Source: an uncultured virus (IMG/VR IMGVR_UViG_3300029288_000156)
Lineage: Duplodnaviria; Heunggongvirae; Uroviricota; Caudoviricetes
Virus record (IMG/VR): IMGVR_UViG_3300029288_000156
Strand: one strand, 5' to 3'
Length of the DNA stretch: 64,000 bases
The translations under genes and the position numbers were made by a program. The number at the start of each line of letters is the position of its first letter. Positions within the stretch are counted from its first letter, which is position 1. Below are positions 1 through 64,000 of the stretch, one piece after another. Below the pieces are notes generated by a model that was not told where the DNA came from, ran no database searches, and saw only the letters and a list, made by a program, of their open reading frames with translations.

Positions 1-6
1 AGTATT

Positions 7-726
7 GTGTCTGAGATTGAAATAGGAGAGGGCGATAATTGGCGCAAGCTTACTCTCGACGCTATTGACTGGTTTGGTGAGGATGCACCTAGCCCGCTTG
101 GCACCGACAAATGGGACGACACTGATGAATGGGCAAGGCTCGCCGATATACTCTCCGAAAACATTTTGTGGGATGCAGACTGGGAACTTGCTGACGAAGT
201 GTTGGATTTGCATCCAGACAACAGGCAGGAATTTTACGACAAGATGGGAGTTGAAGATGATTATTTTATGACGATACCGCCAGAAATATCGAAAGAAGAA
301 GTCGATAAAGCAGTATCAACTATCAGGAGATTAACAAAAGATAGGAATCAAAATATGAAACGAAAACAATTGAAATGCTCTTGTGGATGGCCTAAATTCG
401 TGGTGAAAGCCGAAGTAGAGAACTTGAAGCTATCTAATGGTGTTGTGTCGGCGGATGTTAAAATCGTCCATGCTTGTAGACGATGCAAGAAAATTGCTAA
501 ATCGACCACAACTCATGGCGAATGCCAGATAGAACCAATTGATGCTACAAATCTATCTGTTCAAGTTATCCGAAGGGACAAGATCACTATGTATGCTAGT
601 GGTAGCAATTATCTCAAATATCGCATTTGCTTTGCGATAGTGAGCACTTGCAGCCATGGATACACTAAAGAGTGTTATCGCGGATTCTTCAAAGTGAGTG
701 AAAGAGAGAAACATGGCACGTTCTAA
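7..726 (+). CDS. hypothetical protein (acidic N-half, CxC/CxxC C-half); may be truncated by the window edge
   Basis: 239-aa ORF, no recognised family. Confidence 0.55.
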   Translation: MSEIEIGEGDNWRKLTLDAIDWFGEDAPSPLGTDKWDDTDEWARLADILSENILWDADWELADEVLDLHPDNRQEFYDKMGVEDDYFMTIPPEISKEEVDKAVSTIRRLTKDRNQNMKRKQLKCSCGWPKFVVKAEVENLKLSNGVVSADVKIVHACRRCKKIAKSTTTHGECQIEPIDATNLSVQVIRRDKITMYASGSNYLKYRICFAIVSTCSHGYTKECYRGFFKVSEREKHGTF

Positions 727-928
727 GATGATTATTTGCAAGAACCTCGAAGAGTCAGAAGCAGCAATGCGTGCATTAGGAGCGAAATTCGTCCGTATGC
801 AGGTTCCAGTTCCGTGCGAATTACATATCCGCATGGAAAGGATTAGACGAAGGGTTGACTGGAAGGCTATCGCTATTGAGGCATTCGAGCGTAAACTGGC
901 TGAACTTGAAAACACATCGAAGGATTAA
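713..928 (+). CDS. small ribbon-helix-helix-like DNA-binding protein
   Basis: VRMQVPVPCELHIRMERIRRRVDWKAIAIEAFERKL fits a strand-helix-helix pattern; GAGAG upstream of ATG 713. Confidence 0.45.
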   Translation: MARSKMIICKNLEESEAAMRALGAKFVRMQVPVPCELHIRMERIRRRVDWKAIAIEAFERKLAELENTSKD

Positions 929-952
929 TGACCTGTTTGTTCGTGCTATAAC
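925..952 (+). promoter_or_regulatory. phage early-type sigma70-like promoter
   Basis: TTAATG-N16-TATAAC with CGTGC immediately before the -10; motif recurs in the window. Confidence 0.6.
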
Positions 953-1102
953 TATTCGGAGGTCCCTATGAGAATCGAGACGCCCGAAGATTTCTTAGAA
1001 CGTCTGCTGAAAAACCTGATGCGTTTTTGACTTTCATTCTGTTCGTATTTCAGACCTAAAGGAATTTGAGTCTTTCGAACAGACAATCGACGGCTTGCTA
1101 TC

Positions 1103-1399
1103 ATGACTCAGATCGAACCACAAAGCGGATTTGTACACCGGATGATGCCACCGACTGATTGGTGTTGCGGTGGCATACCCGAGATATGCTACGACAAAAA
1201 CAAGACACACAATCAAATCCATACAGTGCTGGAGCAGTCATATCTGCAAGAAGAAAACATTCAGAGATTGGTAAAGTGGTTAGAGGAGCGAGACGGTGGT
1301 CCGAAGCAATCACATTTGCTGACAGCCAAGATACAACTAGAGATGCTGGCTGAGATTGATTCCGGTACAATATGGGTAGCGAACCAAATACAGGATTAG
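1103..1399 (+). CDS. hypothetical protein
   Basis: ORF in a co-oriented run of small genes. Confidence 0.55.
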   Translation: MTQIEPQSGFVHRMMPPTDWCCGGIPEICYDKNKTHNQIHTVLEQSYLQEENIQRLVKWLEERDGGPKQSHLLTAKIQLEMLAEIDSGTIWVANQIQD

Positions 1400-1406
1400 G
1401 AGATTA

Positions 1407-1610
1407 ATGGACGATTATTTCTTTACCAACTGTACCAAAGACCGTGCCCCGTTTATGCTCGAAGTGGCAGCAGAACTTGGTATTAAGATGCATACCGAAC
1501 CGGCCTACGATATTGACGACAACTTGCTCACAGAGCATGTCGCTATTCATCTTGATGAAGGTCTTGGCAATATGACGGAATTTTGGGCCAAGATGGCTGA
1601 AAGGCGGTAA
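1407..1610 (+). CDS. hypothetical protein
   Basis: AGGAG RBS before ATG. Confidence 0.65.
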   Translation: MDDYFFTNCTKDRAPFMLEVAAELGIKMHTEPAYDIDDNLLTEHVAIHLDEGLGNMTEFWAKMAERR

Positions 1611-1617
1611 AATAACA

Positions 1618-1863
1618 GTGTATGCTGGTGGCCCTTATCCTCTGACAGATAGCAAACACCATTTATGGCGAGCTTGGTGTTCTGAATGTGGGGAACCATT
1701 AAGAGTATCGGCCAACGTATTATTTAGGGATGACGGAAGTACCAGACCGCTCTTGTGTGATACATGTTTTCCGCATACTCCTCCGGCTGGCCATAATATG
1801 TTTAAAGATGATATGAGTCCTTGGCAAGAGAACGCAGTTAGACATATGGAAGACGGATCATGA
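1618..1863 (+). CDS. small Zn-finger protein
   Basis: CSECG...CDTC; stop overlaps next start (ATGA). Confidence 0.6.
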   Translation: MYAGGPYPLTDSKHHLWRAWCSECGEPLRVSANVLFRDDGSTRPLLCDTCFPHTPPAGHNMFKDDMSPWQENAVRHMEDGS

Positions 1864-2045
1864 GAGATATAGCACCCAGGGCGCGTATTGAAGACGACCG
1901 CAAAATCGTTGATGAGCTTTGCGTATGTGGCCGTCTGAAATCGAGCCACGACACGAGTGACTGCAAACAATTCAACTGGGTTTCGTTTAAACTGGAAGAT
2001 GGAACTTTCTGGCCAGACCCTTCACCAATTGTTCCGAGGGTTTGA
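1860..2045 (+). CDS. hypothetical protein (CxC..H..C)
   Basis: ATGA coupling to the previous ORF. Confidence 0.55.
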   Translation: MRDIAPRARIEDDRKIVDELCVCGRLKSSHDTSDCKQFNWVSFKLEDGTFWPDPSPIVPRV

Positions 2046-2050
2046 TGTAA

Positions 2051-2079
2051 TTGATGACCATTGGACGTCGTGCTATAAA
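2051..2079 (+). promoter_or_regulatory. promoter directly upstream of pentamer array A
   Basis: TTGATG-N17-TATAAA with extended TG; array starts at 2083. Confidence 0.65.
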
Positions 2080-2082
2080 ATA

Positions 2083-2170
2083 GTGACAAGCTTGGCCTTG
2101 ACTTGACGCCACCGGGCCGGACTAGATAAGTTTCGACAAAATGTGTCGCAACGGGACCACACAACACAAG
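2083..2170 (+). repeat. pentamer array A (17 NN-GAC-type units + AAG), putative guide RNA
   Basis: gtgac aagct tggcc ttgac ttgac gccac cgggc cggac tagat aagtt tcgac aaaat gtgtc gcaac gggac cacac aacac aag. Confidence 0.85.
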
Positions 2171-2180
2171 AATTATTTCT

Positions 2181-2396
2181 ATGAAACATTCTGCGTCAGC
2201 AGCCGCAGAGCGACGAAAGCAGAAGCGGCTGCTGACGCAGAATCGTACTCGTAGACTTCAAGGATGTTTCGGAAAGGTTAAATATCCAAGTAAATCGTCG
2301 GCAGAAGCGGTTGGCGGTATGACTGCATATAAGTGTCCAGATTGTAATAATTGGCACTTGACGCAACGCCACCTGATACCCCACGACCGATCTTGA
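2181..2396 (+). CDS. small basic phage Zn-finger protein (C..K..Y...Y.CxxC..WHLT type)
   Basis: CFGKVKY...AYKCPDCNNWHLT; 3' end overlaps array B. Confidence 0.7.
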   Translation: MKHSASAAAERRKQKRLLTQNRTRRLQGCFGKVKYPSKSSAEAVGGMTAYKCPDCNNWHLTQRHLIPHDRS

Positions 2397-2440
2397 CAGT
2401 CTATGACCCACCGCGACCGGACTCAACGCAACAAGACAAG
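2353..2440 (+). repeat. pentamer array B (17 units + AAG), putative guide RNA
   Basis: ggcac ttgac gcaac gccac ctgat acccc acgac cgatc ttgac agtct atgac ccacc gcgac cggac tcaac gcaac aagac aag, then TTTTTATT. Confidence 0.85.
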
Positions 2441-2474
2441 TTTTTATTCACTCGCAATCATAAGGAATCACAAC

Positions 2475-2562
2475 ACGTCGCATCTTGACCACATGGGACA
2501 CGCCATTTTAGCACGGCCCCTGACCGGCCCAGACTCGACCCGACTCGACCTCACAAGACAAG
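2475..2562 (+). repeat. pentamer array C (17 units + AAG), putative guide RNA
   Basis: acgtc gcatc ttgac cacat gggac acgcc atttt agcac ggccc ctgac cggcc cagac tcgac ccgac tcgac ctcac aagac aag. Confidence 0.85.
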
Positions 2563-2598
2563 CTTCATTTAGAAATAATAACGTCTACTACAATCAGT

Positions 2599-2676
2599 AT
2601 GACTGCACCCGACCAGTCACGACCTGACCCGACTCGCCGTTACGGTACCGGTCGTAACCCGACCTCCCAAGCCAAG
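2599..2676 (+). repeat. pentamer array D (15 units + AAG), putative guide RNA
   Basis: atgac tgcac ccgac cagtc acgac ctgac ccgac tcgcc gttac ggtac cggtc gtaac ccgac ctccc aagcc aag. Confidence 0.85.
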
Positions 2677-2683
2677 CTTTCTA

Positions 2684-2704
2684 TCATAATCGCGGCGATT
2701 ATGA
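2684..2704. terminator. hairpin after array D
   Basis: TCATAATCGC-G-GCGATTATGA inverted repeat. Confidence 0.45.
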
Positions 2705-2778
2705 GTTTCATTCTAACGAACATCATTAATTCACTAACGGCATATCAAAAACGCCAACGTATGCCTCGGTGCCCGCAA

Positions 2779-2806
2779 TTATAAATCACTTCGTTTGTGC
2801 TATAAC
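2779..2806 (+). promoter_or_regulatory. promoter upstream of array E
   Basis: GTGC-TATAAC -10 box; -35 weaker (TTATAA). Confidence 0.5.
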
Positions 2807-2808
2807 AT

Positions 2809-2898
2809 CAAATGCGACCAAATGCGACTCGACAAGCCGTTTTGAGACCCGGCCACCCGGCATCACAAGATGGGGCTCGACAGTCTACGACAGACAAG
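2809..2898 (+). repeat. pentamer array E (degenerate, two register slips)
   Basis: caaat gcgac caaat gcgac tcgac aagcc gtttt gagac ccggc cac ccggc atcac aagat ggggc tcgac agtct acgac agac aag. Confidence 0.75.
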
Positions 2899-2910
2899 CC
2901 CCATTTGCAA

Positions 2911-2939
2911 TTAATGACTAACCGCGTCGGTGCTATAAT
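2911..2939 (+). promoter_or_regulatory. promoter upstream of array F (and likely array G plus the RAMP gene)
   Basis: TTAATG-N17-TATAAT with extended TG. Confidence 0.7.
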
Positions 2940-2946
2940 CGAACAT

Positions 2947-3004
2947 GCAACGGGACGGGCCAGTACCGGCCACGACCACTTGAGACGGTATTCGACATGA
3001 CAAG
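2947..3004 (+). repeat. pentamer array F (11 units + AAG), putative guide RNA
   Basis: gcaac gggac gggcc agtac cggcc acgac cactt gagac ggtat tcgac atgac aag, then CGTTATTTT. Confidence 0.85.
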
Positions 3005-3030
3005 CGTTATTTTACCGAACAAACGACTTT

Positions 3031-3093
3031 CTACCCGCTCGGGCCTAGATGTGACCAGATTGGTCCGCCCTGGACGTGATAGACCAAGACAAG
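3031..3093 (+). repeat. pentamer array G (12 units + AAG), putative guide RNA
   Basis: ctacc cgctc gggcc tagat gtgac cagat tggtc cgccc tggac gtgat agacc aagac aag, then TTTCTTTGTTTCTTT. Confidence 0.8.
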
Positions 3094-3143
3094 TTTCTTT
3101 GTTTCTTTCTTTCTAACCCTGTGCTACTGGAGTGAGTACTGTT

Positions 3144-3731
3144 ATGATTACTGCTACTGTTCGTCTGAAAGGTGTTGCCCCCTACGGTCAGAGTCGCAAT
3201 TACGTCATGGACGTGCCGAAGAATGACAAGGAGCGTTCCGACGACTACGAGAAGCGAACTTGGCGCAACCGGCTTCACATTATGGCCACTGGCCCGCTTG
3301 AAGGCCATGTTTTCATCCCGCCGATGGCCTTCAAGAACTGCCTTGATGCGTCGGCGAAGTACATGTCGATGCAAGTGCCTGGAAAAGGAAAGGCGACTTA
3401 CACGAAGCACTTCGAGGCCGGTATCATGGTCGATCCCGAACCGATCGTCTTGCCCGATATCGCCGCAGACGTCGAAGGCATCTGGTTGTACGTTCCCAGC
3501 GACGGCAAGCGCGGCGGCAGCAAGCGCGTTTGGAAGTGCTTCCCCATCATCAAAAACTGGGAAGTTGACGTCGTGTTCCACGTCTTGGACGAGACGATCA
3601 CCGAGGAGATCTTCTTGAAGCACATTCAGGAGGCTGGTCGGTTCATCGGCATCGGTTTCTTCCGTCCGCGCAACAGCGGCTATTATGGCCGGTTCAGCGT
3701 GGAGAGCTTGAATTGGGTGAAGCAAGATTAG
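3144..3731 (+). CDS. stand-alone Cas7-like RAMP-fold protein (Vipr-like putative RNA-guided effector)
   Basis: N-terminal strand ITATVRLKGVAPY; FIPPMAFKNCL (cf. RAMP IPGSSLKG); C-terminal Gly-rich loop AGRFIGIGFFRP...GYYGRFSV. GGAG at 3129-3132 favours ATG 3144 over GTG 3132. Confidence 0.75.
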   Translation: MITATVRLKGVAPYGQSRNYVMDVPKNDKERSDDYEKRTWRNRLHIMATGPLEGHVFIPPMAFKNCLDASAKYMSMQVPGKGKATYTKHFEAGIMVDPEPIVLPDIAADVEGIWLYVPSDGKRGGSKRVWKCFPIIKNWEVDVVFHVLDETITEEIFLKHIQEAGRFIGIGFFRPRNSGYYGRFSVESLNWVKQD

Positions 3732-3755
3732 TACGCGAGCACAACAACGGCACGA

Positions 3756-3787
3756 ATCCTCCACCGGTCACTTGACCGGTGGAGGAT
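3756..3787. terminator. perfect 15-bp hairpin between the RAMP gene and array H
   Basis: ATCCTCCACCGGTCA-CT-TGACCGGTGGAGGAT, followed by GTTTGT. Confidence 0.6.
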
Positions 3788-3797
3788 GTTTGTACAA

Positions 3798-3860
3798 AGA
3801 ACTGCACTGGCCATGCCAAGACGAGACGTGACCGGATTAGTCTCGGCTCAACACGACAAG
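3798..3860 (+). repeat. pentamer array H (12 units + AAG), putative guide RNA
   Basis: agaac tgcac tggcc atgcc aagac gagac gtgac cggat tagtc tcggc tcaac acgac aag. Confidence 0.85.
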
Positions 3861-3892
3861 AAGCGTTTCATCATTTATCATTATTTACAAAC

Positions 3893-3955
3893 TCGACCGG
3901 AAATGACTGGATAACACTGGACCCGTCGAGACTGGTCGGGACAAGACAACACAAG
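3893..3955 (+). repeat. pentamer array I (12 units + AAG), putative guide RNA
   Basis: tcgac cggaa atgac tggat aacac tggac ccgtc gagac tggtc gggac aagac aacac aag, then TGCTTGTTTCTTT. Confidence 0.85.
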
Positions 3956-3992
3956 TGCTTGTTTCTTTACTAACCCTTTTGAGGAATTACAC

Positions 3993-4592
3993 ATGTCAGA
4001 AACCACAGCCACTCTACCCACGACTGCATCAACGATCACTCATCCGAAGAAGCCGAATACGATGATGAGCGAAGCGACGCGCGCTGTTCTTGGCATGTTC
4101 CGGCAACTCATAGAGTCGCCTGACATGACCATCAGCAGGGATGAACTGAGTGCAGCAATTGGCGAGGAAGTTAAACCAGGGAGTATCACGACAGCAGTCA
4201 GGCATATGCGTCGTGATCACAACATTACTGTCGAGTGGGACAGGATTTCGAAGGTATACCATCGTTCTGTCGGCGAGGACAATCTTATTCGACGAGCAGG
4301 CGATTTCAGATCTATTCGTCGCAAATCACGCATCGCTCGTGAGAAAATTGCGACATCTGGCTTTGAGAACATGTCTGATGAGCAGAAGATCCGGGCATGT
4401 GCGTACTCTAGTGTGTTTGGCGTCATGGCTCGTCTCGGTGAGTCAAGTAGCATAAAGAAGATCGAGAATCATGTCACCAAAGCGAATGTTGACGGCATTC
4501 CGATCGGTAACACTTTGTCGCTGTTTAATGAGCAGGCAGTGAAAGTGCAGGCGCAGCAGGGGCCACAAAATGGTGTACGGCCACAGAGCTAA
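3993..4592 (+). CDS. winged-HTH-like protein embedded in the array locus
   Basis: ISRDELSAAIG...SITTAVRHMRRDHNITVEWDRISKVY resembles HTH plus wing; GAGG RBS. Confidence 0.6.
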   Translation: MSETTATLPTTASTITHPKKPNTMMSEATRAVLGMFRQLIESPDMTISRDELSAAIGEEVKPGSITTAVRHMRRDHNITVEWDRISKVYHRSVGEDNLIRRAGDFRSIRRKSRIAREKIATSGFENMSDEQKIRACAYSSVFGVMARLGESSSIKKIENHVTKANVDGIPIGNTLSLFNEQAVKVQAQQGPQNGVRPQS

Positions 4593-4596
4593 TACG

Positions 4597-4654
4597 GCGT
4601 CACCATTCGACACCATGTGACTCGACCGATTAAGACTTGTCGATACAAGACAAG
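4597..4654 (+). repeat. pentamer array J (11 units + AAG), putative guide RNA
   Basis: gcgtc accat tcgac accat gtgac tcgac cgatt aagac ttgtc gatac aagac aag, then GTTTTT. Confidence 0.8.
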
Positions 4655-4681
4655 GTTTTTGCTGTATATGAAGGCTGAATT

Positions 4682-4927
4682 ATGAACATAATGCAGCTAC
4701 AGGCTTTGGTATCTTATCCATCGAATACCTCGAAGGGTGGGAATATCTATTACGAATACCACGACACGGCGATAGCCGACGAGTTGGTTGAAATGGGGAT
4801 GGTGGTCGGCGATTACACCCAGAACAGCCACGACCACAAAGCCTATAAGCGGTCAAAGAGGGGCGACCAATTGGTGGCCGAGTTGCTCGCCTTCGCCAAC
4901 AGACTCATGGAGGAAATCACTCCATGA
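4682..4927 (+). CDS. hypothetical protein
   Basis: ORF coupled (ATGA) to the next gene. Confidence 0.6.
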   Translation: MNIMQLQALVSYPSNTSKGGNIYYEYHDTAIADELVEMGMVVGDYTQNSHDHKAYKRSKRGDQLVAELLAFANRLMEEITP

Positions 4928-5232
4928 TGACCATCAAACCAGGATATTGTGCCTGCGGTAGACCACTCCACTATGTTAATAAGGATGTGGAGAAAATCGT
5001 CAAGCAGTATGCTCAAAAGCTCGGCGAGATGGTTGAAATCACGGCACCCTCCGGAACGTTTCTCGTGCAGCGCCACTACATTGCTCTGCATGGGGTTGAG
5101 GCGAAGGACCTCAACGGGCTAGCTATCGACGGCGTGGTCGAGAGAACGTCGAAGAAGCCACTCCACGTTCTAACTCCGGAAGAGATAATTGAACTCGAAA
5201 ATTGGTGCGGGCGAAAGAAGGAACCATCGTGA
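4924..5232 (+). CDS. hypothetical protein (CACG..H)
   Basis: GGAGG RBS. Confidence 0.65.
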   Translation: MMTIKPGYCACGRPLHYVNKDVEKIVKQYAQKLGEMVEITAPSGTFLVQRHYIALHGVEAKDLNGLAIDGVVERTSKKPLHVLTPEEIIELENWCGRKKEPS

Positions 5233-5555
5233 TTGTCGCTATTCTGAGAGAAATCCATTTCATCATCGACGAAGAGAAGCATAGCGTTGCATATGCCAAG
5301 CGGGCTATGGGATGCGTCGGCGTCCCGAAGAACCCATCTTCGCATTGGAAGGCGGTAATCGGCAACGACATGGATGACGCTGAGACCAAGCTACGAACAC
5401 AAGTTGTTTCATTCTTGCAACGGATGAACCTAGACCCAGCGGACTTCGAATTCAGTTATCGCCACACGGATGTGGACGAATTCGGGCAGTTTTGGCTGCT
5501 TGGTGATGGTGGCGGCATACACTCCGGACGTAATAGTATAGCAAAGAGGTCATAG
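5229..5555 (+). CDS. hypothetical protein
   Basis: GTGA overlap with the previous gene, AAGGA RBS. Confidence 0.55.
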   Translation: MIVAILREIHFIIDEEKHSVAYAKRAMGCVGVPKNPSSHWKAVIGNDMDDAETKLRTQVVSFLQRMNLDPADFEFSYRHTDVDEFGQFWLLGDGGGIHSGRNSIAKRS

Positions 5556-5887
5556 TGCCGGTGAGTGCAACACGTTACAATGGTAAGTTGAAGAAACAGA
5601 TCGCCGAAGAGGCGTTCAAGAAGTTCGGACCAACAGCATCGATCCAGAAGGTTGATGCATACTTTCGCAAATATGGACTGCCCTGCTGCGAGAGATCGAT
5701 GTACTGGGCATCAAGACGCAAGGCGGAAGGGCACGTTGTGCCGTTGCGGCGCAAATATCGTCGGAACAAAGAAAAGAAGGATTTGGTCGGTCTTATCGCT
5801 CGTACCAAGCAGCTTGCTTACGATCTGGGTGGTTACGACCAGCTAGAGGACCTCATAAAGGTTCTCAGGGATGATATAGCCACCTAA
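5555..5887 (+). CDS. basic hypothetical protein
   Basis: GAGG RBS, K/R-rich. Confidence 0.6.
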   Translation: MPVSATRYNGKLKKQIAEEAFKKFGPTASIQKVDAYFRKYGLPCCERSMYWASRRKAEGHVVPLRRKYRRNKEKKDLVGLIARTKQLAYDLGGYDQLEDLIKVLRDDIAT

Positions 5888-5902
5888 ATAAGGAGAGGTA
5901 AC

Positions 5903-6214
5903 ATGAGTGTCTTAGCTTGTGATCGGCGTAGCTGTCCAAATGTTATGTGCGACAGGCTTATCCTCGACGGGACGAGATATATCTGTAATGAATGCTGGCA
6001 AGAACTGCTCGAATACAAAGAGACTTGGCAGCCGCCGATGACCGCCCTGGAAATTGAAAACAAAATCAGGGAGTTCATGGGCACTAGCCCCGGCACCCAT
6101 AAAGCGGTCGAAACAGAGTGTGATATTGACGCTGAATTTCGACGTCTAACTGGCCAGGACAAGCACCACTTATTTAAGCACCATACAAGCACTCCTGATG
6201 ACTACAATCCCTGA
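5903..6214 (+). CDS. Cys-rich hypothetical protein
   Basis: AGGAGAGG RBS; C..C..C..CxxC. Confidence 0.65.
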   Translation: MSVLACDRRSCPNVMCDRLILDGTRYICNECWQELLEYKETWQPPMTALEIENKIREFMGTSPGTHKAVETECDIDAEFRRLTGQDKHHLFKHHTSTPDDYNP

Positions 6215-6560
6215 ACTTCTGAGCGACATGCTTGAGTCTAAGCCGTCGATAACGATCAAAGAAATAAAGGATCGTATCGAGCTTCTACGGCAGCAGCAGG
6301 GGACATCTATTTATCTTGATCATGGCGTTTTGTCTGCGGCATTAGAAGACAATCCAGACAAGTTCAAAAGGATCGATGACTGTACGATAGGAAGAGCAGA
6401 TCGCAATGAACACGCCATACACGATCTATCGAACGCGATGCGGCAATATGCCGACAGAATCGCATTCTTGACACCAGCCGGTGTTCTCAGCATCAAAGAA
6501 GTGCGTTATTGTTTGCACGATGATGCAATTTTGGTGAAGTTGGAACCGCAAGGCGATTAG
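6198..6560 (+). CDS. hypothetical protein
   Basis: 120-aa ORF converging on the next gene. Confidence 0.55.
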   Translation: MTTIPELLSDMLESKPSITIKEIKDRIELLRQQQGTSIYLDHGVLSAALEDNPDKFKRIDDCTIGRADRNEHAIHDLSNAMRQYADRIAFLTPAGVLSIKEVRYCLHDDAILVKLEPQGD

Positions 6561-8014
6561 ACGAAGCAGCGATTAAATCGTTGTCGTTCCTTCAAGACGA
6601 CGCCAGTGAGTTCTGTAAGATGACTGCTATAAAGCTCGTCATGGCCGTGAAGACCAACGGCACCATGGACGTATTCGTGAAGAGCCTTTGATAGGATAGA
6701 CCAACGTCCAGCCGGTGTGAATTTCCAGCGTTTCGCCATCGATCGACTATTATTGTTGTCTTGTTTAACGATCTGGATTGGATTGATGTAGTAGACGTCA
6801 CCATATGTGCCGTGTTCAAATTCAGCCGCCCTATCCTCGTCGAAAATGAAACCAACCGAGAACGTGGCTTCTTTGTTGAAGAGATCATGCAGAGCGAGCA
6901 TAACCGACGTCCAAATCCGCGTGAGTCTTCGACTATAATCACTGAATTCGCTTGGAAGATAATGTATAGGAATTTCCATCCCCGTCGTATTCTTGATGAT
7001 GAATTCGTGGTTGATTTTCGACTGTCGCCCTTGTTGTGTGGTAATTTTCGGAGGCGGCGCAAAATTTGTTTTCTGTTCTTCGAAGATGACCTCGCTCTTA
7101 TCCTCGATCTTCTTTTCTGGAAGAGTGGCATAAGCAGCGGCTACAATTTCGTGCATCGTTTCATGAGCCTTGGCGTGCTGGTTTGAAAGCTTTGCACCCT
7201 TGTAATGGATGTAAGCAGGCTCCGTGTCTCGAAGAGCAGAGAGCTTATTGACAGTAAGCTCGTCGATGAAGGCATCAAGCTGGCTCTGATACTCATGTTT
7301 GAGAGCATCGCGATTAGATTGAATGACCGACGCATCGCCAGCTTTCAATTCGACAACGACGCATCGCTTATTGCTGTCAACGTAGCGGTAGAACATCGGG
7401 ATGCCGTGAATGCGAACGATCATCCTGTTCGGAAATGTCTTGTTGGTATAGACGACGCCCCAGTCAAATTCGCGACGGCGCGAGCCTTTACGAAGCCCGG
7501 CTTCGAAGATCTGTCCGTTGACCTTGACGGTTCCGTTCCACTGGGCCATGTAGAGGAACTGGACGAGATGGTTGGTTAATACTTCTCTGACGTCACCTTC
7601 GATTGTCACTTTTGTCAGAGTGCCAGGATAGTAATGGTCACGCTCTTCAAGGGTGTAGTTACCGCCGCTGCCGACCACGTAAAAATGGCCAGTGTAGATT
7701 TCGTAATGAAGGTGGGCGAAGAGAAGTATCAGTTTGGCGGCACCGAAACCTCCAACGGTGCCTTGGAAATCCTTGCCGGATTCACCGAGTGTAAGCAGCT
7801 TGCCGACGAGTTCGTCCTTGCTCATAGGATCGCCATCGTTACCCCACGAGAAGACGGTATTTCCGTCTTTAATAACAAACCAAGCCTCGATATTCTTGGA
7901 ACGAGGGGCATCCATGCTGTTTTGCATGGCTTCCCGAGGCATAGCCCATCTCCAATCACGATAATCGTTAAGGGACTTCCGGAAGAAATGTGCACCGATT
8001 CCGACTGTGGCCAT
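6557..8014 (-). CDS. GHKL (HATPase_c/Hsp90-MORC-like) ATPase with C-terminal HExxH motif
   Basis: REAMQNSMDA, NDGDPM, GGFGAAK, PGT Bergerat motifs; LHEYVHG...GH near the C-terminus; start moved to ATG 8014, downstream of the promoter. Confidence 0.8.
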   Translation of the reverse strand: MATVGIGAHFFRKSLNDYRDWRWAMPREAMQNSMDAPRSKNIEAWFVIKDGNTVFSWGNDGDPMSKDELVGKLLTLGESGKDFQGTVGGFGAAKLILLFAHLHYEIYTGHFYVVGSGGNYTLEERDHYYPGTLTKVTIEGDVREVLTNHLVQFLYMAQWNGTVKVNGQIFEAGLRKGSRRREFDWGVVYTNKTFPNRMIVRIHGIPMFYRYVDSNKRCVVVELKAGDASVIQSNRDALKHEYQSQLDAFIDELTVNKLSALRDTEPAYIHYKGAKLSNQHAKAHETMHEIVAAAYATLPEKKIEDKSEVIFEEQKTNFAPPPKITTQQGRQSKINHEFIIKNTTGMEIPIHYLPSEFSDYSRRLTRIWTSVMLALHDLFNKEATFSVGFIFDEDRAAEFEHGTYGDVYYINPIQIVKQDNNNSRSMAKRWKFTPAGRWSILSKALHEYVHGAVGLHGHDELYSSHLTELTGVVLKERQRFNRCFV

Positions 8015-8047
8015 TGTGAATCCCCTGGTTGAGCGTTCTGATGTCAA

Positions 8048-8076
8048 ATTATAGCACGAGAATCTACCGCCATTAA
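8048..8076 (-). promoter_or_regulatory. promoter for the GHKL gene
   Basis: minus strand TTAATG-N17-TATAAT with CGTGC. Confidence 0.7.
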
Positions 8077-8106
8077 TCTAGAAAACAGCACTCATGGCGG
8101 TATAAG

Positions 8107-8135
8107 TTAATTCTGTATTTGAGTCGTGCTATAAC
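8107..8135 (+). promoter_or_regulatory. promoter for the lemA operon (divergent pair)
   Basis: TTAATT-N17-TATAAC with CGTGC. Confidence 0.7.
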
Positions 8136-8172
8136 CGGGAAATTTCAACTTCCCATTACTGGAGAAAATGTC

Positions 8173-8775
8173 ATGAAGGGTTGTCTTTGGGCCGCATTGG
8201 GTCTTGTGGGTGTTGCATTACTAGTCGTCGTCATCGCCGGGTTGTCGTGGTGGGGTTGTTATAGCACCCTCAATGTCGGGAACCATACGGCAGAAGAGAA
8301 GTTGGCCAATGTGGGATCTGCATTACAGCGTCGGCTTGACCTTACCCCCAATCTTGTCAGCGTCGTGAAGGGATATGCGAAGCACGAACATGACACTTTT
8401 GCTGACGTCACCAATGCACGTGCGAAGGTCGGACAGATCAATATTAATGCGGCTTCTGCTGACCCAGCCCAAATGAAGAAATTCGCCGAGGCGCAGGGAG
8501 ATCTGTCGTCTGCTTTGTCTCGCTTGATGGTGGTACAGGAGAAGTATCCGGAATTGAAGGCCAACGAAAACTTCAAGGACCTTCAATCACAGCTTGAGGG
8601 CACAGAAAATCGAATCAAGGAAGAACGTGATCGCTACAATAAAGCGGTCAAGGAACAGAATATCGCCATCGACGGCTTGTTCTCTGGCATTGTAGCAAGA
8701 TGCCACGGCTTCAAGAAGTGGGCTAGCTTCGAGGCGGTCGAGGCTGCGAAAACAGCACCGAAAGTAGAATTCTAA
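8173..8775 (+). CDS. lemA: LemA family protein
   Basis: N-terminal TM; QRRLDLTPNLV..VKGYAKHE; EKYPELKANENF..LQ.QLEGTENRI...R..YN. Confidence 0.93.
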   Translation: MKGCLWAALGLVGVALLVVVIAGLSWWGCYSTLNVGNHTAEEKLANVGSALQRRLDLTPNLVSVVKGYAKHEHDTFADVTNARAKVGQININAASADPAQMKKFAEAQGDLSSALSRLMVVQEKYPELKANENFKDLQSQLEGTENRIKEERDRYNKAVKEQNIAIDGLFSGIVARCHGFKKWASFEAVEAAKTAPKVEF

Positions 8776-8827
8776 GATTGTTGGCGATTTAGTTCGTGAA
8801 CTGAGGTTCGTCGGAGGCACTACTAAA

Positions 8828-9010
8828 ATGGTGGTCATTGAGTTCCACGCGACACCAGAAGAAGCTGCGGCCATCGACGAATTGTGTAAGGTGACAGAAC
8901 TTACACCGGAACAGATTTTAAGGCAAGGGCTGCGTCTGTATCAATCTGTCGCAAAAGGCTATACAACCGTTACTACCCCATTTCTAGGTGGCTGTGGAGG
9001 AGAAGAATGA
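8828..9010 (+). CDS. small hypothetical (RHH-like) protein
   Basis: GGAGG RBS, coupled to the next gene. Confidence 0.5.
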   Translation: MVVIEFHATPEEAAAIDELCKVTELTPEQILRQGLRLYQSVAKGYTTVTTPFLGGCGGEE

Positions 9011-9822
9011 GACGCAAACACGGTTTTACACTTGTTGAGTTGTTGGTAGTCATCGCCATCATTGGCATTCTAGCTGGGTTGCTGATTCCAGCGATTCAGA
9101 AAGCACGTGCCGCTTCTTCTGCGCCAACTCTGCGTGGCCCGGTGAACGACGATGCCAAGATTCTCACCGAGGCTCAAATCAGGAGTCTCAGTGATGTTCT
9201 TCTTGCACACGAGAAGAAGACAGGCAATCAGATAGTCATTCTTACTATCTCCACACTAAATGGCAGAGATATTAGCCAATTCGCTATTGAGACGGCTAAG
9301 TCTTGGAAACTAGGTCAGAAAGACAAGGATAACGGCGTCCTGTTTGTGATTGCAGTCAAAGAACACAAGACATGGATTGCCACTGGCCGTGGTATTGGCG
9401 ACAAGCTGACCGATGTTGTGTGCCGCCGTATTCTCGCTGAACAGGTGAAACCGCAATTCAAAGCTGGAAACTATGCTGGTGGAATCGAAGCAGCTATCAA
9501 TGCTATGCTAGCCCGTATTGAAGGGCGGGCGGAAGCTGAACAAAAATCCACGACCCCGCTCGCTGCGGCTGGTGCAGTCGCAGGGGCCGCAGCGGTTAGT
9601 TTTTGGCTTACTGGCTGGGGTATCGCTACGATTATACTCATAGCGATTGTTATCCTGATTATCGTTGCTATAGTAGCATCTAATAGTGGTGGTGGCGGTA
9701 TTTGTAGTGTGATCAGCGATATTGCTGGTAGTGGGGGTAGCAGCGGAGGCGGCAGTAGTGATAGTAGCTACTCTGGCGGCGGTGGCGATTTTGGTGGTGG
9801 CGGGGCTGGCGGAGACTGGTAA
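9007..9822 (+). CDS. TPM-domain (YgcG-like) membrane protein with type IV prepilin-type N-terminal leader
   Basis: HGFTLVELLVVIAIIGILAGLLIPAIQKARAA; VNDDAKIL...WKLGQKDKDNGVLFVIA...GRG..LTD; TM helix; GGGGDFGGGGAGGDW tail. Confidence 0.9.
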   Translation: MRRKHGFTLVELLVVIAIIGILAGLLIPAIQKARAASSAPTLRGPVNDDAKILTEAQIRSLSDVLLAHEKKTGNQIVILTISTLNGRDISQFAIETAKSWKLGQKDKDNGVLFVIAVKEHKTWIATGRGIGDKLTDVVCRRILAEQVKPQFKAGNYAGGIEAAINAMLARIEGRAEAEQKSTTPLAAAGAVAGAAAVSFWLTGWGIATIILIAIVILIIVAIVASNSGGGGICSVISDIAGSGGSSGGGSSDSSYSGGGGDFGGGGAGGDW

Positions 9823-9838
9823 CATTTCATAGGAGTTT

Positions 9839-10222
9839 ATGGTGGATAAAGTATCAATCGTCCAAGTTAAACGCGAGCACGAATCCCTCAGGAAATATTG
9901 GGATAAGTGGTACTGTCTGAATAAATCTGGCAGTGAATCGCTCTATCTACAACGAGACGGTAGTTGGAGCCATGTCTGCTTCTACTTCGATACGGAGCAG
10001 CAATTGCGGTCGCTGTTAACGCAGCATCATCCGAGTACTACAGTTCAGAGGAAGCCTGAACCTGAACATGAATCCGATTCGTTCAGATCGTTTTCGTCAT
10101 CCGACGACAACGATACAAGTAGCTCGCTCGATCTCGGCGGCTTGCTTGGTGGCGGTAGTGATAGCAGTTTTTCCGGTGGTGGCGGCGACTTCGGTGGTGG
10201 CGGAGCGGGCGGCGACTGGTAG
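9839..10222 (+). CDS. hypothetical protein carrying a copy of the TPM Gly-rich tail
   Basis: AGGAG RBS; ends SDSSFSGGGGDFGGGGAGGDW. Confidence 0.75.
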   Translation: MVDKVSIVQVKREHESLRKYWDKWYCLNKSGSESLYLQRDGSWSHVCFYFDTEQQLRSLLTQHHPSTTVQRKPEPEHESDSFRSFSSSDDNDTSSSLDLGGLLGGGSDSSFSGGGGDFGGGGAGGDW

Positions 10223-10234
10223 CATTATGCATTA

Positions 10235-10278
10235 ATGGTTAAGGCCGGGTGAAGAAGACTTCACCCGGCCTTAACCAT
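10235..10278. terminator. perfect 20-bp hairpin
   Basis: ATGGTTAAGGCCGGGTGAAG-AAGA-CTTCACCCGGCCTTAACCAT. Confidence 0.7.
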
Positions 10279-10289
10279 ATTGAGGATTT

Positions 10290-10568
10290 ATGGAAATTTC
10301 GACAGAGATAGCTGACGCTCCTGAGCATGTCGATCCGATGATGGATTGGTCAAATGACCAGCTTTTCTTTACGCATAGTTGGTGGGACGAGACGAGCCAA
10401 TTTGATGACCATCCAAGTAAGAAGTGGTGTGGCGGCTTAGAGTGCTACGAGCGTGAATTTAAGGCACGCATCCCTGTTGTGTTCAAAGACTGTGATGAAG
10501 CTATCGAATGGTTCATTACGTGGATGCAAGATAGCCATCCAGACGAAGAAGGTTTTTGGGTTGAGTGA
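10290..10568 (+). CDS. acidic Trp-rich hypothetical protein
   Basis: GAGGA RBS. Confidence 0.65.
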   Translation: MEISTEIADAPEHVDPMMDWSNDQLFFTHSWWDETSQFDDHPSKKWCGGLECYEREFKARIPVVFKDCDEAIEWFITWMQDSHPDEEGFWVE

Positions 10569-10707
10569 TGGTTATATTGTTCGAGTTTGATTCGCCAACA
10601 ACACATTGGTGGCCAGCTATCATGTGGCATTATGATGGCTTCTTTATGGTTGAGTACTGGCTTGAGTCGTTTTGTTGGAACAACGCTAGTTTCTATAATG
10701 TCACGCG

Positions 10708-11019
10708 ATGAAGTATAAACCACAGCTGAGAATGGTGCATTGTGATATTAGTGTCACCAGATGGTCAGATCTCTGTGACGGCTTGTTCGACACTCCAGAG
10801 GAAGCTTACGGAAAAATCTGCCAGTACGTAAAAGGTGTTCCAGACCGAGTAGGATTTACTGACGCCCCCGAATGCGGTAGAATTAGAACAGGAACCGGAT
10901 ATGGCGAGTCGTCATTATTCGAAGATCCGCAGTTTCATAATTGCCAATTTCGCGTCGTTGACGCGGTAGAATCAAACACAATGGAACTCGAACCATGCCG
11001 AATGATTATGCTTGAGTGA
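10708..11019 (+). CDS. hypothetical protein
   Basis: ORF in a co-oriented run. Confidence 0.55.
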   Translation: MKYKPQLRMVHCDISVTRWSDLCDGLFDTPEEAYGKICQYVKGVPDRVGFTDAPECGRIRTGTGYGESSLFEDPQFHNCQFRVVDAVESNTMELEPCRMIMLE

Positions 11020-11034
11020 TGTATTTCACAGTCT

Positions 11035-11271
11035 ATGCAAATCAAAGATGGCTGGTTCGAAGAACAGGAAGATGGCACAAGAGATTATATCGCCATTTTA
11101 GAGAATGGCGAAGTATGGCGCTGCAAGAATGCTTATCCCGTCAGCATCAAATTTGATGGGATTGAAATGACTACCAGTAACATAGCAGAAGTAATAATTA
11201 CTCAACATTACACAGCAGAGAATAAGAATGGACCGTCCGAAGGTCGGAGTGGGTGTAGCTGTTCGTCGTGA
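11035..11271 (+). CDS. hypothetical protein
   Basis: ORF in a co-oriented run. Confidence 0.5.
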   Translation: MQIKDGWFEEQEDGTRDYIAILENGEVWRCKNAYPVSIKFDGIEMTTSNIAEVIITQHYTAENKNGPSEGRSGCSCSS

Positions 11272-11641
11272 TAACAAGATTCTTCTTGGTCTTCGCCAAG
11301 GTGGACATGCACCGGGCATGTGGGGCCTCCCTGGCGGTCATCTCGAAGGTGGTGAATCATTTGAACAATGTGCGAAGAGGGAAACGCTTGAAGAAGTTGG
11401 TGTGGTATTAGAATCGGCGTCTTACTGGGAAGTCGAAAATGTTATTTTCGATGCTGAACAGAAACACTTCGTTACGATTTTCTTGGTAGCTGATATGCCA
11501 CCAGATCAAGAGCCACAAAATCTTGAGCCAGCAAAATGCGTTAGATGGGAGTGGTTTTCGTGGGACGACCTCCCCAGTCCCGTAATGCCTGGTATCGCAC
11601 AGCTTATCGGACGTGGATGTAGCCCGATACAACTACTATGA
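11228..11641 (+). CDS. NUDIX hydrolase (NUDT15/MutT-like nucleotide triphosphatase)
   Basis: RPKVGVG; PGGHLEGGESFEQCAKRETLEEVG Nudix box; EPAKC..WEWF.WDDLP. Confidence 0.92.
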   Translation: MDRPKVGVGVAVRRDNKILLGLRQGGHAPGMWGLPGGHLEGGESFEQCAKRETLEEVGVVLESASYWEVENVIFDAEQKHFVTIFLVADMPPDQEPQNLEPAKCVRWEWFSWDDLPSPVMPGIAQLIGRGCSPIQLL

Positions 11642-12081
11642 CATTCTTAGCGCAGATTAGAGCCGTTTGCAAGAAATATCCCAACTTGGGCGTTGGCGGG
11701 TTTATGCCCCTTCCAGGCTCTCCAGATTATAAGAAGGTCGTAGCCACAAATAGGCAGGATCTGCTTGATAGAGCCAACGACATCAATTTTGTTGTAAATT
11801 GGCTTGATGGTGTCGAAAAGACTAAATCGATAACGAAACGGTGCGGTAGTAGCTATGGTTTAAAGCATTCCGCTGAACCTGAATCGCCGAATCAATACAT
11901 AGCAAATGGAGTGTTTATTGTAGGGGCTATCATAGCTGGATTCGATTTTATCCGATCACACGACGGGAACGGGAAAAATGCTTATTTCAATATGTCGTGT
12001 AAGTCAATCGCACGCAAGTTTGGTAAATCGTTGCCATTCGAAATCGGATATTCTGCAGTATCTCTGATCAAAGAAATATAG
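11638..12081 (+). CDS. conserved phage protein (SSYGLKH...Y.ANG.FI..A...GF type)
   Basis: motif familiar from phage hypothetical proteins; function unknown. Confidence 0.6.
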   Translation: MTFLAQIRAVCKKYPNLGVGGFMPLPGSPDYKKVVATNRQDLLDRANDINFVVNWLDGVEKTKSITKRCGSSYGLKHSAEPESPNQYIANGVFIVGAIIAGFDFIRSHDGNGKNAYFNMSCKSIARKFGKSLPFEIGYSAVSLIKEI

Positions 12082-12115
12082 ACCTCACCGTATTTAACAA
12101 CGGGAGGTCAATATA

Positions 12116-12871
12116 GTGAAATCGATTCTTTACCAGCTTTCAAAATATAATCCTACACCTGATAATATAAAGGTGACTGTTCCTGAAATCATACAGGAAC
12201 AAGAAGAGGATGAGTTTTGGAAACTAGCTTGCAAGATTGTCAATTCGCAATATTCCAATCACGACAAGCTATGGCAGCATGCCGTAAAGAGTGTGGCATC
12301 ATTACTGGTCGATATGCCGACTAGCCTGCACACAGATATCCTGTTCTCGAAAGAGATACTTGGCATTTATCATTGTTATTATAACCATCACGACCAAGTT
12401 GCCAGTGAAGACTGCACTGACCACTTTTTCATGTCGTTTTTGCAGCAGACAGACCCAATAGAATATCAACAGAAGTTTGAAAACGCCGTTGATAGTACAG
12501 CAAAGAGATTGACTATCATTCGCGTTGCTCTTGCTACATCAGAGCAGAATAGTTTGCATATTTTCTGGAGCAATCCAAATAGCACAAACAGCCACGGCGA
12601 AACCTATACTCATAAGAAGCAAGACGAGCTGCCGCTCGAATTTAGAGGACCTGCCTTCGAGTATTTAGGTATTAGCTCGATTGCTGAAGCCGCCGATCTT
12701 CAAGAGAGGCTTACGAGAACCGCAACTTTAGAGCAGATCATTTTAGGCCGCATGGGCTATATGATGTTCTGGAGTTGGAATGCTCGCGGCAAGAAATCGC
12801 AGGTTCCATTGTTATCGGCACCGCGTAAAGAACTATCACCACCACCAGTTATCTATCTTCCAGCACCATGA
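12116..12871 (+). CDS. hypothetical protein
   Basis: GGGAGG RBS; 251 aa. Confidence 0.65.
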   Translation: MKSILYQLSKYNPTPDNIKVTVPEIIQEQEEDEFWKLACKIVNSQYSNHDKLWQHAVKSVASLLVDMPTSLHTDILFSKEILGIYHCYYNHHDQVASEDCTDHFFMSFLQQTDPIEYQQKFENAVDSTAKRLTIIRVALATSEQNSLHIFWSNPNSTNSHGETYTHKKQDELPLEFRGPAFEYLGISSIAEAADLQERLTRTATLEQIILGRMGYMMFWSWNARGKKSQVPLLSAPRKELSPPPVIYLPAP

Positions 12872-13578
12872 CACCAGAAGCAAAAGAAGTAGTCAAAGCT
12901 TTCAAAAAGAACATCGAACTCCACTATGACTATAGATCTATCGTGGGGACATTAACAGATAGTAACGACGAAAGTGATATCGCAGATGTGCTATCTGAGT
13001 TTTATAATGAAGAATTCTTCAGAATTAAGTTTAATGGATATTGTTCTCCATTAGATCTTGTGAGTGCTTCAGGTCTTATTGTGTCAGAGAACAAGACATA
13101 TGCAGCTGGTAGCTTAAAACAATGCAATCATATCAATGGTGGTGCTGCTGTGTCGCTACATAAGGTTGAGATGCTGCGTATAGCCACAGGTGCCATACCG
13201 CCGCGATACAAAGTTGCTGACACTCATTTCGCAAGATATGGCATATACGCATGCATGGATGCCTACAGGTTCGTATGGACTCTAACTCTCGATAAAATCG
13301 GCAGGGCTGTTGTGGCATCAATGGACGGTGCCTTGAAAATCGGCTTTAATAGTAAATTCGGTCCAAATAAAGGGATGAACATCGAGCGTGGAGACGACCC
13401 TGCTTTTCAACCTGTTATCTTCATACCAGTAAACGATGCTGCGGAAAAAATCGCAAACGGATGGAGATGTATTGGCCGCAAGGTTGATGGTAAGGTTAAA
13501 CTATTCAATATGAGCAGACGTTTTGAAGAGTTTGAAATGTTTGCGATTTGGAGGAAGAGGCACCAGAAAAATGACTAA
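12868..13578 (+). CDS. hypothetical protein
   Basis: ATGA coupling; 236 aa. Confidence 0.65.
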   Translation: MTPEAKEVVKAFKKNIELHYDYRSIVGTLTDSNDESDIADVLSEFYNEEFFRIKFNGYCSPLDLVSASGLIVSENKTYAAGSLKQCNHINGGAAVSLHKVEMLRIATGAIPPRYKVADTHFARYGIYACMDAYRFVWTLTLDKIGRAVVASMDGALKIGFNSKFGPNKGMNIERGDDPAFQPVIFIPVNDAAEKIANGWRCIGRKVDGKVKLFNMSRRFEEFEMFAIWRKRHQKND

Positions 13579-13810
13579 GATGTTGTTCATACAGTTGCAT
13601 GGTCCTGACGGCGAGACAGTCGAGGGTGCCGCATCAATCTATTCAGACGGTAAAGAATTACCTGAAGGGCAACTGTCGGTGCGTAAATCAAAAGCTGATT
13701 CTGATGTTGTGATGGCGGTATCAGACATGCCGCAGCATTGGCAGGATGAGATTAATAGGTGGAACCTATGGTCAGATGAGCATTTACCATGTAGCGAAGC
13801 GATGGACTAA
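13571..13810 (+). CDS. hypothetical protein
   Basis: GAGG RBS, overlaps the previous stop. Confidence 0.55.
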   Translation: MTKMLFIQLHGPDGETVEGAASIYSDGKELPEGQLSVRKSKADSDVVMAVSDMPQHWQDEINRWNLWSDEHLPCSEAMD

Positions 13811-14022
13811 TGTCCAACTGGGAGGATATGCTCTTCATAACCATCGCCTGACATCGGCTTACCAGTTCCCCATCGATATGGCTTAGCCTCTGGGCCGACA
13901 GATTTAGCGGCGTTACACTTCTTTCCTTGATGCGCGTCGTTTTGCCAAACTTTCGTTTTCGGCTGCGAAGTTTGCTTCCGTTCTTTAGTGACGCCATCTT
14001 CTGCGAGTTGTTGTAGTTTCAT
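13807..14022 (-). CDS. small basic protein with MKLQQLAE-type N-terminus
   Basis: GAGGA RBS, TGATG coupling. Confidence 0.6.
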   Translation of the reverse strand: MKLQQLAEDGVTKERKQTSQPKTKVWQNDAHQGKKCNAAKSVGPEAKPYRWGTGKPMSGDGYEEHILPVGH

Positions 14023-14429
14023 CAGTTATCCTCATAGCTCATTTTTTGATCTATAGTACTGAATAATCTTTTGATTGCTCTTGCGTCTCCGCCATACTTC
14101 TTTGTCGCTAAATGTGCCAGAGCATCATTGTTGTCGATGTTGTCGAAGTTCTTATCCCCCCACATATGTGATCCTATCGATGAATTGTGGATGAAATATT
14201 TTATCAAGTCGTCATCCACTGCGAACACATAGGTATTACCTATAACTGGTTTGTGTATTCTTGGTTGGATTCCAAAGGGTAATAGCCAGGCTTCTACATA
14301 TTTCTGGGTATTTGGTGGTAAATCCTGTAGGTTGACGTCTGAAAACGCCCAGCTATTTGTCTGTGCAATCTCGTTATATTGGTTGAGTTCGTCATCTACA
14401 CGGTTTGCTCTGCTCATTTTACCACCCAT
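14022..14429 (-). CDS. hypothetical protein
   Basis: 135-aa ORF coupled to 13807-14022. Confidence 0.6.
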   Translation of the reverse strand: MGGKMSRANRVDDELNQYNEIAQTNSWAFSDVNLQDLPPNTQKYVEAWLLPFGIQPRIHKPVIGNTYVFAVDDDLIKYFIHNSSIGSHMWGDKNFDNIDNNDALAHLATKKYGGDARAIKRLFSTIDQKMSYEDN

Positions 14430-14495
14430 TCTTAGATATATATTTTGCAGGGAGTGTTTGAAAATAGTCCAATCTATATTTGTGGCGTATTTGAA

Positions 14496-14524
14496 TTAAA
14501 TCCGATTCCGCTTGATGCTATAAC
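14496..14524 (+). promoter_or_regulatory. phage promoter
   Basis: TTAAAT-N17-TATAAC with extended TG. Confidence 0.55.
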
Positions 14525-14570
14525 ACTATGCAGAGTTAACCATTACTTTTTGACATTGGAGATAGTTGAT

Positions 14571-15113
14571 ATGGGTGGCATGGCTTGGTCGAGTGCAGAA
14601 CCGGAACGCAAAGAACGGCTTGTTGGCACTGACACCGCGATTTCTGCTATTACTAAATTGGCAGAGGGCAACCCCGGTGCTCTGCGTGTTTGTATCGATA
14701 TACTGAAGTACGGTACAGAAGTCGACCCGCAGGGTATGGCCTTCGGGACACTACTATGTATCGATTCACTGCATATCTATGGTTCCCGCATCTGGTTGCT
14801 GTATAAGGACATTTGCGGTGAAAATCTCGTTATGATGATGGCATGCGTGCGTGGGTGGCAGCTTGGTATCGTGAATCAGAGAGATCTGCTCAAGGCCATC
14901 GAGAATGCCGCCAGCGGCAACCGAGCGCACAACCTCGACCTGCCTGCTATTTTAGTTGCTGTCAAGGAACGTCTTGTCGATTTCGGTAACATGCCAAAAG
15001 TTGCACCAGAATCACCAGTGCCTGAGGTGCCGTGGATGCAACCGGCATTACCATCAGAGCCAGAGCCGTCGCCGTCGCCGGTCGAGCCGCAGCGCATTAT
15101 TGACCTCGACTAA
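14571..15113 (+). CDS. conserved hypothetical phage protein with Pro-rich tail
   Basis: EGNPGAL...IYGSRIWLLYKDICG; GGAG RBS before ATG 14571. Confidence 0.7.
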   Translation: MGGMAWSSAEPERKERLVGTDTAISAITKLAEGNPGALRVCIDILKYGTEVDPQGMAFGTLLCIDSLHIYGSRIWLLYKDICGENLVMMMACVRGWQLGIVNQRDLLKAIENAASGNRAHNLDLPAILVAVKERLVDFGNMPKVAPESPVPEVPWMQPALPSEPEPSPSPVEPQRIIDLD

Positions 15114-15157
15114 ATATATGTAATGAGCAAACCTCGACCAACAGTTGAACGCTGTCC

Positions 15158-15538
15158 TTGTTGTGGAGAATGTGCGGGATATCTGCACAAGCAATCGCCT
15201 CGAAGACAAGAGTTCAAATGTTGCAATTGCCAACATATTTGGACATTCTGGAAGACAAAAAAGAGAAAATGATACTAGGACTGATAAGTACCATTATCTG
15301 CTTTGTTTGTTCTATTATGTCGATTTGCATGAGTCTAGTACTCATGAAGAGGTCGCGTGAGTTGAGGCGAGTTACGGCAAAGCTTGAGAAGTTTGAAAAG
15401 ATCTATGGCGCTATGGCTTTAGAGCTTCAGAATATGACTGATGCTGTAGTGCTGCATGACCACGACGGTGTTGAGATTTTCTATAAAAAGATATACTCAC
15501 TACATCAACAGTTTATGGCTATTCGCACTGACGACTAG
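15158..15538 (+). CDS. membrane protein (one TM + coiled coil)
   Basis: ILGLISTIICFVCSIMSICMSLVLM hydrophobic stretch. Confidence 0.55.
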   Translation: MLWRMCGISAQAIASKTRVQMLQLPTYLDILEDKKEKMILGLISTIICFVCSIMSICMSLVLMKRSRELRRVTAKLEKFEKIYGAMALELQNMTDAVVLHDHDGVEIFYKKIYSLHQQFMAIRTDD

Positions 15539-15547
15539 GAGCGTAAT

Positions 15548-15982
15548 ATGAATACGCTTGTTCTTGTTTCGGTTATGTTCTTATCGCAAATTCCGCCGTC
15601 GCCCGGTGAGGTAACGGCAAAGAGCTACGCGATCGATAGTATGACGACGCAGCAGCAGAGAGAATGGCTGCTCGCTCATATGATGGTTGATTTGCGGTTC
15701 GATGATAAGAAGATGGCGACATGGGAAAAGAAATTGAGCGACATGACACCAACGCAGGTCGCTGTGGCGGCGAAAGCTTATATCTTGCAACAGGAGAAGA
15801 AGCAGCTGCAAGAAGATAGAAATTATGCTATGCGAATGGCGAAGATGCAGGCTCAAGCACACACATACTGGTATAAGACGTACTATAAGTACAAATCATA
15901 CAACTACACCAGCTACCCGAATTATGGGTATGGTTGGGGTTATCCTCTTCGCCCGATTTATGTCGGGCGAATCTATCGCTAG
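15548..15982 (+). CDS. signal-peptide-bearing protein with Tyr-rich tail
   Basis: AGGAG RBS; hydrophobic N-terminus; YWYKTYYKYKSYNY. Confidence 0.65.
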   Translation: MNTLVLVSVMFLSQIPPSPGEVTAKSYAIDSMTTQQQREWLLAHMMVDLRFDDKKMATWEKKLSDMTPTQVAVAAKAYILQQEKKQLQEDRNYAMRMAKMQAQAHTYWYKTYYKYKSYNYTSYPNYGYGWGYPLRPIYVGRIYR

Positions 15983-16347
15983 CGGACGGTTGCTAATCTG
16001 CAGGCCGTAGATCTAGAAATGTTTAATAGCTTGCAAATCGTGCTGTATGACTCGCCATTCTTGCGAAGAGCTTTTATCCGCTTGACACGCTCGTCTTGAG
16101 CGGTGATCGTCGGCCTACCAAGTCGTTTGCCTTCTGCTCTTAGCTTCGCTACTGCAATAGTAGAAGCGCGGGCCTTGACTTTTCGCTCTTTATAGCGATG
16201 CAGAGCCCATAGTACGTTGAAGACGAACTCGGCATCGGGGTTCTTCCTCATGGTTCTTGTAATCGACTGTGACAGCTTATTAGCAAGAGCCTCAGAATCT
16301 TCCAATTCTTGCAAGAAGACTTTTGCAATCCCCTGGATCTGCCTCAT
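15979..16347 (-). CDS. resolvase-type C-terminal arm + HTH protein (no catalytic domain)
   Basis: AKLRAEGKRLGRP...IKALRKNGESYSTICKLLNISRSTACRL. Confidence 0.7.
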   Translation of the reverse strand: MRQIQGIAKVFLQELEDSEALANKLSQSITRTMRKNPDAEFVFNVLWALHRYKERKVKARASTIAVAKLRAEGKRLGRPTITAQDERVKRIKALRKNGESYSTICKLLNISRSTACRLATVR

Positions 16348-16682
16348 CTTCGCATCCCCAATACGTGTTTTTCGGTGTAATCGACCGCGCGATGAATGTT
16401 GTTGAGCAAGAATCGCGCTTCTTTCATGAAGGATTCGACTGCTTCTTGTGGGTCGTCGAAATGGCCAGCATCAGGCCAGAAGCTGTCACCGCACGGCACG
16501 TTCTCCGATTTGATGGAGAATAAGACGAAGAACTTGCCGTGACTCTCATGGACAGAGAGATACTTGTTGTGAGCGTAGAAATGCCAGCCACAGTTCTCGT
16601 GCACGTGCAACACCCAACCGGTGCCCTTGAGCTTTTGCATCATAACGGCACCCTTAGTCCGTGCTTCAACTTCTGTCATCAT
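16344..16682 (-). CDS. hypothetical protein
   Basis: coupled minus-strand operon. Confidence 0.6.
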   Translation of the reverse strand: MMTEVEARTKGAVMMQKLKGTGWVLHVHENCGWHFYAHNKYLSVHESHGKFFVLFSIKSENVPCGDSFWPDAGHFDDPQEAVESFMKEARFLLNNIHRAVDYTEKHVLGMRR

Positions 16683-17314
16683 AACTTTTTCCTATATCGG
16701 TTAGAACGTCTGATTTCAATACCAAACAACGTAGTGATGAACGGTACTGATAATGCCGGTATTGGCATTGGTGTCGGTGTCTGTTCGATTGGTGCTGTTG
16801 AAGCAACCAACATGGATTCGAGATTAGCTTGACGCAATTTCTCGGTATCATGGCGTTGCTTACATTTGTTGCATATCTCGTGATCTTTGTCGAGAGCATC
16901 TTCATCGAGTACGCTACCGCATTCCCAGCAATATTCTGGGCATTCACCGCACAGCCCGCTTTCCGGCCTCTCGGATGTTTGTAAGCGACCACAAGACCAG
17001 CAATACCATGAGATCAATCTTGATTCACGCTCTTCGGAACCTCGATTGCCTCGATACTCGATAATACCATCTCGCCGTAAATCAGATAGTATATTCTGAA
17101 CAAAGGTCTTAGTGCCGTATAGAACGGCCTTGTCGATCTCTGTCTTTTCAGGGTCTCTGACTCTTGATCGTGTACCCTTATAGAATTTTCGGGACGCCAC
17201 TTCTGGTTTGAGCAACCTTGATGCGAGGTTTATCAATTCATACTGTGGGTGCCAAGCTCTGTCTGCTAGGACTTCTAACATCCAGGCTTTAGTGATCGGA
17301 TTTTTGGAAGCCAC
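16679..17314 (-). CDS. wHTH-like + multiple CxxC Zn-finger protein
   Basis: CWSCG, CGEC, CWECG, CNKC. Confidence 0.65.
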   Translation of the reverse strand: MASKNPITKAWMLEVLADRAWHPQYELINLASRLLKPEVASRKFYKGTRSRVRDPEKTEIDKAVLYGTKTFVQNILSDLRRDGIIEYRGNRGSEERESRLISWYCWSCGRLQTSERPESGLCGECPEYCWECGSVLDEDALDKDHEICNKCKQRHDTEKLRQANLESMLVASTAPIEQTPTPMPIPALSVPFITTLFGIEIRRSNRYRKKL

Positions 17315-17316
17315 GC

Positions 17317-18444
17317 TTATCTCCGCCGTTTTTGTTGATTGATCCGTTTGGCGGTTGGTTGGCTACTCTTGGCTTTCTCGGCCCTTGCCTTCTCAGCCCT
17401 GGCTTTCTCGTAATTGCTCCAGATGCTCTCCATAGTCTTCCACAATTCTCTCCAATGATCACGAGCCTCTGAAACATCATGTGGGTCGGTGAATCCGAGA
17501 TGCTCGACGGTTGTACACTCCTTGCCGTGGTTTCCTTCAAGCAAGAAGTTATGAAAGGTGTGCATGTATTGCCAGAACTTCGTGCGAGGCTTTCGGCATT
17601 TGCCTTCGTTCGTCGCTGGCTTCCGCTTATCGGATGCAATTTGCAGTCTTGTTTTCCAGTCAGCGAGGGCGGCTTTGGCGGCTTGCTCGCCCGAGTCTGT
17701 GCAAGCTTGCACAACCTGATTCACTATCCGTTTCACAACTTCGCCGTTTGCTGCTTGGTTGTGCTGGACGATCAAGTGTGCCGTTTGGAATTTGAGATTC
17801 TTATTGCCTTTGATTTTGGCAATTTCCTTGATGGCGCTGATCTTCAATTTGGCAACGTCGACCAGCCCCTCTTCACTCAACTCCTTCTTTTGAGTCTCGA
17901 CTGCTAATCGACCAGCCAAGGTCGATTCCTTGATGTGAAAGTAGACAGCCAAGCTGCTGACTGACATGTTGTGTGTGCTCAACATATGCTGAGCGTTCTT
18001 GACAACAACATCGTCACGCAGTCCCTTCTTGACGCCGACGGTATTGCAACTGCGGGCGATCAACTCCCTTAGCATCTTGTCTTGGGTGTCGATGTAGTAG
18101 ACTTCGCAATCGAACTCGCTCGGCAAATCGCCCATTTCGACGAGGATTTCGAGCCCTCGGCTGCGGTGGATGCCATCAGGGATGAGATTTCCTTTGAACC
18201 CCAACTCTGCCGGGAAACAGACGAATCGTTCGACCAGCTTCGTCTGGCTGATACTGACGGCGAGCGATTCCGCATGAACTTCGTCGATAAGAGCTTCAAA
18301 CCGCGTCTGCATCTCTCTCGATCTTGGGATGTCGAAGTCGGTCGGAAAGCGCAGCTTCTTGACGATAAACTTCACGCCAATCGCCTGGAGGTGAGTCTCC
18401 ATCTGCTTGTTCGCACTCCAATTAATCTTCAACTGGTCTGCCAT
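17317..18444 (-). CDS. ParB/Srx-like protein with HTH
   Basis: IPDGIHRSRG (DGxHR motif) followed by MSVSSLAVYFHIKESTL HTH-like segment. Confidence 0.55.
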   Translation of the reverse strand: MADQLKINWSANKQMETHLQAIGVKFIVKKLRFPTDFDIPRSREMQTRFEALIDEVHAESLAVSISQTKLVERFVCFPAELGFKGNLIPDGIHRSRGLEILVEMGDLPSEFDCEVYYIDTQDKMLRELIARSCNTVGVKKGLRDDVVVKNAQHMLSTHNMSVSSLAVYFHIKESTLAGRLAVETQKKELSEEGLVDVAKLKISAIKEIAKIKGNKNLKFQTAHLIVQHNQAANGEVVKRIVNQVVQACTDSGEQAAKAALADWKTRLQIASDKRKPATNEGKCRKPRTKFWQYMHTFHNFLLEGNHGKECTTVEHLGFTDPHDVSEARDHWRELWKTMESIWSNYEKARAEKARAEKAKSSQPTAKRINQQKRRR

Positions 18445-18479
18445 TGTATGCTCCGGGGTAAAGTGTCAAAAACCGGTGA

Positions 18480-18508
18480 ATTATAGCACGACGATACGCA
18501 GGAATTAA
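18480..18508 (-). promoter_or_regulatory. promoter for the ParB-like operon
   Basis: minus strand TTAATT-N17-TATAAT with CGTGC. Confidence 0.7.
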
Positions 18509-18691
18509 TTTCCCGCCTAGAGCTTGTGCTATAATTAGCGCACATATCAAGAATCTGGCTCTGGTAATTTAAGATATATCGATTGTCGTAGTGAAAATAT
18601 ATCTGTTACATCGTCTAGTTCGTACGGTAATATTTCCGTACGTTTCAATAGAAACTATGGCGACAGTCGTGTCAACTATATGTAACAGCGG

Positions 18692-19642
18692 CTATGATAT
18701 ACCGAGCTGCTGTAGTTTTATCTCTAACTCTTTTCTTTCCCGTTTTCCTAGTGGCTTACCCCCCATTTGTTCTTCCGGATGTAATATTTTACGTATTTCC
18801 AAGATCTCCGGTTGGCTTAACGTCATAGCGTTAAGCTGATAATCCTCAAATGCCTCCCAAGCGAATGGGACAACGCCTTGAATGAGTTTCGCAATAGCAT
18901 TTGCGTATGTTCTGATTTCAAGTTGGGCATGGCTATCCATGCGTAAACCCAAGAAATGAAATAGATTGTTGCCGTCGATCTTCCAATATGCCTCGGTATA
19001 TGTGCTCAGCGGCAGATCTTTTCTGGCTTGCTCTCTGGCGATACCAGCATCAATCCTCTCCAGATACACTCGGTTAGCAAGCTCATGTAGCTCTGCTTCT
19101 CTCTTTGAGAGATATTCGCCAGTGAATTCGTAATAGGCTGCTGGGTCTGGGGGAGAATGCAGGTGTGCTGGTGCGAACTCACCAGAACCCTGCTTACGAT
19201 CACTGGCTTGTAGCCGCCATTGGTCGGCGCTTGTAACACTGCGGCTATCGATGGCTTCGCTATATCGTGTCGAATACTCATTCACGCTTGCGGTGCGATG
19301 TCGTATCCATTGACGCCAACAATCCATCGGAACGCGAACATGGAATTTGAACTCTACCATCTCTAACGGCGAAGTGTGTCGATGGCTCATCAAATAGCGT
19401 ATGAGAGATCTATCATCGCTGACAGCTTTTGTTCCAGCACCATAACTCACTCTGGCAGCTTGAACTATTGCTGAATCGTCGCCCATACGGTCGACAAGGC
19501 GAACAAAACCATCGTCTAGGCATTCGATCAGGCGACCGGTATTCATCGCATTCAGAAGACTGCGGAGCTTTTCACCAGTCGATAATCTGGTTTCTAAATC
19601 TTCGATATCGGGTAATGCATTAAGACGGGACAGAATGCTCAT
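18692..19642 (-). CDS. thyX: FAD-dependent thymidylate synthase
   Basis: AARVSY, HTSPLEM, RQWIRHRTASVNEYSTRY, EQARKDLP, HAQLEIR. Confidence 0.97.
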   Translation of the reverse strand: MSILSRLNALPDIEDLETRLSTGEKLRSLLNAMNTGRLIECLDDGFVRLVDRMGDDSAIVQAARVSYGAGTKAVSDDRSLIRYLMSHRHTSPLEMVEFKFHVRVPMDCWRQWIRHRTASVNEYSTRYSEAIDSRSVTSADQWRLQASDRKQGSGEFAPAHLHSPPDPAAYYEFTGEYLSKREAELHELANRVYLERIDAGIAREQARKDLPLSTYTEAYWKIDGNNLFHFLGLRMDSHAQLEIRTYANAIAKLIQGVVPFAWEAFEDYQLNAMTLSQPEILEIRKILHPEEQMGGKPLGKRERKELEIKLQQLGIS

Positions 19643-20187
19643 TATGCAGACAATTCCTCATTAGATGGTCCAACTACTTCTCCGATCTTGCTGAATTCAA
19701 CAAGATCATCAAACCAATATCCATATCGTCTTACGTTTTGTGCCAAAACGCCTAGATCGACTGGGAGAATCCGCCATTTTGGTTCACCATTCTTGTCGAG
19801 TTTTTGCTGTTCTGTAAGGATGATTCTACCGAAATCGTCCTTACAAATAATGCGTTTCTTGTTCTCGACGATGACCTGTGGCTCACACACTGGCTCGATC
19901 CTGGTTAAGTGAAGATCGATGAGAGCGTCACGTTGATCTCCCTGCAATATCTCTTGCCAGACCTCGCCGACAATTGTGATGCAGAAATCAAAATCGCCCT
20001 TCTGCCAAATTTTGTTGGCTGTTGAGAATTTGCGCAGATTGCCCAAATTCAACCTGTTGACCTTGAAAGGCTTTGCATCCGACAACTCAATAACAATCGA
20101 TACGCTTTCGAGTTGTGAATGGTATTTGTCTTTGACTTCTTGTAATCTCTCGGTAATTTCAGCTGGTGCTGGCCAGACTAACGCCAT
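19642..20187 (-). CDS. phage metallopeptidase-like protein, metal motif degenerate
   Basis: DFCITI..EVW...QRDALIDLHLTRI where the family has ALxDHELxH; C-terminal DL...NVRRYG. Confidence 0.55.
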   Translation of the reverse strand: MALVWPAPAEITERLQEVKDKYHSQLESVSIVIELSDAKPFKVNRLNLGNLRKFSTANKIWQKGDFDFCITIVGEVWQEILQGDQRDALIDLHLTRIEPVCEPQVIVENKKRIICKDDFGRIILTEQQKLDKNGEPKWRILPVDLGVLAQNVRRYGYWFDDLVEFSKIGEVVGPSNEELSA

Positions 20188-20240
20188 GATCGTTCTCCTT
20201 GGGTTAGATTATCAAATACGTTGGTATTTAATGTAGGAAC

Positions 20241-20462
20241 GTGGAACCAAACATGAACGCAGATAGAGTACGTAAGAAACTCGTCCGTAGAATACTGCGA
20301 TATGATACCAAAATTCATACATTGGTTGAGCTATTTGAGGCTATGGGAACTGAAGAGAAAGAAATACGTCACGAGATTGCGGAGACCATAGCCGAGATAT
20401 TGTATCCCGACGGTATCGCTAGAATATCAGAGGTTATCCATCCGAATGGAATAATTTCTTAA
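20241..20462 (+). CDS. hypothetical protein
   Basis: AGGA RBS. Confidence 0.5.
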   Translation: MEPNMNADRVRKKLVRRILRYDTKIHTLVELFEAMGTEEKEIRHEIAETIAEILYPDGIARISEVIHPNGIIS

Positions 20463-20486
20463 TACTACACTAATTAAAGATATATT

Positions 20487-21185
20487 ATGCAGCTAGCCGC
20501 GCTTCATAATCCAGCTAAGCAAATCCGTAAAAAACTCATTGGTAGGTTTGGTGATATCTCTATCTATCGTGTTGACGGAGAGCAAGTTCGTTCTATAAGC
20601 AATGGGCTAGAGGAATTTAATGAGTCTGCTAGTCATATGATAATCGATGCGATTCCAGAAAATGAAGGCTGGGTTGAGAATACCGTAACTAAAGAGGAAT
20701 TGCCATTTGTTGTTTTTGGTTTGGTGTCCGGAATGATATCTGGCAATTATGATGCAGGCGAATTAGCCGAAAAAGCGGAACGATATAAAGTATCGCCATC
20801 ACAGGATGGTGCTTCTGGGACTCCTGACCCTAATACTTATATTCAAAAACTTGGCGACATATTTGGCGTCAAGTTTTATTTAATTGATGCAAACGTAGTA
20901 CGTAATCAATATAAGGTTGACTTCGCTTTGGGCGGTAACAATGGCCCATACGATTGGGTACCAAGAGATGAGATCTGGTTAGACGCAGCCATACACCCTA
21001 GTGAGCTACCTTATATCGCTCTACATGAATTCTACGAACGACATAGAATGCTGCAAAATGGTTTAACTTATGATAAAGCACACGCAGCAGCTTCTTCTGT
21101 TGAGTGGAAAGCTAGAGAAGGCGAGAAACTACCGCAAGAACACATTAAGCTAATGCAGTTTGTTCGTAATGCAATACGTATTTAA
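20487..21185 (+). CDS. internally duplicated zincin-like protein
   Basis: two copies of (V/I)D...VR...F...P..E.W...ELP; second copy has LHEFYE...AH. Confidence 0.55.
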   Translation: MQLAALHNPAKQIRKKLIGRFGDISIYRVDGEQVRSISNGLEEFNESASHMIIDAIPENEGWVENTVTKEELPFVVFGLVSGMISGNYDAGELAEKAERYKVSPSQDGASGTPDPNTYIQKLGDIFGVKFYLIDANVVRNQYKVDFALGGNNGPYDWVPRDEIWLDAAIHPSELPYIALHEFYERHRMLQNGLTYDKAHAAASSVEWKAREGEKLPQEHIKLMQFVRNAIRI

Positions 21186-21191
21186 TTTGCG

Positions 21192-21488
21192 TTATCTTAG
21201 TTGGTTAGCTTGTCGTCGGGCGGCGACTAGAATTATGTCTAACTTACGATGTAGGGTCTTCGACACAGGTTGTCCAGCAATTAGTTCACGTATCATCGAC
21301 CTCAGGCTATCTGCCTGGTATGTCATGCCATTCTCGATAATTTCTCGTATGTCTTCCTTTGTAAAAGACAAAGCATAATCCAACCATCCTTGGTATAATG
21401 TATTACCAGCTTTAACGAGTTCTAGTTCTTCGAAGAATGATTCCATAATGTATCTTTGCACGTTTGACTCTCTGTAGGTCATTGTCAT
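21192..21488 (-). CDS. hypothetical protein
   Basis: 98-aa ORF. Confidence 0.55.
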   Translation of the reverse strand: MTMTYRESNVQRYIMESFFEELELVKAGNTLYQGWLDYALSFTKEDIREIIENGMTYQADSLRSMIRELIAGQPVSKTLHRKLDIILVAARRQANQLR

Positions 21489-21518
21489 AGTAGTACTCTC
21501 TTTGATGAAAGGTTAGCG

Positions 21519-21905
21519 ATGGACCAGGAAATAGATCATTTGGCTTGCAGATATTGCGGTAAAGAGGCTAAGAGCAAGTCTGGCCTTACCAACCATGAAA
21601 AGACTTGTAAGAAGGCTCCAAAAGGTTCAGGAGATGTGAACGTGAGCGATCGAGACCAGAGGCCGGAAGAAGAAGACGACGATCAAGATTTCGACCAAGA
21701 TCACGGTCAGCGGCATGACAGGTCGAAGTCGCCCAAAACAGGGCAATGGCAGATCGGTGCATTCTTCATGATGCCCGACCATATTCCCATGCTGCTCGAC
21801 ATCGACTTCTGTTCTGCGTTGAGCACGCATATCCTGGAGCATGGTAGCTCAAATAGTGCTATTATGGCCTTTGCACACCAGCTAAATAAAGTTGCTGGAG
21901 ACTGA
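21519..21905 (+). CDS. C2HC/C2H2 Zn-finger protein
   Basis: CRYCGKEAKSKSGLTNHEKTC. Confidence 0.65.
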   Translation: MDQEIDHLACRYCGKEAKSKSGLTNHEKTCKKAPKGSGDVNVSDRDQRPEEEDDDQDFDQDHGQRHDRSKSPKTGQWQIGAFFMMPDHIPMLLDIDFCSALSTHILEHGSSNSAIMAFAHQLNKVAGD

Positions 21906-22069
21906 TGCAATTTTCAAGATTAGCGTTAGCCGCAGCCACAGCACTGGTAATTCTCGCCTATTTTGGTGCTCTACTGTTGGTTGAACGCTTTCTTGTTTTG
22001 GGTGTCCGGTCCTATATCATCGCAGCTATCGTATGGCTACTGTGTCTTGCACTTGTGCGGAAGCGGTAG
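21905..22069 (+). CDS. 54-aa two-TM membrane protein (below the ORF-track cutoff; holin-like topology)
   Basis: MQFSRLALAAATALVILAYFGALLLVERFLVLGVRSYIIAAIVWLLCLALVRKR; GGAG RBS; TGATG coupling. Confidence 0.55.
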   Translation: MQFSRLALAAATALVILAYFGALLLVERFLVLGVRSYIIAAIVWLLCLALVRKR

Positions 22070-22116
22070 TAGTAGATATGTGATGAAATATATTGAAAAG
22101 GGTCCGGGGTCATCCT

Positions 22117-25100
22117 ATGTCTATACAGAATAATGGTTCCATACCAGTCCAATTACCAACCAATCCGGTCGACGGCCAGATATGGATAGATGGCAATTTA
22201 GTCCGATGGCGTTGGTCGGCTGAATATGACGTCTGGGTGAATATTGGGTCAGCGACTACTTATCCGCAGGCCGACGTAAACACAACCGGCTTGATGAGCC
22301 CGCAGGATAAGAGGTTTCTAGACTCTATTCCTATCATCGCCGGTGCTTTTGGGATTATTACTGACCAGAGCGCAATTATTAGGTCACAGGACAATCGCGT
22401 TGGTCTTGTTAGCGGAGCCGTCCAGCTCCATAGCGATAGCTTGACTATTGAGTGCATCGATGCCAGTGGGTCGCCATATCTCGGGCAACCATTGCCAGAC
22501 GATCCCACTGGTGTCAATCTAGCAGGTCTCAAATTCTCGCTTAATACTGTATTTCTCGATACACTATGTCTTGAGGTAGTTGGTCCAACTGGCAAAAAGG
22601 GCGAGAAAGGCCCCGATGGACTGCCTGGAACAGATGGTTTTAACGATGGTCCCGCTGGAGAGCAGGGCGATCCAGGAAAAGACGCTACTGTTGCTTATAC
22701 TTTTAGCGGTATAAAGGTAGTTGACACTTCTGATATTGTCGACACAGCAGTAGTAGCTTTACAAATGGACGGTTCTGGTGGTCGTCTATCTTATACGACT
22801 GCTAAGATGAATGTGCCGTCGAATACAGCGCCAGCAGATCAGTTAGCAGCGCAGCCAATCCAGCGGTCTCTAATTTATCCAACAGTTGCTGAGAATGGGA
22901 AAGATTACGTCACACTCGATGACTGGAAACTGTCGATTCCGAATGGCGACCCGTTATCTGATGACCCAGAAGTTTTGTTGGTGAAGATGTCTCCCGATAT
23001 AGAGGTAGGGCAGGCTTTACCAATTGAATTAACAAAACTGACCGATTTAATAACAGTTGTGGTCGATTCCTATAAAGCTAAACTTGAGACATTCCAAGAT
23101 ACGTGGATGGCTCAAATGAAGACTTACGTAGAGAGCAAGGATTCAGCCGCTCGAACAGTATTATCATCGATCGCGCAGCAAGTTGCACAATGTGAATTTC
23201 AGCGACCATTGGAATTCTGTCTCGGTATCGCGCCATCTGATTGCTCGCAGGGTGTAGCCAACACACAGTTAATGGCTGATGTTGATGAGGTGGCTACAAC
23301 AATCTACGTCGATTCGCCCACAAGTTTTCCAACAACCGGGCCATATACCGTTTATGTTGGTACTGAACATATGCTTGTTACTGCAGGTTACGGCACCACA
23401 ACATGGACTGTGACCAGAGGCGCAGACGGGACAACACCGACAACACATTCTGCTGATACTGCTGTTGTATTGAAAATCGAAGTTGTTATCCCTGTGGTAG
23501 AAGCTGGCGAAAGCCCACAACCAGCACCTACATCGTCTAGTACGACAACATCAGCAGTATCATCTACTGATAGTACGAGTGCTGACTCGACTACGCTGAT
23601 GCGCACTAAATATTCGACATCGGCACCGTTCGACCCGACAGATCCGGCCAAATGCTTGCTGCCGTATCGAATGATGCAAATAATCATTACAGACGAAGCC
23701 AACCCAGTCTACGTGACCGGAATCCCTGATGAGAATTTGAACATAGTCAATTATTACAATAACGACAAAGCAGCTTGGGAGAAATTCATAAACAACCTGA
23801 CTGCTAATCAGGTTGTTGCGCTCGGCTTGTTACAGATACCGAACACAGACTCGACCTATTACGGTGACGAGCGCGACATGAAATGTGCAGATTGCACATT
23901 ACCATACGATTCGATGAGAGCAGAAACATTTTATCACTTGTTGCAGGCACAAGAGCCCAAGATTACATCGAACGATATTGTTACTTTTGTCGATAGAATG
24001 TTGACTAGAATTGAGTATGATTATGAAGATCCTATAAAATTGTGCGGTAGCGATTTTGAACCAAACCAAATAAACATCCTATATAAATCGAAAGCACTGA
24101 GTGCTGATTCTCAATATGCTCTAGAAGAACAAGCTGCACTTGAAGACGCCATCGCAGATCTTCAGGTAAAGTATCCAACCATATGCTTTGTTTCAACTAT
24201 TAGCTCGTCGTCACCAGACCACAACCAGGACGATCGTTGGCTTCAAGATGCAACGGCTACTGCCAGCAGGTATATGTGCTATCAGCCACCTACAGCGACG
24301 GTCCCAGGGACAGACCATGTTGTTATAATGTGCATCGCAGACGAGGCTAGCCCGATTTATAGTTATAGTGGGTACAAGGGTCCGGATGGCGTGAGTGGTC
24401 CGATAGGCATACCACAAGGAATGACTGCATGGGACTATGATCTCGCAAAGTGGAAGGATTCACTTGCTGTATTGCGTGGTAGTGATAATAAAGTACGGCT
24501 TGGCGTTCTGCAGCCTCAAGGATATGGCGGTGCTCCTCCTCGTGGTGGCGCTTTGAAACCGAACAATGCTGCGTGGCCTGGCGATACCGATAGAAGTAAG
24601 ATCACTATAGTGCAAACGAACACGCAATCGTTTACGTCCAGTGATATGTTATCAACATTTAAGACGATAACAAACAATGGTCAATTTACCCCGACTATTT
24701 TGTATATCGTTGTTGATACTTCGGGTTCTCTTGGCAATCCGAGTGATGTCGATGATATTGTATCGGCTGGAGTTTCATTGATTCAAAAAACATATCCGGC
24801 TTTGCATGTGATGACAGATGTTGTCGATATCGGCACGAACAAAGCTGGCGAACTTGCGATTCCTCCTGCAATTAGTGGTTATGTTACACAGGCAGCAAGC
24901 TCGCAATATCTATGGGGCTGGGAGTATGTGTCGCCAGCCAAACAAACTATTTTATTCCCAACTTTATATGTGCGATCTACTATTGATGCTGCTGAAAGGT
25001 GGCTCGGTCGTGCTGTTGGTATAGTTGAACAACTTCTTTATTATTGGATGCCGAGGCCGACATATATTCCCACGGCAGCTTATCAAATGTTGGTATTGGT

Positions 25101-26094
25101 GATAACTGATGAATCAAACTGCAGTGCTGTTCGGAATACGAACGACGGTTATCACAGTTATGAAGGTGTAGGATTTAATACTGGATATGACAATTACAAG
25201 CGAGACAAGGCACAATGGGATACTTGGCTTAGCTCGTTATGTTCAGGCCAATATGCTCAAATTGGAATATTGCAGCTAGCTAACCCAGGTCCGTCGACTT
25301 ATCCAGAACAAACCGACCGTGGCCCTGATTCATATACGCTGGCCGATGGCTCCAAGACTGCAGGTTGGATTATCGATGAGGCACACCCATTCACGCAGGA
25401 TGAGAGGGATATATTACCTGATACGTCGTGGGGTACTAATATAGATCTTACAGACGAAGATGGTAGTTTTCCAAGAGATAGCAAGGGAGTTATCACACAT
25501 AAAGTATTGCCATGGCGTGGGTTCGGCGTGCAGAGAGTTACGGCGACAGATATTATGGAATTCTATAACGAAATTACCAACACTGGGGCGTCTTGCCCAG
25601 ATATAGTGGTAATGCTTCTAGATACCACTGAATCAATGAAGCCTACACTGAGATATTGGATTAATAGTGTAGTGACCGAGCATAACAATACTACTCATGG
25701 TGTTAATGTAGATCGAACATCTCCGCTTTCGTACTATGACGAAACTCTGGGAAGATGGATTGGCCCAAGAACAAGTGGTGCTGTCGACACCATCGAAACT
25801 GATGTCGGTTTCGTTATGAACGATGAAATTACTAGCGCCATCCTAGCACTGCAATGTGTTGTTCCTGCTGCTGGCTATACGACATATGGCTATAAGCATC
25901 CGCTTGTTGCTGAGATATCATTTAATGGCAGGTGGCTGCAAGCAATCAACACAGCAACGACATTCTTCCTAAATAAAGAAAATGACACTACCTTCCACGT
26001 CGGCAATGAAACTTGGTGGAGTAGTTATAGAAACGGCGTATGCCAGCAAGTCATAAATACGACAATTCCGTGTTCTGATTGCGGCAGCCCGTAA
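22117..26094 (+). CDS. large virion/tail-associated protein with collagen-like segment and vWA-like repeats
   Basis: PTNPVDGQIW; GLMSPQDK; GPTGKKGEKGPDGLPG; IIITDE/VITDE, VVDTSGS, LLDTTES. Confidence 0.75.
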   Translation: MSIQNNGSIPVQLPTNPVDGQIWIDGNLVRWRWSAEYDVWVNIGSATTYPQADVNTTGLMSPQDKRFLDSIPIIAGAFGIITDQSAIIRSQDNRVGLVSGAVQLHSDSLTIECIDASGSPYLGQPLPDDPTGVNLAGLKFSLNTVFLDTLCLEVVGPTGKKGEKGPDGLPGTDGFNDGPAGEQGDPGKDATVAYTFSGIKVVDTSDIVDTAVVALQMDGSGGRLSYTTAKMNVPSNTAPADQLAAQPIQRSLIYPTVAENGKDYVTLDDWKLSIPNGDPLSDDPEVLLVKMSPDIEVGQALPIELTKLTDLITVVVDSYKAKLETFQDTWMAQMKTYVESKDSAARTVLSSIAQQVAQCEFQRPLEFCLGIAPSDCSQGVANTQLMADVDEVATTIYVDSPTSFPTTGPYTVYVGTEHMLVTAGYGTTTWTVTRGADGTTPTTHSADTAVVLKIEVVIPVVEAGESPQPAPTSSSTTTSAVSSTDSTSADSTTLMRTKYSTSAPFDPTDPAKCLLPYRMMQIIITDEANPVYVTGIPDENLNIVNYYNNDKAAWEKFINNLTANQVVALGLLQIPNTDSTYYGDERDMKCADCTLPYDSMRAETFYHLLQAQEPKITSNDIVTFVDRMLTRIEYDYEDPIKLCGSDFEPNQINILYKSKALSADSQYALEEQAALEDAIADLQVKYPTICFVSTISSSSPDHNQDDRWLQDATATASRYMCYQPPTATVPGTDHVVIMCIADEASPIYSYSGYKGPDGVSGPIGIPQGMTAWDYDLAKWKDSLAVLRGSDNKVRLGVLQPQGYGGAPPRGGALKPNNAAWPGDTDRSKITIVQTNTQSFTSSDMLSTFKTITNNGQFTPTILYIVVDTSGSLGNPSDVDDIVSAGVSLIQKTYPALHVMTDVVDIGTNKAGELAIPPAISGYVTQAASSQYLWGWEYVSPAKQTILFPTLYVRSTIDAAERWLGRAVGIVEQLLYYWMPRPTYIPTAAYQMLVLVITDESNCSAVRNTNDGYHSYEGVGFNTGYDNYKRDKAQWDTWLSSLCSGQYAQIGILQLANPGPSTYPEQTDRGPDSYTLADGSKTAGWIIDEAHPFTQDERDILPDTSWGTNIDLTDEDGSFPRDSKGVITHKVLPWRGFGVQRVTATDIMEFYNEITNTGASCPDIVVMLLDTTESMKPTLRYWINSVVTEHNNTTHGVNVDRTSPLSYYDETLGRWIGPRTSGAVDTIETDVGFVMNDEITSAILALQCVVPAAGYTTYGYKHPLVAEISFNGRWLQAINTATTFFLNKENDTTFHVGNETWWSSYRNGVCQQVINTTIPCSDCGSP

Positions 26095-26105
26095 TCTAAG
26101 GCATT

Positions 26106-26603
26106 TTGATGTCGATTGCAGCTAGTATGTTCGGGCCGGAATATATCGGTGCCATTCCGGTAGATCTTGGAATACTTGAGATTCAGGGTAATTCTTCCAA
26201 TATCTCTAAGTCTATAGATATTTATAGCAAAGCTCCAGCTAATTTAGAATCACTATTGCTTCCGCCAGGCGGATACATAGTTAAATATATAAGTGGTGCG
26301 TTTTTGCTGTTGAACGGAGACCCTGCTGTATTTGTCGTCGGCGGCAAACGCGGCATGAAAGTTGAATGGAAAAGCAGCAGTAGCAAGGATTGGACTTCAG
26401 TTGGTTATCCGATAGAATTAGAAGCTCCGAGTGTTGAGTCTTTTCGCTCTATCGACACAACCAACTTGAATAACTGCTTTTATTTGGAGTTTACGGCACC
26501 GCACAGATTGAGACTGACGCAGCCATGTAATTCAGTCGGTAGTGTCCGAGTCAGAATTTGGAGACATATACCGCCAGTGCTTATTGGACAACGAGAACAA
26601 TAA
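26106..26603 (+). CDS. hypothetical structural-module protein
   Basis: ORF between two large virion genes. Confidence 0.55.
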   Translation: MMSIAASMFGPEYIGAIPVDLGILEIQGNSSNISKSIDIYSKAPANLESLLLPPGGYIVKYISGAFLLLNGDPAVFVVGGKRGMKVEWKSSSSKDWTSVGYPIELEAPSVESFRSIDTTNLNNCFYLEFTAPHRLRLTQPCNSVGSVRVRIWRHIPPVLIGQREQ

Positions 26604-26604
26604 T

Positions 26605-29600
26605 ATGCCTTTCCCTAAAAATCCGAAGACTGGCGATACTGTAGTAGTTGAAGACGGGCTGACATACGTTTACGACGGAACTCTGCATATTTGGCATCAG
26701 CAAGAGGGTGGGACGATATCTTTAGCGACACCGTTGATATCTGGTCTGATGTCGTCTAGCGATCTAAAGAAATTAAATGGATTAATTGTACCTCCGCCTC
26801 AATGCACAATTACTGTAGCTGATTATGGTTATGCTTTCACTAGCGGCACAATAGCGCTAATGGAGGGAGATGAATTTATCCAGATCGATAGCGATGCGAA
26901 GATTAGTAATATATCTAGCATTAGTCGTCAAATTCATCAAAACACTTATGCATTCAACTTCACTATCGATACGAATGCGTTTTTTCAGCATATGATCGAT
27001 AGCGGACGATTTGTTGTTCGATCCCCACGAGGTGCCCAGGGCGATAAAGGGAATACTGGGGCGAGAGGGGCAGATAATTTACCGTATGGGCCAGACGGTC
27101 CTGCTGGCGATGACGGTGCGAATGCCCCATCGAGCATTACAGTACAGCCAGAACCGGCATCGCTGGAGAGAGTTAGTCAGAGTGTCACACGCGCGGTGAC
27201 ATCGATAACAACAGAAGAAGTTAGTGAAACAGAGAACTATCTGGTTGTTACTAGGTCGATTATTGGGAACCCAGATGCTTGTCCGTCGCAGTTAAAACTG
27301 TCATCGACTGCAAATAGTAATTGGTTGATAGCACTTCCGAATTCAGTATCGCAGGCCATCATAACGTGGCTTCCTGACACTTGTTATAGTAATTCGCAAC
27401 AAGTCTATTATATTGATGTTTCCGGTATCCTTAGCGCAATTGAGACGGAATTCAACCGTGAAGTAGCAGCTATCAAGAGTGATTGTGAAAATATCGTGCA
27501 ATTCTGGCTATCAATCATGGCCGGTCTTTTTGATGAGCAGAAAGCAGCGTTATGTTGTGCTCTTGAGTATTGCCAATCTCAATCAAGGAATGCTGAAACT
27601 AGAAAGTATATTGAAGAGCAAAGAATTCAAGCCGCACAGGCCATAACGCTTAAAGGCAGTTCATCGACATCTGTTTCATTTACTGATCCAGTTACCGGAA
27701 ATCTCACCACAGTGTCGAATGCAGCGATCCAATCGACGGCTCAAAGCATAGTGATTGATGGTAATCCGAGGCAGAGTGGAAAATCTGTCGTCAATACGAC
27801 GATTATGGATCAAGCATGTGGTACTGGTTTTGGTGCCAAGAATATACACAACCTACCGAACAATCAAGACCCAGTTGGAGGTACACCATGCGTTCCTGGT
27901 ATTATCTTGTCATCAGATGGTAAAGCCTTGAAATATGATGAATGCCCGCCGGGGTTTATACCTAGGTATGTTGAACGAGATGCCGTATTGACGTCTTCTG
28001 CTGCAGCGGTCCCAGTAACCAATTACCCTGCTGATTATAATGTGTCGTTAGATATACCAGAAACGGGCAGCGGAACGTCGCAGGTTTCGCAAGGGACGAT
28101 CTATGGCAAGATAACACCAGGGGTTAATCTTTATTTGCCGCCTGGGGTATCATTAGCACGCAAATTGGCAATAAATGCATTTCGATCTAATAATATCGCC
28201 ACAAGTTCTGAATTGCGTGTAACTGTTACTGGCAGCCCAATATCATTGTGCAAATCGGTGACTGTATATGTGAAGTCGACTGGCGGTACGACTTTGGCAT
28301 ATGGCCAGACGAATAGCGATGGAGACATCTATTTTAAGAACCTATCAAGTCTAGAACAATATAACATTACGTTAGAGAAAAGCGGATGTTTATTTGCTCC
28401 ACCCAGTTGGTCGTTGGTGCAGCCAGAGACATTACAAATAACACAACTACAATCTACTGTAACAACCGGCGTCACGACAACTCCGATCCAGCAAATAGTT
28501 AAGTGCTCGTCTGGCTCAAATGTCCTTGTTGTTACCGTTCGCGGCGATGCAGAAGGTATCAATAGCACATGGGTCTCGATACGATATTATGCTACCGGCT
28601 ATACGTTATGTGCTGCATATGCAGGTACATCGACCACAAATCAAGGTGAGATAGTCTTTACCGGGATACCAGACGGTCTCTGGGTCGTATATGCAGGAAC
28701 CGACGACACTTCAGAAACCGATCCAAATTATTATCAAGTAGACCAGCCTTGCAATCCTGTTGCGAATCCAGTATCTCAACAGGCTGTAGAGTTGCGAAGT
28801 TGCAGAACGGTGCAATTTGTTCATAGAACAGACGGTAGCCAGAACTTAGCTAGAATGTCATTTGATGTTCTTACAATAGCGAAACCAACATCAACATGGG
28901 TCTTGGAATCAAGTGTTCCAGCCGAGCTAATAATGCCGGGCGACACAAGATTTGAGACGCTAGTGAAACAACAAATATTGGCCGATCCCAATTCTGATTT
29001 GTCGTTATCTAAAACGATGTCTGCGTTCGAGATTAGTGAGCCTGTCGTTTTGAAGATTGAATCTGCTGCAGATTTTGATATCTATTATACTGATAGGTTT
29101 GGTGTGGATTATCACGACAATCTTGGTATAATGGCATCCAGTGATGGAGAGTTTTACGACAAGCTCTTCAACGGCACTTACAATATCTGTGTGGTTAATA
29201 AATCAGGAAAGCCGTCTAGTTTTAGTTTGTCGTCGCCAACGCACAATATGAAAATTTTGCAAGGTGCCGGTGATGGTTGGTCTAGTTCTTTAATTCAAGC
29301 AGACAATAGTATTAGAACATCACAAGGCCCAACAGAGGCTTGGTGGTTGCAAATCCGCATAGATCACCCACAGCGCTTGCAACAACCATATTCTACAAGC
29401 TGCGGTGCCATTGGACCTAGACCATCTAAGACTGATAAGAGATTCTGTCGCGAATTGCCGAATGGTAGTGGTAGCGTTTTGACACGCGATTTCGCAATCG
29501 GCGATGGCTCATTATCAACTTGGTACACTAGTAGATGTGGTACAAAGCCGGTTCCGGATGCTATTTCGATAACTGTTGATAGACCGTTTTCTATTGACGA

Positions 29601-30627
29601 TTTGATTTTATGCCGCGTAGCACCAAATGCTTATTCTGGCGGGTTTAATATTGGTTCAGAGAAGCGTAGTGTTCAAATAATTATTGAACAACTTGAGCCG
29701 GTTGAAGTTGTGCCAGATCAAGCGACTGACGCTGTAGGTGGTAATAGCTACCGATGCACTCTGTTAGGATGGAACACAAATGATTGCATAGGTGATGTAT
29801 CTAACTTCGGATCTGCTGTCGTGATTGCCAATTGTGCCGATTGGTCATTAAACGGTGCATGGACCATGGCTGGTGTTGAAGTTAAATTCAATGCTAAAGC
29901 TATTAATAATTTGTCGTCTAATGATAGTGTCGAACTTCTACTTCATGTTGATGAGAGTAATTCCGGCTTTTTTAAGGCCGCATCTGCAGAATTGCCGAAG
30001 GGCGAATATGTAGTCGATATAATTGATTGCTGCTTCCGGTCAGGCGAACAATATACAGGTCATGTGGAGATCGAATATCAATCGACTAATGGTAAGACAA
30101 TCAAGAGATTCCCGAATCTCGGTGCTTATTCAGATGAAGACGTCGCTAGATCTAACTATCGTGGTCTAACTATTGAAATAGATCACCAAGGTGGGGCTGC
30201 TAGTGCTAAATTAGTTTCACCTGTGCTATTGGATGGATCGGGCAAAGTAAGTGTAAGATTCACTGAAAAGGATTCATTCGTACAGAATGAATCACAAACC
30301 GTTCCAATAGAAGACACCTGTGCAATCAGTTACGCACAAATCAGAATGATGGAAGGATGGCACCAAACGGACAAAGGCGGAATAGTTGTTGATTTAGCTG
30401 GACAAGATTATATCATAACGCAGCATTACATAGATGGTATGCAAGCCTGCGTTGAAAAATATGACCGACCAGCATTCGCTTGGCCGACACTTGATGGAGT
30501 ACACTTTGCTAATGTTCCTGAAAGTGGGATTGTTTCATTTAAGCGAGTGCCGCAACTTGAGGCTATCGCTAGATCTGTAATTAAAGATGTAGATATTAAC
30601 ACAATCCTATTTCCGATCATAGCCTAA
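26605..30627 (+). CDS. large virion/tail-associated protein, paralogous N-terminus to 22117-26094
   Basis: FPKNPKTGD..YVYDG..W; GLMSSSDLKKL; GAQGDKGNTGARG; Ig-like beta-rich middle. Confidence 0.75.
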   Translation: MPFPKNPKTGDTVVVEDGLTYVYDGTLHIWHQQEGGTISLATPLISGLMSSSDLKKLNGLIVPPPQCTITVADYGYAFTSGTIALMEGDEFIQIDSDAKISNISSISRQIHQNTYAFNFTIDTNAFFQHMIDSGRFVVRSPRGAQGDKGNTGARGADNLPYGPDGPAGDDGANAPSSITVQPEPASLERVSQSVTRAVTSITTEEVSETENYLVVTRSIIGNPDACPSQLKLSSTANSNWLIALPNSVSQAIITWLPDTCYSNSQQVYYIDVSGILSAIETEFNREVAAIKSDCENIVQFWLSIMAGLFDEQKAALCCALEYCQSQSRNAETRKYIEEQRIQAAQAITLKGSSSTSVSFTDPVTGNLTTVSNAAIQSTAQSIVIDGNPRQSGKSVVNTTIMDQACGTGFGAKNIHNLPNNQDPVGGTPCVPGIILSSDGKALKYDECPPGFIPRYVERDAVLTSSAAAVPVTNYPADYNVSLDIPETGSGTSQVSQGTIYGKITPGVNLYLPPGVSLARKLAINAFRSNNIATSSELRVTVTGSPISLCKSVTVYVKSTGGTTLAYGQTNSDGDIYFKNLSSLEQYNITLEKSGCLFAPPSWSLVQPETLQITQLQSTVTTGVTTTPIQQIVKCSSGSNVLVVTVRGDAEGINSTWVSIRYYATGYTLCAAYAGTSTTNQGEIVFTGIPDGLWVVYAGTDDTSETDPNYYQVDQPCNPVANPVSQQAVELRSCRTVQFVHRTDGSQNLARMSFDVLTIAKPTSTWVLESSVPAELIMPGDTRFETLVKQQILADPNSDLSLSKTMSAFEISEPVVLKIESAADFDIYYTDRFGVDYHDNLGIMASSDGEFYDKLFNGTYNICVVNKSGKPSSFSLSSPTHNMKILQGAGDGWSSSLIQADNSIRTSQGPTEAWWLQIRIDHPQRLQQPYSTSCGAIGPRPSKTDKRFCRELPNGSGSVLTRDFAIGDGSLSTWYTSRCGTKPVPDAISITVDRPFSIDDLILCRVAPNAYSGGFNIGSEKRSVQIIIEQLEPVEVVPDQATDAVGGNSYRCTLLGWNTNDCIGDVSNFGSAVVIANCADWSLNGAWTMAGVEVKFNAKAINNLSSNDSVELLLHVDESNSGFFKAASAELPKGEYVVDIIDCCFRSGEQYTGHVEIEYQSTNGKTIKRFPNLGAYSDEDVARSNYRGLTIEIDHQGGAASAKLVSPVLLDGSGKVSVRFTEKDSFVQNESQTVPIEDTCAISYAQIRMMEGWHQTDKGGIVVDLAGQDYIITQHYIDGMQACVEKYDRPAFAWPTLDGVHFANVPESGIVSFKRVPQLEAIARSVIKDVDINTILFPIIA

Positions 30628-30629
30628 TC

Positions 30630-31163
30630 ATGAAGAAGATAAACTCGAACGAGTTTTGCTATCTGGCTAAATCAGAATTATTCCTGACTTGGTTGCAAAA
30701 CCTAAGCTCTGATATGCACGTTGACCTGATTAATTTTCTTGCTAGTGGGAAAGGGTGCTCAGAGAACAGGGCTAAGATGTATGATTTATTGCAGGCTATT
30801 GTCAATAATAGGCAATGGGCAGTAGCTCTTGAATCGTTCTTGGTACGTAATTTTCCAAATATGCTTGTAGATGACGCCAAGCCACAGGCACAGGCGTCAT
30901 CTAGAGGAGCGGATAATAAGCACAAGGTCTTTGCTTATTACGACCCATCTTTGGCGACATTCCCTAGAAGGATAATATTCTCCAGCGATGATCTCCAGAA
31001 ACAGGTCCGCGATTTTTGTGCTAAACAATTCTACTGTGAGTGGATTATCGTAGAAGACCGTGCGTATGTCGAGTATGTTCCGCATAACGCGGCGGTCAAT
31101 AAGTCAGAAATCCCCGAGAAGAATTGGCAAATTAGGGCCTTCAAAAAGAAATCTAATATATGA
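30630..31163 (+). CDS. hypothetical protein
   Basis: 177-aa ORF in the operon. Confidence 0.6.
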   Translation: MKKINSNEFCYLAKSELFLTWLQNLSSDMHVDLINFLASGKGCSENRAKMYDLLQAIVNNRQWAVALESFLVRNFPNMLVDDAKPQAQASSRGADNKHKVFAYYDPSLATFPRRIIFSSDDLQKQVRDFCAKQFYCEWIIVEDRAYVEYVPHNAAVNKSEIPEKNWQIRAFKKKSNI

Positions 31164-31179
31164 CGCTCAAAAATATCAT

Positions 31180-33690
31180 ATGAACGATAAGCCGCGAAAT
31201 GTCAAAAACGCTGCGGATGTAGGAAAAGATGAAACGGATGACATCAATGTCATGGGTCATCCAGAGCGAATCGTCAAACAACCCGGCAAGCCGGTCAAGA
31301 GGGTTCTTAACGAGCTTGATCCAGAGTGCCGCGACGATATCGAGGCACCAATTCGATTACAGGAGCTAGCAATGGCACAATCACGTCTATCCGAAGCCGT
31401 CCAGGACCACAAGGGCGTCAAAGGCGACTTTATGACTAATATGGGTGGTAAGACCGACAAGCTCGGTGGAAGTCAAAAGAATACTGGTGCCGGTATCGAA
31501 AAGTTCGGCGAGAGCACTTCTGGTGAAGCTACCGATGGCATTACCACGAAGTTGAAGGACCTCAATTTGAGGACCAAACAGAAGAATACAGGCGGGACCT
31601 TCGAGACGCAGAACATTTCTGCTGGCAGTGCCGACGACGGCATTACTACTGCCATCAAGACGATGGGTGCCGAGCTGGGTCAGAATTCGATGCAGAAGAA
31701 CAAAGGTGGCCAATTCGAGCCTCTGAAGGGCAGCCGAGACACGATGGGAAATAGTGTGGCCGAGCAGTGGTCGCTCGACAACATCGCAACCATCATGGAA
31801 GGCGATAGCATCAACCTCCAGGATTTGTTCGATTCATACAGCAAGAATTCATCCTACGTCTGTTTGGAAGATTTCCAACAGCTCTGCAACGCTCACGGCG
31901 TCCAGACAATTCTATCCGAGCAGAACATGAAAGCCTTGATGAGCGCGAGCCGCAAGTACATGTTCTACGAGGGTAATGATGCCAGTGGTCGGTTCTGGCA
32001 GCCACAGCCCCTGAGTGAGATGGTCGGGACTGGTGCAGTCGCTGCTGCTCCTGTGGCAGAAGACGACGAGATTCCTCCTGAAGTAGATGACGGGTTGGCT
32101 CCTGAAGTAGACGAAGTTCCCGAGATTCCTGGTGAAGAAGGTGAAATCGAAGCTGGTATCGAGGTTGAGGAACAACCTGATGACTTGGCCGATGTTTTCC
32201 AGCAAATTGGCGTCGATTTTGAGCGAGCCGCCAACATGATGGCTGGGCATGACGAGTCAGCCGAGACACCGGAAGACGAGGCTGCCGAAGGCGACCGCCC
32301 TTTTGACGAAATTGAGGGTGGTGAAGGTGAAGAGGAGACAGCCGAATGCACCGAGGAGGTCTGCGAAGACGCTCCTGGTGATGAAGCTGGCGAATCAGCC
32401 GAATCTGGTGGCCTGATCAACAAGATTGCTTCAGGAGTTAAGGGAAAAGCAGCCTCTGTGGCCATGAAGGGCCGTGAAGAGGACGAGCAGAACGCAGTTG
32501 ACCCGGCAAAAGAAGTCGTGAAGGTCGAATCTCGACACAAGTGTGCCAAATGTGGCACGACCTTGGATGAGAGTGGCTGCGTCATGTGTGATTTCTTGCG
32601 TGAGAGCAGCGATATCGGCGAAATGAACGGCGAAGACGCCAAAGCCGACAAGAATGGCCACTACACGTCTGATAAGACGAAGAAGGGCCAAGGGGAACTC
32701 GGCAAGAAGGTTCCTCCGCAAGAGACATGCGAAAGCACATCTGGTGCGGCGTCTGATGGAATCACCAGCGAAATCCCCGGCAAGCAGACTCCGTTGAAGC
32801 CCAAGATGAAGAATACGGGCGGGCAGGCTGCGTTTAAGGGTGGCTCTGGAACGATGAAGGAGAACATTCTTCGTCTGTCGCATGTGATCAAGGAAGCCAT
32901 CACTCGCGGTGCCAAGAAGATTGGTAGAGCTGGCAAGTACACAGTGCGGTTCGGCGTCACAGCAGAGGGCTCGAAGGCCGTTTTCCCAACGCTTACCGAC
33001 GCTCTGGCCGTGGTTGAGGAATTGCTGCAGGTGTGCGAAAACAAGGCTGTCATGCTTGAAGCCTTGTATTCTATCCCCCATCAGAAGGAAGTCATTTATC
33101 GACACCGCTTGCCGTTGACCAAAATCAAGCGGCGTGATCCGATCTCTTGTGAAGGCAAGATTTTATTCAAGACCGGCAAGGTTGCGAATGCCTTCGCAGA
33201 CCGTGTGGTTTCGGAAGGTGTCGCTTGCCGCGTGAAGAATCACAACTGGGGTGCCGCCGTTGTTGGTACTTTCAGCTGGCCAATCGCGCAACGAGCTTTC
33301 CAAACGATGTCGGAAGCTTGGGGAACCCAAATCCATACACCAGAACGTGAAGCATTTCATCGTGGCCATGAGGACCAGTGGGATGATTTTGGCGGCGAGC
33401 AAGGGCTTGGCGGTGAGCCTGAACTTGATGACGAGCCAGAGTACAACACTGGTGCTCCCGGCAACATCGACCCAGAAGGCGATATGTGCCCGAACTGTGG
33501 GTCTGTTGAATCGCCCGACGAGCACGGCATGTGTTACGGCTGCGGCGAGCGTAGAGCCGCTGCTGAACCAGAGCTTGAGCTTGGTGCAATGAATGACCAA
33601 GACCTTGCTGACACAGACGAATACCTTGATTTTGAGCAAGGATTTCAACCACGGAGACCAATGCCGCGACCAATGCCGCGACGAGTGTAA
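31180..33690 (+). CDS. large acidic low-complexity protein, probable head internal/scaffold-type
   Basis: E/D-rich tracts; repeated (K)NTGG and DGIT motifs; two Zn ribbons; many [LIM]xE sites. Confidence 0.6.
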   Translation: MNDKPRNVKNAADVGKDETDDINVMGHPERIVKQPGKPVKRVLNELDPECRDDIEAPIRLQELAMAQSRLSEAVQDHKGVKGDFMTNMGGKTDKLGGSQKNTGAGIEKFGESTSGEATDGITTKLKDLNLRTKQKNTGGTFETQNISAGSADDGITTAIKTMGAELGQNSMQKNKGGQFEPLKGSRDTMGNSVAEQWSLDNIATIMEGDSINLQDLFDSYSKNSSYVCLEDFQQLCNAHGVQTILSEQNMKALMSASRKYMFYEGNDASGRFWQPQPLSEMVGTGAVAAAPVAEDDEIPPEVDDGLAPEVDEVPEIPGEEGEIEAGIEVEEQPDDLADVFQQIGVDFERAANMMAGHDESAETPEDEAAEGDRPFDEIEGGEGEEETAECTEEVCEDAPGDEAGESAESGGLINKIASGVKGKAASVAMKGREEDEQNAVDPAKEVVKVESRHKCAKCGTTLDESGCVMCDFLRESSDIGEMNGEDAKADKNGHYTSDKTKKGQGELGKKVPPQETCESTSGAASDGITSEIPGKQTPLKPKMKNTGGQAAFKGGSGTMKENILRLSHVIKEAITRGAKKIGRAGKYTVRFGVTAEGSKAVFPTLTDALAVVEELLQVCENKAVMLEALYSIPHQKEVIYRHRLPLTKIKRRDPISCEGKILFKTGKVANAFADRVVSEGVACRVKNHNWGAAVVGTFSWPIAQRAFQTMSEAWGTQIHTPEREAFHRGHEDQWDDFGGEQGLGGEPELDDEPEYNTGAPGNIDPEGDMCPNCGSVESPDEHGMCYGCGERRAAAEPELELGAMNDQDLADTDEYLDFEQGFQPRRPMPRPMPRRV

Positions 33691-33702
33691 CTGCGAACCT
33701 CA

Positions 33703-33751
33703 ACAAAGGCGACAGATAGCGGCTGACGTACCGCATAACTGTCGCCTTTGT
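33703..33751. terminator. hairpin after the acidic gene
   Basis: ACAAAGGCGACAG...CTGTCGCCTTTGT 13-bp stem plus inner GCGG/CCGC. Confidence 0.55.
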
Positions 33752-33770
33752 CGTATCTGGTAGATATATT

Positions 33771-34061
33771 ATGCGTACGATTAGGATTCCTATTGTCGAA
33801 AGCAAACAAAGCGCTCAAGCGAGGCTTTTCCGTAAACTACCTCCGGTAGCGAAGGAACTGTTTGTGGTTATCTCTAAATTGTCGCAGCTTAGAGATGTCG
33901 TCTCGATCGATGATATTAGGAATCTGAATATGTTCGGAGCCACACGAGATATTGAAAACCTCCTATACACTTTAGAATCACGTGGCTTCGGCGAAGTTAC
34001 GATAAATGGTGCTGAAACCAATTTCACACCTAATAAAATATTGGTACAATCAGTTCTATGA
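33771..34061 (+). CDS. small wHTH-like protein
   Basis: IENLLYTLESRGFGEV pattern. Confidence 0.55.
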   Translation: MRTIRIPIVESKQSAQARLFRKLPPVAKELFVVISKLSQLRDVVSIDDIRNLNMFGATRDIENLLYTLESRGFGEVTINGAETNFTPNKILVQSVL

Positions 34062-35257
34062 AATTACTAGCAGAGAAGAGTCTCAGAGATACTGGTAGCC
34101 GTCGTCTTGGTAAGCATAAATATCCAAGATCATCATTCAATTATCTGTCATATGATACCGACCCAAAGCCTGATATTCTTGTTCTTGGCGACTGGAAGCA
34201 TCCAAGAACTAAGAATAATTTAGTTGCTGGGGTAAATTTGAATTATTTGTCTAGTGGCCAACTAGAAAAGCTACGTAAGATAGCTGATAAAATCTTCCGA
34301 AGAGATTCATTACGTTCAAGATATAGATTCCTAAAATCGGCATTACCAGATGTCGCTATGTACTATCGGACATATGATTCCAAGTACATTAAGAGCATAG
34401 AACGTAGTGCGCTTGATTCATACGTCAAGGCTAAGCCGACGTCCAGAGATGAGAAAGCACAGACTACTGCTGATACTGGTAAAGCTACACACGTCCAAGA
34501 ACCAGAAAAGGATATAGACAAGCATTCCGATGAATTAGATCGTGAGACATGGCAGACGAAGCGACGGCTTTACGAACCAGAAAAACAAAGGCGTAGAACA
34601 TCACCAGAACGCATTGGTATTTCTGGGAGCGAATTAGCGAAAAAGGCTAAGGATGCGAGATATAAACGCGATAGGCGGAAGCTTAAGGAACTAGAGCGTC
34701 AACTAGCTCTAGATAGGGAATTGCGCAGGCAAGCTGAATTATCTAGGAAACCAGAAGAGCCGAAGGAGCCAGAAGCACCGGAAGATAGACGCCGACGTAG
34801 GACTGGAGATTATGGCCCGGAATACCATTTAGACGATTTAGGATATGAGTCATACATTAAAGATCATAAGCCGGGTTCAAAGTTGATCACCGAAGCTAAG
34901 CATAAAAGCCTATTTGCAGTTTTTGATGTTTTGTCTGAGCGATTTATTGTTGATTCTGTTATCAGCCATGCAGAAATGCTCTTTGATGCAGGGTGGGATT
35001 ATGACCATACTGTGTTATTCGAAGTAGCTGACAACGAGCTTGTCATAAGATCAGATTGCCCTGATGTCGCTATAAGACGTGCCATTGAATGCTTCAAGAA
35101 GGGTACTGTTAAAAATATTCTTCTTGAATCTAGGTTTAAAGATCCTAGTTATGATCCTGAACACCCCGAGGAATGTTGTCCTCATTGCGGGGCCAGACAA
35201 GAACGCGGTGATAATGGAAATTGCAACCGCTGTGGTAAGCCTTGGCCTGAAGAGTAA
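34058..35257 (+). CDS. T4 gp2 (DNA end protector)-like N-terminal domain with charged extension and C-terminal Zn ribbon
   Basis: YDTDPKPDILVL...GVNLNYL...YRTY resembles the gp2 D..P....GLNLHYL motif; CPHCG..CNRCG. Confidence 0.5.
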   Translation: MKLLAEKSLRDTGSRRLGKHKYPRSSFNYLSYDTDPKPDILVLGDWKHPRTKNNLVAGVNLNYLSSGQLEKLRKIADKIFRRDSLRSRYRFLKSALPDVAMYYRTYDSKYIKSIERSALDSYVKAKPTSRDEKAQTTADTGKATHVQEPEKDIDKHSDELDRETWQTKRRLYEPEKQRRRTSPERIGISGSELAKKAKDARYKRDRRKLKELERQLALDRELRRQAELSRKPEEPKEPEAPEDRRRRRTGDYGPEYHLDDLGYESYIKDHKPGSKLITEAKHKSLFAVFDVLSERFIVDSVISHAEMLFDAGWDYDHTVLFEVADNELVIRSDCPDVAIRRAIECFKKGTVKNILLESRFKDPSYDPEHPEECCPHCGARQERGDNGNCNRCGKPWPEE

Positions 35258-35301
35258 TTATCACCGCCCAAAGATATAAATGACCATTTTGGAGAAATAA
35301 G

Positions 35302-37719
35302 ATGCCGCTGACCAAAATCCCTTTGCACACTTCATTGGTTGATAAACAATGGATACAGGTCAGTGGGCCTGATGATATCATAAGTGGGTTTGCTTATGAT
35401 GCAGAAACGCGATCTTTATGGGGTCGTGATAGCCAGATTAGCCAAATTGGCATCCACGGAACAAGTCATATTTCGTCTGATCCTATTCCCACCGCAACTT
35501 GTGATACGATGGGTTTGATGGCGGCAGATGATAAGTGTAAGCTTGATGCACTTACCCAGATGAGGTTAGGCATTGTCGGATTCCAGGGTGGTGGGTTCCC
35601 GGACGATGGTGGATGGCTTCAGGGCGATGTTATTCTTGCAGCAGGTAGTGAGTTTGTCTCTATCGAACGATTCGGCAATGTTATTAGGTGGACCGTCGAT
35701 TCACCAATTCCACTAAGTTGCAATGTTGAGACATGTGCATCAATCTTTTGGGTTCAAGACGAGACTGAGGTATCATCAATTCGTCCACCATCATGTGCAG
35801 GTAAACTACCTGGGACTAGTTCCTATGGTGAGATGAAAGTTTATTTGCTGCCTGAATCGATGATCATCGACCCGGCAGATCCAGCCACGTCACTAAACAA
35901 GAAGACCAATTATCCATCATTGATCTTCAAGAGATATGATGATTCGGTTGCTCCTGGTGTTGCTGAATTCGATATGGTGTTAAAGCGTACTGCTTCGAAC
36001 AACACCCAAACGAATGTCGGGTGGGCTTTCACTCCTGGGGCTGGTGCTACGCCTGAATGTGTATGGTTTATGGGTAGCGATAGTAACGGCGACCAAGTTC
36101 GTTTCGATTTGAATATGGAGTCGGCACCGGGCATTCTTGGTGGTTTACTCTATAATGGCGATCTGCTGACGAAGCGGTCAGCCGTTATCACCGATTATAC
36201 AACACAAATTCTTGCCACTAACCAGTATGTCTGTAAGTGGTGGGACGTTCATGGCGCTACTGTAGCCGATAACACATCATTTATTGCGACTAATGTGTGG
36301 CAATATACATATCCAGAAGGTGGAGTCAACAGTAAACAATTAGTTCTTGATAAAACAGTGGGTATTCTACCTATCGGCACAATCGTCGATATGTGGTTCT
36401 TCCAGGTAGGAGCGGTCAACGATGTACCAATTCGGCAATATGTCTTCAATTGCAAACCGTCCTTAGATGCTCAGAATGTTTGGTCTGAGGTTGGCGGGGT
36501 CGAATTCGGCACGCAACTTACAGCGAGAACTGAGCCAGCAACACCGACAGCCACATTTGATTATGAGTTGGTTGATGATGTCCGCAACCTCGAACACAAG
36601 CTTTGGGGTATGACTGGTATTGATCCACCTTATTTGCTTACTGAGGTTGCTGGCGGGACAGGTGGTTCACAGATTATGATTTTTGATGTTAACGATCAAT
36701 ATATCGCTCACATCGATACGTCGCTACCAGGCTTGCGAGTTGATAGACAATCGGCAACAGAGACATATCGACAGCGCCCTGTTTGTTTGTGGAATAGGCA
36801 TATCGGCTCTTCAAGCCTTGTGAATATCCAACTTGGTAGGCCAAACGAAACCGGTATTTATCCACCATACGACATCCTCCTCAACGCACCAATTGATAGC
36901 AACGAGGAATACTTCCTGAATGTTGTTGAAACCGGCCCATTAGCTAACGACACCGGATATTACGTTCTATTCCGTGGTGCTACGTTCGAAGATTTACCAC
37001 AGGCTGGTTATGTTCGGCTCTTGACTGGGTTGAATGCTGGAATTACATGGCGATTCGACTACAAAGCGATATGTTCGCTGCATGCCGAGGATGTTGTAGC
37101 TTTAATAGGGTCGACACCGTTTGTTGGTCTGATTACGGAAGTCGCACAAGTCCTGCACCAAGAATATAATAGCCCATGTGTCAGACTAAACTTTACACTG
37201 ACGGCCGCGAATAAAGTAGAATTATATTTCAAAGTTGGCACGCTTGATATGGGTGTTGACTACGAAGGTGATACTATTAGTGTTGCCGATGACTTTGTGA
37301 GAGGTCTTGCACCTGGATATGCTGTGAGCGGTACCTACATTCAAGATGCACCTTACAACGGTAGCGGAACGGTACCAGGAGTCAATGTTCCTGGGTTTAT
37401 TGTTTATGACGGTGGTTATGGTCTATCTCCCGACACCACAGGCAATGTGGAATATTGGAACGAACTGGAAATCATGCAACGCGGCAGTCAAGTGTGGATA
37501 TGGTGGAATGGGTTACTTATTCCACCAAGTACCGACGCCAGTGGCATACTCCCGACGCCGGTAGCGGTTTCAACGCCGTATTTCCCGATTACACGTGAGA
37601 CACCGATGGGTAAATTTGGAATGAGGATGTTCCCAGGATGCAAGATACGCCGCATCATTGTGCGTGGATATGATCGAGCTTTCTCTGAGTACGTACACGG
37701 GCAACTAGAGCTTGCCTAA
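35302..37719 (+). CDS. large virion structural protein (third GLM...DK.KLD paralogue)
   Basis: ATCDTMGLMAADDKCKLD; beta-rich; lectin-like C-terminus. Confidence 0.7.
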   Translation: MPLTKIPLHTSLVDKQWIQVSGPDDIISGFAYDAETRSLWGRDSQISQIGIHGTSHISSDPIPTATCDTMGLMAADDKCKLDALTQMRLGIVGFQGGGFPDDGGWLQGDVILAAGSEFVSIERFGNVIRWTVDSPIPLSCNVETCASIFWVQDETEVSSIRPPSCAGKLPGTSSYGEMKVYLLPESMIIDPADPATSLNKKTNYPSLIFKRYDDSVAPGVAEFDMVLKRTASNNTQTNVGWAFTPGAGATPECVWFMGSDSNGDQVRFDLNMESAPGILGGLLYNGDLLTKRSAVITDYTTQILATNQYVCKWWDVHGATVADNTSFIATNVWQYTYPEGGVNSKQLVLDKTVGILPIGTIVDMWFFQVGAVNDVPIRQYVFNCKPSLDAQNVWSEVGGVEFGTQLTARTEPATPTATFDYELVDDVRNLEHKLWGMTGIDPPYLLTEVAGGTGGSQIMIFDVNDQYIAHIDTSLPGLRVDRQSATETYRQRPVCLWNRHIGSSSLVNIQLGRPNETGIYPPYDILLNAPIDSNEEYFLNVVETGPLANDTGYYVLFRGATFEDLPQAGYVRLLTGLNAGITWRFDYKAICSLHAEDVVALIGSTPFVGLITEVAQVLHQEYNSPCVRLNFTLTAANKVELYFKVGTLDMGVDYEGDTISVADDFVRGLAPGYAVSGTYIQDAPYNGSGTVPGVNVPGFIVYDGGYGLSPDTTGNVEYWNELEIMQRGSQVWIWWNGLLIPPSTDASGILPTPVAVSTPYFPITRETPMGKFGMRMFPGCKIRRIIVRGYDRAFSEYVHGQLELA

Positions 37720-37766
37720 ACTAGTTCAGCCAGAACTAGCGGTGAGTAAATAAATAAAAACTCACC

Positions 37767-39134
37767 ATGTCAAAATATTGTAAATTCGGTCATATCAAGG
37801 GATCTGATCTAGACTGCCCAGCATGTAAGATATCTAGATATGTGAAAGAAAGACATAAAAATCCATCACTCGCTATGGTGGCTGCTAAAAATAAAAATTT
37901 TGTTAATCTACAATCAGAAGAAGCAAAAGCTAAACGTGAAGCATATTTTAAGTCTGATCTGCATAAATCAAGAGCACGAGAAAATGCATTATTGCTCGTA
38001 GCAAAGAGAAAGACTGGCGAGATCTCGCCGCAAATTAAGACACACGACACTAAACCAGAACTAGCTGTTGCTTCAACATTAGATGCTGCTGGTATAAGAT
38101 TTGTTAAACAGCAAGTATTCGGTCCATACACTTTTGATTTTTATTTGCCAGACTATAAGATATTACTAGAAGTACAAGGTGAATATTGGCATTCATTACC
38201 AAAGAATATAGCTAATGATTTGGCCAAAGCGGCATTTATAGAAAATAATTATCAGGACCTACATCTAAAGTATGTTTCTGAGAGAGAAACAATCACTAAA
38301 GGCCGACTAATAACAATATTAGGTGGTTTTATTGGAATCACCCAAGTTAATAAAGAAGACGTTGATTTGGCTATTTGCGAGGTTAAAATCATTCGAAGTG
38401 ATATCGCTAAAGATTTTCTAGCTAAGTATCATTACTTACCGAGATTTCGTAAGAATACCAAAGCCTGTTTTGGTGTATATTATACAGGAAAATTGATAAG
38501 CGTTGTTATCTTTGCGCAGCCGAGCTACAACACAGCAATTAACAGACATGGACTGGCAGCTTCCGCTGTAGTTGAACTATCAAGGTTCGTTATAAGTGAT
38601 AGCTATCATACAAAAAACTTAGCTAGCTGGGCTTTGAGTAGGTGCATACGATTGTTGAGGACCAGATATAGAGAAATTGCATTAATTATTTCGTTTGCAG
38701 ACCCACACTTTGGACATATTGGTACAATTTATAAGGCTAGTAATTGGATTTTTGACGGTAATACAAAGCCAAGTTATTATTATAAAGATTCGTATGGTGG
38801 TATAATTCATAAAAAGGTTATATGGGACCATGCACAAAAATTCGGCATATCTGAAAATAATTATGCTAATATGAATAATTTGATAAAAATCATAACGGAA
38901 CCAAAGAAACGTTTTGTATATTGGCTTACAAAGCCGAGTACAATTGCCAAAGGCACAATGCAGGTTAAAGCGACTTGTGTCGTTTGCAACGAAGAATTCC
39001 TTGTGTCAAAGAAGGCGCTAGATAGGGCGATGCTTAAGAACAATAGCTATATTTGTCATCCTTGTAGTGTGTCGCGCTGTTGGGATGGTGGTGTTTATGA
39101 GAACAGACCAAAGTCAACAAAAATCGATAGATAG
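37767..39134 (+). CDS. Vsr/DUF559-like PD-(D/E)xK endonuclease fused to Mom-like GNAT domain
   Basis: TKPEL...FDFYLP...LEVQGEYWH; FLAKYHYL...ELSRF...ASWALSR...ISFADP..GH.GTIYKASNW. Confidence 0.8.
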   Translation: MSKYCKFGHIKGSDLDCPACKISRYVKERHKNPSLAMVAAKNKNFVNLQSEEAKAKREAYFKSDLHKSRARENALLLVAKRKTGEISPQIKTHDTKPELAVASTLDAAGIRFVKQQVFGPYTFDFYLPDYKILLEVQGEYWHSLPKNIANDLAKAAFIENNYQDLHLKYVSERETITKGRLITILGGFIGITQVNKEDVDLAICEVKIIRSDIAKDFLAKYHYLPRFRKNTKACFGVYYTGKLISVVIFAQPSYNTAINRHGLAASAVVELSRFVISDSYHTKNLASWALSRCIRLLRTRYREIALIISFADPHFGHIGTIYKASNWIFDGNTKPSYYYKDSYGGIIHKKVIWDHAQKFGISENNYANMNNLIKIITEPKKRFVYWLTKPSTIAKGTMQVKATCVVCNEEFLVSKKALDRAMLKNNSYICHPCSVSRCWDGGVYENRPKSTKIDR

Positions 39135-39143
39135 GAATATTTA

Positions 39144-39416
39144 GATGTGGTTTGTAAGTGTGGTGCTAAGAGACGAATCAAAAGAAAATCTTTAAAATCA
39201 CCATATCGATGCCATAAATGTGCGATGAAAGCTAAATGGAATGATACAGAATATGCTGCCAAGCAAAAAATATGCCACCGCAGTGTAAATGCAGATGAAT
39301 TTGTGGATGTGGTTTGTAAGTGTGGTGCTAAGAGACGAATCAAAAGAAAATCTTTAAAATCACCATATCGATGCCATAAATGTGCGATGAAAGCTAAATG
39401 GAATGATACAGAATAT
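39144..39416 (+). repeat. 111-bp perfect direct repeat, period 162 bp (39144-39254 / 39306-39416)
   Basis: both copies encode DVVCKCGAKRRIKRKSLKSPYRCHKCAMKAKWNDTEY. Confidence 0.95.
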
Positions 39417-39455
39417 ATCTCAAAACAAAGGGAATGCCACAAGAAAGCTAATTAA
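39147..39455 (+). CDS. tandem Zn-ribbon protein; in frame with 37767-39134 past a single TAG
   Basis: two CxC...CxxC-AMKAKW modules. Confidence 0.55.
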   Translation: MVCKCGAKRRIKRKSLKSPYRCHKCAMKAKWNDTEYAAKQKICHRSVNADEFVDVVCKCGAKRRIKRKSLKSPYRCHKCAMKAKWNDTEYISKQRECHKKAN

Positions 39456-39560
39456 CGTTATGGCCTTCAAAAGCTTTCTTTGAGTTTTCTTTTTGAGACC
39501 GCTCAGAAGGCGCAGAGATGGCGAGCGTGTAAAAGAAATGAAGAGAAGAATTTGGACGGG

Positions 39561-39857
39561 CTATTTCTTGCCCTTACACCGCTGCTGATTAGCCGTCAAA
39601 ATCGCTTCCGTTTCCACCATATCTCTCTCGATCTTGTCGAAGCGTATTTTGGCCTCTTTGAATACCTGGTGCAGATTTTTATTGCCAATTGGTATTATCT
39701 TCGGTATCGCCGTGCCGCCAACTGTGCAATTCACAGCAGCCCTGGCTAATCGATCAGCTTCCTCTTGACTTTCTGCAACACCGCCGAAAAAAACGCCCTC
39801 GATATATATTCCTATTTCTTTATCATCAATTGCTTTACCATAAATCACTACTAGCAT
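39561..39857 (-). CDS. hypothetical protein
   Basis: GAGGA RBS. Confidence 0.65.
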   Translation of the reverse strand: MLVVIYGKAIDDKEIGIYIEGVFFGGVAESQEEADRLARAAVNCTVGGTAIPKIIPIGNKNLHQVFKEAKIRFDKIERDMVETEAILTANQQRCKGKK

Positions 39858-39920
39858 TTACATTCCTCGTCAAAGTTGATCCTGTAATCACCTATAATCA
39901 TCTGCTGGATGTGCAGGATT

Positions 39921-40412
39921 TTATCGTCCGGAGCTCCCGAAACCAGCTTCTCCTCTTTGGTTGTATTTGTCGCTAAATTCCTCCACTTCGACAAAGGCAG
40001 CATTATATGCCTTATGGATTATAACTTGGGCGATTCTATCATGTTTATTGACATGATAGATAGTATCGCCGATATTCATGAGGCGAACCATCATTTCGCC
40101 GGTGTATGTTGAATCTATGATTGCATGAAAAGGTGCTACACAATTCAGATACATACTCGAACGGCCTTCCACAACCAGATAATGACCCTCTGGGCATACT
40201 ACAATTATGCCGGTCCTAACATTTGCTGTAGCATGTGGTTGGATATCTATTTCATCGATTGAATGCAAATCATATCCTGCATCGGTAGTGCGTTTGCGAA
40301 ATGGTACTTTCGCATCAGGATGAATTAGTTTGTATTCGAGGCGTACGTAATCGATGGGCCATTGACATAATATTGCCTTATCGGCGAGAGGAAATACCAG
40401 TGTTGGATTCAT
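39921..40412 (-). CDS. dut: trimeric dUTPase
   Basis: AGYDL, GRSS, IIDSTYTGE, RIAQ, RGEAGFGSSG. Confidence 0.96.
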   Translation of the reverse strand: MNPTLVFPLADKAILCQWPIDYVRLEYKLIHPDAKVPFRKRTTDAGYDLHSIDEIDIQPHATANVRTGIIVVCPEGHYLVVEGRSSMYLNCVAPFHAIIDSTYTGEMMVRLMNIGDTIYHVNKHDRIAQVIIHKAYNAAFVEVEEFSDKYNQRGEAGFGSSGR

Positions 40413-40428
40413 TTGTATTTCAGCTTGT

Positions 40429-40794
40429 ATGAATGATACTGATGATTTTGATGTCTCTCAACTGCGATGGTGGCGATGTGTTGCCACTGATACTGATAAT
40501 AAAATACAGACTTTCACTGCGGAGATCGACCCAGATCGCATCTACGCAGAATTTAATAAAATACGACGAGATTTGCAACAGAAGGGCTGGTGTTTCATCG
40601 AAGCCAAGCCAATTCCTGAAGAAGAACTTCTAGCAGCAGCAAAATTGTCGCGATTTAAGACACGCAAACGTGAGCAGTTACGTGGTCTTACTGGGCGGTG
40701 TTACTCTCCGCTTTCTCATTGGCCAGCCGCACTATTTGCTGTGCTATTTGTTGTGCTAATTCTATGGCTGGCGTATCACCATTTAAGTACTTGA
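40429..40794 (+). CDS. hypothetical protein with C-terminal TM
   Basis: ALFAVLFVVLILWLAY; overlaps the tmk 3' end convergently. Confidence 0.5.
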   Translation: MNDTDDFDVSQLRWWRCVATDTDNKIQTFTAEIDPDRIYAEFNKIRRDLQQKGWCFIEAKPIPEEELLAAAKLSRFKTRKREQLRGLTGRCYSPLSHWPAALFAVLFVVLILWLAYHHLST

Positions 40795-41401
40795 TGTGTT
40801 CGAGCGGCACATATCTCGATAACATCATTAGTGCTTCTGGGCTCAATGAGAGCAGATTATCATAAAGATCACCTACTCGTTTTAGAAGTTCGACGTTGTG
40901 GTCGTATCTATCTGATTTTGAACGATCGGTCGATTTATTCATACGCTCGACGATCGTTTCCCATCGATTCGATATGATAAAGACTCTATCTGGTGCAGGT
41001 GATTGCACAAGACCTAGTAGTTTATTGATAGCAGTTAGTTTTAAGCCTTCGGACACACCATAGACGATGCAACTGATATAATTCGATCTGTCAGCTAGCA
41101 TGACACCACCTTGCTCAAGGTGCGGTATCAGCTTGGTGTTGACGAAACAGCTGTGATCCACCATCATCATCATTTGGACCGACATATTATCGATCTCAAT
41201 AGGTGGCTCACCCGGTTCACTAAATAATTCAGGTTGTTTGACAAGCTTACGTAGATGCTTGCCGAGTGGAGTAGAACCAGGATGACGAGTAAGAATGCAG
41301 TTTAGCTCTGTATTTCGTAATTCCTCCATCACCAGATGAGCAAGAGTAGATTTCCCGGACCAATCGCCGCCTTCGAATACGACATATAATCCTTGATGCA
41401 T
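40688..41401 (-). CDS. tmk: thymidylate kinase
   Basis: VVFEGGDWSGKST P-loop, RHPG, ADR..S..VYG, PD. Confidence 0.93.
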   Translation of the reverse strand: MHQGLYVVFEGGDWSGKSTLAHLVMEELRNTELNCILTRHPGSTPLGKHLRKLVKQPELFSEPGEPPIEIDNMSVQMMMMVDHSCFVNTKLIPHLEQGGVMLADRSNYISCIVYGVSEGLKLTAINKLLGLVQSPAPDRVFIISNRWETIVERMNKSTDRSKSDRYDHNVELLKRVGDLYDNLLSLSPEALMMLSRYVPLEHIKYLNGDTPAIELAQQIAQQIVRLANEKAESNTAQ

Positions 41402-41434
41402 TTTCTCTTCTATTCTATTATTATTTTGCGTGAT

Positions 41435-42958
41435 CTATCGTTTAAATACAAACCGGAGTTTTTCAGATCCATGTACTTTTATAAATCCAAACTGCTCAGC
41501 ATATTCTGCCTCTTTCATAGATAGATTCACAGCTCTATTATATAATGTCTTCTTATGCATAACCCAACCATCAGGTGACCGATACCAATAGTCAGGACGT
41601 ACAACTTTGTCGGCGGTGAAATTCAGAGCTTTATAAATTGCACCATTGTGATTGAAAGTAGTATCACAATAAGCGACTATAGTGTGATAATGAGATGGCA
41701 ATTGTTTAATACAACGGCTGACAAACCAAGATGCGAAATTTCGTTTTTGGTAATTTGGGTGTACACATAATCTGGATAAGTCGCGTGCAGTCTGATCAGA
41801 AATATCAATATTTTGTCTACCAAGCGGTGAAAAGATGCAAACAGCAATTAATTTGTTTTTGAGATATGCACCATATGCTATGCCGCCGCGTCCGCCAGTC
41901 TGTAAATAATGATATTTCTGTAATAATGGCTTATAGCTGCTCGCCTGGCAATGCTTGATTTCTATTTGATTAAATTTAAAGTCTACTAGCTCTGGCTTAT
42001 TCAAACCAAGCCAATATTGCAAATTGCCAATGACGCGCTCTTTACAGGCAAATTCGTGTTCCCAGATAGTTTTCAGCTCATGTGTATCTGAATGATATTT
42101 TGCAATATAGGTCGATTTTGCTTTATCTGCTGCTCGCTTCGTTGGTAGTCGATGGATGAAATCGCCATTGCATTCTATTAATAAGGTGCGATTGCCTTGC
42201 CTCGGAATAACGCAGTCAAACGACCACGGTCCAACTACACATTGCCCATCGTCTGGCTTATTATTGTACTCACGATAATATTCGACGCCTAGATCGTCAA
42301 GCATTGAATATAACGTTTCTTGGATTCTTGATACTTTTGGAAGGCTGGCGAGCGCATTTTGAAGTTTTTTGATATATTCCGGATCTGATTGAATCGCACG
42401 CATTTTCGCTTTGAATTCAGGCGTAGATTTAGAAGATAAGACTTTGCGGCGAAATGATTCGTCTTGCCAGCGTGCTCTAAGCCCGGCTAATTGCTTTTCT
42501 CTATATTCTTTATTTTGCCATACTCTCTTAGATGATGAAGACATAAGCTGCCGATACTCATCAGATCGATAATATTCCAGGAGCTTATCAGATATCGGAG
42601 TTTTATTGGCTGTTCTTTTAGAACTTTCAATAATCTTGGTACGATACTCTGTCTGCTGCCACAATCTTTTAGAGTGCTCAGATTGGAATTGTTTCAGCTC
42701 GGTCGCCGATAATTTTTTACGCTTAGGCTTGCAAAAATTCTTGCGTTGCTTTTCTTGCTTTTGTTGGTAGTTTGGATCTTGCCATAATTTTAATGCATTT
42801 TCAATCTTCTTCTTCTTATATTCTTGATCGGTCCATTTTGCTTTGATGGCACAACTACGGCAGCACCAATTACTATAATCACGATTTGCAAGACATTTTA
42901 TAATCTTGCTAGCACCACAAGAGCAAGTTAACAGTGTTGGTATGGCTATACTTGGCAT
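41435..42958 (-). CDS. Zn ribbon + W-x-D/N-x-E-Y repeats + Vsr/DUF559-like nuclease + Mom-like GNAT fusion
   Basis: CSCG..CRSCAIKAKW; FDCVIP...IECNGDFIH...IWEHE; KYHYL...DLSRLC...FASWFVSR...VAYCD...HNGAIYKALNF. Confidence 0.8.
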   Translation of the reverse strand: MPSIAIPTLLTCSCGASKIIKCLANRDYSNWCCRSCAIKAKWTDQEYKKKKIENALKLWQDPNYQQKQEKQRKNFCKPKRKKLSATELKQFQSEHSKRLWQQTEYRTKIIESSKRTANKTPISDKLLEYYRSDEYRQLMSSSSKRVWQNKEYREKQLAGLRARWQDESFRRKVLSSKSTPEFKAKMRAIQSDPEYIKKLQNALASLPKVSRIQETLYSMLDDLGVEYYREYNNKPDDGQCVVGPWSFDCVIPRQGNRTLLIECNGDFIHRLPTKRAADKAKSTYIAKYHSDTHELKTIWEHEFACKERVIGNLQYWLGLNKPELVDFKFNQIEIKHCQASSYKPLLQKYHYLQTGGRGGIAYGAYLKNKLIAVCIFSPLGRQNIDISDQTARDLSRLCVHPNYQKRNFASWFVSRCIKQLPSHYHTIVAYCDTTFNHNGAIYKALNFTADKVVRPDYWYRSPDGWVMHKKTLYNRAVNLSMKEAEYAEQFGFIKVHGSEKLRFVFKR

Positions 42959-42967
42959 TCATCATAT

Positions 42968-43390
42968 TTACTCTACAGGCTTATTCTTTGGGCGCGGATT
43001 TTTGGCCACGCATATCACTCGCCTATCTCGCCATTCGGTCTCAAGAAATATTGCATCACCCCTAGCGACCTTTAGCTTATCAATTAGGACTTGCGATCTA
43101 GCTGCACACCGATATAAGACTTTCAAATATGCCCCCAACTCCTTGGGTGGCTTCTTACCAGCGAGCTTCTGGATTTGACCAACTAATATCCACAAATCTT
43201 TCTGTAGCTGTTGTGTCTTACAGATAGCGTCACCACTGGTGACATAATACATTTCTGGATCTAGTGTAGGTATATTGGATAGTCCGAATCCAGCTGGATC
43301 AATACGATCGAGATGGTCGTATATCTTTATTTCAAAGACAGTGCATGATTCGTCATAATTACCGCCAATCGGCACTGGCTCTATATACAT
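42968..43390 (-). CDS. hypothetical protein
   Basis: 140-aa ORF. Confidence 0.6.
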   Translation of the reverse strand: MYIEPVPIGGNYDESCTVFEIKIYDHLDRIDPAGFGLSNIPTLDPEMYYVTSGDAICKTQQLQKDLWILVGQIQKLAGKKPPKELGAYLKVLYRCAARSQVLIDKLKVARGDAIFLETEWRDRRVICVAKNPRPKNKPVE

Positions 43391-43462
43391 AATTACTGTT
43401 GTCTCACAATGTAGTTTTAGAATATCTACAGGCTATTTACTATTTAGAGCTGGACAGGAGTG

Positions 43463-44428
43463 TTATCGATTACCCTGTCTATAGGTTTCATTCCGACCGC
43501 CACCGCTTCCACTCGTCGGCCTACGCTTGGTCGGAGGTTCAACATTACCGAACATCGCTTCAATATTAGAGCCTGTAGCATCTGCTAATTTTAATGCCGC
43601 ACTAAGACTAGGGACGCGTCCACCTTTTTTATTAGTGGCGTGTTTATAACGACTGATCGTAGATGGGTGCACACCGACTTCATCAGCAACTTCTTCTTGT
43701 GTTTTACCAGCTCTTTCTAGAGCAGACACGACTTCCGGAACATTCTTATATTTCGATTTAGCTTTCTGTTCTATTTCTTTGTGCCCATATCTTCGCGGTG
43801 GAGTACTATCATCTTCTGTGATGGTACCCTCTATCTTATTCCAGCAGCCAAGTAGTTTGCTGGTGTGGATTTCGAATGCCTTAGGTACTTTACTAAAATC
43901 AGTTTCTTGTACTGTGATATCGGATGTTGGAACAAGCATCGCTTTTTCATTGGTGATGCTATAGAGGACATACTCGCCCTGTGGAATTCCGATACCTTGT
44001 GAGACTAGTCTGTTGACATTCAGAACAACGCCTTCCGTCAGATATTGCGAGAATTGTGCCTTGTCGTCAAAACGACAAGGCGATGATGTGATGCGCATCA
44101 TCTCTTCTAGAGCTAATTGAGTGTTGTCGTCATTGAATTTAGTATTGGATATAATTGGCCCCAAAGCGCGATTCAATTTCTTTTCTAGAGTTGTTGATAA
44201 CATTGCTTTGTCCTCTCGCATATGACCCCAGGATAATTCCTTAGGTAGAGTAGATGTCTTTTTGACGCTATGAATTCCTGGAAGGCCGGGCTCATTTACA
44301 TCACCAAGGCCGGTTGGATCTTTTTGCGGTGCGTGGTATTCGGGTTCCCACGGAGTCGCCTTCTTAGACTTGCGCTTCTTACCGTTTGATTGCCTTACTA
44401 GACTTAGCATACGATAAATCGTCTCCAC
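43463..44428 (-). CDS. protein with C-terminal XRE/Cro HTH
   Basis: KTQEEVADEVGVHPSTISRY...PSLSAALKLADATG. Confidence 0.8.
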   Translation of the reverse strand: METIYRMLSLVRQSNGKKRKSKKATPWEPEYHAPQKDPTGLGDVNEPGLPGIHSVKKTSTLPKELSWGHMREDKAMLSTTLEKKLNRALGPIISNTKFNDDNTQLALEEMMRITSSPCRFDDKAQFSQYLTEGVVLNVNRLVSQGIGIPQGEYVLYSITNEKAMLVPTSDITVQETDFSKVPKAFEIHTSKLLGCWNKIEGTITEDDSTPPRRYGHKEIEQKAKSKYKNVPEVVSALERAGKTQEEVADEVGVHPSTISRYKHATNKKGGRVPSLSAALKLADATGSNIEAMFGNVEPPTKRRPTSGSGGGRNETYRQGNR

Positions 44429-44473
44429 ATATAATTTTGACCATTGGTTGAAATCGGATTAACAAATATACGT

Positions 44474-44824
44474 ATGGAACTATGTCTTGTGATGCCCACA
44501 AATTCATTGGAGACGACGATGAACGGAACCATCGACCTTGTAGTAGTTATTCCTGACGTACTAAAGATCCCAAATATAATTACTCGTGAGTTGCAGGTAT
44601 TGGCGAACGGCGTACCGGTCGCAACAATCGATGCTTCAGATAGGGCTAAAGTCGAAGTTAATAATTTACAGGTAAGCGATGACACGACAATAACTATAGA
44701 AATGCGTGGCATCTACGATACTGGTGCGATGTCGGCACCATTGGTCCATGAATTCATCATCCTTAATGGAATTCCAGAGCCTCGATCAGAATTATTTAAC
44801 ACTTTAGTCTTGAAGAAATCGTAA
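44474..44824 (+). CDS. small beta-rich (Ig/FN3-like) protein
   Basis: alternating hydrophobic strands; TAATG coupling to NUDIX. Confidence 0.5.
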   Translation: MELCLVMPTNSLETTMNGTIDLVVVIPDVLKIPNIITRELQVLANGVPVATIDASDRAKVEVNNLQVSDDTTITIEMRGIYDTGAMSAPLVHEFIILNGIPEPRSELFNTLVLKKS

Positions 44825-45237
44825 TGCAACTAAGTTTACTGACCGAAGGTATAGACGACTTCACTGCCGCTGTTGGTATAGTGCGATGCCATAATAAATG
44901 GCTACTGGGGTTGTCGAAGTCGGAAGATGACCGAAACATGCACTGGTGCTTTCCGGGCGGTGGTATTAAATCAGGCGAGATGCCAGAAAAGGCGGCTGTC
45001 AGAGAGACAAGAGAAGAGACGGGCGTTAAATGTCGTTCTGTTTCTGGACCAATTAAGGATAAGCGGAAAGGTTTCGTTGCTTTTGTGCCGTGCAGCACCA
45101 ATACTACCGACTTCAAGACGCTCAAACCCAATCACGAGTTTGCATCTTTGGGGTTTTTCACCATTAAAGAGATGAAGGGTTTGAAGCTATATGGTAATGT
45201 GCTTGATCTGATAGAAAGAGCTAAACGCCGCTATTAG
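44824..45237 (+). CDS. NUDIX hydrolase
   Basis: WCFPGGGIKSGEMPEKAAVRETREETG. Confidence 0.9.
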   Translation: MQLSLLTEGIDDFTAAVGIVRCHNKWLLGLSKSEDDRNMHWCFPGGGIKSGEMPEKAAVRETREETGVKCRSVSGPIKDKRKGFVAFVPCSTNTTDFKTLKPNHEFASLGFFTIKEMKGLKLYGNVLDLIERAKRRY

Positions 45238-45245
45238 TTCTATTC

Positions 45246-46166
45246 TCATAGTATTCGCGACTCCATGGCTGTCTGGTGCAAGATATCTCTATTGACACCC
45301 ATAGCCTCGGCCAAAGCATATTCTGTCTGGATAGTGCAGTTAAACTGTATAGGATCATCTGCTCCAAGAGTAATCCTGCATCCTGCTGCCTGCATTTTCT
45401 TTACTGGATGCTTCGCCAAAGCGATTGTATGAGTGCAGATATTACTATGAATGGACATATCAAATACGATACCCAAACGAGTAACTTCTTTTTGCTGCTC
45501 CTCAGTAGCGTAGATGCCATGGGCTATTCTGTTTATACCCATTTCATGAATAGCTTTACTTATATTGATGGCGGTTCCAGGTCTTTCACCGACGTGAGCA
45601 CGAATTGTCTTACCCTTTTTGCGCCATGGTTCAAGCGGCACCATATAGTCTGACCATCTAGCGAGAGATTCATCACCTACGAAATCAATCCCAACCATAA
45701 ATCGGTCTAGTGTTTTCACCAAACCGATAGCTTGCATTTGTAATTCTATTGGCCATCCATAGCTGACAGACAGTAAGAAATTGACGTCGACGCCAAATTC
45801 CTGTGCTGCTATATTGAATATGCTAAAGAAACGCTCACCCGCCGCCGCCAGCTTGCCTGATCTAGCGAACTTGTTCAGAGAAACAGTAATAGTGGCATGC
45901 TCTATCTGTTCTGCTTTTATATCAGAACAGACTTGATTAGCCACAAGGATAAGAGCCGAATCGTCCCATCGTAGCTTATTAAGAATATCGAATCTGGTGC
46001 AGAAATATTCAAAATCGCCATCGTCACGCATTAAGCGTACTTGCTGCTGGACGTCGAAGAGCGAGTCGGCTATTCCAAATCCACTTGAATTACTGATGAT
46101 CTCCCAAATAGTTTCTGGACTGATAGAACCTGCTAGATGCCGGTGATTTTCGACAAACATTATCAA
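45246..46166 (-). CDS. adenosine/AMP deaminase family protein
   Basis: ENHRHLAGS, GIDFVGDE, AHVGE, RIAHG, SN, GADDP. Confidence 0.9.
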   Translation of the reverse strand: MIMFVENHRHLAGSISPETIWEIISNSSGFGIADSLFDVQQQVRLMRDDGDFEYFCTRFDILNKLRWDDSALILVANQVCSDIKAEQIEHATITVSLNKFARSGKLAAAGERFFSIFNIAAQEFGVDVNFLLSVSYGWPIELQMQAIGLVKTLDRFMVGIDFVGDESLARWSDYMVPLEPWRKKGKTIRAHVGERPGTAINISKAIHEMGINRIAHGIYATEEQQKEVTRLGIVFDMSIHSNICTHTIALAKHPVKKMQAAGCRITLGADDPIQFNCTIQTEYALAEAMGVNRDILHQTAMESRIL

Positions 46167-46275
46167 TATTTGGTTAGAGCCAGATGTTGTATATAATTAA
46201 GATACTGCCGATAGTTCCATCTATAACAACCAAATATAATAAGGTGGCTGTCTGCCTATCAGGTAGGGAATAATT

Positions 46276-48693
46276 ATGAACATTTTAGAACGAATAGACT
46301 CCGCATTCAAGAAAAAGACGATTAATGAGGAAGTCCACACCAAAGAACCAGGTGAACCTGGTGATTTTGTTAATATGCACGATCCGATAGCCAGGGTGCT
46401 TGCTCTACGGAACAGTAAAGGGCCACATATTGGTTGGGATAATTATGCGGCTGGAAAGGATTATCAGCCTCCGACATATTTCGAGGCTGGTTCTGATAAA
46501 GAATTGGGTCCCAAGGATACTGGTGCAAAGGGTGTTACTGCCCCAACCGATGGAAAGGAAAAAGAAATAGCTTTTGATGGGCCTAGTCAGTATAGCGAGC
46601 GTCACGGTTTTGTTAGGCCATGGTCGACTGGAGAAATATTAACGACTCTGATGCATGTCGGCCCCGATGAAGATACCGATGGCGAGCTACATATTATAGC
46701 TACGAAGGGAGTAATATCAAGGGCTAGAGAGGCTATGACTGGTAGGGATGAACCAAATCAAGATGATATTGAAGACGCTATGGCACTGGGTGCTATGGCT
46801 GTCTTACAAATATTGCCAAAAGACGAAGCTCGTCCAGGCGTAAGATTTACTTCATTTATTGGTAACTGGATGGAGCAAGCAATGTTCGCCGGTGCCCAAC
46901 CAGGATATTCCGATGAATATAGACGAGCAAGAGGACTTAGGAGCAGAGTAGAACCGGCTGTCAAAAGAGCTATCGTCGATGCTAGTAAGGGTATACCACT
47001 AGACGATGCATTAGCTGACGTGGAAAGAAAGTTCAACGAATTATATATATGTCCGGCTTGCAAGGGCGATGGGACTATTAACATATGGAAAGACGAACCA
47101 GATCCGGACCCAAAAAAGCCTGCTAAAAAAGTCCCAGCGAAGGTACAATGCAAAAAATGTGACGGGAAAGGAACTACAGAACACATTAAAGCTGGCCCGC
47201 AGCATCCATTCGGCAAGTTGTTGGTAGACTTGGAAGAGGTAAGAGATAAAGTCGTTCGTGCTATAACATCTGGGAGCACAGAAGCGATCAAAAAAGCATA
47301 TAAAGACCTACAGGATAAATTTAACGAAATCAAGGAAGAAGAAGATACATTTTCCTCTGGCGGTATTACTACTACCGGGTCTGTTGGAAAGAAGCCTCGT
47401 GAACATGGTGCTTTGAATGCCTTTAAACGAATCACCATCCTATTCGATGAACAGAGAGCACTTGCAGAGGATGCAATCGAACTACTACGGCAAGGCGACG
47501 ACAGCAATTGGGATGCAGTTATGGAAGCTGCTCGTGGTGTATGGAAGAATTTCAAAACGCTAGAACACAAAAAATGGGCACCAGACCCAAATGATCCCGA
47601 TGCAAAGGAACCGGTATATGTTTCACCGTATGAAAGTCCAAAACAAGGCTCAATGGGGTTATTAGCTATCCAAAAGGCATTTGAGACGGCGTTGAAAAGT
47701 AAAAATACAGATCATATAAAAGAATTCATTGCCATGAGCCACGAAGAACAACAACACATCAGAGATATCGAACAAGAGAAGTTGGATTCATCTAGAGCTA
47801 CGTCGTTGAACGTTGGTGGCGATGATGATGACGATGAGGGTGAGGAGCGATCTGATTTTGCAAGCAAAAGGAGATCAGTTGGTGAATTCACGCAGAAATA
47901 CTACGAAATAGTATCCAAATCCATAGGGATGTTGTCACCATATCATGATGATTCACTTGAGCGTAAAGAACGTGCTTCGATAGCAGGCAAGACGCTTGCA
48001 AGTATTAAGTCTTCCATCGACGCATATCTAAAGATGAAGGCGAGCGGTCAGGATACGTCCGACGTACTTGCTAACATCCAGGATATATCAAAGAACCTAA
48101 GCCCGAAACTTGGTGAATGGAAGGAAGAGATCGTAGGTGTATTGCGTAACCTAAATGGTGCAATTGAAGTTGATGACGGCTTCAAAGAAGTCAAACACGA
48201 CATCTCCGATTTACAAAAAATAGCGAAAGAAGATACGAAGATCGAGTCGTCAGAAGGCTCACTTACTCCGCAGGAATATCGGTTAGCATTGAGATTTTAT
48301 GGCATTCACGACTATCCTGAAAAGGGTACACCGCAAGATCCAGAAATCGATGAACAGGGTAGATTATCAAAATGGGCCGAGGCAGGATATCCAGCGATTG
48401 GCGAAAAACAGATTGGTAGAGAGCAAAGCATATTTCTATGGACCGACGTGTTTGAGACTACCGATGACAATGGCGAGCCTATGCAATCGGTATCGAACGC
48501 CAGAATTTCGAAGGTTCTGACAAGTGCTAAACTTAAGATTGGCGATCTGGCTCGCCAGTTGAAGCAGCAGATAGGAGAAGAATTCGGATATGACTCAGTT
48601 GATTACCAAATCATATCCGAATTTTATGTTGCCTATTGCCGCATGGTAGTTGAGGAGATTGCACCCGGCAGCCTGAAAACAATTCGTGGCTAA
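46276..48693 (+). CDS. very large sigma70-family-like protein with inserted DnaJ-type Zn finger
   Basis: region-2-like DAMALGAMAVLQILPKDEARPGVRFTSFIGNWMEQAM; CPACKGDG/CKKCDGKG; region-4-like LTPQEYRLALRFYGI...VSNARISKVLTSAKLKI. Confidence 0.65.
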   Translation: MNILERIDSAFKKKTINEEVHTKEPGEPGDFVNMHDPIARVLALRNSKGPHIGWDNYAAGKDYQPPTYFEAGSDKELGPKDTGAKGVTAPTDGKEKEIAFDGPSQYSERHGFVRPWSTGEILTTLMHVGPDEDTDGELHIIATKGVISRAREAMTGRDEPNQDDIEDAMALGAMAVLQILPKDEARPGVRFTSFIGNWMEQAMFAGAQPGYSDEYRRARGLRSRVEPAVKRAIVDASKGIPLDDALADVERKFNELYICPACKGDGTINIWKDEPDPDPKKPAKKVPAKVQCKKCDGKGTTEHIKAGPQHPFGKLLVDLEEVRDKVVRAITSGSTEAIKKAYKDLQDKFNEIKEEEDTFSSGGITTTGSVGKKPREHGALNAFKRITILFDEQRALAEDAIELLRQGDDSNWDAVMEAARGVWKNFKTLEHKKWAPDPNDPDAKEPVYVSPYESPKQGSMGLLAIQKAFETALKSKNTDHIKEFIAMSHEEQQHIRDIEQEKLDSSRATSLNVGGDDDDDEGEERSDFASKRRSVGEFTQKYYEIVSKSIGMLSPYHDDSLERKERASIAGKTLASIKSSIDAYLKMKASGQDTSDVLANIQDISKNLSPKLGEWKEEIVGVLRNLNGAIEVDDGFKEVKHDISDLQKIAKEDTKIESSEGSLTPQEYRLALRFYGIHDYPEKGTPQDPEIDEQGRLSKWAEAGYPAIGEKQIGREQSIFLWTDVFETTDDNGEPMQSVSNARISKVLTSAKLKIGDLARQLKQQIGEEFGYDSVDYQIISEFYVAYCRMVVEEIAPGSLKTIRG

Positions 48694-49808
48694 TTGCCGA
48701 CTTTCAGACCGGCCAAAGCACCTTCCTTCTTCACTTGGCGTTGTCCGGCCTTTAGTATTTGCCTGAACGTCGCATCATCTACGTAGTTGCAATAGATTAA
48801 GCCGACCGGCTCTGCTTGCCAGTAATCAATCGGATTCGGGTCAACTCCTATTTCTTGGTTGATCCTGGCACCAGCACCGATTTCAAGCATTTTCTGCTGC
48901 GTCATTGGTGCAGGAGTAGTGCGAGGAGCTATCATCGATTGGGCGCGAATAATGCCGCCACCCGTCTTACGATGCATTGCACCTTTCGAGCAAGAACAAG
49001 AATTGACATGCTGCGTACTTGCCATGTTGAATGAAAGTGACTTACTTCCATCACCACAGGGACCATATGCTCCAACTGCACCGCATGGTCCTGTCGGTCC
49101 AGATGGCCCGCTGACACAGCTATCGTAATCAAGGTTGGCCATATCGGCACCATATTCACCGGAATCAGCCATCGATAATGAATGCATGCCCCAATCTTGC
49201 CCTCTTGTATAGACTGGATTCTTACGCGGCTCTTTGCTCAAATAGAAAGCGAATCCTATGGCCCAGACACGATCATCGCCGATCACTTGTGCCGCTACGC
49301 CACGTGTGATATCTTCGGTGATGATATATTGCCTGACTTCACCCTTTTCGTTGCGGAATCCATCAATCCACAACATCTGGCCTGTCGTTGTGGCGATATA
49401 GTTCTGTGCAGGCCAAGCGTAATTGCATTCAGGGCAGAAACGACCTTGCTGGAGCGCGACATTATGTACTGGACACTTCTCGTGGTATTGTTCCAAATTA
49501 AGTTGCGTCACTTTTTTACCGGTGATTGGATTAACACCCTGGACGCTCACCACGATTGCTAAATCGTATCTGTGGCCTGAATTCATAGTGAAATCGAACC
49601 ACATACCCCTATTAATGGTGGCTGGGACGAAATACGAGCTTGCTTTGCCTGACCCATGCATCCAATTTTCTGGGCAGGCGGGGAATTCATCAACAGGGTA
49701 CGCCTGGACTTTGCAGTGCGGTGGTAAAGCGTGTAGTGCATCGCCAACTAGTGCTGGAGGCATATTGATTTCTGCGAACAAACCGTTAATTTCCATTCTC
49801 GTGCTCAT
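48690..49808 (-). CDS. conserved hypothetical protein with short GPx collagen-like insert
   Basis: P.NW...YFVP...GMWFDF...GVNPITG...QNY...WIDG...VRQY; GPSGPTGPCGAVGAYGPCG. Confidence 0.7.
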   Translation of the reverse strand: MSTRMEINGLFAEINMPPALVGDALHALPPHCKVQAYPVDEFPACPENWMHGSGKASSYFVPATINRGMWFDFTMNSGHRYDLAIVVSVQGVNPITGKKVTQLNLEQYHEKCPVHNVALQQGRFCPECNYAWPAQNYIATTTGQMLWIDGFRNEKGEVRQYIITEDITRGVAAQVIGDDRVWAIGFAFYLSKEPRKNPVYTRGQDWGMHSLSMADSGEYGADMANLDYDSCVSGPSGPTGPCGAVGAYGPCGDGSKSLSFNMASTQHVNSCSCSKGAMHRKTGGGIIRAQSMIAPRTTPAPMTQQKMLEIGAGARINQEIGVDPNPIDYWQAEPVGLIYCNYVDDATFRQILKAGQRQVKKEGALAGLKVGN

Positions 49809-49829
49809 AGTGATCTCCGATAGAAGAAA

Positions 49830-49861
49830 GCACGGCGAACCTCTTTCGAGGTTCGCCGTGC
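49830..49861 (-). terminator. intrinsic terminator
   Basis: 14-bp stem GCACGGCGAACCTC/GAGGTTCGCCGTGC, followed by TTTCTTCT on the minus strand. Confidence 0.7.
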
Positions 49862-49870
49862 GGTTGATGG

Positions 49871-50743
49871 TTAAATGCTGCGATTCTTGCCGAGATTGAA
49901 TGGGTTATTACCCTTCTTCTCGGTTACTTTAGCAGAGCCAAGCTTCGCGCGTAGGCTTGGAAGATTTCCAAGTGCTTCGCGTTCTTTATATAACTTGGCT
50001 GCTTCAATGCAACGCCTACCGACCATACCGGTGGTAGCAAGGCTGTAGACATCAAGCTCGTGCATCTTGCTCATATCTATCTCAAATGTCTCGGTGACGG
50101 CGAGATATAAAGTCTTCTTGGTTTTCCAATCGACTTTATCCCAATCACACCCGATAGTAGAAACACCGTTTCGTAGTGCGATACCAGGAAATAGAGGATG
50201 CTCATTTGCTATCTGATCTGGACGTTCTCCGACAGCATAGGTCGGCCTAACGTCGCCGTCAGGAGTTACGAATGTCGGTATCTCGCCATGGTCGTCAAGT
50301 TCACCAAGAAGCTTTAATGAAACTTCCTTATTGATAGTACCATCATCGTTGAAAACGATGAACTTCTTGCCCTCTGAGTGGAACTTTAGACGCTCAGCAA
50401 CCGGCGTTTTCAACTGCTTCGGATCATAAACATCAAGCAGTTGGGCTGGCGTCATTGTTTTCGCCAACTTTTCCGGGTCATTATCTTCCAGAATGATTTT
50501 CTGGATATCCTGTGCTTGTGGCTGTTCTCCACGGAACAGCGTAGCGATGCGACGGGCCAGGATTCTGGGGACACCACAAACTTCCAGATCTTCCCAACTT
50601 GCTGCGGATAGGGAGTCTTCTGATGAACCACCCATCTCGGTTAAGTTGGTGAAGAAAGTCTCAGCATCGACTTTCTTGGTGCTTTGAGAATTGTGCGCTT
50701 CCAGAATAGCACGAGCACCGTCAAGCTTAGATTCATACGACAT
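49871..50743 (-). CDS. hypothetical protein (SAM/HhH-like segment WEDLEVCGVPRILARRI)
   Basis: AGGAG RBS; 290 aa. Confidence 0.7.
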   Translation of the reverse strand: MSYESKLDGARAILEAHNSQSTKKVDAETFFTNLTEMGGSSEDSLSAASWEDLEVCGVPRILARRIATLFRGEQPQAQDIQKIILEDNDPEKLAKTMTPAQLLDVYDPKQLKTPVAERLKFHSEGKKFIVFNDDGTINKEVSLKLLGELDDHGEIPTFVTPDGDVRPTYAVGERPDQIANEHPLFPGIALRNGVSTIGCDWDKVDWKTKKTLYLAVTETFEIDMSKMHELDVYSLATTGMVGRRCIEAAKLYKEREALGNLPSLRAKLGSAKVTEKKGNNPFNLGKNRSI

Positions 50744-50753
50744 AATATATCTC

Positions 50754-50791
50754 CTACTCTCTCTACTCTCTACTCTCTCTACTCTCTACTC
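50754..50791. repeat. (CTACTCT[CT]) x5 simple repeat in the leader of 49871-50743
   Basis: ctactctct ctactct ctactctct ctactct ctactc. Confidence 0.8.
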
Positions 50792-50973
50792 ACGGATTTC
50801 ATCGCTACAAGCGATATCGCATCCGCAACGATGAATTATCTACTACGTGAAATACATCACCAAACATCTTTAGCGATTTCTTCCACCATTAGTAGAGGAA
50901 ATCGATTATAATGAGATGGTCAGATCACCAATAGAGCAAAACTAATTATGGTCATTATTGGTGGAAGAACGAT

Positions 50974-51468
50974 ATGTCAACTAAAATTTGTACCGATTGT
51001 CGAGAACGATTGCCTATAGAGCAATTCCATTGGTTGAAAAAGGGCTTAATTCGTCGCTCTCAATGCAAGGACTGCATCCGTGTGCGTCGGCAACGTTACT
51101 ATCAAGCCAACCAGTTGAGACTAAAGCAAGTTACACGACACTATTACCAACAGCATCGGAAAGAGGTTATTTCCAGTCAGATGCGATACCGGCAATTGCG
51201 AGTAGAACGAGCACGGCGATATGTTCTTGATTATCTAAGCCATCAATCGTGTGTCGATTGCGACAATAGCGATATTCGAGTCTTAGAGTTTGATCACACA
51301 CGAGGCAAGAAATCAGCTTCGATCGCCCATATGATAGCTCATGGGGTATCGATTACACGGCTTCAGCGTGAGATCGATAAGTGCAGTGTCCGTTGTGCAA
51401 ACTGCCATAGAATTAGGCATTCGTTAGAAGGCGGATGGAGGAAGATCGGAGTCGAGGATATCAGATGA
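50974..51468 (+). CDS. HNH endonuclease with N-terminal Zn finger
   Basis: CTDC..CKDC; CVDC...LEFDH...KC.VRCANCHRIRH. Confidence 0.9.
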   Translation: MSTKICTDCRERLPIEQFHWLKKGLIRRSQCKDCIRVRRQRYYQANQLRLKQVTRHYYQQHRKEVISSQMRYRQLRVERARRYVLDYLSHQSCVDCDNSDIRVLEFDHTRGKKSASIAHMIAHGVSITRLQREIDKCSVRCANCHRIRHSLEGGWRKIGVEDIR

Positions 51469-51666
51469 CATGCCCATCTCTTTGGCCTCTATCTCTAGAG
51501 TGAGTTCTTTTGGTAGGTAGGCTTTCAGCTCGTCGACTATTTCATTTATGTCAGTAAGGCTTGCTTCTACGACAGAATCATCGCCGCCTTCAAGAGCTTC
51601 AAGGGCATCATTTACATGGTGTGATATCAGAATCAGATCATTCTGAAGAACATCTGCCGGTATCAT
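51424..51666 (-). CDS. small acidic protein
   Basis: 80-aa ORF. Confidence 0.5.
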   Translation of the reverse strand: MIPADVLQNDLILISHHVNDALEALEGGDDSVVEASLTDINEIVDELKAYLPKELTLEIEAKEMGMSSDILDSDLPPSAF

Positions 51667-51699
51667 ATGTCGCCCTATCCCACGCTATATTTGTTGGGA

Positions 51700-53307
51700 T
51701 TATGTAGCAATGGTATAGATAATTCTTAGTTGGTCTGCTACCTCTAAAATAACGTTGCCTTTGAGAAATAAAGCTGTAGCCCAGAGAGAATTACCAGCTG
51801 AATTATCGCCTTTGATTTGCGAGTTTGGGCCGGTTACGACGAGCAAGCCTACAATCGTACAACTCTCTGTAATATCGAATAGGGATTTCGTTGTGTTCGC
51901 TATAGTTTGTCCAGATGCTTCGTCGGTATACCAAACTGGCCTGGTATTCGTATCGCCGTTGCTGTTTGGATCTGAATAGCCCGTGAATTCTAACCAATTA
52001 TTACCACCGACTCCGGATAATGTAGTATGAGCACCCCATGTCAGCTCATTTGTGACTGATGATTGATTGTAATATTCGAATTTGATCCAATCATCAGTTC
52101 TTATAGCAGATGAGATGCGTACTTCATCAATTGCACCTGAATAAAAAAGGTCGCTAGGGTTTCCACCGATTATATTGCTTGTCCAGGGTGCATGCGCTAT
52201 ATCATAATTTCCAGCATAATTTATGGTTGAGTTTGCAGCACCATTTACATATAACGTAGCATCGCCTGTTGAGCTATCATATGTAACTGCTAAATGCGTC
52301 CAAGCAGCTAGTGTGATTGCATATCCGAAACTAAAAGATCGCCAACTATTATTAAGATATAGGTATGCGCCGATTTTTCCTGACGAATTACGACCGACTT
52401 CTAAGATATATCCAGAATCGAATCCTATGATGTTCGATCCACTAGCTACCGTTGTGTTTAGTGGGTTGACCCAAGCAGACATCGTGACATCAGGTATAGT
52501 CAATGATGCGTTGTTTGGTATTATTATGCTTTGAGCTTGACTTAAATTAAATTTTTTACCCCAACCAATTTGGCCTGCGAATTGTACTGGTTGATTGGTC
52601 GTATTTGTACTATCGTTACCATTAATTGTCGAATCTACAAAATCACCTACAGCACCTGTTCCAGATTCTGATAAATGCCACACACCTTTATAGCTCGATT
52701 CCCATACATTTTCAGCGTCTTCACCATCTACAGCGAGATTATTACCGTAATAGATATAGATCGTTGTTGTAGTATTATATTGAATGGTTGGTACTTTCAC
52801 CCAGAAAACGGCAGTGGCGGGCGTTCCATTTCCACCAGACCAATATTCACGCTCATAACTTAATAAAGTTATTCCATCCGATGAAGTGAATCTGATATCA
52901 TAACCAGTTGATGTTGCGTTACTAAAATCTGCGTCAGAATTAATTCTGACGCATAATGGAAAATCAGTTAAATCATCGGTGCCTACATTTGTATTATCGA
53001 TAGTTATCGCTTTGCGATACTTCCAATAATATTGCCAATATGGTACAGTAGGATCGGATATATCTGAGTAGTGGTTAAGCCCTTGATATGTATCGAGTGT
53101 AGACAATGATACATATCCAACATTGTCGATCAAGCTCATGTAAGTACGCAATATCTGCGTACCGTTATAAAAGTTAGTGCGTAGGATATTATTTTTACCT
53201 TCGATAGTGACGCTATTCGGCATATCATAACGGTCGATCATTGAACCTTTACGCCAGTGTTCGACAAAGAACTTTCCAGATGGTTCAATTTTATTTGATA
53301 TTTTCAT
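51700..53307 (-). CDS. virion protein (paralogue of 61231-61773) with inserted DUF2341 + LamG-like cassette
   Basis: WKYRKAITID...DFPL...DIRFT...FWVKVP...YIYYGN; WTHLAVTY...LYVNG...GAIDEVRIS. Confidence 0.8.
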   Translation of the reverse strand: MKISNKIEPSGKFFVEHWRKGSMIDRYDMPNSVTIEGKNNILRTNFYNGTQILRTYMSLIDNVGYVSLSTLDTYQGLNHYSDISDPTVPYWQYYWKYRKAITIDNTNVGTDDLTDFPLCVRINSDADFSNATSTGYDIRFTSSDGITLLSYEREYWSGGNGTPATAVFWVKVPTIQYNTTTTIYIYYGNNLAVDGEDAENVWESSYKGVWHLSESGTGAVGDFVDSTINGNDSTNTTNQPVQFAGQIGWGKKFNLSQAQSIIIPNNASLTIPDVTMSAWVNPLNTTVASGSNIIGFDSGYILEVGRNSSGKIGAYLYLNNSWRSFSFGYAITLAAWTHLAVTYDSSTGDATLYVNGAANSTINYAGNYDIAHAPWTSNIIGGNPSDLFYSGAIDEVRISSAIRTDDWIKFEYYNQSSVTNELTWGAHTTLSGVGGNNWLEFTGYSDPNSNGDTNTRPVWYTDEASGQTIANTTKSLFDITESCTIVGLLVVTGPNSQIKGDNSAGNSLWATALFLKGNVILEVADQLRIIYTIAT

Positions 53308-56300
53308 AATTTGTTGAAAAACCTGGACAAACAGAAATCAGTTGGGACGTCTAATGTTGGATTGTTTATTTTTAAGATTTCATTAGAACAATAAGGACTA
53401 CAATAAATTGTTCCTTTTGAAGTTAAGGTCCCACCAACCCATTTTGTCGAAGTTAAACCATTTTCACCCCATGTTGTTATTGCGTCTGTAGCAGGGTTGA
53501 TTCTTAAAATTGTTGAACTGTTAGATGGTATGCCATAAATCATACCATCCGATCCCACGACACCACCAGCCCATTTTGAGGATTTTTCTAAAATAGTATG
53601 AGCACCCCATGTCAGCTCATTTGTGACTGATGATTGATTGTAATATTCGAATTTGATCCAATCAGTAGATCTCGCAGAGCTTGATACTCTAAACTCATCA
53701 ATCCATCCAATAAAATTATTATCACCTACTCCTGAGTGTCCGACATATAATGGAGTTGTACCGGAACAACCAATAGGAACAGAGATAGTGCCAGTATCTT
53801 TCAAGACACCATTTAAATAAATTGATCCGAGCGCACCAGAAGTGAGCGTTATTGCAAGATGGTACCATGTATCGTTACTAATAGTACCGGCATTCACGAC
53901 AGTCACATCGGTCATTGTGTTAGTTGTGAACCCTATTGAATCAGTATTATTATATCTCGCTACTCTATAGTGTTGATAGGGGTTTGCCCAGCTGCTTAGA
54001 TAATATGGCTTGCAGAAAATGGAAGCCCAGATCCCGGCCCACCCTACACGTCTAAACCAGCATGAAACCGTCAGAGATGTAGTAAAATTAATATTCGAGG
54101 AATCAATTGTTATCCATTGCGATCCATTTACATAAGCAGCACCATTTAGATATCCTGTAGCAGCTGTAGCACCAACATTCACTCCGTTTGTTGCATTGGC
54201 TGTTGAGTCTAAGACAGATAATTCAGTACCGTTTCCAAAATGATAAACACCTTTAAAATTAGAATCCCAAGCGCCTGTCGAATCGGTTCTACTGACGGCG
54301 AGGCGATTTCCATAATAACAATAAATGGTTGTATTTGTTGAAGAGGAGATATTAGGAACTTTAACCCAGAAAGTACCATTAGCTGCACCGCTTGTTATAG
54401 AAAATACTTCACATTCAGCAGATAGTCGATTAAAATTTTCATCTGTAAAATAGATATCATTACCGGAAGTTAGACAATGAGCACCGATATCAGTATCATT
54501 AGTGATTTTCACATATAGCGGAAATGATGCAAGGTCGCTACTAACATTTGTCTTCGAAATTGTTATTGTTTTACGATAAACAGGCTGCATAACAAATGTT
54601 GTTGTTGTATCTGTAATCGGGTCAATTTTGAGAACGGCTGTGTCATTATGTGGAATACCGTAAATCACACCGTTCGGAGCTAGAACACCTCCTACCCATT
54701 TTGCTTGTGCTGCTGCTGTATGATCTCCCCATGTAATCTCACCAGATGACATGTTATAATATTCAAATTCAATCCAATCAGCTGAGCGAATTGTGTGAGA
54801 GATACGAACCTCGTCGAGCGATCCAGCCAGCGGCCACTGCCAAGTGCCATTTAAATAAGCTCTACCCATCGCTAGAGCACTTGCTGATACACCAATAGTG
54901 CCAACTCCTTGAGCGGTTGCTGTATTGTCGAGAGCTCCGTCGACATATATATATATAATTGAACCATTACGGACAGCGGCACAATGATGCCAATTACCAT
55001 CGTTCAAATTTGTTTTTGTGCTAATTACAGAATACCACGTTGCATCATTGTTAAGACGATAACCAAAATATGTTGTGTAAGTATTGCCACTCCCAAGCAG
55101 AAAGAATTGATATCCTGTTGGTGTTGCTGAAGATTGCGTTGTAAAACGAGCTATAAGTGCTTGATGTGCTGTTCCTGTCTGAGTTGATTTAAACCAGCAT
55201 TCTATTGTAGCATAATCAGGCAGGTTAACATCTGGATCAGATGGAACAGAGATTGAATGGGCCGTAGATCCGTCGAATAATGCACATCCATCAACTTTAC
55301 CGGCAGCCGCAGTGATGCCCGTTATTGTTCCATTATTAGTATTGATTGTAGAGTCTACAGCACTTAATGTCGTGCCGTCGCCTAAATGCCATACGCCTTT
55401 GTGGTAACTATCCCAAACGGATGAGGTGTTCGTTCTAGCGGTCGCCCCGTCATTCCCATAGCAACAATAAATAACTGTATCTGCTGTAGCAGAGAGACTT
55501 GGGACTCGAACCCAAAAAACGCCGGTTGCTACGCCGTCAATGACAGAAAATGATTCACATTCGGCATCTAAAGGATAGAAATCAGCGTCTGTAAAAACGA
55601 TATCGTTACCAGAAGCTAAACAAACAGCACCAATATCAGCATCGCCATCGATCTTTACACATAATGGAAAATTGGTAAGGATACTATCTATATGTGTATG
55701 AGAGATTGTAATCGATTTTAAATAGCTCTGCCCAACGCTACCAAATGTTGTTACTGTGTCTGTGGTTGGATCGATCTTTAATATCATTGGGTGATTATAG
55801 GGAATGCCGTATATCATGCCATCAGGAGCTAGAACACCGCCGATCCATTTACCACTACCTGCTAGGCTTCCAAATGTTGTTGTTGTATCAGTAGTTGGAT
55901 CAATTTTTAATATAGTTGTGCTGTCATATGGAATGCCGTAGATTGATCCATTTGTAGCTGCAACGCCACCGGCCCATTTGGCAGTACCATCTAAGCTACC
56001 GAATGTTGTTATTGTATCTGTTGTGGTGTCGATTTTTAATATCGTTGTACTGTTATATGGCATCCCATAGATTGCACTATTTGAGCCGAGGACACCTCCC
56101 GCCCATTTTGCTGTATCAGAAGATAAACTTCCAAGCACTATGCTTTCATCTGTGTTTGGGTTTATTTTTAAAATCGTCGCACTATCATATGGAATATTAT
56201 AAATCGCTCCGTTTGGTGCTAGAACACCACCATACCATTTATTGTCGGCTGATGTGATATTAGGAGATGCAATGCTATCGGAAACTAATCGAGAACACAT

Positions 56301-56462
56301 CAAATTGGTGTTGTATCGTATTGATAATGCTTGTTTAGTTTGTTCCCACTTATTGCTATTCGTCCCCCAAGTAGGAAAATTGCCATGATTAACGGCAGAT
56401 CCTAAAGCCGGCAATATTTCTATTCTATCAGCTTTCGATATTAACGGTTTTTGATAAGCCAT
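53304..56462 (-). CDS. beta-propeller-repeat adhesin/tail protein with two DUF2341-LamG cassettes
   Basis: W.GGVLAPNG.IYGIP...ILKIDPTTDT.TTFGS repeats interrupted twice; ends VPTDFCLSRFFNKL. Confidence 0.8.
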   Translation of the reverse strand: MAYQKPLISKADRIEILPALGSAVNHGNFPTWGTNSNKWEQTKQALSIRYNTNLMCSRLVSDSIASPNITSADNKWYGGVLAPNGAIYNIPYDSATILKINPNTDESIVLGSLSSDTAKWAGGVLGSNSAIYGMPYNSTTILKIDTTTDTITTFGSLDGTAKWAGGVAATNGSIYGIPYDSTTILKIDPTTDTTTTFGSLAGSGKWIGGVLAPDGMIYGIPYNHPMILKIDPTTDTVTTFGSVGQSYLKSITISHTHIDSILTNFPLCVKIDGDADIGAVCLASGNDIVFTDADFYPLDAECESFSVIDGVATGVFWVRVPSLSATADTVIYCCYGNDGATARTNTSSVWDSYHKGVWHLGDGTTLSAVDSTINTNNGTITGITAAAGKVDGCALFDGSTAHSISVPSDPDVNLPDYATIECWFKSTQTGTAHQALIARFTTQSSATPTGYQFFLLGSGNTYTTYFGYRLNNDATWYSVISTKTNLNDGNWHHCAAVRNGSIIYIYVDGALDNTATAQGVGTIGVSASALAMGRAYLNGTWQWPLAGSLDEVRISHTIRSADWIEFEYYNMSSGEITWGDHTAAAQAKWVGGVLAPNGVIYGIPHNDTAVLKIDPITDTTTTFVMQPVYRKTITISKTNVSSDLASFPLYVKITNDTDIGAHCLTSGNDIYFTDENFNRLSAECEVFSITSGAANGTFWVKVPNISSSTNTTIYCYYGNRLAVSRTDSTGAWDSNFKGVYHFGNGTELSVLDSTANATNGVNVGATAATGYLNGAAYVNGSQWITIDSSNINFTTSLTVSCWFRRVGWAGIWASIFCKPYYLSSWANPYQHYRVARYNNTDSIGFTTNTMTDVTVVNAGTISNDTWYHLAITLTSGALGSIYLNGVLKDTGTISVPIGCSGTTPLYVGHSGVGDNNFIGWIDEFRVSSSARSTDWIKFEYYNQSSVTNELTWGAHTILEKSSKWAGGVVGSDGMIYGIPSNSSTILRINPATDAITTWGENGLTSTKWVGGTLTSKGTIYCSPYCSNEILKINNPTLDVPTDFCLSRFFNKL

Positions 56463-56464
56463 TA

Positions 56465-57610
56465 TTAAGCCTTATTGAAATGGCGAGACAAACAAAAATC
56501 AAGCGGCACGTCATCTAGTGCAACGCCAATTTTCAACACTGTTGTAGCCGTGAATGTTATTCCGTAAATGCAACCGTTTGAAGCAAGGATCCCGCAATCC
56601 CATTTATCAGTCCCTGTTAAGCTCCCATATGTCGTGTATGAATCAGTAGTTGGATCAATTCTAAGTATTGTTGTCGTTGTTGAACCGCATGGAATGCCGT
56701 AAATACAACCATCTGCCCCGAGTACGGAGCCAATCCATTTATATAGCCCGGTATAGTTTCCTAAAGATATAACTGTATCAGTAGTTGTGTCGATCCTCAG
56801 TATGCTTGGACTATCTTGCGGGGCACAATAGATCATTTCATTTGGTGCTAAAGCACCACCGTACCATTTGTGTACCCCGGCTTCTACAGGAAGACTTCCA
56901 AATGTTGTTATTGTGTCCGTGGATGGATCGATTTTCAACACAGTCGCACTACTGCCTGGTATTCCATAAATACAACCATTAGGGGCTAATACTCCGCCTT
57001 GCCATTTATTGCTGCCTGTCAAGCTTCCAAATGTTGTTACTGTGTCTGTGGTTGGATCGATTTTCAACACAGTTGTGCTGTCATATGGAATACCGTAGAT
57101 ATAACCGTTTGGAGCCAGAACCCCACCTTCCCATTTAGCAGTGCCTGTTAAGCTTCCAAATGTTGTTGCTGTATCTGTGGTTGGATCAATCTTCAGGATT
57201 GTTGTATTGGTAAATGGCATCCCATAAATGTAACCATTCGGAGCCAAAACACCACCCTGCCAACTCCAACTAGCTGCCCCAACGCTACCAAACGTTGTTG
57301 CTGTATCTGTGGTTGGATCAATCTTTAGGATTGTTGCAATGTTGCAAGGTATACCATAAATGCAACCATTCGGTGCTAAGACGCCACCTATCCACTTACC
57401 AGCACCAGCATCAAGACTTCCAAAGGTTGTTGCGACTTTCTGAGCACTGGCACGATTTGTGCCGGCTCTCATACAAATCGCTAATTGTGTTTGTGCCCAT
57501 GCGATTTTGTTGCTTTCCCATTCAGGGAAGTCAATATGATTTAATAAATCTCCACTTGCCAAAGAACCAATCGAATTTGATTTTTGAGTTAGCGGTATTT
57601 GATATGACAT
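56465..57610 (-). CDS. beta-propeller-repeat protein (seven ~42-aa blades, no insert)
   Basis: seven W.GG/G.LA.NG.IY repeats; ends VPLDFCLSRHFNKA. Confidence 0.8.
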   Translation of the reverse strand: MSYQIPLTQKSNSIGSLASGDLLNHIDFPEWESNKIAWAQTQLAICMRAGTNRASAQKVATTFGSLDAGAGKWIGGVLAPNGCIYGIPCNIATILKIDPTTDTATTFGSVGAASWSWQGGVLAPNGYIYGMPFTNTTILKIDPTTDTATTFGSLTGTAKWEGGVLAPNGYIYGIPYDSTTVLKIDPTTDTVTTFGSLTGSNKWQGGVLAPNGCIYGIPGSSATVLKIDPSTDTITTFGSLPVEAGVHKWYGGALAPNEMIYCAPQDSPSILRIDTTTDTVISLGNYTGLYKWIGSVLGADGCIYGIPCGSTTTTILRIDPTTDSYTTYGSLTGTDKWDCGILASNGCIYGITFTATTVLKIGVALDDVPLDFCLSRHFNKA

Positions 57611-57622
57611 TTGATTTCCGTA

Positions 57623-60600
57623 TTACAACTTATTGAAATGCCTAGACAAACAGAAATCATCCGGAACATCGGCTGTTATACCACCTATCTTTAGAAAATT
57701 GGCAGCATCATGCGGAGTGCAATAGATTATACCGCTTGGGGTCAAGACGCCTCCTGCCCATTTCTTAGCGGCTGCCCCAGGACTTCCAAATGTTGTAGTT
57801 GTATCTGTGGTTGGGTCAATCTTTAGAACGATCGGAGCACTGAAAGGAACAGTGTAGATCATTCCATCAGATCCCAGAACACCACCTATCCATTTAGCCT
57901 CATCTGTATACTGATCGCTCCAAGTTAATTGACCTGTAGTGGAGACTTGATTATAATATTCGAATTTAATCCACTCTGCTGAACGTGCTATTCCAGCAAG
58001 ACGGACTTCATCTAAATAGCCGATATATTTGCCATCTGGGGACATTGCATTGCCAGCACCAAAATATACGGGTGTGGTCCCGCTACAATTGATCGGCACG
58101 GCGGTAGTGCCTGTTTTATCAACTACACCATTGATGTAAATTTTTGCTGCACCAGCAGAACTACAAGTGGCGGTAATATAATACCAAGTAGCATCGCTGA
58201 TTGCAGTTACGGTTGGCAATTCGAGCACACTTCCACCGTTATTCATCGCAAAAGAAAGATAATTGCCGTTACTATATCGCTTAACTGTCCACTGATGATA
58301 AGGCATTGACCAGGAAGCGGCATAATATGGTTTAGAAACTATCCCATCCCATCCGTTACCAGCCGTCCAGCCATTACGTTTCATCCAGAAGCTTATAGTG
58401 AAGTCAGAGTGAAGATTTATACTTGCGTCTGTTCCTAAGATGATGTAGCTAGCAGCATTGAAATATCCTGATCCACTTCCATTAAATCTTCCAGTAGTAG
58501 CGCCAACAACTCCGGTGTTTGTTCCATTATTGTTATAGCTATAAGAATCTGCCGTATTGACTACATTAGAATCACTATTTAAATGATGGACGGATTTGAA
58601 ATAGCTGCTCCATACTGATGCAGCAGTCGACGCTGTATCAACCCTGCCATTACCATAACAACAATAAATGATTGTGTTTGCAGCAGCCGCGACTGTTGGA
58701 ACTTTGACCCAGAAAGTGCCAGTAGCTGCACCGGCTGTGACCGCAAATGCATCTTTTTCTGAATATAGTTGATTGTCGTTAGAGTCTAAGAAATAGATAT
58801 CGTCGCCAGAAGCTAAACAAACAGCACCAATATCAGTATCAGCGTTTATTTGTACGCATAATGGAAAATCGGTGAGATCAGCATCAACATATGTCTCTGA
58901 AATTGTAATCTTTTTCTTGCGTAGTATGACGCCCGCCGAAGTGCTACTAAATGTTGTTGCTGTATCTGTGGTTGGATCGATTTTTAAGAATTTGCTACCT
59001 TTTGATGGAATACCATAAATCATTCCGTTCGAAGCTGCAACGCCACCAATCCACTTGGTTGAACCGGTCAGAGTTCCGAAAGTTGTTACTGCATCTGTGG
59101 TTGGATCGATTCTTAAAACTGAGGTGCTGTTGTAGGGTATTCCGTAAATATAACCATTCGAAGCCAAAACACCCCCAGCCCAATCAGCAGAACCCGCCCC
59201 AGCGCTTCCAAATGTCGTTACTGTGTCTGTAGTTGGATCGATCTTTAATATTGTAGTAGCATTATAAGGTATACTGTAAATGGCTCCATTTGCAGCAACG
59301 ACACCCCCAGCCCAATCAGCAGAGCCCGCCCCAGCGCTTCCAAATGTTGTTGCTGTATCTGTGGCTGGATCGATCTTTAATATTGTAGTAGCATTGTGTG
59401 GAATTCCGTAGATTTTTTCATTCGCAGCTAAAACGCCACCATACCACTTGCTGGCATCTGCTCCAACACTACCGAAAGTTGTTGCTATATCTGTAGTTGG
59501 ATCGATCTTTAATACCGTAGCGGAACTATAAGGTATGCTATAAATTGATCCATTTGCACTTAGAACGCCCCCAAACCACTTACTTGCATCGGCAGATAAA
59601 CCGTCAAATGTTGTTGTAGTTGGATTAAAAGAGGCTGTATTTGCTTCCGCTCTTATGTTTATAGCTTGTCTTGTCTGAGTCCAGGCCAGGCTATTTGTTT
59701 CCCATGCAGGGAAGTTTCCGTGGTTTATGATATCGGTGGCTGAGAACGATTGAATTGTGTTAGATTCTACAGCGAGTGATTTTGAAAACGTGATTACGGG
59801 TGCAGCCACAGTGTCCACTGCTGTTTGTGTTACTGATAGCGTGTTTGATGTACTAAGATTGAGATAGAGCGATTTGACTGTTATCCAACGACGGAGCCGA
59901 AAGAGTGAGTATGGATCAGAATAAACATCCGCTATTTCTTGGGTGCTCAAGCCTCTGTCCCATACTAAACAAAGAGGAAAATAACCAGCTGGATTATACC
60001 ATGTACCCGATACTGAAAAGCCACCACGACAATCAATTGCATATTGATTTTCAAACCATGGGTAAACAATTGCACTATCTGCACTAAAAGTGCCAGAACT
60101 ATGCCACCTCCCATTTTTATAAAATGAAGCAGTAGCGCCTTTTCTCGTGGTACCATACATATTAATGTTTGTGGTATCACTTGTATCAACAATCCCGTTA
60201 CCACTAGTCACAGATGGAGTTGTACTTCCATTATAATATGCTGTTGTAAGTGTCGTTCCTGATCCAGCCCGAAACAACCACATTACATAATATGGACTAT
60301 ACCAACCATTTGTATAATATGGTATAGTCCACAAAAAACTATCCGCAGAATTCCATGCTATTGCTTTATACCATATTAAAATTGTATAGTCACGAGTTGG
60401 TCGTCTTGGTGCTGCTTCACCACTTGGTTGAGATCCTGTCTGTTTTGGATATGTCCAATAAGCACCATCTGTGGATGCTGTAGAGGACGAATATAAGGCA
60501 GGCCCCATTGCAGTCTGCCCAGTAAAAGTACTACTACTTCTGAGTGTGCCATATGCACGTAATACTACATCATATCCAACGCCAGGACCAAGAAACATAG

Positions 60601-60709
60601 CCGGAGCATAACATAGACCTTTCCAGAGATCTGGGCGTTCACTTTCAGCTTCACATCTAGCAAACCCAGTTGCAAAGCTTGGTATCGATTTTTCTTGCGA
60701 TATACCCAT
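57623..60709 (-). CDS. LamG-like N-domain + propeller repeats + one DUF2341-LamG cassette
   Basis: same repeats and cassette; ends VPDDFCLSRHFNKL. Confidence 0.8.
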   Translation of the reverse strand: MGISQEKSIPSFATGFARCEAESERPDLWKGLCYAPAMFLGPGVGYDVVLRAYGTLRSSSTFTGQTAMGPALYSSSTASTDGAYWTYPKQTGSQPSGEAAPRRPTRDYTILIWYKAIAWNSADSFLWTIPYYTNGWYSPYYVMWLFRAGSGTTLTTAYYNGSTTPSVTSGNGIVDTSDTTNINMYGTTRKGATASFYKNGRWHSSGTFSADSAIVYPWFENQYAIDCRGGFSVSGTWYNPAGYFPLCLVWDRGLSTQEIADVYSDPYSLFRLRRWITVKSLYLNLSTSNTLSVTQTAVDTVAAPVITFSKSLAVESNTIQSFSATDIINHGNFPAWETNSLAWTQTRQAINIRAEANTASFNPTTTTFDGLSADASKWFGGVLSANGSIYSIPYSSATVLKIDPTTDIATTFGSVGADASKWYGGVLAANEKIYGIPHNATTILKIDPATDTATTFGSAGAGSADWAGGVVAANGAIYSIPYNATTILKIDPTTDTVTTFGSAGAGSADWAGGVLASNGYIYGIPYNSTSVLRIDPTTDAVTTFGTLTGSTKWIGGVAASNGMIYGIPSKGSKFLKIDPTTDTATTFSSTSAGVILRKKKITISETYVDADLTDFPLCVQINADTDIGAVCLASGDDIYFLDSNDNQLYSEKDAFAVTAGAATGTFWVKVPTVAAAANTIIYCCYGNGRVDTASTAASVWSSYFKSVHHLNSDSNVVNTADSYSYNNNGTNTGVVGATTGRFNGSGSGYFNAASYIILGTDASINLHSDFTISFWMKRNGWTAGNGWDGIVSKPYYAASWSMPYHQWTVKRYSNGNYLSFAMNNGGSVLELPTVTAISDATWYYITATCSSAGAAKIYINGVVDKTGTTAVPINCSGTTPVYFGAGNAMSPDGKYIGYLDEVRLAGIARSAEWIKFEYYNQVSTTGQLTWSDQYTDEAKWIGGVLGSDGMIYTVPFSAPIVLKIDPTTDTTTTFGSPGAAAKKWAGGVLTPSGIIYCTPHDAANFLKIGGITADVPDDFCLSRHFNKL

Positions 60710-60711
60710 AT

Positions 60712-61218
60712 TTAGCTTTGGATGTCATCAGAAACAGGTGTGAATGTGAAAACGTGATCTCCATTAGTCGCCGATAATGCTTTTGCTCCTGCTGCATTCC
60801 AACCAGCTATAGCGATATATCGACTCCATAGATAGACAAGCCCGCTAGAACACCACGCTTGATCCGTGGCGGTAGCAGCGCCCACAGGCCCCAAAAACGT
60901 GCAGTTATATTGTAATGTGGCTTCTGATGTTAAAGTGGCATCACCAAACGTTAGACCACCATCTGTTAAAGAAGCAGTCGCGATTGCATTAGATGTAACA
61001 ACATATAGTCTAAGGTTATCGCCAGCAGTTGGCGTTGCGACCCATTTTGTAGAACAGCGCCAACGGTATCTCATAGGAATCGCTCCACTACCACGATCCC
61101 AGACATTAGAAATTCTTGCATTCGACAAAGCAAGGCTTGTCGGTGTCCATGTTATTGTGCCACCGGTTGGTGCGAATGTTACGACCGTTCCTGCAGTGGA
61201 ATATATCAATTCGCTCAT
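60712..61218 (-). CDS. small beta-rich virion protein
   Basis: GGAG RBS; T/A-rich. Confidence 0.65.
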   Translation of the reverse strand: MSELIYSTAGTVVTFAPTGGTITWTPTSLALSNARISNVWDRGSGAIPMRYRWRCSTKWVATPTAGDNLRLYVVTSNAIATASLTDGGLTFGDATLTSEATLQYNCTFLGPVGAATATDQAWCSSGLVYLWSRYIAIAGWNAAGAKALSATNGDHVFTFTPVSDDIQS

Positions 61219-61230
61219 TTTCTTGCTCCA

Positions 61231-61773
61231 TTACGCATTGACTGTGTACAAAACCCTCACCAAAGTGCCAATAGCTACAGTTTTTGCTAACGGGAAAAGA
61301 GCTGTAGCCCAAAGAACGCTATTGTTAAAACTGTGATCGCCTTTTAGTTGCGCAGAGGGACTGCCACCAGCTATAAAAAGTCCTCGTATCGTTCCTGCAG
61401 CAGTCATATTGTACAGAGCTCTATATGTTGCGTTTGTTATGCTGCCATTGCTTGGCTCATCGGTTGTCCAAGCTGGACGAGTTGAGGCGTCATTGGTATT
61501 ATTTACATCTAAATAGGATGTGAATTCTTGCCATCCATTTCCGGCTGTTCCGATATTAGGATATGTATCTGTTGCAGCTAAAGCTGAATAATTTGTATTG
61601 TCTATTATTCCTATCCACCAAGAAGTAGTAGGTAAATAAGAATGAAAGCCAACATTGAGGAATCTATTCTCACCTTCATTTGTTGTGTCGTTATTACATG
61701 CAATGAAATCTACAAGCTTCCTGCGATAAAAGCATTCAACAGCGAATTTGCCATGTGGATCTAGAATATCCAT
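61231..61773 (-). CDS. virion structural protein (cassette-free paralogue of 51700-53307)
   Basis: GKF.VE...N..T.EG.N; WQEFTSY...TRPAW..DE.S; LWATALF. Confidence 0.7.
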   Translation of the reverse strand: MDILDPHGKFAVECFYRRKLVDFIACNNDTTNEGENRFLNVGFHSYLPTTSWWIGIIDNTNYSALAATDTYPNIGTAGNGWQEFTSYLDVNNTNDASTRPAWTTDEPSNGSITNATYRALYNMTAAGTIRGLFIAGGSPSAQLKGDHSFNNSVLWATALFPLAKTVAIGTLVRVLYTVNA

Positions 61774-61844
61774 AGCTACCTCATTTTAAATTTGATATGA
61801 AGTATAAAAGATAATATATGAGCACTTAACGCTGGCAGCAATCA

Positions 61845-63569
61845 CTACATCGACTGCCAAGTGTCGCCGTTATAAAATAGCACAGTTGTGCCATTATACC
61901 AGCAGTCACCAAATATTGGGCTACGCCCAAGCAAGATTATTAAACGTGGAAGGACATATTCTTCATAGAATGCATTTGCAGCTGTATCGGTGTCAGCTGG
62001 CAGTTTTGTGTAGTCGATACAGAGCTGAACTGTCTTCCTGACAAGACCACCAGTATTGCCATACCGGCTGATACCTTCGACAGGTATGATTCCTGTCTGT
62101 GAATCGAGGTCGATTGTATTGCCAAGTCCCTGATCTTGCTCACAGACAAACCGGTTTTCCTCGGAAGGAGGAATCGGTGTCGTCAATGTTGATGTTGAAC
62201 CAACCATTGCTCGGCATTGTCCATCCGTTGGTGTCCATCTCGGTACGCGGCTAATCGAGAAGGAGCTTAACCTAGTAGCAGTTTGTAAGAATGTTGCGGA
62301 TTGCTCTGGTAGAAGTGATTCGAAAGTATCAAAGAAAAGGTCGATGACGTCTGATGTCGAGCCCCATAGGCTGCTTAGAACTACGTGTCCTCTGCCGAAA
62401 TCCTGGAAATAAAGCTCAAAATCAGTTCCTGATTGCAATAATAGGTCGTTAATTGGTTCAATCGCCACAATATCACCAGTGACCATATTTCGCAGTAAAT
62501 CTAATCGCGCAAATTCGATAGGATCTGGCGACGGGCTTAGTCTAGTGACATTATGTGTTGCAAAGAAGAATCGTAATTGATCATTTGTCGTCCCTACTGG
62601 CTGGATTCTACTAATCCAAACAGGGAAGTATGTGCCACTTGTATCACCAGTCGGCTCGTCACCAGCAGGCGCTACGATGTTGAATTCACGGAACATCGAA
62701 GCTGGGATAGTTACAACAAACGTTCCGCTAGATGTTCTGGTGGAATCGGCACCGAATGGGTAGTTGAATGCATTTAACCAGGATGCTGCATCACTTGCGA
62801 TATTAGGAATAGCATTATTACAACTGTCCACCAACATGCCGGTTCCGTGGCTCACAGGAGTTGGAGAGTAACTATTGATCTCTGACGGTGTAGCACCTGT
62901 ATTGGCAATCTGGTAAACTGTCGGTAAAACTGCTCCGGGTGCGACGAGGTTATAGAATGCTTGAACGATAGGATCATTCTGTGGAAGGGTTCGGAAAGTA
63001 ATGAACCCATCGATCGTCGCAGATTCACTAACATCAATATTTATCGGCTCTTCCGTGCAGACGGTCAACCGCGATCGCTGATAGGTCAATTCGCTGTCTA
63101 TAGTATAATCGGCAGTGAATAGAGCGATTTCACTTGGGCTATCAGCTTTGACCGCTGTGAAGATTAGACGTAGGACGCCAGTATAAGTACCAGTTGTGCC
63201 TGGATTGACGCCACTTTCCCGCTTGATTTTCGCCAGCCGGAAATCATACCAATCCTTTGGCGTCGACATATGCAAATCCCAAATCCAGCCATTTGGTAAT
63301 TGGGCACTTGTAGTAGAATTGATTACGCTGGCTTGAATGAGGAATGGGAAGATTGCCTCATGCCCGATACTGATGCTTAGGGAATCAAGCGTCTTCGCGA
63401 GAATAAGTTGTCGGAGAGTGATATCCGCCATTGGGCGGTTCATTGCCTCGTAATATACGGGATCAGTCGGGGTGATCCAGCGGACATTCAAAGTTGAATC
63501 AGTGGTCAGTGCTTGGAAAAGATTCCCAGGTGCGACTGTTGGGACTAGACTGGGATTAATTGTGGGCAT
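61845..63569 (-). CDS. putative virion structural protein
   Basis: GGAGAG RBS; 574 aa, T/P/S-rich; NRPMADI motif. Confidence 0.65.
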   Translation of the reverse strand: MPTINPSLVPTVAPGNLFQALTTDSTLNVRWITPTDPVYYEAMNRPMADITLRQLILAKTLDSLSISIGHEAIFPFLIQASVINSTTSAQLPNGWIWDLHMSTPKDWYDFRLAKIKRESGVNPGTTGTYTGVLRLIFTAVKADSPSEIALFTADYTIDSELTYQRSRLTVCTEEPINIDVSESATIDGFITFRTLPQNDPIVQAFYNLVAPGAVLPTVYQIANTGATPSEINSYSPTPVSHGTGMLVDSCNNAIPNIASDAASWLNAFNYPFGADSTRTSSGTFVVTIPASMFREFNIVAPAGDEPTGDTSGTYFPVWISRIQPVGTTNDQLRFFFATHNVTRLSPSPDPIEFARLDLLRNMVTGDIVAIEPINDLLLQSGTDFELYFQDFGRGHVVLSSLWGSTSDVIDLFFDTFESLLPEQSATFLQTATRLSSFSISRVPRWTPTDGQCRAMVGSTSTLTTPIPPSEENRFVCEQDQGLGNTIDLDSQTGIIPVEGISRYGNTGGLVRKTVQLCIDYTKLPADTDTAANAFYEEYVLPRLIILLGRSPIFGDCWYNGTTVLFYNGDTWQSM

Positions 63570-63592
63570 ACATTCTCTCCATGTTAGGCATC

Positions 63593-64000
63593 TTATCTTT
63601 GATTATGTATAAAACATAGTTTTTCACCACCATATTTACGGACATAACCTTTTGCTTCAGCAAATTCAGATTCAGTCATTTTCTGTTTCACTGCCCTTCC
63701 GTAGAGCGTTCTCTTGTGCATAACATATCCGGAAATATCTACGTACCAATAATCAGCAGGAACGGTGTGATGTAATCTGAAATTGCTTGCTTTATAAATT
63801 CCACCATCGTGTCCGACAGTCGTGTCGGCGTAGGCTACAATCAATTTACAGCTTATCTGTTTTAAGGCTCTCTTTATAAACCAACTAGCAAAATTCTTTT
63901 TATGGTATGAGGGATGAATACATAACCTAGATAACTCTCGGACCTCTCCATCGACTAGCCCAAACTGGCCAGATGTATTTTGTCGGAGTGGCGGACTAAA
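63593..64000 (-). CDS. Mom-like GNAT domain protein, 5' end beyond the window
   Basis: frame open to the edge: FSPPLRQN...RELSRLCIHPSYHKKNFASWFIKRAL...IVAYAD..GHDGGIYKASNF...HKRTLY; closely similar to 41435-42958. Confidence 0.85.
   Translation of the reverse strand, partial: FSPPLRQNTSGQFGLVDGEVRELSRLCIHPSYHKKNFASWFIKRALKQISCKLIVAYADTTVGHDGGIYKASNFRLHHTVPADYWYVDISGYVMHKRTLYGRAVKQKMTESEFAEAKGYVRKYGGEKLCFIHNQR

Follow-up and report, generated by a model that had tools for sequence, protein, structure and literature searches.

What is the function of ten short arrays of 5-nt units that surround a small Cas7-like gene in the genome of an uncultured phage? They lie in a 64,000-nt stretch of DNA (henceforth the window) that contains phage-type genes, and relatives of the locus sit in IMG/VR contigs. 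The initial annotation, made from the sequence alone, likened the locus to an architecture named VIPR and took each array for a guide RNA. According to the accessible parts of two preprints, VIPR is an RNA-guided DNA silencer related to CRISPR, first described in April 2026 (10.64898/2026.04.26.720920 and 10.64898/2026.04.26.720927). They deal with systems composed of Vipr, vrRNA and vap, with the type II system of Escherichia phage SUSP1 and that of a Pseudomonas fulva prophage as examples.

We conclude, with a probability of about 0.9, that positions 2071-4662 (+ strand) of the window are a VIPR locus with GAC-type guides. It is made up of one Cas7-like gene, one winged-helix accessory gene and ten same-strand arrays of pentamers (Table 1). 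This architecture exists in print, and the locus fits it by Vipr homology, by a Cas7-type fold, by the pentamer arrays of its relatives and by the accessory gene. The locus extends an existing class, with the fixed triplet (the handle) being GAC here versus GGY in the first published systems. The GAC/NN repeat has also been named already. An October 2026 preprint, in the part available, reports GAC/NN, CAC/NN and other non-canonical arrays beside Vipr-like folds in 21 clusters with 6,318 sequences (10.64898/2026.10.21.760802), and the locus shares both the motif and the fold given there.

Table 1. Features of the locus (window positions; L001 is the corresponding locus of a related phage)
Feature	Position	Strand	Description
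Promoter-like extended -10 motif TGCTATAA	2071..2078	+	Precedes array A
vrRNA array A	2083..2170	+	17 units + AAG; 41% identity to L001 counterpart, strongly diverged
Zinc-ribbon ORF	2181..2396	+	71 aa, among arrays; phrog_15216, E 1e-6; 80% identical in L001
vrRNA array B	2353..2440	+	17 units + AAG; overlaps 3' end of zinc-ribbon ORF; L001 orthologue 76% identity, gapless
vrRNA array C	2470..2562	+	18 units + AAG; L001 orthologue 83% identity
vrRNA array D	2599..2676	+	15 units + AAG; same position in L001
Array E	2812..2898	+	Composite, with register shifts, out of register; L001 orthologue is a regular array
vrRNA array F	2947..3004	+	11 units + AAG; L001 orthologue 87% identity
vrRNA array G	3031..3093	+	12 units + AAG; directly 5' of vipr ribosome-binding site; 87% identity to L001
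vipr gene	3144..3731	+	195-aa Cas7-like RAMP protein
Hairpin after vipr	3756..3787	+	15-nt arms, 100% complementary; then TGTTTG
vrRNA array H	3798..3860	+	12 units + AAG; 85% identity to L001
vrRNA array I	3888..3955	+	13 units + AAG; upstream of vap-like gene
vap-like accessory gene	3993..4592	+	199 aa, winged helix then helices
vrRNA array J	4597..4654	+	11 units + AAG; more degenerate; hairpin in the last units, then a T-run

The Cas7-like protein and its neighbours

A single-sequence search of all PDB chains with the Cas7-like protein gave one significant match, 36pp_D, 'SUSP1 Vipr protein' (E 5e-6). In a profile search of the same chains, SUSP1 Vipr was the only match at E ≤ 0.01 (E 2e-8), with a likeness that could be traced over the C-terminal ~70-85 residues alone. 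The alignment pairs the G-loop GIGFFRPRNSGYYG with that of SUSP1 Vipr, and conservation extends to the motifs of thumb, helix-1 and G-loop. For the AlphaFold model (pLDDT 89), the top Foldseek matches were type VII Cas7 and Csm3 (E 3e-7 and weaker). An independent structural aligner placed Csm3 at Z 9.3, and 14 of its 15 top entries are, by their titles, CRISPR effector complexes or RAMP subunits (Z 9.3-7.3). Both structural searches thereby support the RAMP fold that had been proposed from sequence motifs. The protein matched phrog_4652 (E 3e-11) and no Pfam family.

Like the Cas7-group RAMPs of CRISPR systems (Csm3, Cmr4 and type VII Cas7), Vipr has an RRM core, a thumb hairpin and a glycine-rich loop, and presumably both polymerise along a guide RNA. 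They differ in that identity is 8-20%, the code is gapped with a 5-nt period here and pairing is contiguous with a 6-nt period there, and the locus has neither other cas genes nor CRISPR repeats. PADLOC matched no Cas family among the 61 ORFs scanned and TRF found no CRISPR-like array in the window, as the initial annotation had stated. A class 1 CRISPR-Cas effector (Cas7 with Cas5, a large subunit, Cas6 and a CRISPR array) was rejected on these two results.

The same annotation had called the RAMP gene "lone". It is not quite alone, since a winged-helix accessory gene adjoins it. The model of the accessory protein (pLDDT 78) has an H-E-H-H-E-E topology at residues 27-92, and its best Foldseek rows were MarR, DtxR, Fur and BrxR winged-helix regulators, all at E > 1e-3. 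It matched no Pfam, PHROG or PADLOC family. Relatives of the accessory gene lie close to vipr in 13 of 80 loci (tblastn). Judging from its model, the gene resembles the published vap, with a predicted DNA interaction. Its protein has no detectable likeness in sequence to the products of the genes downstream of vipr in phages 'heid' and DSL-LC04; for the Felixounavirus phage 'heid', which carries a SUSP1-like Vipr match, the comparison gave E 1.8. The 5' part of the zinc-ribbon ORF contains a 19-bp perfect inverted repeat (2188-2206 / 2225-2243).

Composition, ends and flanks of the arrays

We delimited ten arrays of 58-93 nt within 2083-4654 (+ strand), setting the register by 5-nt steps backward from the closing AAG and the 5' limits by eye. 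The nine in-register arrays comprise 126 units. Positions 1-2 of the unit (NN) carry no information and positions 3-5 read G-A-C (0.00, 0.02, 0.55, 0.74 and 1.34 bits for positions 1 to 5). Position 3 is G in 82 of the 126 units (65%), position 4 is A in 88 and G in only 2, and at position 5 there are 107 C and 18 T. Counted with our own array limits, 125 of 126 units end in a pyrimidine, close to the 123 of 124 given earlier. The triplet is exactly GAC in 50 units. It does not match the GGY of published VIPR; this does not exclude membership in the class, because the available literature allows GGY or 'a related consensus' (10.64898/2026.04.26.720920) and names GAC/NN.

We counted runs over eight consecutive units using the triplet set of the initial annotation. 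When 7 of 8 units were required, there were five + strand runs, all in 2510-3957, whereas 50 shuffles gave 0.06 on average and never more than 1. Requiring 6 of 8 gave 11 + strand runs, all in 2083-3962 (shuffle mean 0.3). Arrays J and E were missed at both settings. GAC and GTC being complementary, the runs on the - strand mirror those on the + strand. A periodicity detector that assumes no handle also called 10 arrays around vipr. The rest of the 64 kb has none of this type, and the other period-5 blips there are of a different kind. The unit statistics and shuffle controls confirm the ten arrays of NN plus a GAC-centred triplet, and the run counts confine arrays of the GAC type to this locus.

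Every array closes with AAG followed by T-rich sequence, as had been noticed at the outset. The common 3' end is AAGAC-AAG, and the general form, (AA+handle)n-AAG, is new here. SUSP1 arrays instead have a structured pseudoknot tail; no such tail of the SUSP1 clade (type II) was found in the ten arrays, for which no common fold was predicted. Seven of the ten show no more folding than shuffled sequence (z -0.65 to +1.74), and array E is the only structured one (z -2.33). Unstructured bodies are as expected for a protein-coated single strand.

The motif TGCTAYAA occurs 18 times in the window versus 4.7 expected, with copies at 2071, 2798 and 2931 that immediately precede arrays A, E and F; the latter two copies also have the form TGCTATAA (2798-2805 and 2931-2938). 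A sigma-70-like site lies at 2054-2081, near array A, and a promoter-like site at 3853-3881, before array I. Two hairpin-plus-T-run ends follow arrays: array E ends in a hairpin (ATGGGGC...GCCCCAT) with TTTG, and a terminator-like site at 4636-4654 in array J is followed by GTTTTTGCTG. From its sequence, the hairpin after vipr, kept in L001 (94%), is likely a terminator.

The arrays might act as DNA and not as RNA genes, being iterated sites that bind the winged-helix protein or some factor of replication or packaging, with the RAMP protein unrelated. The locus does encode a winged-helix protein. However, we found same-strand G-R-Y pentamer runs at vipr in 67 of 80 IMG/VR loci and on the other strand in 11 of 80, so that the arrays travel with the Vipr gene and on its strand; flanking arrays are a property of its homologues too. 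Further, the unit composition is strand-asymmetric, as the position-5 pyrimidines attest, promoter-like and terminator-like sequences flank the arrays, and the homologous SUSP1 arrays are, in the available part of the preprint, sequenced RNAs that co-purify with Vipr (10.64898/2026.04.26.720920). We regard a role as DNA sites as scarcely credible, and the arrays as probable genes for guide RNAs.

Relatives and the residues that may read the handle

Homologues of Vipr in metagenomes comprise at least 2210 protein clusters, and none of the 120 listed has a Pfam domain or an informative name. The relatives have arrays on the flanks of vipr and the accessory gene, every one with (AA+handle)1-3 + AAG at its end; compact relatives have an array at the place of array G, upstream of vipr. 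The closest Vipr homologue found in a named phage record is that of the lake isolate DSL-LC04 (OR003939.1; 29% identity over 162 residues, E 4e-14). Pentamer arrays likewise lie upstream of its Vipr gene, but their handles are GGT/GGC, the annotation names the gene an HTH regulator and the downstream gene is unrelated in sequence to our accessory gene. SUSP1 and our phage have in common a homologous small RAMP protein, same-strand pentamers of three fixed and two free bases flanking its gene, a two-gene vipr-accessory layout, a phage-borne location without cas genes or a CRISPR array, and, in our window, no self-targets. Apart from handle and tail, they differ in the number of arrays, which is four in SUSP1 and ten here, several with their own promoter-like sites.

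Handles vary by lineage among the relatives: GGC (most), GAC, GTT, GTC and CGC, and this series occurs within proteins 55-65% identical to our Vipr. We scanned all 195 Vipr columns in 64 distinct proteins, an unbiased scan that ignores shared ancestry. A-type handles correlated best with position 172 (F in 5 of 8 versus 0 of 56; one more, L051, has M), and CGC handles with position 133 (Y in 7 of 8 versus 0 of 56). On our branch, G-loop position 172 has phenylalanine in place of arginine; R172 persists in two GAC lineages, and the backbone of the Vipr tree is weak. Positions 172 and 133 align to SUSP1 D177 and R138, handle-reading residues at which, in the accessible part of the cryo-EM preprint, alanine changes abolished silencing (10.64898/2026.04.26.720927). 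That the best handle-tracking positions align to these two residues is new here, as far as alignments indicate.

Handle changes tested in SUSP1 included GGY>GAY, and the available text states that perturbing GGY abolished silencing (10.64898/2026.04.26.720920). Because of this, we infer that GAC handles would need a protein adapted to them. We tentatively consider it possible, though somewhat doubtful, that two residues set handle choice in this Vipr clade and that changing them would make VIPR systems mutually orthogonal. If so, a phage that switches its handle among G, A, T and C forms would keep the solo vrRNAs of rivals off its own Vipr, and would in this way escape the kind of guide hijacking that SUSP1 satellites are described to practise.

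Guide turnover, targets and meaning

Five arrays are kept at 76-87% identity between our phage and its relative, whose genomes are about 70-87% identical; two arrays at the same place have rewritten NN and others occur in one phage only. In array D, 20 of 30 NN sites and 17 of 45 handle sites are changed, so its guide is rewritten, as read from the alignment. Array I has no counterpart in L001. Across orthologous arrays, changes are rarer at NN (13 of 104) than at handle positions (31 of 156), a difference short of significance (p 0.13). Such a comparison, in which guides appear kept, rewritten or absent between two related phages, is new here. Contigs like the second phage occur in two of the same runs as ours.

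Published work on SUSP1 and P. fulva suggests how the locus may function. Each array would be transcribed into a vrRNA of roughly 60-90 nt. As in SUSP1, Vipr protomers would polymerise on it, one per pentamer, each holding the three handle bases, and the free NN pairs would read double-stranded DNA with every third base skipped. This reading would block transcription of a competing mobile element, and the accessory protein may add to the silencing effect.

Under the rule of a 1-nt skip, the best guide matches in the window, the 80 loci and a 122-kb related phage were at the level of shuffled order or chance, and no self-target was found in the window. Searches with exact seeds only, in IMG/VR (guides H, F, C and I), prokaryote genomes (H) and metagenomes (C), gave nothing above controls; a failed search of this kind is weak evidence because only exact seeds were used.

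The missing 1-nt-skip targets could mean that the pairing rule or target is not that of SUSP1 and that the locus has its own code, with another skip length, RNA targets or unit position 3 taking part in recognition. A handle and tail unlike type II and a position 3 that is only 65% G point the same way. Against this, skip lengths of 0, 2 and 3 gave no targets in the 80 loci and the 122-kb phage either, position 3 is clearly biased whereas positions 1 and 2 carry 0.00 and 0.02 bits, and the motifs of thumb, helix-1 and G-loop are kept. We judge a separate code unlikely and retain the SUSP1-like reading.

With the exact GAC in only 50 of 126 handles and with arrays E and J degenerate, part of the set may be decaying. 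It is very improbable that the whole system is in decay or mainly a sponge, with degenerate guides that no longer silence and could compete for Vipr loading like the Vipr-redirecting solo vrRNAs reported for satellites in the available part of a preprint (10.64898/2026.10.15.759431). The inexact handles, the register shifts of E, the weakness of J and the lack of targets would fit such a state, but the pyrimidine at position 5 is kept in all units but one, five arrays are kept at 76-87% between two phages with genomes about 70-87% identical, the vipr ORF is intact and 88% identical to that of L001, and the target search was weak.

The VIPR reading of the locus adds to a class of RNA-guided DNA binders, itself only months old, a large environmental clade whose members vary in the fixed part of the guide. 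The handle series, together with two candidate specificity residues, offers a direct route to test handle reading and to build VIPR tools that do not cross-talk. The phage pair, with guides kept, rewritten, gained or lost, provides material on guide acquisition without Cas1 and Cas2.

Pentamer arrays, the vipr gene and its accessory gene

Units of a variable dinucleotide (NN, positions 1 and 2) and a GAC-type triplet (the handle, positions 3-5) fill the intergenic DNA of 2083-4654 on the + strand, in nine in-register arrays and array E. We set the register by counting 5-nt units backwards from the closing AAG, with array limits placed by eye. Across the 126 units thus delimited in the nine in-register arrays, the information content is 0.00 bits at position 1 and 0.02 bits at position 2. 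Position 3 is G in 82/126 units, position 4 is A in 88/126 and G in just 2/126, and at position 5 there are 107 Cs, 18 Ts and a single A. The initial annotation had counted 123 of 124 units ending in a pyrimidine, and a recount with our own limits gives 125 of 126.

Arrays and genes of the VIPR locus, in window positions
Feature	Position	Strand	Remark
Array A	2083-2170	+	in register
Array B	2353-2440	+	in register
Array C	2470-2562	+	in register
Array D	2599-2676	+	in register
Array E (tenth)	2812-2898	+	register shifts
Array F	2947-3004	+	in register
Array G	3031-3093	+	in register
vipr ORF	3144-3731	+	195 aa
Array H	3798-3860	+	in register
Array I	3888-3955	+	in register
Accessory (vap-like) ORF	3993-4592	+	199 aa
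Array J	4597-4654	+	in register

Using the triplet set of the initial annotation, a 7-of-8 criterion found five + strand runs, all within 2510-3957 (mean of 50 shuffles, 0.06), and a 6-of-8 criterion found 11, all within 2083-3962 (shuffle mean, 0.3). Runs on the minus strand mirror those on the + strand because GAC and GTC are complementary. Both criteria missed arrays J and E. A periodicity detector that makes no use of the handle called ten arrays around vipr, and the remaining period-5 blips of the window were not of the NN + triplet type. Unit statistics, shuffle controls and periodicity detection show that the pentamer arrays of the initial annotation are real.

The vipr product has no match in Pfam and matches phrog_4652, a family of unknown function. 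Its sole significant match among all PDB chain sequences is 36pp_D, "SUSP1 Vipr protein", which was detected over residues 122-189 with the single sequence (E 5e-6) and again with a 30-sequence profile (E 2e-8). We modeled the protein with AlphaFold (mean pLDDT 89). The best Foldseek rows are type VII Cas7 and type III-A Csm3 (E 3e-7 to 1e-4, TM ~0.5), and a second, independent aligner run against representatives placed class 1 Cas7 proteins, Csm3 and Cmr4 among them, at the top (Z 9.3 to 7.3). Both comparisons bear out the Cas7/RAMP assignment proposed in the initial annotation. The solved structure of SUSP1 Vipr is absent from both results, and the fold likeness rests on Cas7-group proteins.

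The model of the accessory protein (pLDDT 78) has a winged helix at residues 27-92 followed by long helices. Its best Foldseek matches are regulators of the MarR, DtxR, Fur and BrxR types, all above E 1e-3. No family was assigned by Pfam, PHROG or PADLOC, and PDB sequences gave nothing significant. Using tblastn, we found relatives in 13 of 80 related IMG/VR loci (numbered L001, L002 and so on), encoded on the vipr strand and no more than ~3.5 kb away from vipr; among the 12 loci listed, the relative lies directly downstream of vipr in L001, L011, L014, L028, L042, L052, L061, L063 and L069. The genes that lie 3' of vipr in Phage DSL-LC04 and in a SUSP1-like Felixounavirus phage show no sequence similarity to the accessory gene.

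VIPR, the system named in the initial annotation, exists in print (bioRxiv 10.64898/2026.04.26.720920). As described there, Vipr proteins are phage-borne, and their guides, the vrRNAs, consist of 9-16 YNNGG repeats and a 3' tail. The code has a one-base skip on double-stranded DNA, competing elements are repressed, there is an accessory vap gene, the systems fall into seven types, and NNNGG, YNNNG and NNNNG are alternative repeats. Three further preprints report one Vipr protomer per repeat by cryo-EM (10.64898/2026.04.26.720927), satellites that divert Vipr with solo vrRNAs (10.64898/2026.10.15.759431), and non-canonical repeats, "e.g. GAC/NN or CAC/NN", adjoining Vipr-like folds in 21 clusters of 6,318 sequences (10.64898/2026.10.21.760802). 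The last of these names GAC/NN, so that the GAC handle has been published already. The locus belongs to the published VIPR systems and has this reported repeat variant. With a SUSP1 Vipr homologue, a Cas7-type fold, pentamer arrays and an accessory gene, the earlier VIPR reading was right in substance. Its expression, guide loading, pairing rule and targets we infer by analogy with SUSP1.

RNA-type features and other genes of the window

Arrays A, E and F are each preceded, at a distance of 6-8 bases, by the motif TGCTAYAA, whose 18 copies in the window against 4.7 expected make it about fourfold over-represented. It also occurs elsewhere (e.g., at 944, 8049(-), 8127, 18481(-) and 18527), often just 5' of gene starts. 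This frequent placement suggests that it is probably a common promoter -10 element of the phage. Consensus scans placed promoter-like sites ahead of three arrays (A, D and I) and showed that J ends in a terminator-like hairpin, with totals not above those of shuffles. For arrays A, B, C, D, G, H and J, predicted folding is not stronger than that of shuffles, and E is the sole clearly structured array, via a terminal hairpin. A 15-bp hairpin lies 3' of vipr. Scanning the window for Rfam families and tRNAs gave no match.

Right behind array A, the first 60 bases of a zinc-ribbon ORF (2181-2396) contain a perfect 19-bp inverted repeat at 2188-2243 (+). The copy in L001, on a related phage contig, has three C-to-T changes in the right arm (alignment read by eye); each would leave the pairing intact as G-U in + strand RNA, a hint that an RNA hairpin is conserved. 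On the minus strand, an array-end-like stretch, TGGCC TGGAC ... AGACAAGACAAG, occurs at 59665-59697 within a 1028-aa ORF (57623-60709) and may be chance or a relic. Of the eight copies of AAGACAAG in the window (2.2 expected), four are array ends.

Four further genes, at 37767-39134 (+), 41435-42958 (-), 18692-19642 (-) and 40688-41401 (-), encode two proteins that each join homing or HNH endonuclease-like parts to Mom-like DNA modification parts, along with thymidylate synthase and thymidylate kinase, which may together form a DNA base-modification module. A 306-aa protein (45246-46166, -) matches positions 329-559 of the 605-position PADLOC profile CARF5--CARF_ADA (E 1e-11). Tandem repeats of 129-132 nt at 55737-59616 (-), within the large ORFs 53304-56462, 56465-57610 and 57623-60709, encode protein modules in repeated copies, which may be tail fibre-like.

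Handle types and candidate specificity residues

Out of 2245 candidates, at least 2210 are homologues of the Vipr protein at E ≤ 1e-3, and none of the 120 homologues listed has a Pfam domain or an informative name. In IMG/VR, 233 candidate stretches yielded 191 confirmed relatives, and 80 loci were kept. Runs of G-R-Y pentamers lie on the strand of the gene in 67/80 loci and on the opposite strand in 11/80. In the 12 of 80 loci where layout and ends were examined, compact loci read array - vipr - array - accessory gene - array, and arrays end in one to three units with NN = AA, then AAG.

The handle type varies by lineage. GGC occurs in most loci, and many mix GGC with GAC. The GAC handle is found in the window, L001, L002, L003, L007, L032, L051 and L060; xAC in L006; GTT in L011 and L042; GTC in L022 and L026; and CGC in L008, L025, L031, L048, L050, L053, L054, L056, L057 and L058. 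A megablast search with 20 kb of the window matched no named phage. The isolated lake phage DSL-LC04 (L134, OR003939.1) encodes a Vipr homologue of 29% identity (CDS 2315-2932), annotated as 'helix-turn-helix transcriptional regulator' in a VIPR locus that is not annotated as such. Its arrays, at about 2040-2130 just upstream of this gene, have GGT/GGC handles, whereas the handle of the window is GAC.

We scanned every alignment column of 64 distinct proteins for association with handle class, with class labels assigned partly by eye and p-values that ignore ancestry: the top column was 172 for A-type handles (F in 5/8 vs 0/56) and 133 for CGC handles (Y in 7/8 vs 0/56). In both HMMER alignments with SUSP1 Vipr, single-sequence and profile, column 172 corresponds to SUSP1 D177 and column 133 to SUSP1 R138. 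According to the structural preprint (10.64898/2026.04.26.720927), G1 of the SUSP1 handle is contacted by H17 and D177, G2 by R138 and W178, and Y3 by E71, M72, R179, C173 and T175; D177A and R138A abolish silencing. L051 has M at position 172, and L032 and L060 are GAC-type yet have R172. In a quick tree of Vipr proteins, the window, L001, L002, L003 and L007 form an F172 clade (SH-aLRT 87), and L006 and L051 fall elsewhere on a weakly supported backbone. From this sequence covariation, we regard positions 172 and 133 as candidate specificity residues for the handle.

Target searches and guide turnover

We scanned for targets on both strands with a 1-nt skip and scored matches against shuffled-order controls. 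Best scores were within the control range in the window (1-nt skip), in the whole 122.5 kb of G001, the contig that carries L001 (skips 0-2), and in the 80 related loci (skips 0-3), except for the orthologous arrays themselves at skip 3. In G001, 0 matches were obtained by pattern search with three mismatches allowed. Scans of IMG/VR, prokaryote genomes and metagenomes used exact seeds only, with extension scored outside the seed, and all matches were at chance level. In IMG/VR, guide H had 3 matches (1-2 of 8 extension bases), guide F 37 (≤3 of 6), guide C 1 (2 of 18) and guide I 3 (≤3 of 8). Guide H had 1 match in prokaryote genomes (0 of 4), and guide C had 1 in metagenomes (6 of 18). Three of the guide F matches in IMG/VR resemble tRNA T-arm sequence by eye. 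The lack of target matches in these searches agrees with the published lack of VIPR self-targeting.

The L001 contig and the window are syntenic and share about 70-87% identity. Five arrays of the window (B, C, F, G and H) have orthologues on that contig (76-87% identity). Arrays A and D keep their positions there with most of the NN rewritten; array D differs at 20/30 NN sites and 17/45 handle sites. Array I is missing from L001 and, conversely, some L001 arrays are missing from the window. In the gap-free orthologues B, F, G and H, NN changed at 13/104 sites versus 31/156 in the handle, a trend only (p 0.13). The window sequence is present in landfill and groundwater metagenome runs. Two of those runs, one landfill and one groundwater, contain L001-like contigs, each together with contigs identical to the window (2000-4700). 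The two phages found in the same runs have partly different guide sets.

To the published VIPR systems, this analysis adds a description of how a locus with ten guides is built, an array end common to the arrays, (AA+handle)n-AAG, the range of handle types inside one clade, two candidate specificity residues, and guide turnover between two related phages.

Follow-up and report, generated by a model that had tools for sequence, protein, structure and literature searches.

VIPR (Viral Interference Programmable Repeat) systems are a discovery only months old, made public in preprints of 2026, and combine RNA-guided recognition of DNA with a gapped code; they have been proposed as an ancestor of CRISPR backbones. 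In the portion of the discovery preprint available to us, a published system comprises Vipr, vap and flanking vrRNAs of 9-16 units, which together silence rival elements. Vipr polymerises on the vrRNA, hiding the fixed triplet and presenting the NN pairs to dsDNA, the SUSP1 arrays are demonstrated to be RNAs, and no self-targets are reported among the vrRNAs examined there (10.64898/2026.04.26.720920). A 1-nt skip, alignment with the codon wobble position and escape-proofing are likewise described in the parts of two preprints at hand (10.64898/2026.04.26.720920; 10.64898/2026.10.15.759431). Seven VIPR types have been published, with a DNA-binding vap in types II, VI and VII, and the accessible text of a further preprint describes non-canonical arrays (GAC/NN, CAC/NN, WGT/NN and TGH/NN) among 21 clusters from an entropy screen (10.64898/2026.10.21.760802).

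The window analysed here, a 64,000-nucleotide stretch of DNA from an uncultured virus, very probably contains a VIPR locus at positions 2083-4654, made up of vipr, a winged-helix-like accessory gene and about 11 vrRNA genes (A-J), which would silence by gapped pairing. The locus is a real example of an already described kind of system, and we document its arrays and their anatomy, the homology and fold of its Vipr, and its synteny over about 90 related loci. A vipr gene of the minimal RAMP type (RRM core, G-loop, thumb) is present, as are flanking vrRNA genes of 9-16 units, with GAC instead of the canonical GGY, and the freedom of the source genome from self-targets holds within the 64-kb window. 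The features of CRISPR-Cas, namely a repeat-spacer array and cas1/cas2 or an effector cas operon, were not found in the scans run: a tandem repeat finder applied to positions 1-10000 showed short periods of 4 and 10 nt and no CRISPR array, the 79 window ORFs that were scanned yielded no Cas-named Pfam family, and the whole window no Rfam family.

Compared with the type II VIPR of Escherichia phage SUSP1 and a P. fulva prophage (10.64898/2026.04.26.720920, 10.64898/2026.04.26.720927), the locus shares a small RAMP Vipr bearing a G-loop, vrRNA genes on both sides of vipr in the same orientation, arrays of 10-16 five-base units with a fixed triplet and free NN, and, as far as the 64-kb window goes, the lack of self-targets; the gene adjoining vipr may correspond to the DNA-binding-like accessory gene of those systems. 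It differs in its triplet (GAC versus GGY), in its number of vrRNAs (about 11 versus 4), in its vrRNA 3' ends, which consist of two constant units and a U-run and in which no pseudoknot tail like that of SUSP1 was recognised by eye or by the terminator scan, and in a protein similarity limited to the C-terminal part (E=5e-6). The non-canonical arrays noted above resemble those described here in their fixed GAC, variable NN, ten or so or more repeats and adjoining Vipr-like fold, but are presented, in the accessible part of that preprint, as entropy-screen clusters without a residue-level account of triplet reading (10.64898/2026.10.21.760802).

Array anatomy and the encoded proteins

About 11 arrays of 5-nt units (NN plus GAC) lie within 2083-4654, all on the + strand, and GAC at period 5 gave the best score of 64 triplets and 8 periods across the 64 kb. 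Scored in phase over 12 units (window 99.9th percentile, 22), GAC reached 30/36 on the + strand and 22 on the - strand of the whole window, and all five clusters scoring at least 27 fell inside 2100-3959; with 8 units, four clusters scored at least 20/24, all on the + strand and in the array region. In units called from windows of at least 19/24, the information content was 0.87 (G), 0.71 (A) and 1.19 (C) bits, values that are inflated because the units were selected on the triplet, and 0.04 and 0.01 bits at the two N positions, which this selection does not affect. Arrays A-J contain 10-16 variable NN units each, and in composition their pooled NN dinucleotides are no closer to codon positions 1-2 than to positions 2-3 or to background. 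The NN strings that an earlier note on this DNA had decoded for nine arrays (A, B, C, D, F, G, H, I and J) were reproduced exactly in the 5-nt register, and direct comparison agrees that all nine are different.

All features of the locus are on the + strand. vrRNA A (2083-2170) is preceded by a -10-like box, TGCTATAAA (approximately 2069-2079), and has 16 NN units and constant 3' units (aaCAC aaG). A small zinc-ribbon ORF of 71 aa with a CPDC motif (2181-2396; phrog_15216, E=1.2e-6) is embedded in the array region, and its end is overlapped by the first units of vrRNA B (2353-2440; 16 NN units), so the true 5' end of the latter may be further downstream. Next come vrRNA C (2475-2562; 16 NN units), the 3' half of which is the cleanest GAC tract, vrRNA D (2599-2676; 14 NN units), vrRNA E (approximately 2814-2898), which the earlier note had passed over and in which the register shifts between two short GAC tracts, 3' of the box GTGCTATAA, vrRNA F (2947-3004; 11 NN units), 3' of the box GTGCTATAAT, and vrRNA G (3031-3093; 11 NN units), immediately 5' of vipr (3144-3731). 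On the 3' side of vipr, a GC-rich inverted repeat and T-rich run (3758-3785) reads as terminator-like and is absent from the output of the consensus terminator scan; it precedes vrRNA H (3798-3860; 12 NN units), vrRNA I (3893-3955; 10 NN units and three constant aa units), the accessory gene (3993-4592) and vrRNA J (4597-4654; 10 NN units), the last units of which form a hairpin followed by a T-run, with a terminator-like site at 4636-4654 in the terminator scan. Printed in register, each tract closes with constant units (aaGAC aaG or something very similar) and then a T-rich run; the constant 3' units AAGACAAG and the T-run are common to the arrays, and the hairpin was seen only at J. Promoter-like boxes number 6, against 2.9 ± 1.6 in shuffled sequences, a weak signal.

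Sequence comparison and structure prediction identify the 195-aa product of vipr as a Vipr homologue with a Cas7/Csm3-like fold. A profile of 28 relatives matches PDB entry 36pp_D, 'SUSP1 Vipr protein' (E=1e-8), as does the single sequence (E=5.3e-6), in an alignment that spans the G-loop and the preceding strands, sequence-level similarity being confined to the C-terminal 70-90 residues. The G-loop, GIGFFRPRNSGYYGRF, is kept across the 28 relatives; 2210 homologues were found, and the protein of the window gave no Pfam domain. The AF2 model (pLDDT 94.6) gave 154 Foldseek matches at E<=1e-3, the best being type VII Cas7 and type III Csm3 (E down to 2e-8). With the Cas7 backbone of class 1 CRISPR systems (Csm3, Cmr4, type VII Cas7), Vipr thus shares a predicted fold and, by homology, would share a guide-RNA filament in which a thumb periodically breaks the duplex; it differs in a period of 5, at which three bases would be hidden, compared with a Cas7 period of 6 with one base flipped, and in a locus that is phage-borne and without CRISPR repeats.

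The 199-aa product of 3993-4592 may be a vap-like accessory protein, as suggested by synteny and by the predicted winged-helix-like fold of its N-terminal half. Sequence searches gave no Pfam, PHROG or PDB match, and weak homologues (E 3e-8 to 1e-3) in 17 loci beyond the window and the related phage loci L012 and L013. A 13-row alignment was made of these homologues, which adjoin vipr in the loci inspected, and the gene is syntenic across related loci at approximately 160-200 aa. In the AF2 model, residues 27-91 are arranged as H-strand-H-H-strand-strand (pLDDT approximately 83-93), and the Foldseek matches are weak (best E=1.5e-3), most of them being winged-helix regulators, MarR, DtxR and Fur among them.

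Guide turnover and triplet variation among relatives

All 12 loci found via Vipr carry 5-nt arrays beside the Vipr gene, and 84 of 93 sources (92 locus entries, with one contig fetched twice, and the window) had six or more windows that scored highly for one triplet. A Planctomycetota host, in line with the Planctomycetota genomes that the earlier note proposed to search, is not supported, the best named relatives of a host-like gene being at most 47% identical and 0 of 79 being labelled Planctomycetota.

In the sister phage L013, the Vipr of which is 88% identical to that of the window, a guide's NN bases are either kept or all replaced, an observation that is new. Across the retained guides B, C, F and G, 93/106 NN and 129/159 triplet positions are identical, as are 273/359 positions of non-array intergenic DNA. 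Individually, the NN identities are 25/32 for B, 29/32 for C (versus 41/48 at its triplet positions), 21/22 for F in an ungapped scan (19/20 in the alignment) and 20/22 for G. For guides A and D taken together, the NN identity is near random (20/52), with 48/78 at the triplets: the NN bases of D are replaced (9/28) and its triplet positions are 27/42 identical, and at A the same promoter box leads into a different, shorter guide (NN 11/24). vrRNA E is conserved in L013, with an extra cassette on its 3' side, and vrRNA H has 22/24 identical NN bases in L012. It is thus NN, rather than GAC, that carries what sister phages conserve or swap. Outside the arrays, the inverted repeat at 3758-3785 is kept in L013 (94-97% identity, both orientations), and the zinc-ribbon ORF is 80% identical in L012/L013, with identities of 55/71, 67/71 and 52/71 at the three codon positions, a coding pattern.

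Also new is the observation that the fixed triplet varies (GGC, CGC, GAC, GTC, GTT, CTC) among about 90 relatives belonging to a single protein clade. Within this clade, aligned sequences indicate that GAC co-varies with three Vipr residues, which is likewise new. In window numbering, S16, E113 and R172 are kept in the GGC, CGC, GTC and GTT systems; most GAC systems have G16, a hydrophobic residue or Q at position 113 and F or S at position 172; and CTC systems have N113 and T172. In the alignment with SUSP1 Vipr, F172 and F133 of the window protein stand opposite D177 and R138, respectively. It is conceivable, if rather doubtful, that the fixed triplet of vrRNAs is evolvable and is recoded together with a small Vipr pocket.

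Proposed action, target searches and competing explanations

Each vrRNA comprises 10-16 five-base units, each a fixed GAC and two free bases, followed by the constant AAGACAAG units and a U-rich end, and the arrays would be transcribed as separate small RNAs. By homology with the solved SUSP1 system, Vipr protomers would polymerise on this RNA, one per unit, burying each GAC and leaving the NN pairs exposed on a filament, which is itself a supposition for the GAC clade. Such a filament could bind dsDNA that matches the NN pairs with one base, typically the codon wobble, skipped between them, and the resulting gapped R-loop would keep a rival phage, a satellite or another mobile element from being transcribed. 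The earlier note had arrived at gapped guides that skip the wobble base and so tolerate synonymous escape; this idea is the published mechanism and agrees with the code of homologous systems, and the locus carries the defining vipr gene, although the locus itself gave no direct sign of the mechanism.

The check suggested in that note, a search with gaps of 0-3 against shuffled-NN controls, gave no matches above background in the window or in 90 related loci, the outcome that the note had itself set against its idea; the databases searched probably lack the targets. Within 3.5 Mb of local DNA, the 4- and 5-unit sub-seeds (gaps 0-3) did no better than shuffled controls. When public collections were scanned with the 3' seeds of guides C, B, D, I and H, the extensions did not exceed chance level, and no seed locus was matched by a second guide. 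No self-target was found for the nine guides in the 64-kb window with arrays masked, where the best matches with skips of 0-3 equalled the shuffled background. The 3' 8-unit seed of guide B matches the motif A[DE]RAG[IM]L[NK] on the opposite strand; this seed falls on a common peptide motif, AERAGILN, and that of guide I on a CPxCG zinc knuckle, both in wobble phase, matches that are suggestive only. As tentatively as for the triplet, and separately from it, the target of guide B may be the AERAGILN region in a D5-type primase-helicase of an unsequenced satellite or phage. The zinc-ribbon reading of guide I in the earlier note is forced by the letters of the seed, and its two best matches (19/20) are at chance expectation, yet some of the 36 viral matches to the seed do fall in genuine zinc-knuckle ORFs; 13 of 25 are in wobble phase, and two are TnpB-type and two terminase.

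Triplets with 2-nt spacers, repeated about 11 times in RNA, also make up TRAP binding sites, a likeness that is formal only. B. subtilis TRAP reads GAG/UAG triplets. Were the arrays TRAP-like attenuation or sponge RNAs, a ring protein would read GAC across 2-nt spacers and regulate downstream genes, and the NN bases would be meaningless; the 3+2 periodicity is the same, the arrays are on the same strand as the genes, and several lie just 5' of ORFs with SD-like sites. This is nevertheless most improbable, for neither a TRAP-family domain nor another RNA-binding domain of the ring type came up in the Pfam scan of 79 ORFs, the PHROG search likewise gave no TRAP-family protein, the gene conserved beside the arrays encodes a RAMP/Vipr homologue, several arrays lead into another array rather than a gene or regulated operon, and the spacers carry conserved information: in the retained guides NN is better conserved than the triplet, whereas meaningless spacers would show the reverse. 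We give just as little credence to an element that acts as DNA (iterons, a centromere-like or packaging site, or promoter arrays), with GAC being read every 5 bp by a DNA-binding protein. Such an element would suit the winged-helix-like protein encoded in the locus and the position of the arrays in an apparent early region with -10-like boxes, but the strand asymmetry is strict (0 clusters on the - strand), a 5-bp period would place successive sites on opposite faces of B-DNA, the units of relatives are separated by hairpins and -10 boxes in the manner of small transcription units, and the homologous SUSP1 arrays are, in the part of the preprint available, RNAs (10.64898/2026.04.26.720920).

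A degenerate or orphaned VIPR remnant, with genuine arrays and a genuine vipr but guides that no longer have living targets, or with an inactive system, is scarcely more probable. It would account for the lack of a target in any search run, and many units do depart from GAC (0.7-1.2 bits per triplet position). Against it, vipr is intact and 88% identical in the sister phage, four guides have NN bases that are better conserved than the intergenic background, contigs from runs of more than one study contain identical sequence, the databases searched were small or scanned by exact seeds only, and vrRNAs are reported to be internally degenerate as a rule.

Implications for VIPR systems

Read as a VIPR locus, the region is a well-resolved case from the environment, in which the guide set is unusually large (about 11) and the scaffold, GAC, is non-canonical. 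This finding leaves the understanding of VIPR action as it was, and the accessible part of the October 2026 preprint already mentions arrays with GAC/NN rather than GGY/NN (10.64898/2026.10.21.760802). The variation of the triplet, the three-residue covariation and the keeping or replacement of NN are testable handles on triplet reading and on whether orthogonal VIPR systems arise by scaffold switching; such systems would be useful for multiplexed programmable repression. If what E113 and R172 recognise at the second position of the triplet is a keto base (G or U), a switch to GAC would render Vipr and its vrRNAs orthogonal to those of GGY-type rivals and, if this is true, such orthogonality would be an escape from hijacking by the solo vrRNAs reportedly used by satellites.

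GAC/NN arrays and the genes beside them

When the sequence is printed in register, the + strand between positions 2083 and 4654 of the window resolves into tracts of 5-nt units, each composed of two variable bases (NN) followed by a fixed GAC. This periodicity far exceeds chance: the highest phased GAC score over 12 units is 30/36, compared with a 99.9th percentile of 22 and a maximum of 22 for the entire - strand, and GAC at period 5 is the highest scoring of 64 triplets at 8 periods across the 64 kb. The information in the called units is 0.04 and 0.01 bits at the two N positions and 0.87, 0.71 and 1.19 bits at G, A and C, the triplet values being inflated because the units were chosen by triplet score. 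The NN strings that the earlier note had read from tracts A, B, C, D, F, G, H, I and J were decoded correctly, matching letter for letter on re-reading; tract E (approximately 2814-2898, + strand), which it passed over, is a pair of short tracts, the register shifting between them. All tracts end at the 3' side in 1-3 constant units (aaGAC aaG or close variants) and then a T-rich run, and their transcripts are predicted to end at AAGACAAG/U-run. A GTGCTATAA box lies upstream of three tracts (A, E and F), with looser -10-like hexamers before others, and a scan for the promoter consensus was only weakly above background (6 found versus 2.9 +/- 1.6 in shuffled sequence). Scans of the whole window returned no Rfam family and no tRNA.

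The tracts surround vipr (3144-3731, 195 aa), with eight array genes upstream of it (E counted once), two between it and a vap-like gene (3993-4592), and one after the latter. The vipr product has no Pfam domain and its PHROG match is of unknown function, and it has 2210 homologues. A TRAP-like ring protein was the first reading, which was dropped once a profile of 28 relatives matched one solved structure, the 'SUSP1 Vipr protein' (PDB 36pp chain D, E=1e-8). The single sequence finds the same chain at E=5.3e-6 in an alignment that spans the G-loop, and the AlphaFold model (pLDDT 94.6) has its best structural matches among type VII Cas7 and type III Csm3 effectors, with E values down to 2e-8. 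No isolate phage matches the window at the DNA level, and among isolate phages a Vipr-like protein is found in Phage DSL-LC04 only (29% identity). Weak homologues of the vap-like gene adjoin vipr in many relatives; ORF 3993-4589 used as bait in viral_contigs drew no relatives. The N-terminal half of its product is winged-helix-like in the predicted structure, with weak Foldseek matches, mostly to wHTH regulators.

VIPR (Viral Interference Programmable Repeat) systems, as described in four preprints of 2026 (10.64898/2026.04.26.720920; 10.64898/2026.04.26.720927; 10.64898/2026.10.15.759431; 10.64898/2026.10.21.760802), comprise a minimal and mostly phage-encoded RAMP protein, Vipr, an accessory vap gene, and vrRNAs of 9-16 GGY/NN units followed by a 3' tail. 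Each unit is described as held by one Vipr protomer, which hides the triplet and presents the NN for pairing with double-stranded DNA, with one target base skipped per unit; natural targets lie mostly in coding sequence, where the skipped base is the wobble position, and the outcome is the silencing of rival phages and satellites at transcription. The sequence-level parts of such a system are all present in the window, the vap gene and the 3' tail as candidates, and the region is therefore filed, on its sequence, as a VIPR locus of the GAC/NN kind that comprises about eleven vrRNA genes. By analogy with the solved homologues, on which the mechanism at this locus rests, it would act by silencing. 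In contrast to the published two-gene core, the locus also holds a 71-aa zinc-ribbon ORF (2181-2396; CPDC motif, phrog_15216) between vrRNAs A and B. The sister phage has a version of this ORF with 80% identity and a substitution pattern typical of coding sequence, and in the window the ORF runs at its 3' end into the first units of vrRNA B.

The surrounding phage and its source

The window DNA is found in metagenome runs from landfill and groundwater, and none of the runs listed as containing it is an RNA run. Its gene content is phage-like, with Mom-family proteins, ThyX, dUTPase, thymidylate kinase, fibre-like giant proteins and HNH endonucleases. There are three Mom-family proteins, two of them fused to Vsr/HNH-like or GNAT-like parts, accompanied by ThyX, dUTPase, thymidylate kinase and an adenosine-deaminase-family protein; the Mom-family and nucleotide-enzyme genes, taken as one group, lie at 37767-39131, 41438-42958, 63596-63844, 18695-19642, 39924-41401 and 45249-46166. 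Judged from these genes, the phage probably modifies its own DNA bases. On the - strand, four consecutive large proteins (535, 1052, 381 and 1028 aa; 51703-60709) with DUF6923, Laminin_G_3 and DUF2341 domains look like paralogous fibre or adhesin proteins.

A group of genes at 8119-9819 that look host-derived encodes a LemA protein, a small RHH protein and a TPM-domain protein whose N-terminus bears a prepilin-type methylation motif. Homologues of the TPM-domain protein (9007-9819) that are 64-75% identical occur on contigs of 184-364 kb. Its matches in species-representative genomes reach at most 47% and are spread over Bacteroidota, Spirochaetota, Proteobacteria and other phyla, leaving the Planctomycetota host that had been considered earlier without support.

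Target searches and codon phase

The earlier note had proposed that the NN strings give gapped targets, two of them reading like protein motifs if the skipped base is the wobble position. Guides A, B, C, D, F, G, H, I and J were searched at skips of 0-3 target bases between successive NN pairs, with shuffled-order controls, against the masked window together with the related viral loci L001-L012, and against 90 loci (2.6 M positions); no skip gave matches above background in any of these sets, nor did a scan of all 234 guides called in all loci against all loci. The sole exceptions in the local scans were skip-3 matches, which are the sister phage's orthologous vrRNAs. Sub-seeds of 4 and 5 units over 3.5 M positions gave z of -1.1 to +0.1.

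Because the SUSP1 R-loop grows from its 3' end (10.64898/2026.04.26.720927), larger collections were scanned with exact 1-nt-skip seeds from the 3' 8-9 units of guides C, B, D, I and H. The nine-unit seed of guide C had no hits in viral_contigs and nine in metagenome_contigs, where the match continued upstream at 3-6/14 bases (3.5 expected). Eight-unit seeds in the viral collection gave 48 hits for guide B (best extension 8/16), seven for D (6/12), 36 for I (3/4) and nine, of which three are distinct, for H (3/8). All of these upstream extensions are at chance level, and no second guide matched any of the 109 seed loci. Guide I reaches 19/20 overall in two loci; for a guide of 10 units, scaling from the D and H hit counts gives about two such loci by chance in a collection of this size. 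A TnpB-type zinc-ribbon/RuvC fragment (18-281 of locus L244, IMGVR_UViG_3300037067_013147) matches 17/20 of the guide I NN bases in frame, one of the mismatches being a synonymous Arg codon, and the metagenome it comes from also yielded the contig of the sister phage; this match also lies within chance expectation. In these local and collection scans no target was found for the guides of the window, and this part of the proposal was not confirmed.

The codon phase of the seed hits was read from the longest ORF (at least 80 codons) that covers each hit. Wobble phase was found for 30/41 hits of guide B and 13/25 of guide I, as against 2/7 for C, 1/6 for D and 2/3 for H; since the hits of B and I fall in homologous families, they represent few independent events. 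The excess of hits for these two guides arises because each seed, in wobble phase, spells a common peptide motif. The guide B seed reads A[DE]RAG[IM]L[NK] on the opposite strand, and the 40 ORFs examined for it comprise 20 D5-type primase-helicases (D5_N/DUF5906), 4 tape-measure proteins and 16 proteins without a family. The guide I seed reads [IM][CW][KN][CW]P[DE][CW]G, and the 25 ORFs examined for it include 2 TnpB-type proteins and 2 terminase large subunits and are mostly small zinc-knuckle proteins. The zinc-ribbon-like reading given earlier for guide I follows of necessity from the letters of its seed, and the hits do fall in part in real zinc-knuckle ORFs. The phase of the B and I motifs fits guides drawn from coding sequence and falls short of a demonstration. 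The dinucleotide composition of the NN, compared with codon-position models, rejects positions 3-1 only, with positions 1-2, positions 2-3 and background inseparable.

Triplet, Vipr residues and guide turnover

In all 12 of the viral loci first found, 5-nt arrays adjoin a Vipr homologue, and the fixed triplet differs among them. A second scan found 309 Vipr relatives, from which 80 loci were kept. Among 93 sources (92 locus entries, with one contig entered twice, and the window), 84 have at least 6 scoring windows of at least 19/24 for one triplet, which is GGC in 48, CGC in 17, GAC in 13, and GTT, GTC and CTC in 2 each. The canonical GGY is therefore the majority state in the Vipr clade, with GAC as one variant among several. 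In the discovery preprint NNNGG, YNNNG and NNNNG are given as alternatives (10.64898/2026.04.26.720920), and a language-model preprint mentions 'GAC/NN or CAC/NN' among 21 non-canonical clusters beside Vipr-like folds (10.64898/2026.10.21.760802), so that the GAC scaffold is already in print as an observation. In some relatives (L040, L064 and L075) the counts for the second-best triplet place GGC and GAC arrays beside one vipr. In three others (L004 10580-11210, L007 11085-11450 and L002 11070-11770) hairpins that vary in sequence and keep their pairing lie between vrRNA units, which are also separated by -10-like or palindromic boxes, e.g. GGTGATYATGKCACC in L004; their array architecture and tail are unlike those of the window.

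The triplet is accompanied by changes in Vipr itself, as illustrated by a comparison of 70 non-identical proteins (positions in window numbering). Position 172 is R in all GGC (38), CGC (15), GTC (2) and GTT (2) proteins, and position 113 is E in all 38 GGC, 12 CGC (otherwise V in 2 and K in 1), one GTC (D in the other) and both GTT proteins. In the 11 GAC proteins, position 172 is F in 7, S in 1 and R in 3, and position 113 is I, L, M or Q in 8 and E in 3; both CTC proteins have T at 172 and N at 113. Furthermore, G replaces S in the PY(S/G)QSR strand of 6/8 re-coded GAC proteins; the Vipr of the window has G16, I113 and F172. Residues 172, 173 and 174 align with D177, W178 and R179 of SUSP1, which in the solved complex belong to the G-loop and contact the triplet (10.64898/2026.04.26.720927). 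As a proposed chemistry, Glu and Arg would recognise a keto base in the second position of the triplet, and adenine would need a hydrophobic pocket. Three GAC-type loci (L073, L040 and L044) retain the GGC-type residues S16, E113 and R172, and either their Vipr accepts GRC or these loci hold foreign vrRNAs. On a quick Vipr tree GAC needs 1 to 7 changes, which is compatible with a single origin or with independent origins.

The behaviour of the NN was followed by aligning the window with L013, one of the two locus entries of the sister phage (L012/L013; Vipr 88% identical). In guides B, C, F and G, which are retained, 93/106 NN bases are identical, compared with 129/159 triplet positions and 273/359 positions of intergenic DNA outside the arrays. 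In guides A and D the NN identity falls to 20/52, near the 25% of unrelated sequence, with 48/78 triplet positions identical, and L013 holds extra cassettes. When all six arrays are pooled, NN (113/158) and triplet (177/237) do not differ (Fisher p=0.49); the signal is one of bimodality, each guide being kept or swapped whole. Among the contigs from sequencing runs in which the window occurs are forms, matched at 80% likeness and to be read with caution, that skip or replace blocks of 121-168 nt over B, D and E. These strain-variable blocks (2305-2474, 2570-2712 and 2807-2929; contigs of runs X2 and X3) each take in one vrRNA cassette, which suggests that strains co-occur and differ from one another by entire guides. 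Keeping or replacing the NN in this way is the behaviour expected of guides and argues against the NN as mere spacer. Preprints already describe this kind of system, its wobble logic and even the GAC variant; new from the present analysis are the spread of triplets within one Vipr clade, the covariation of Vipr residues with the triplet, and the keep-or-replace behaviour of the NN.
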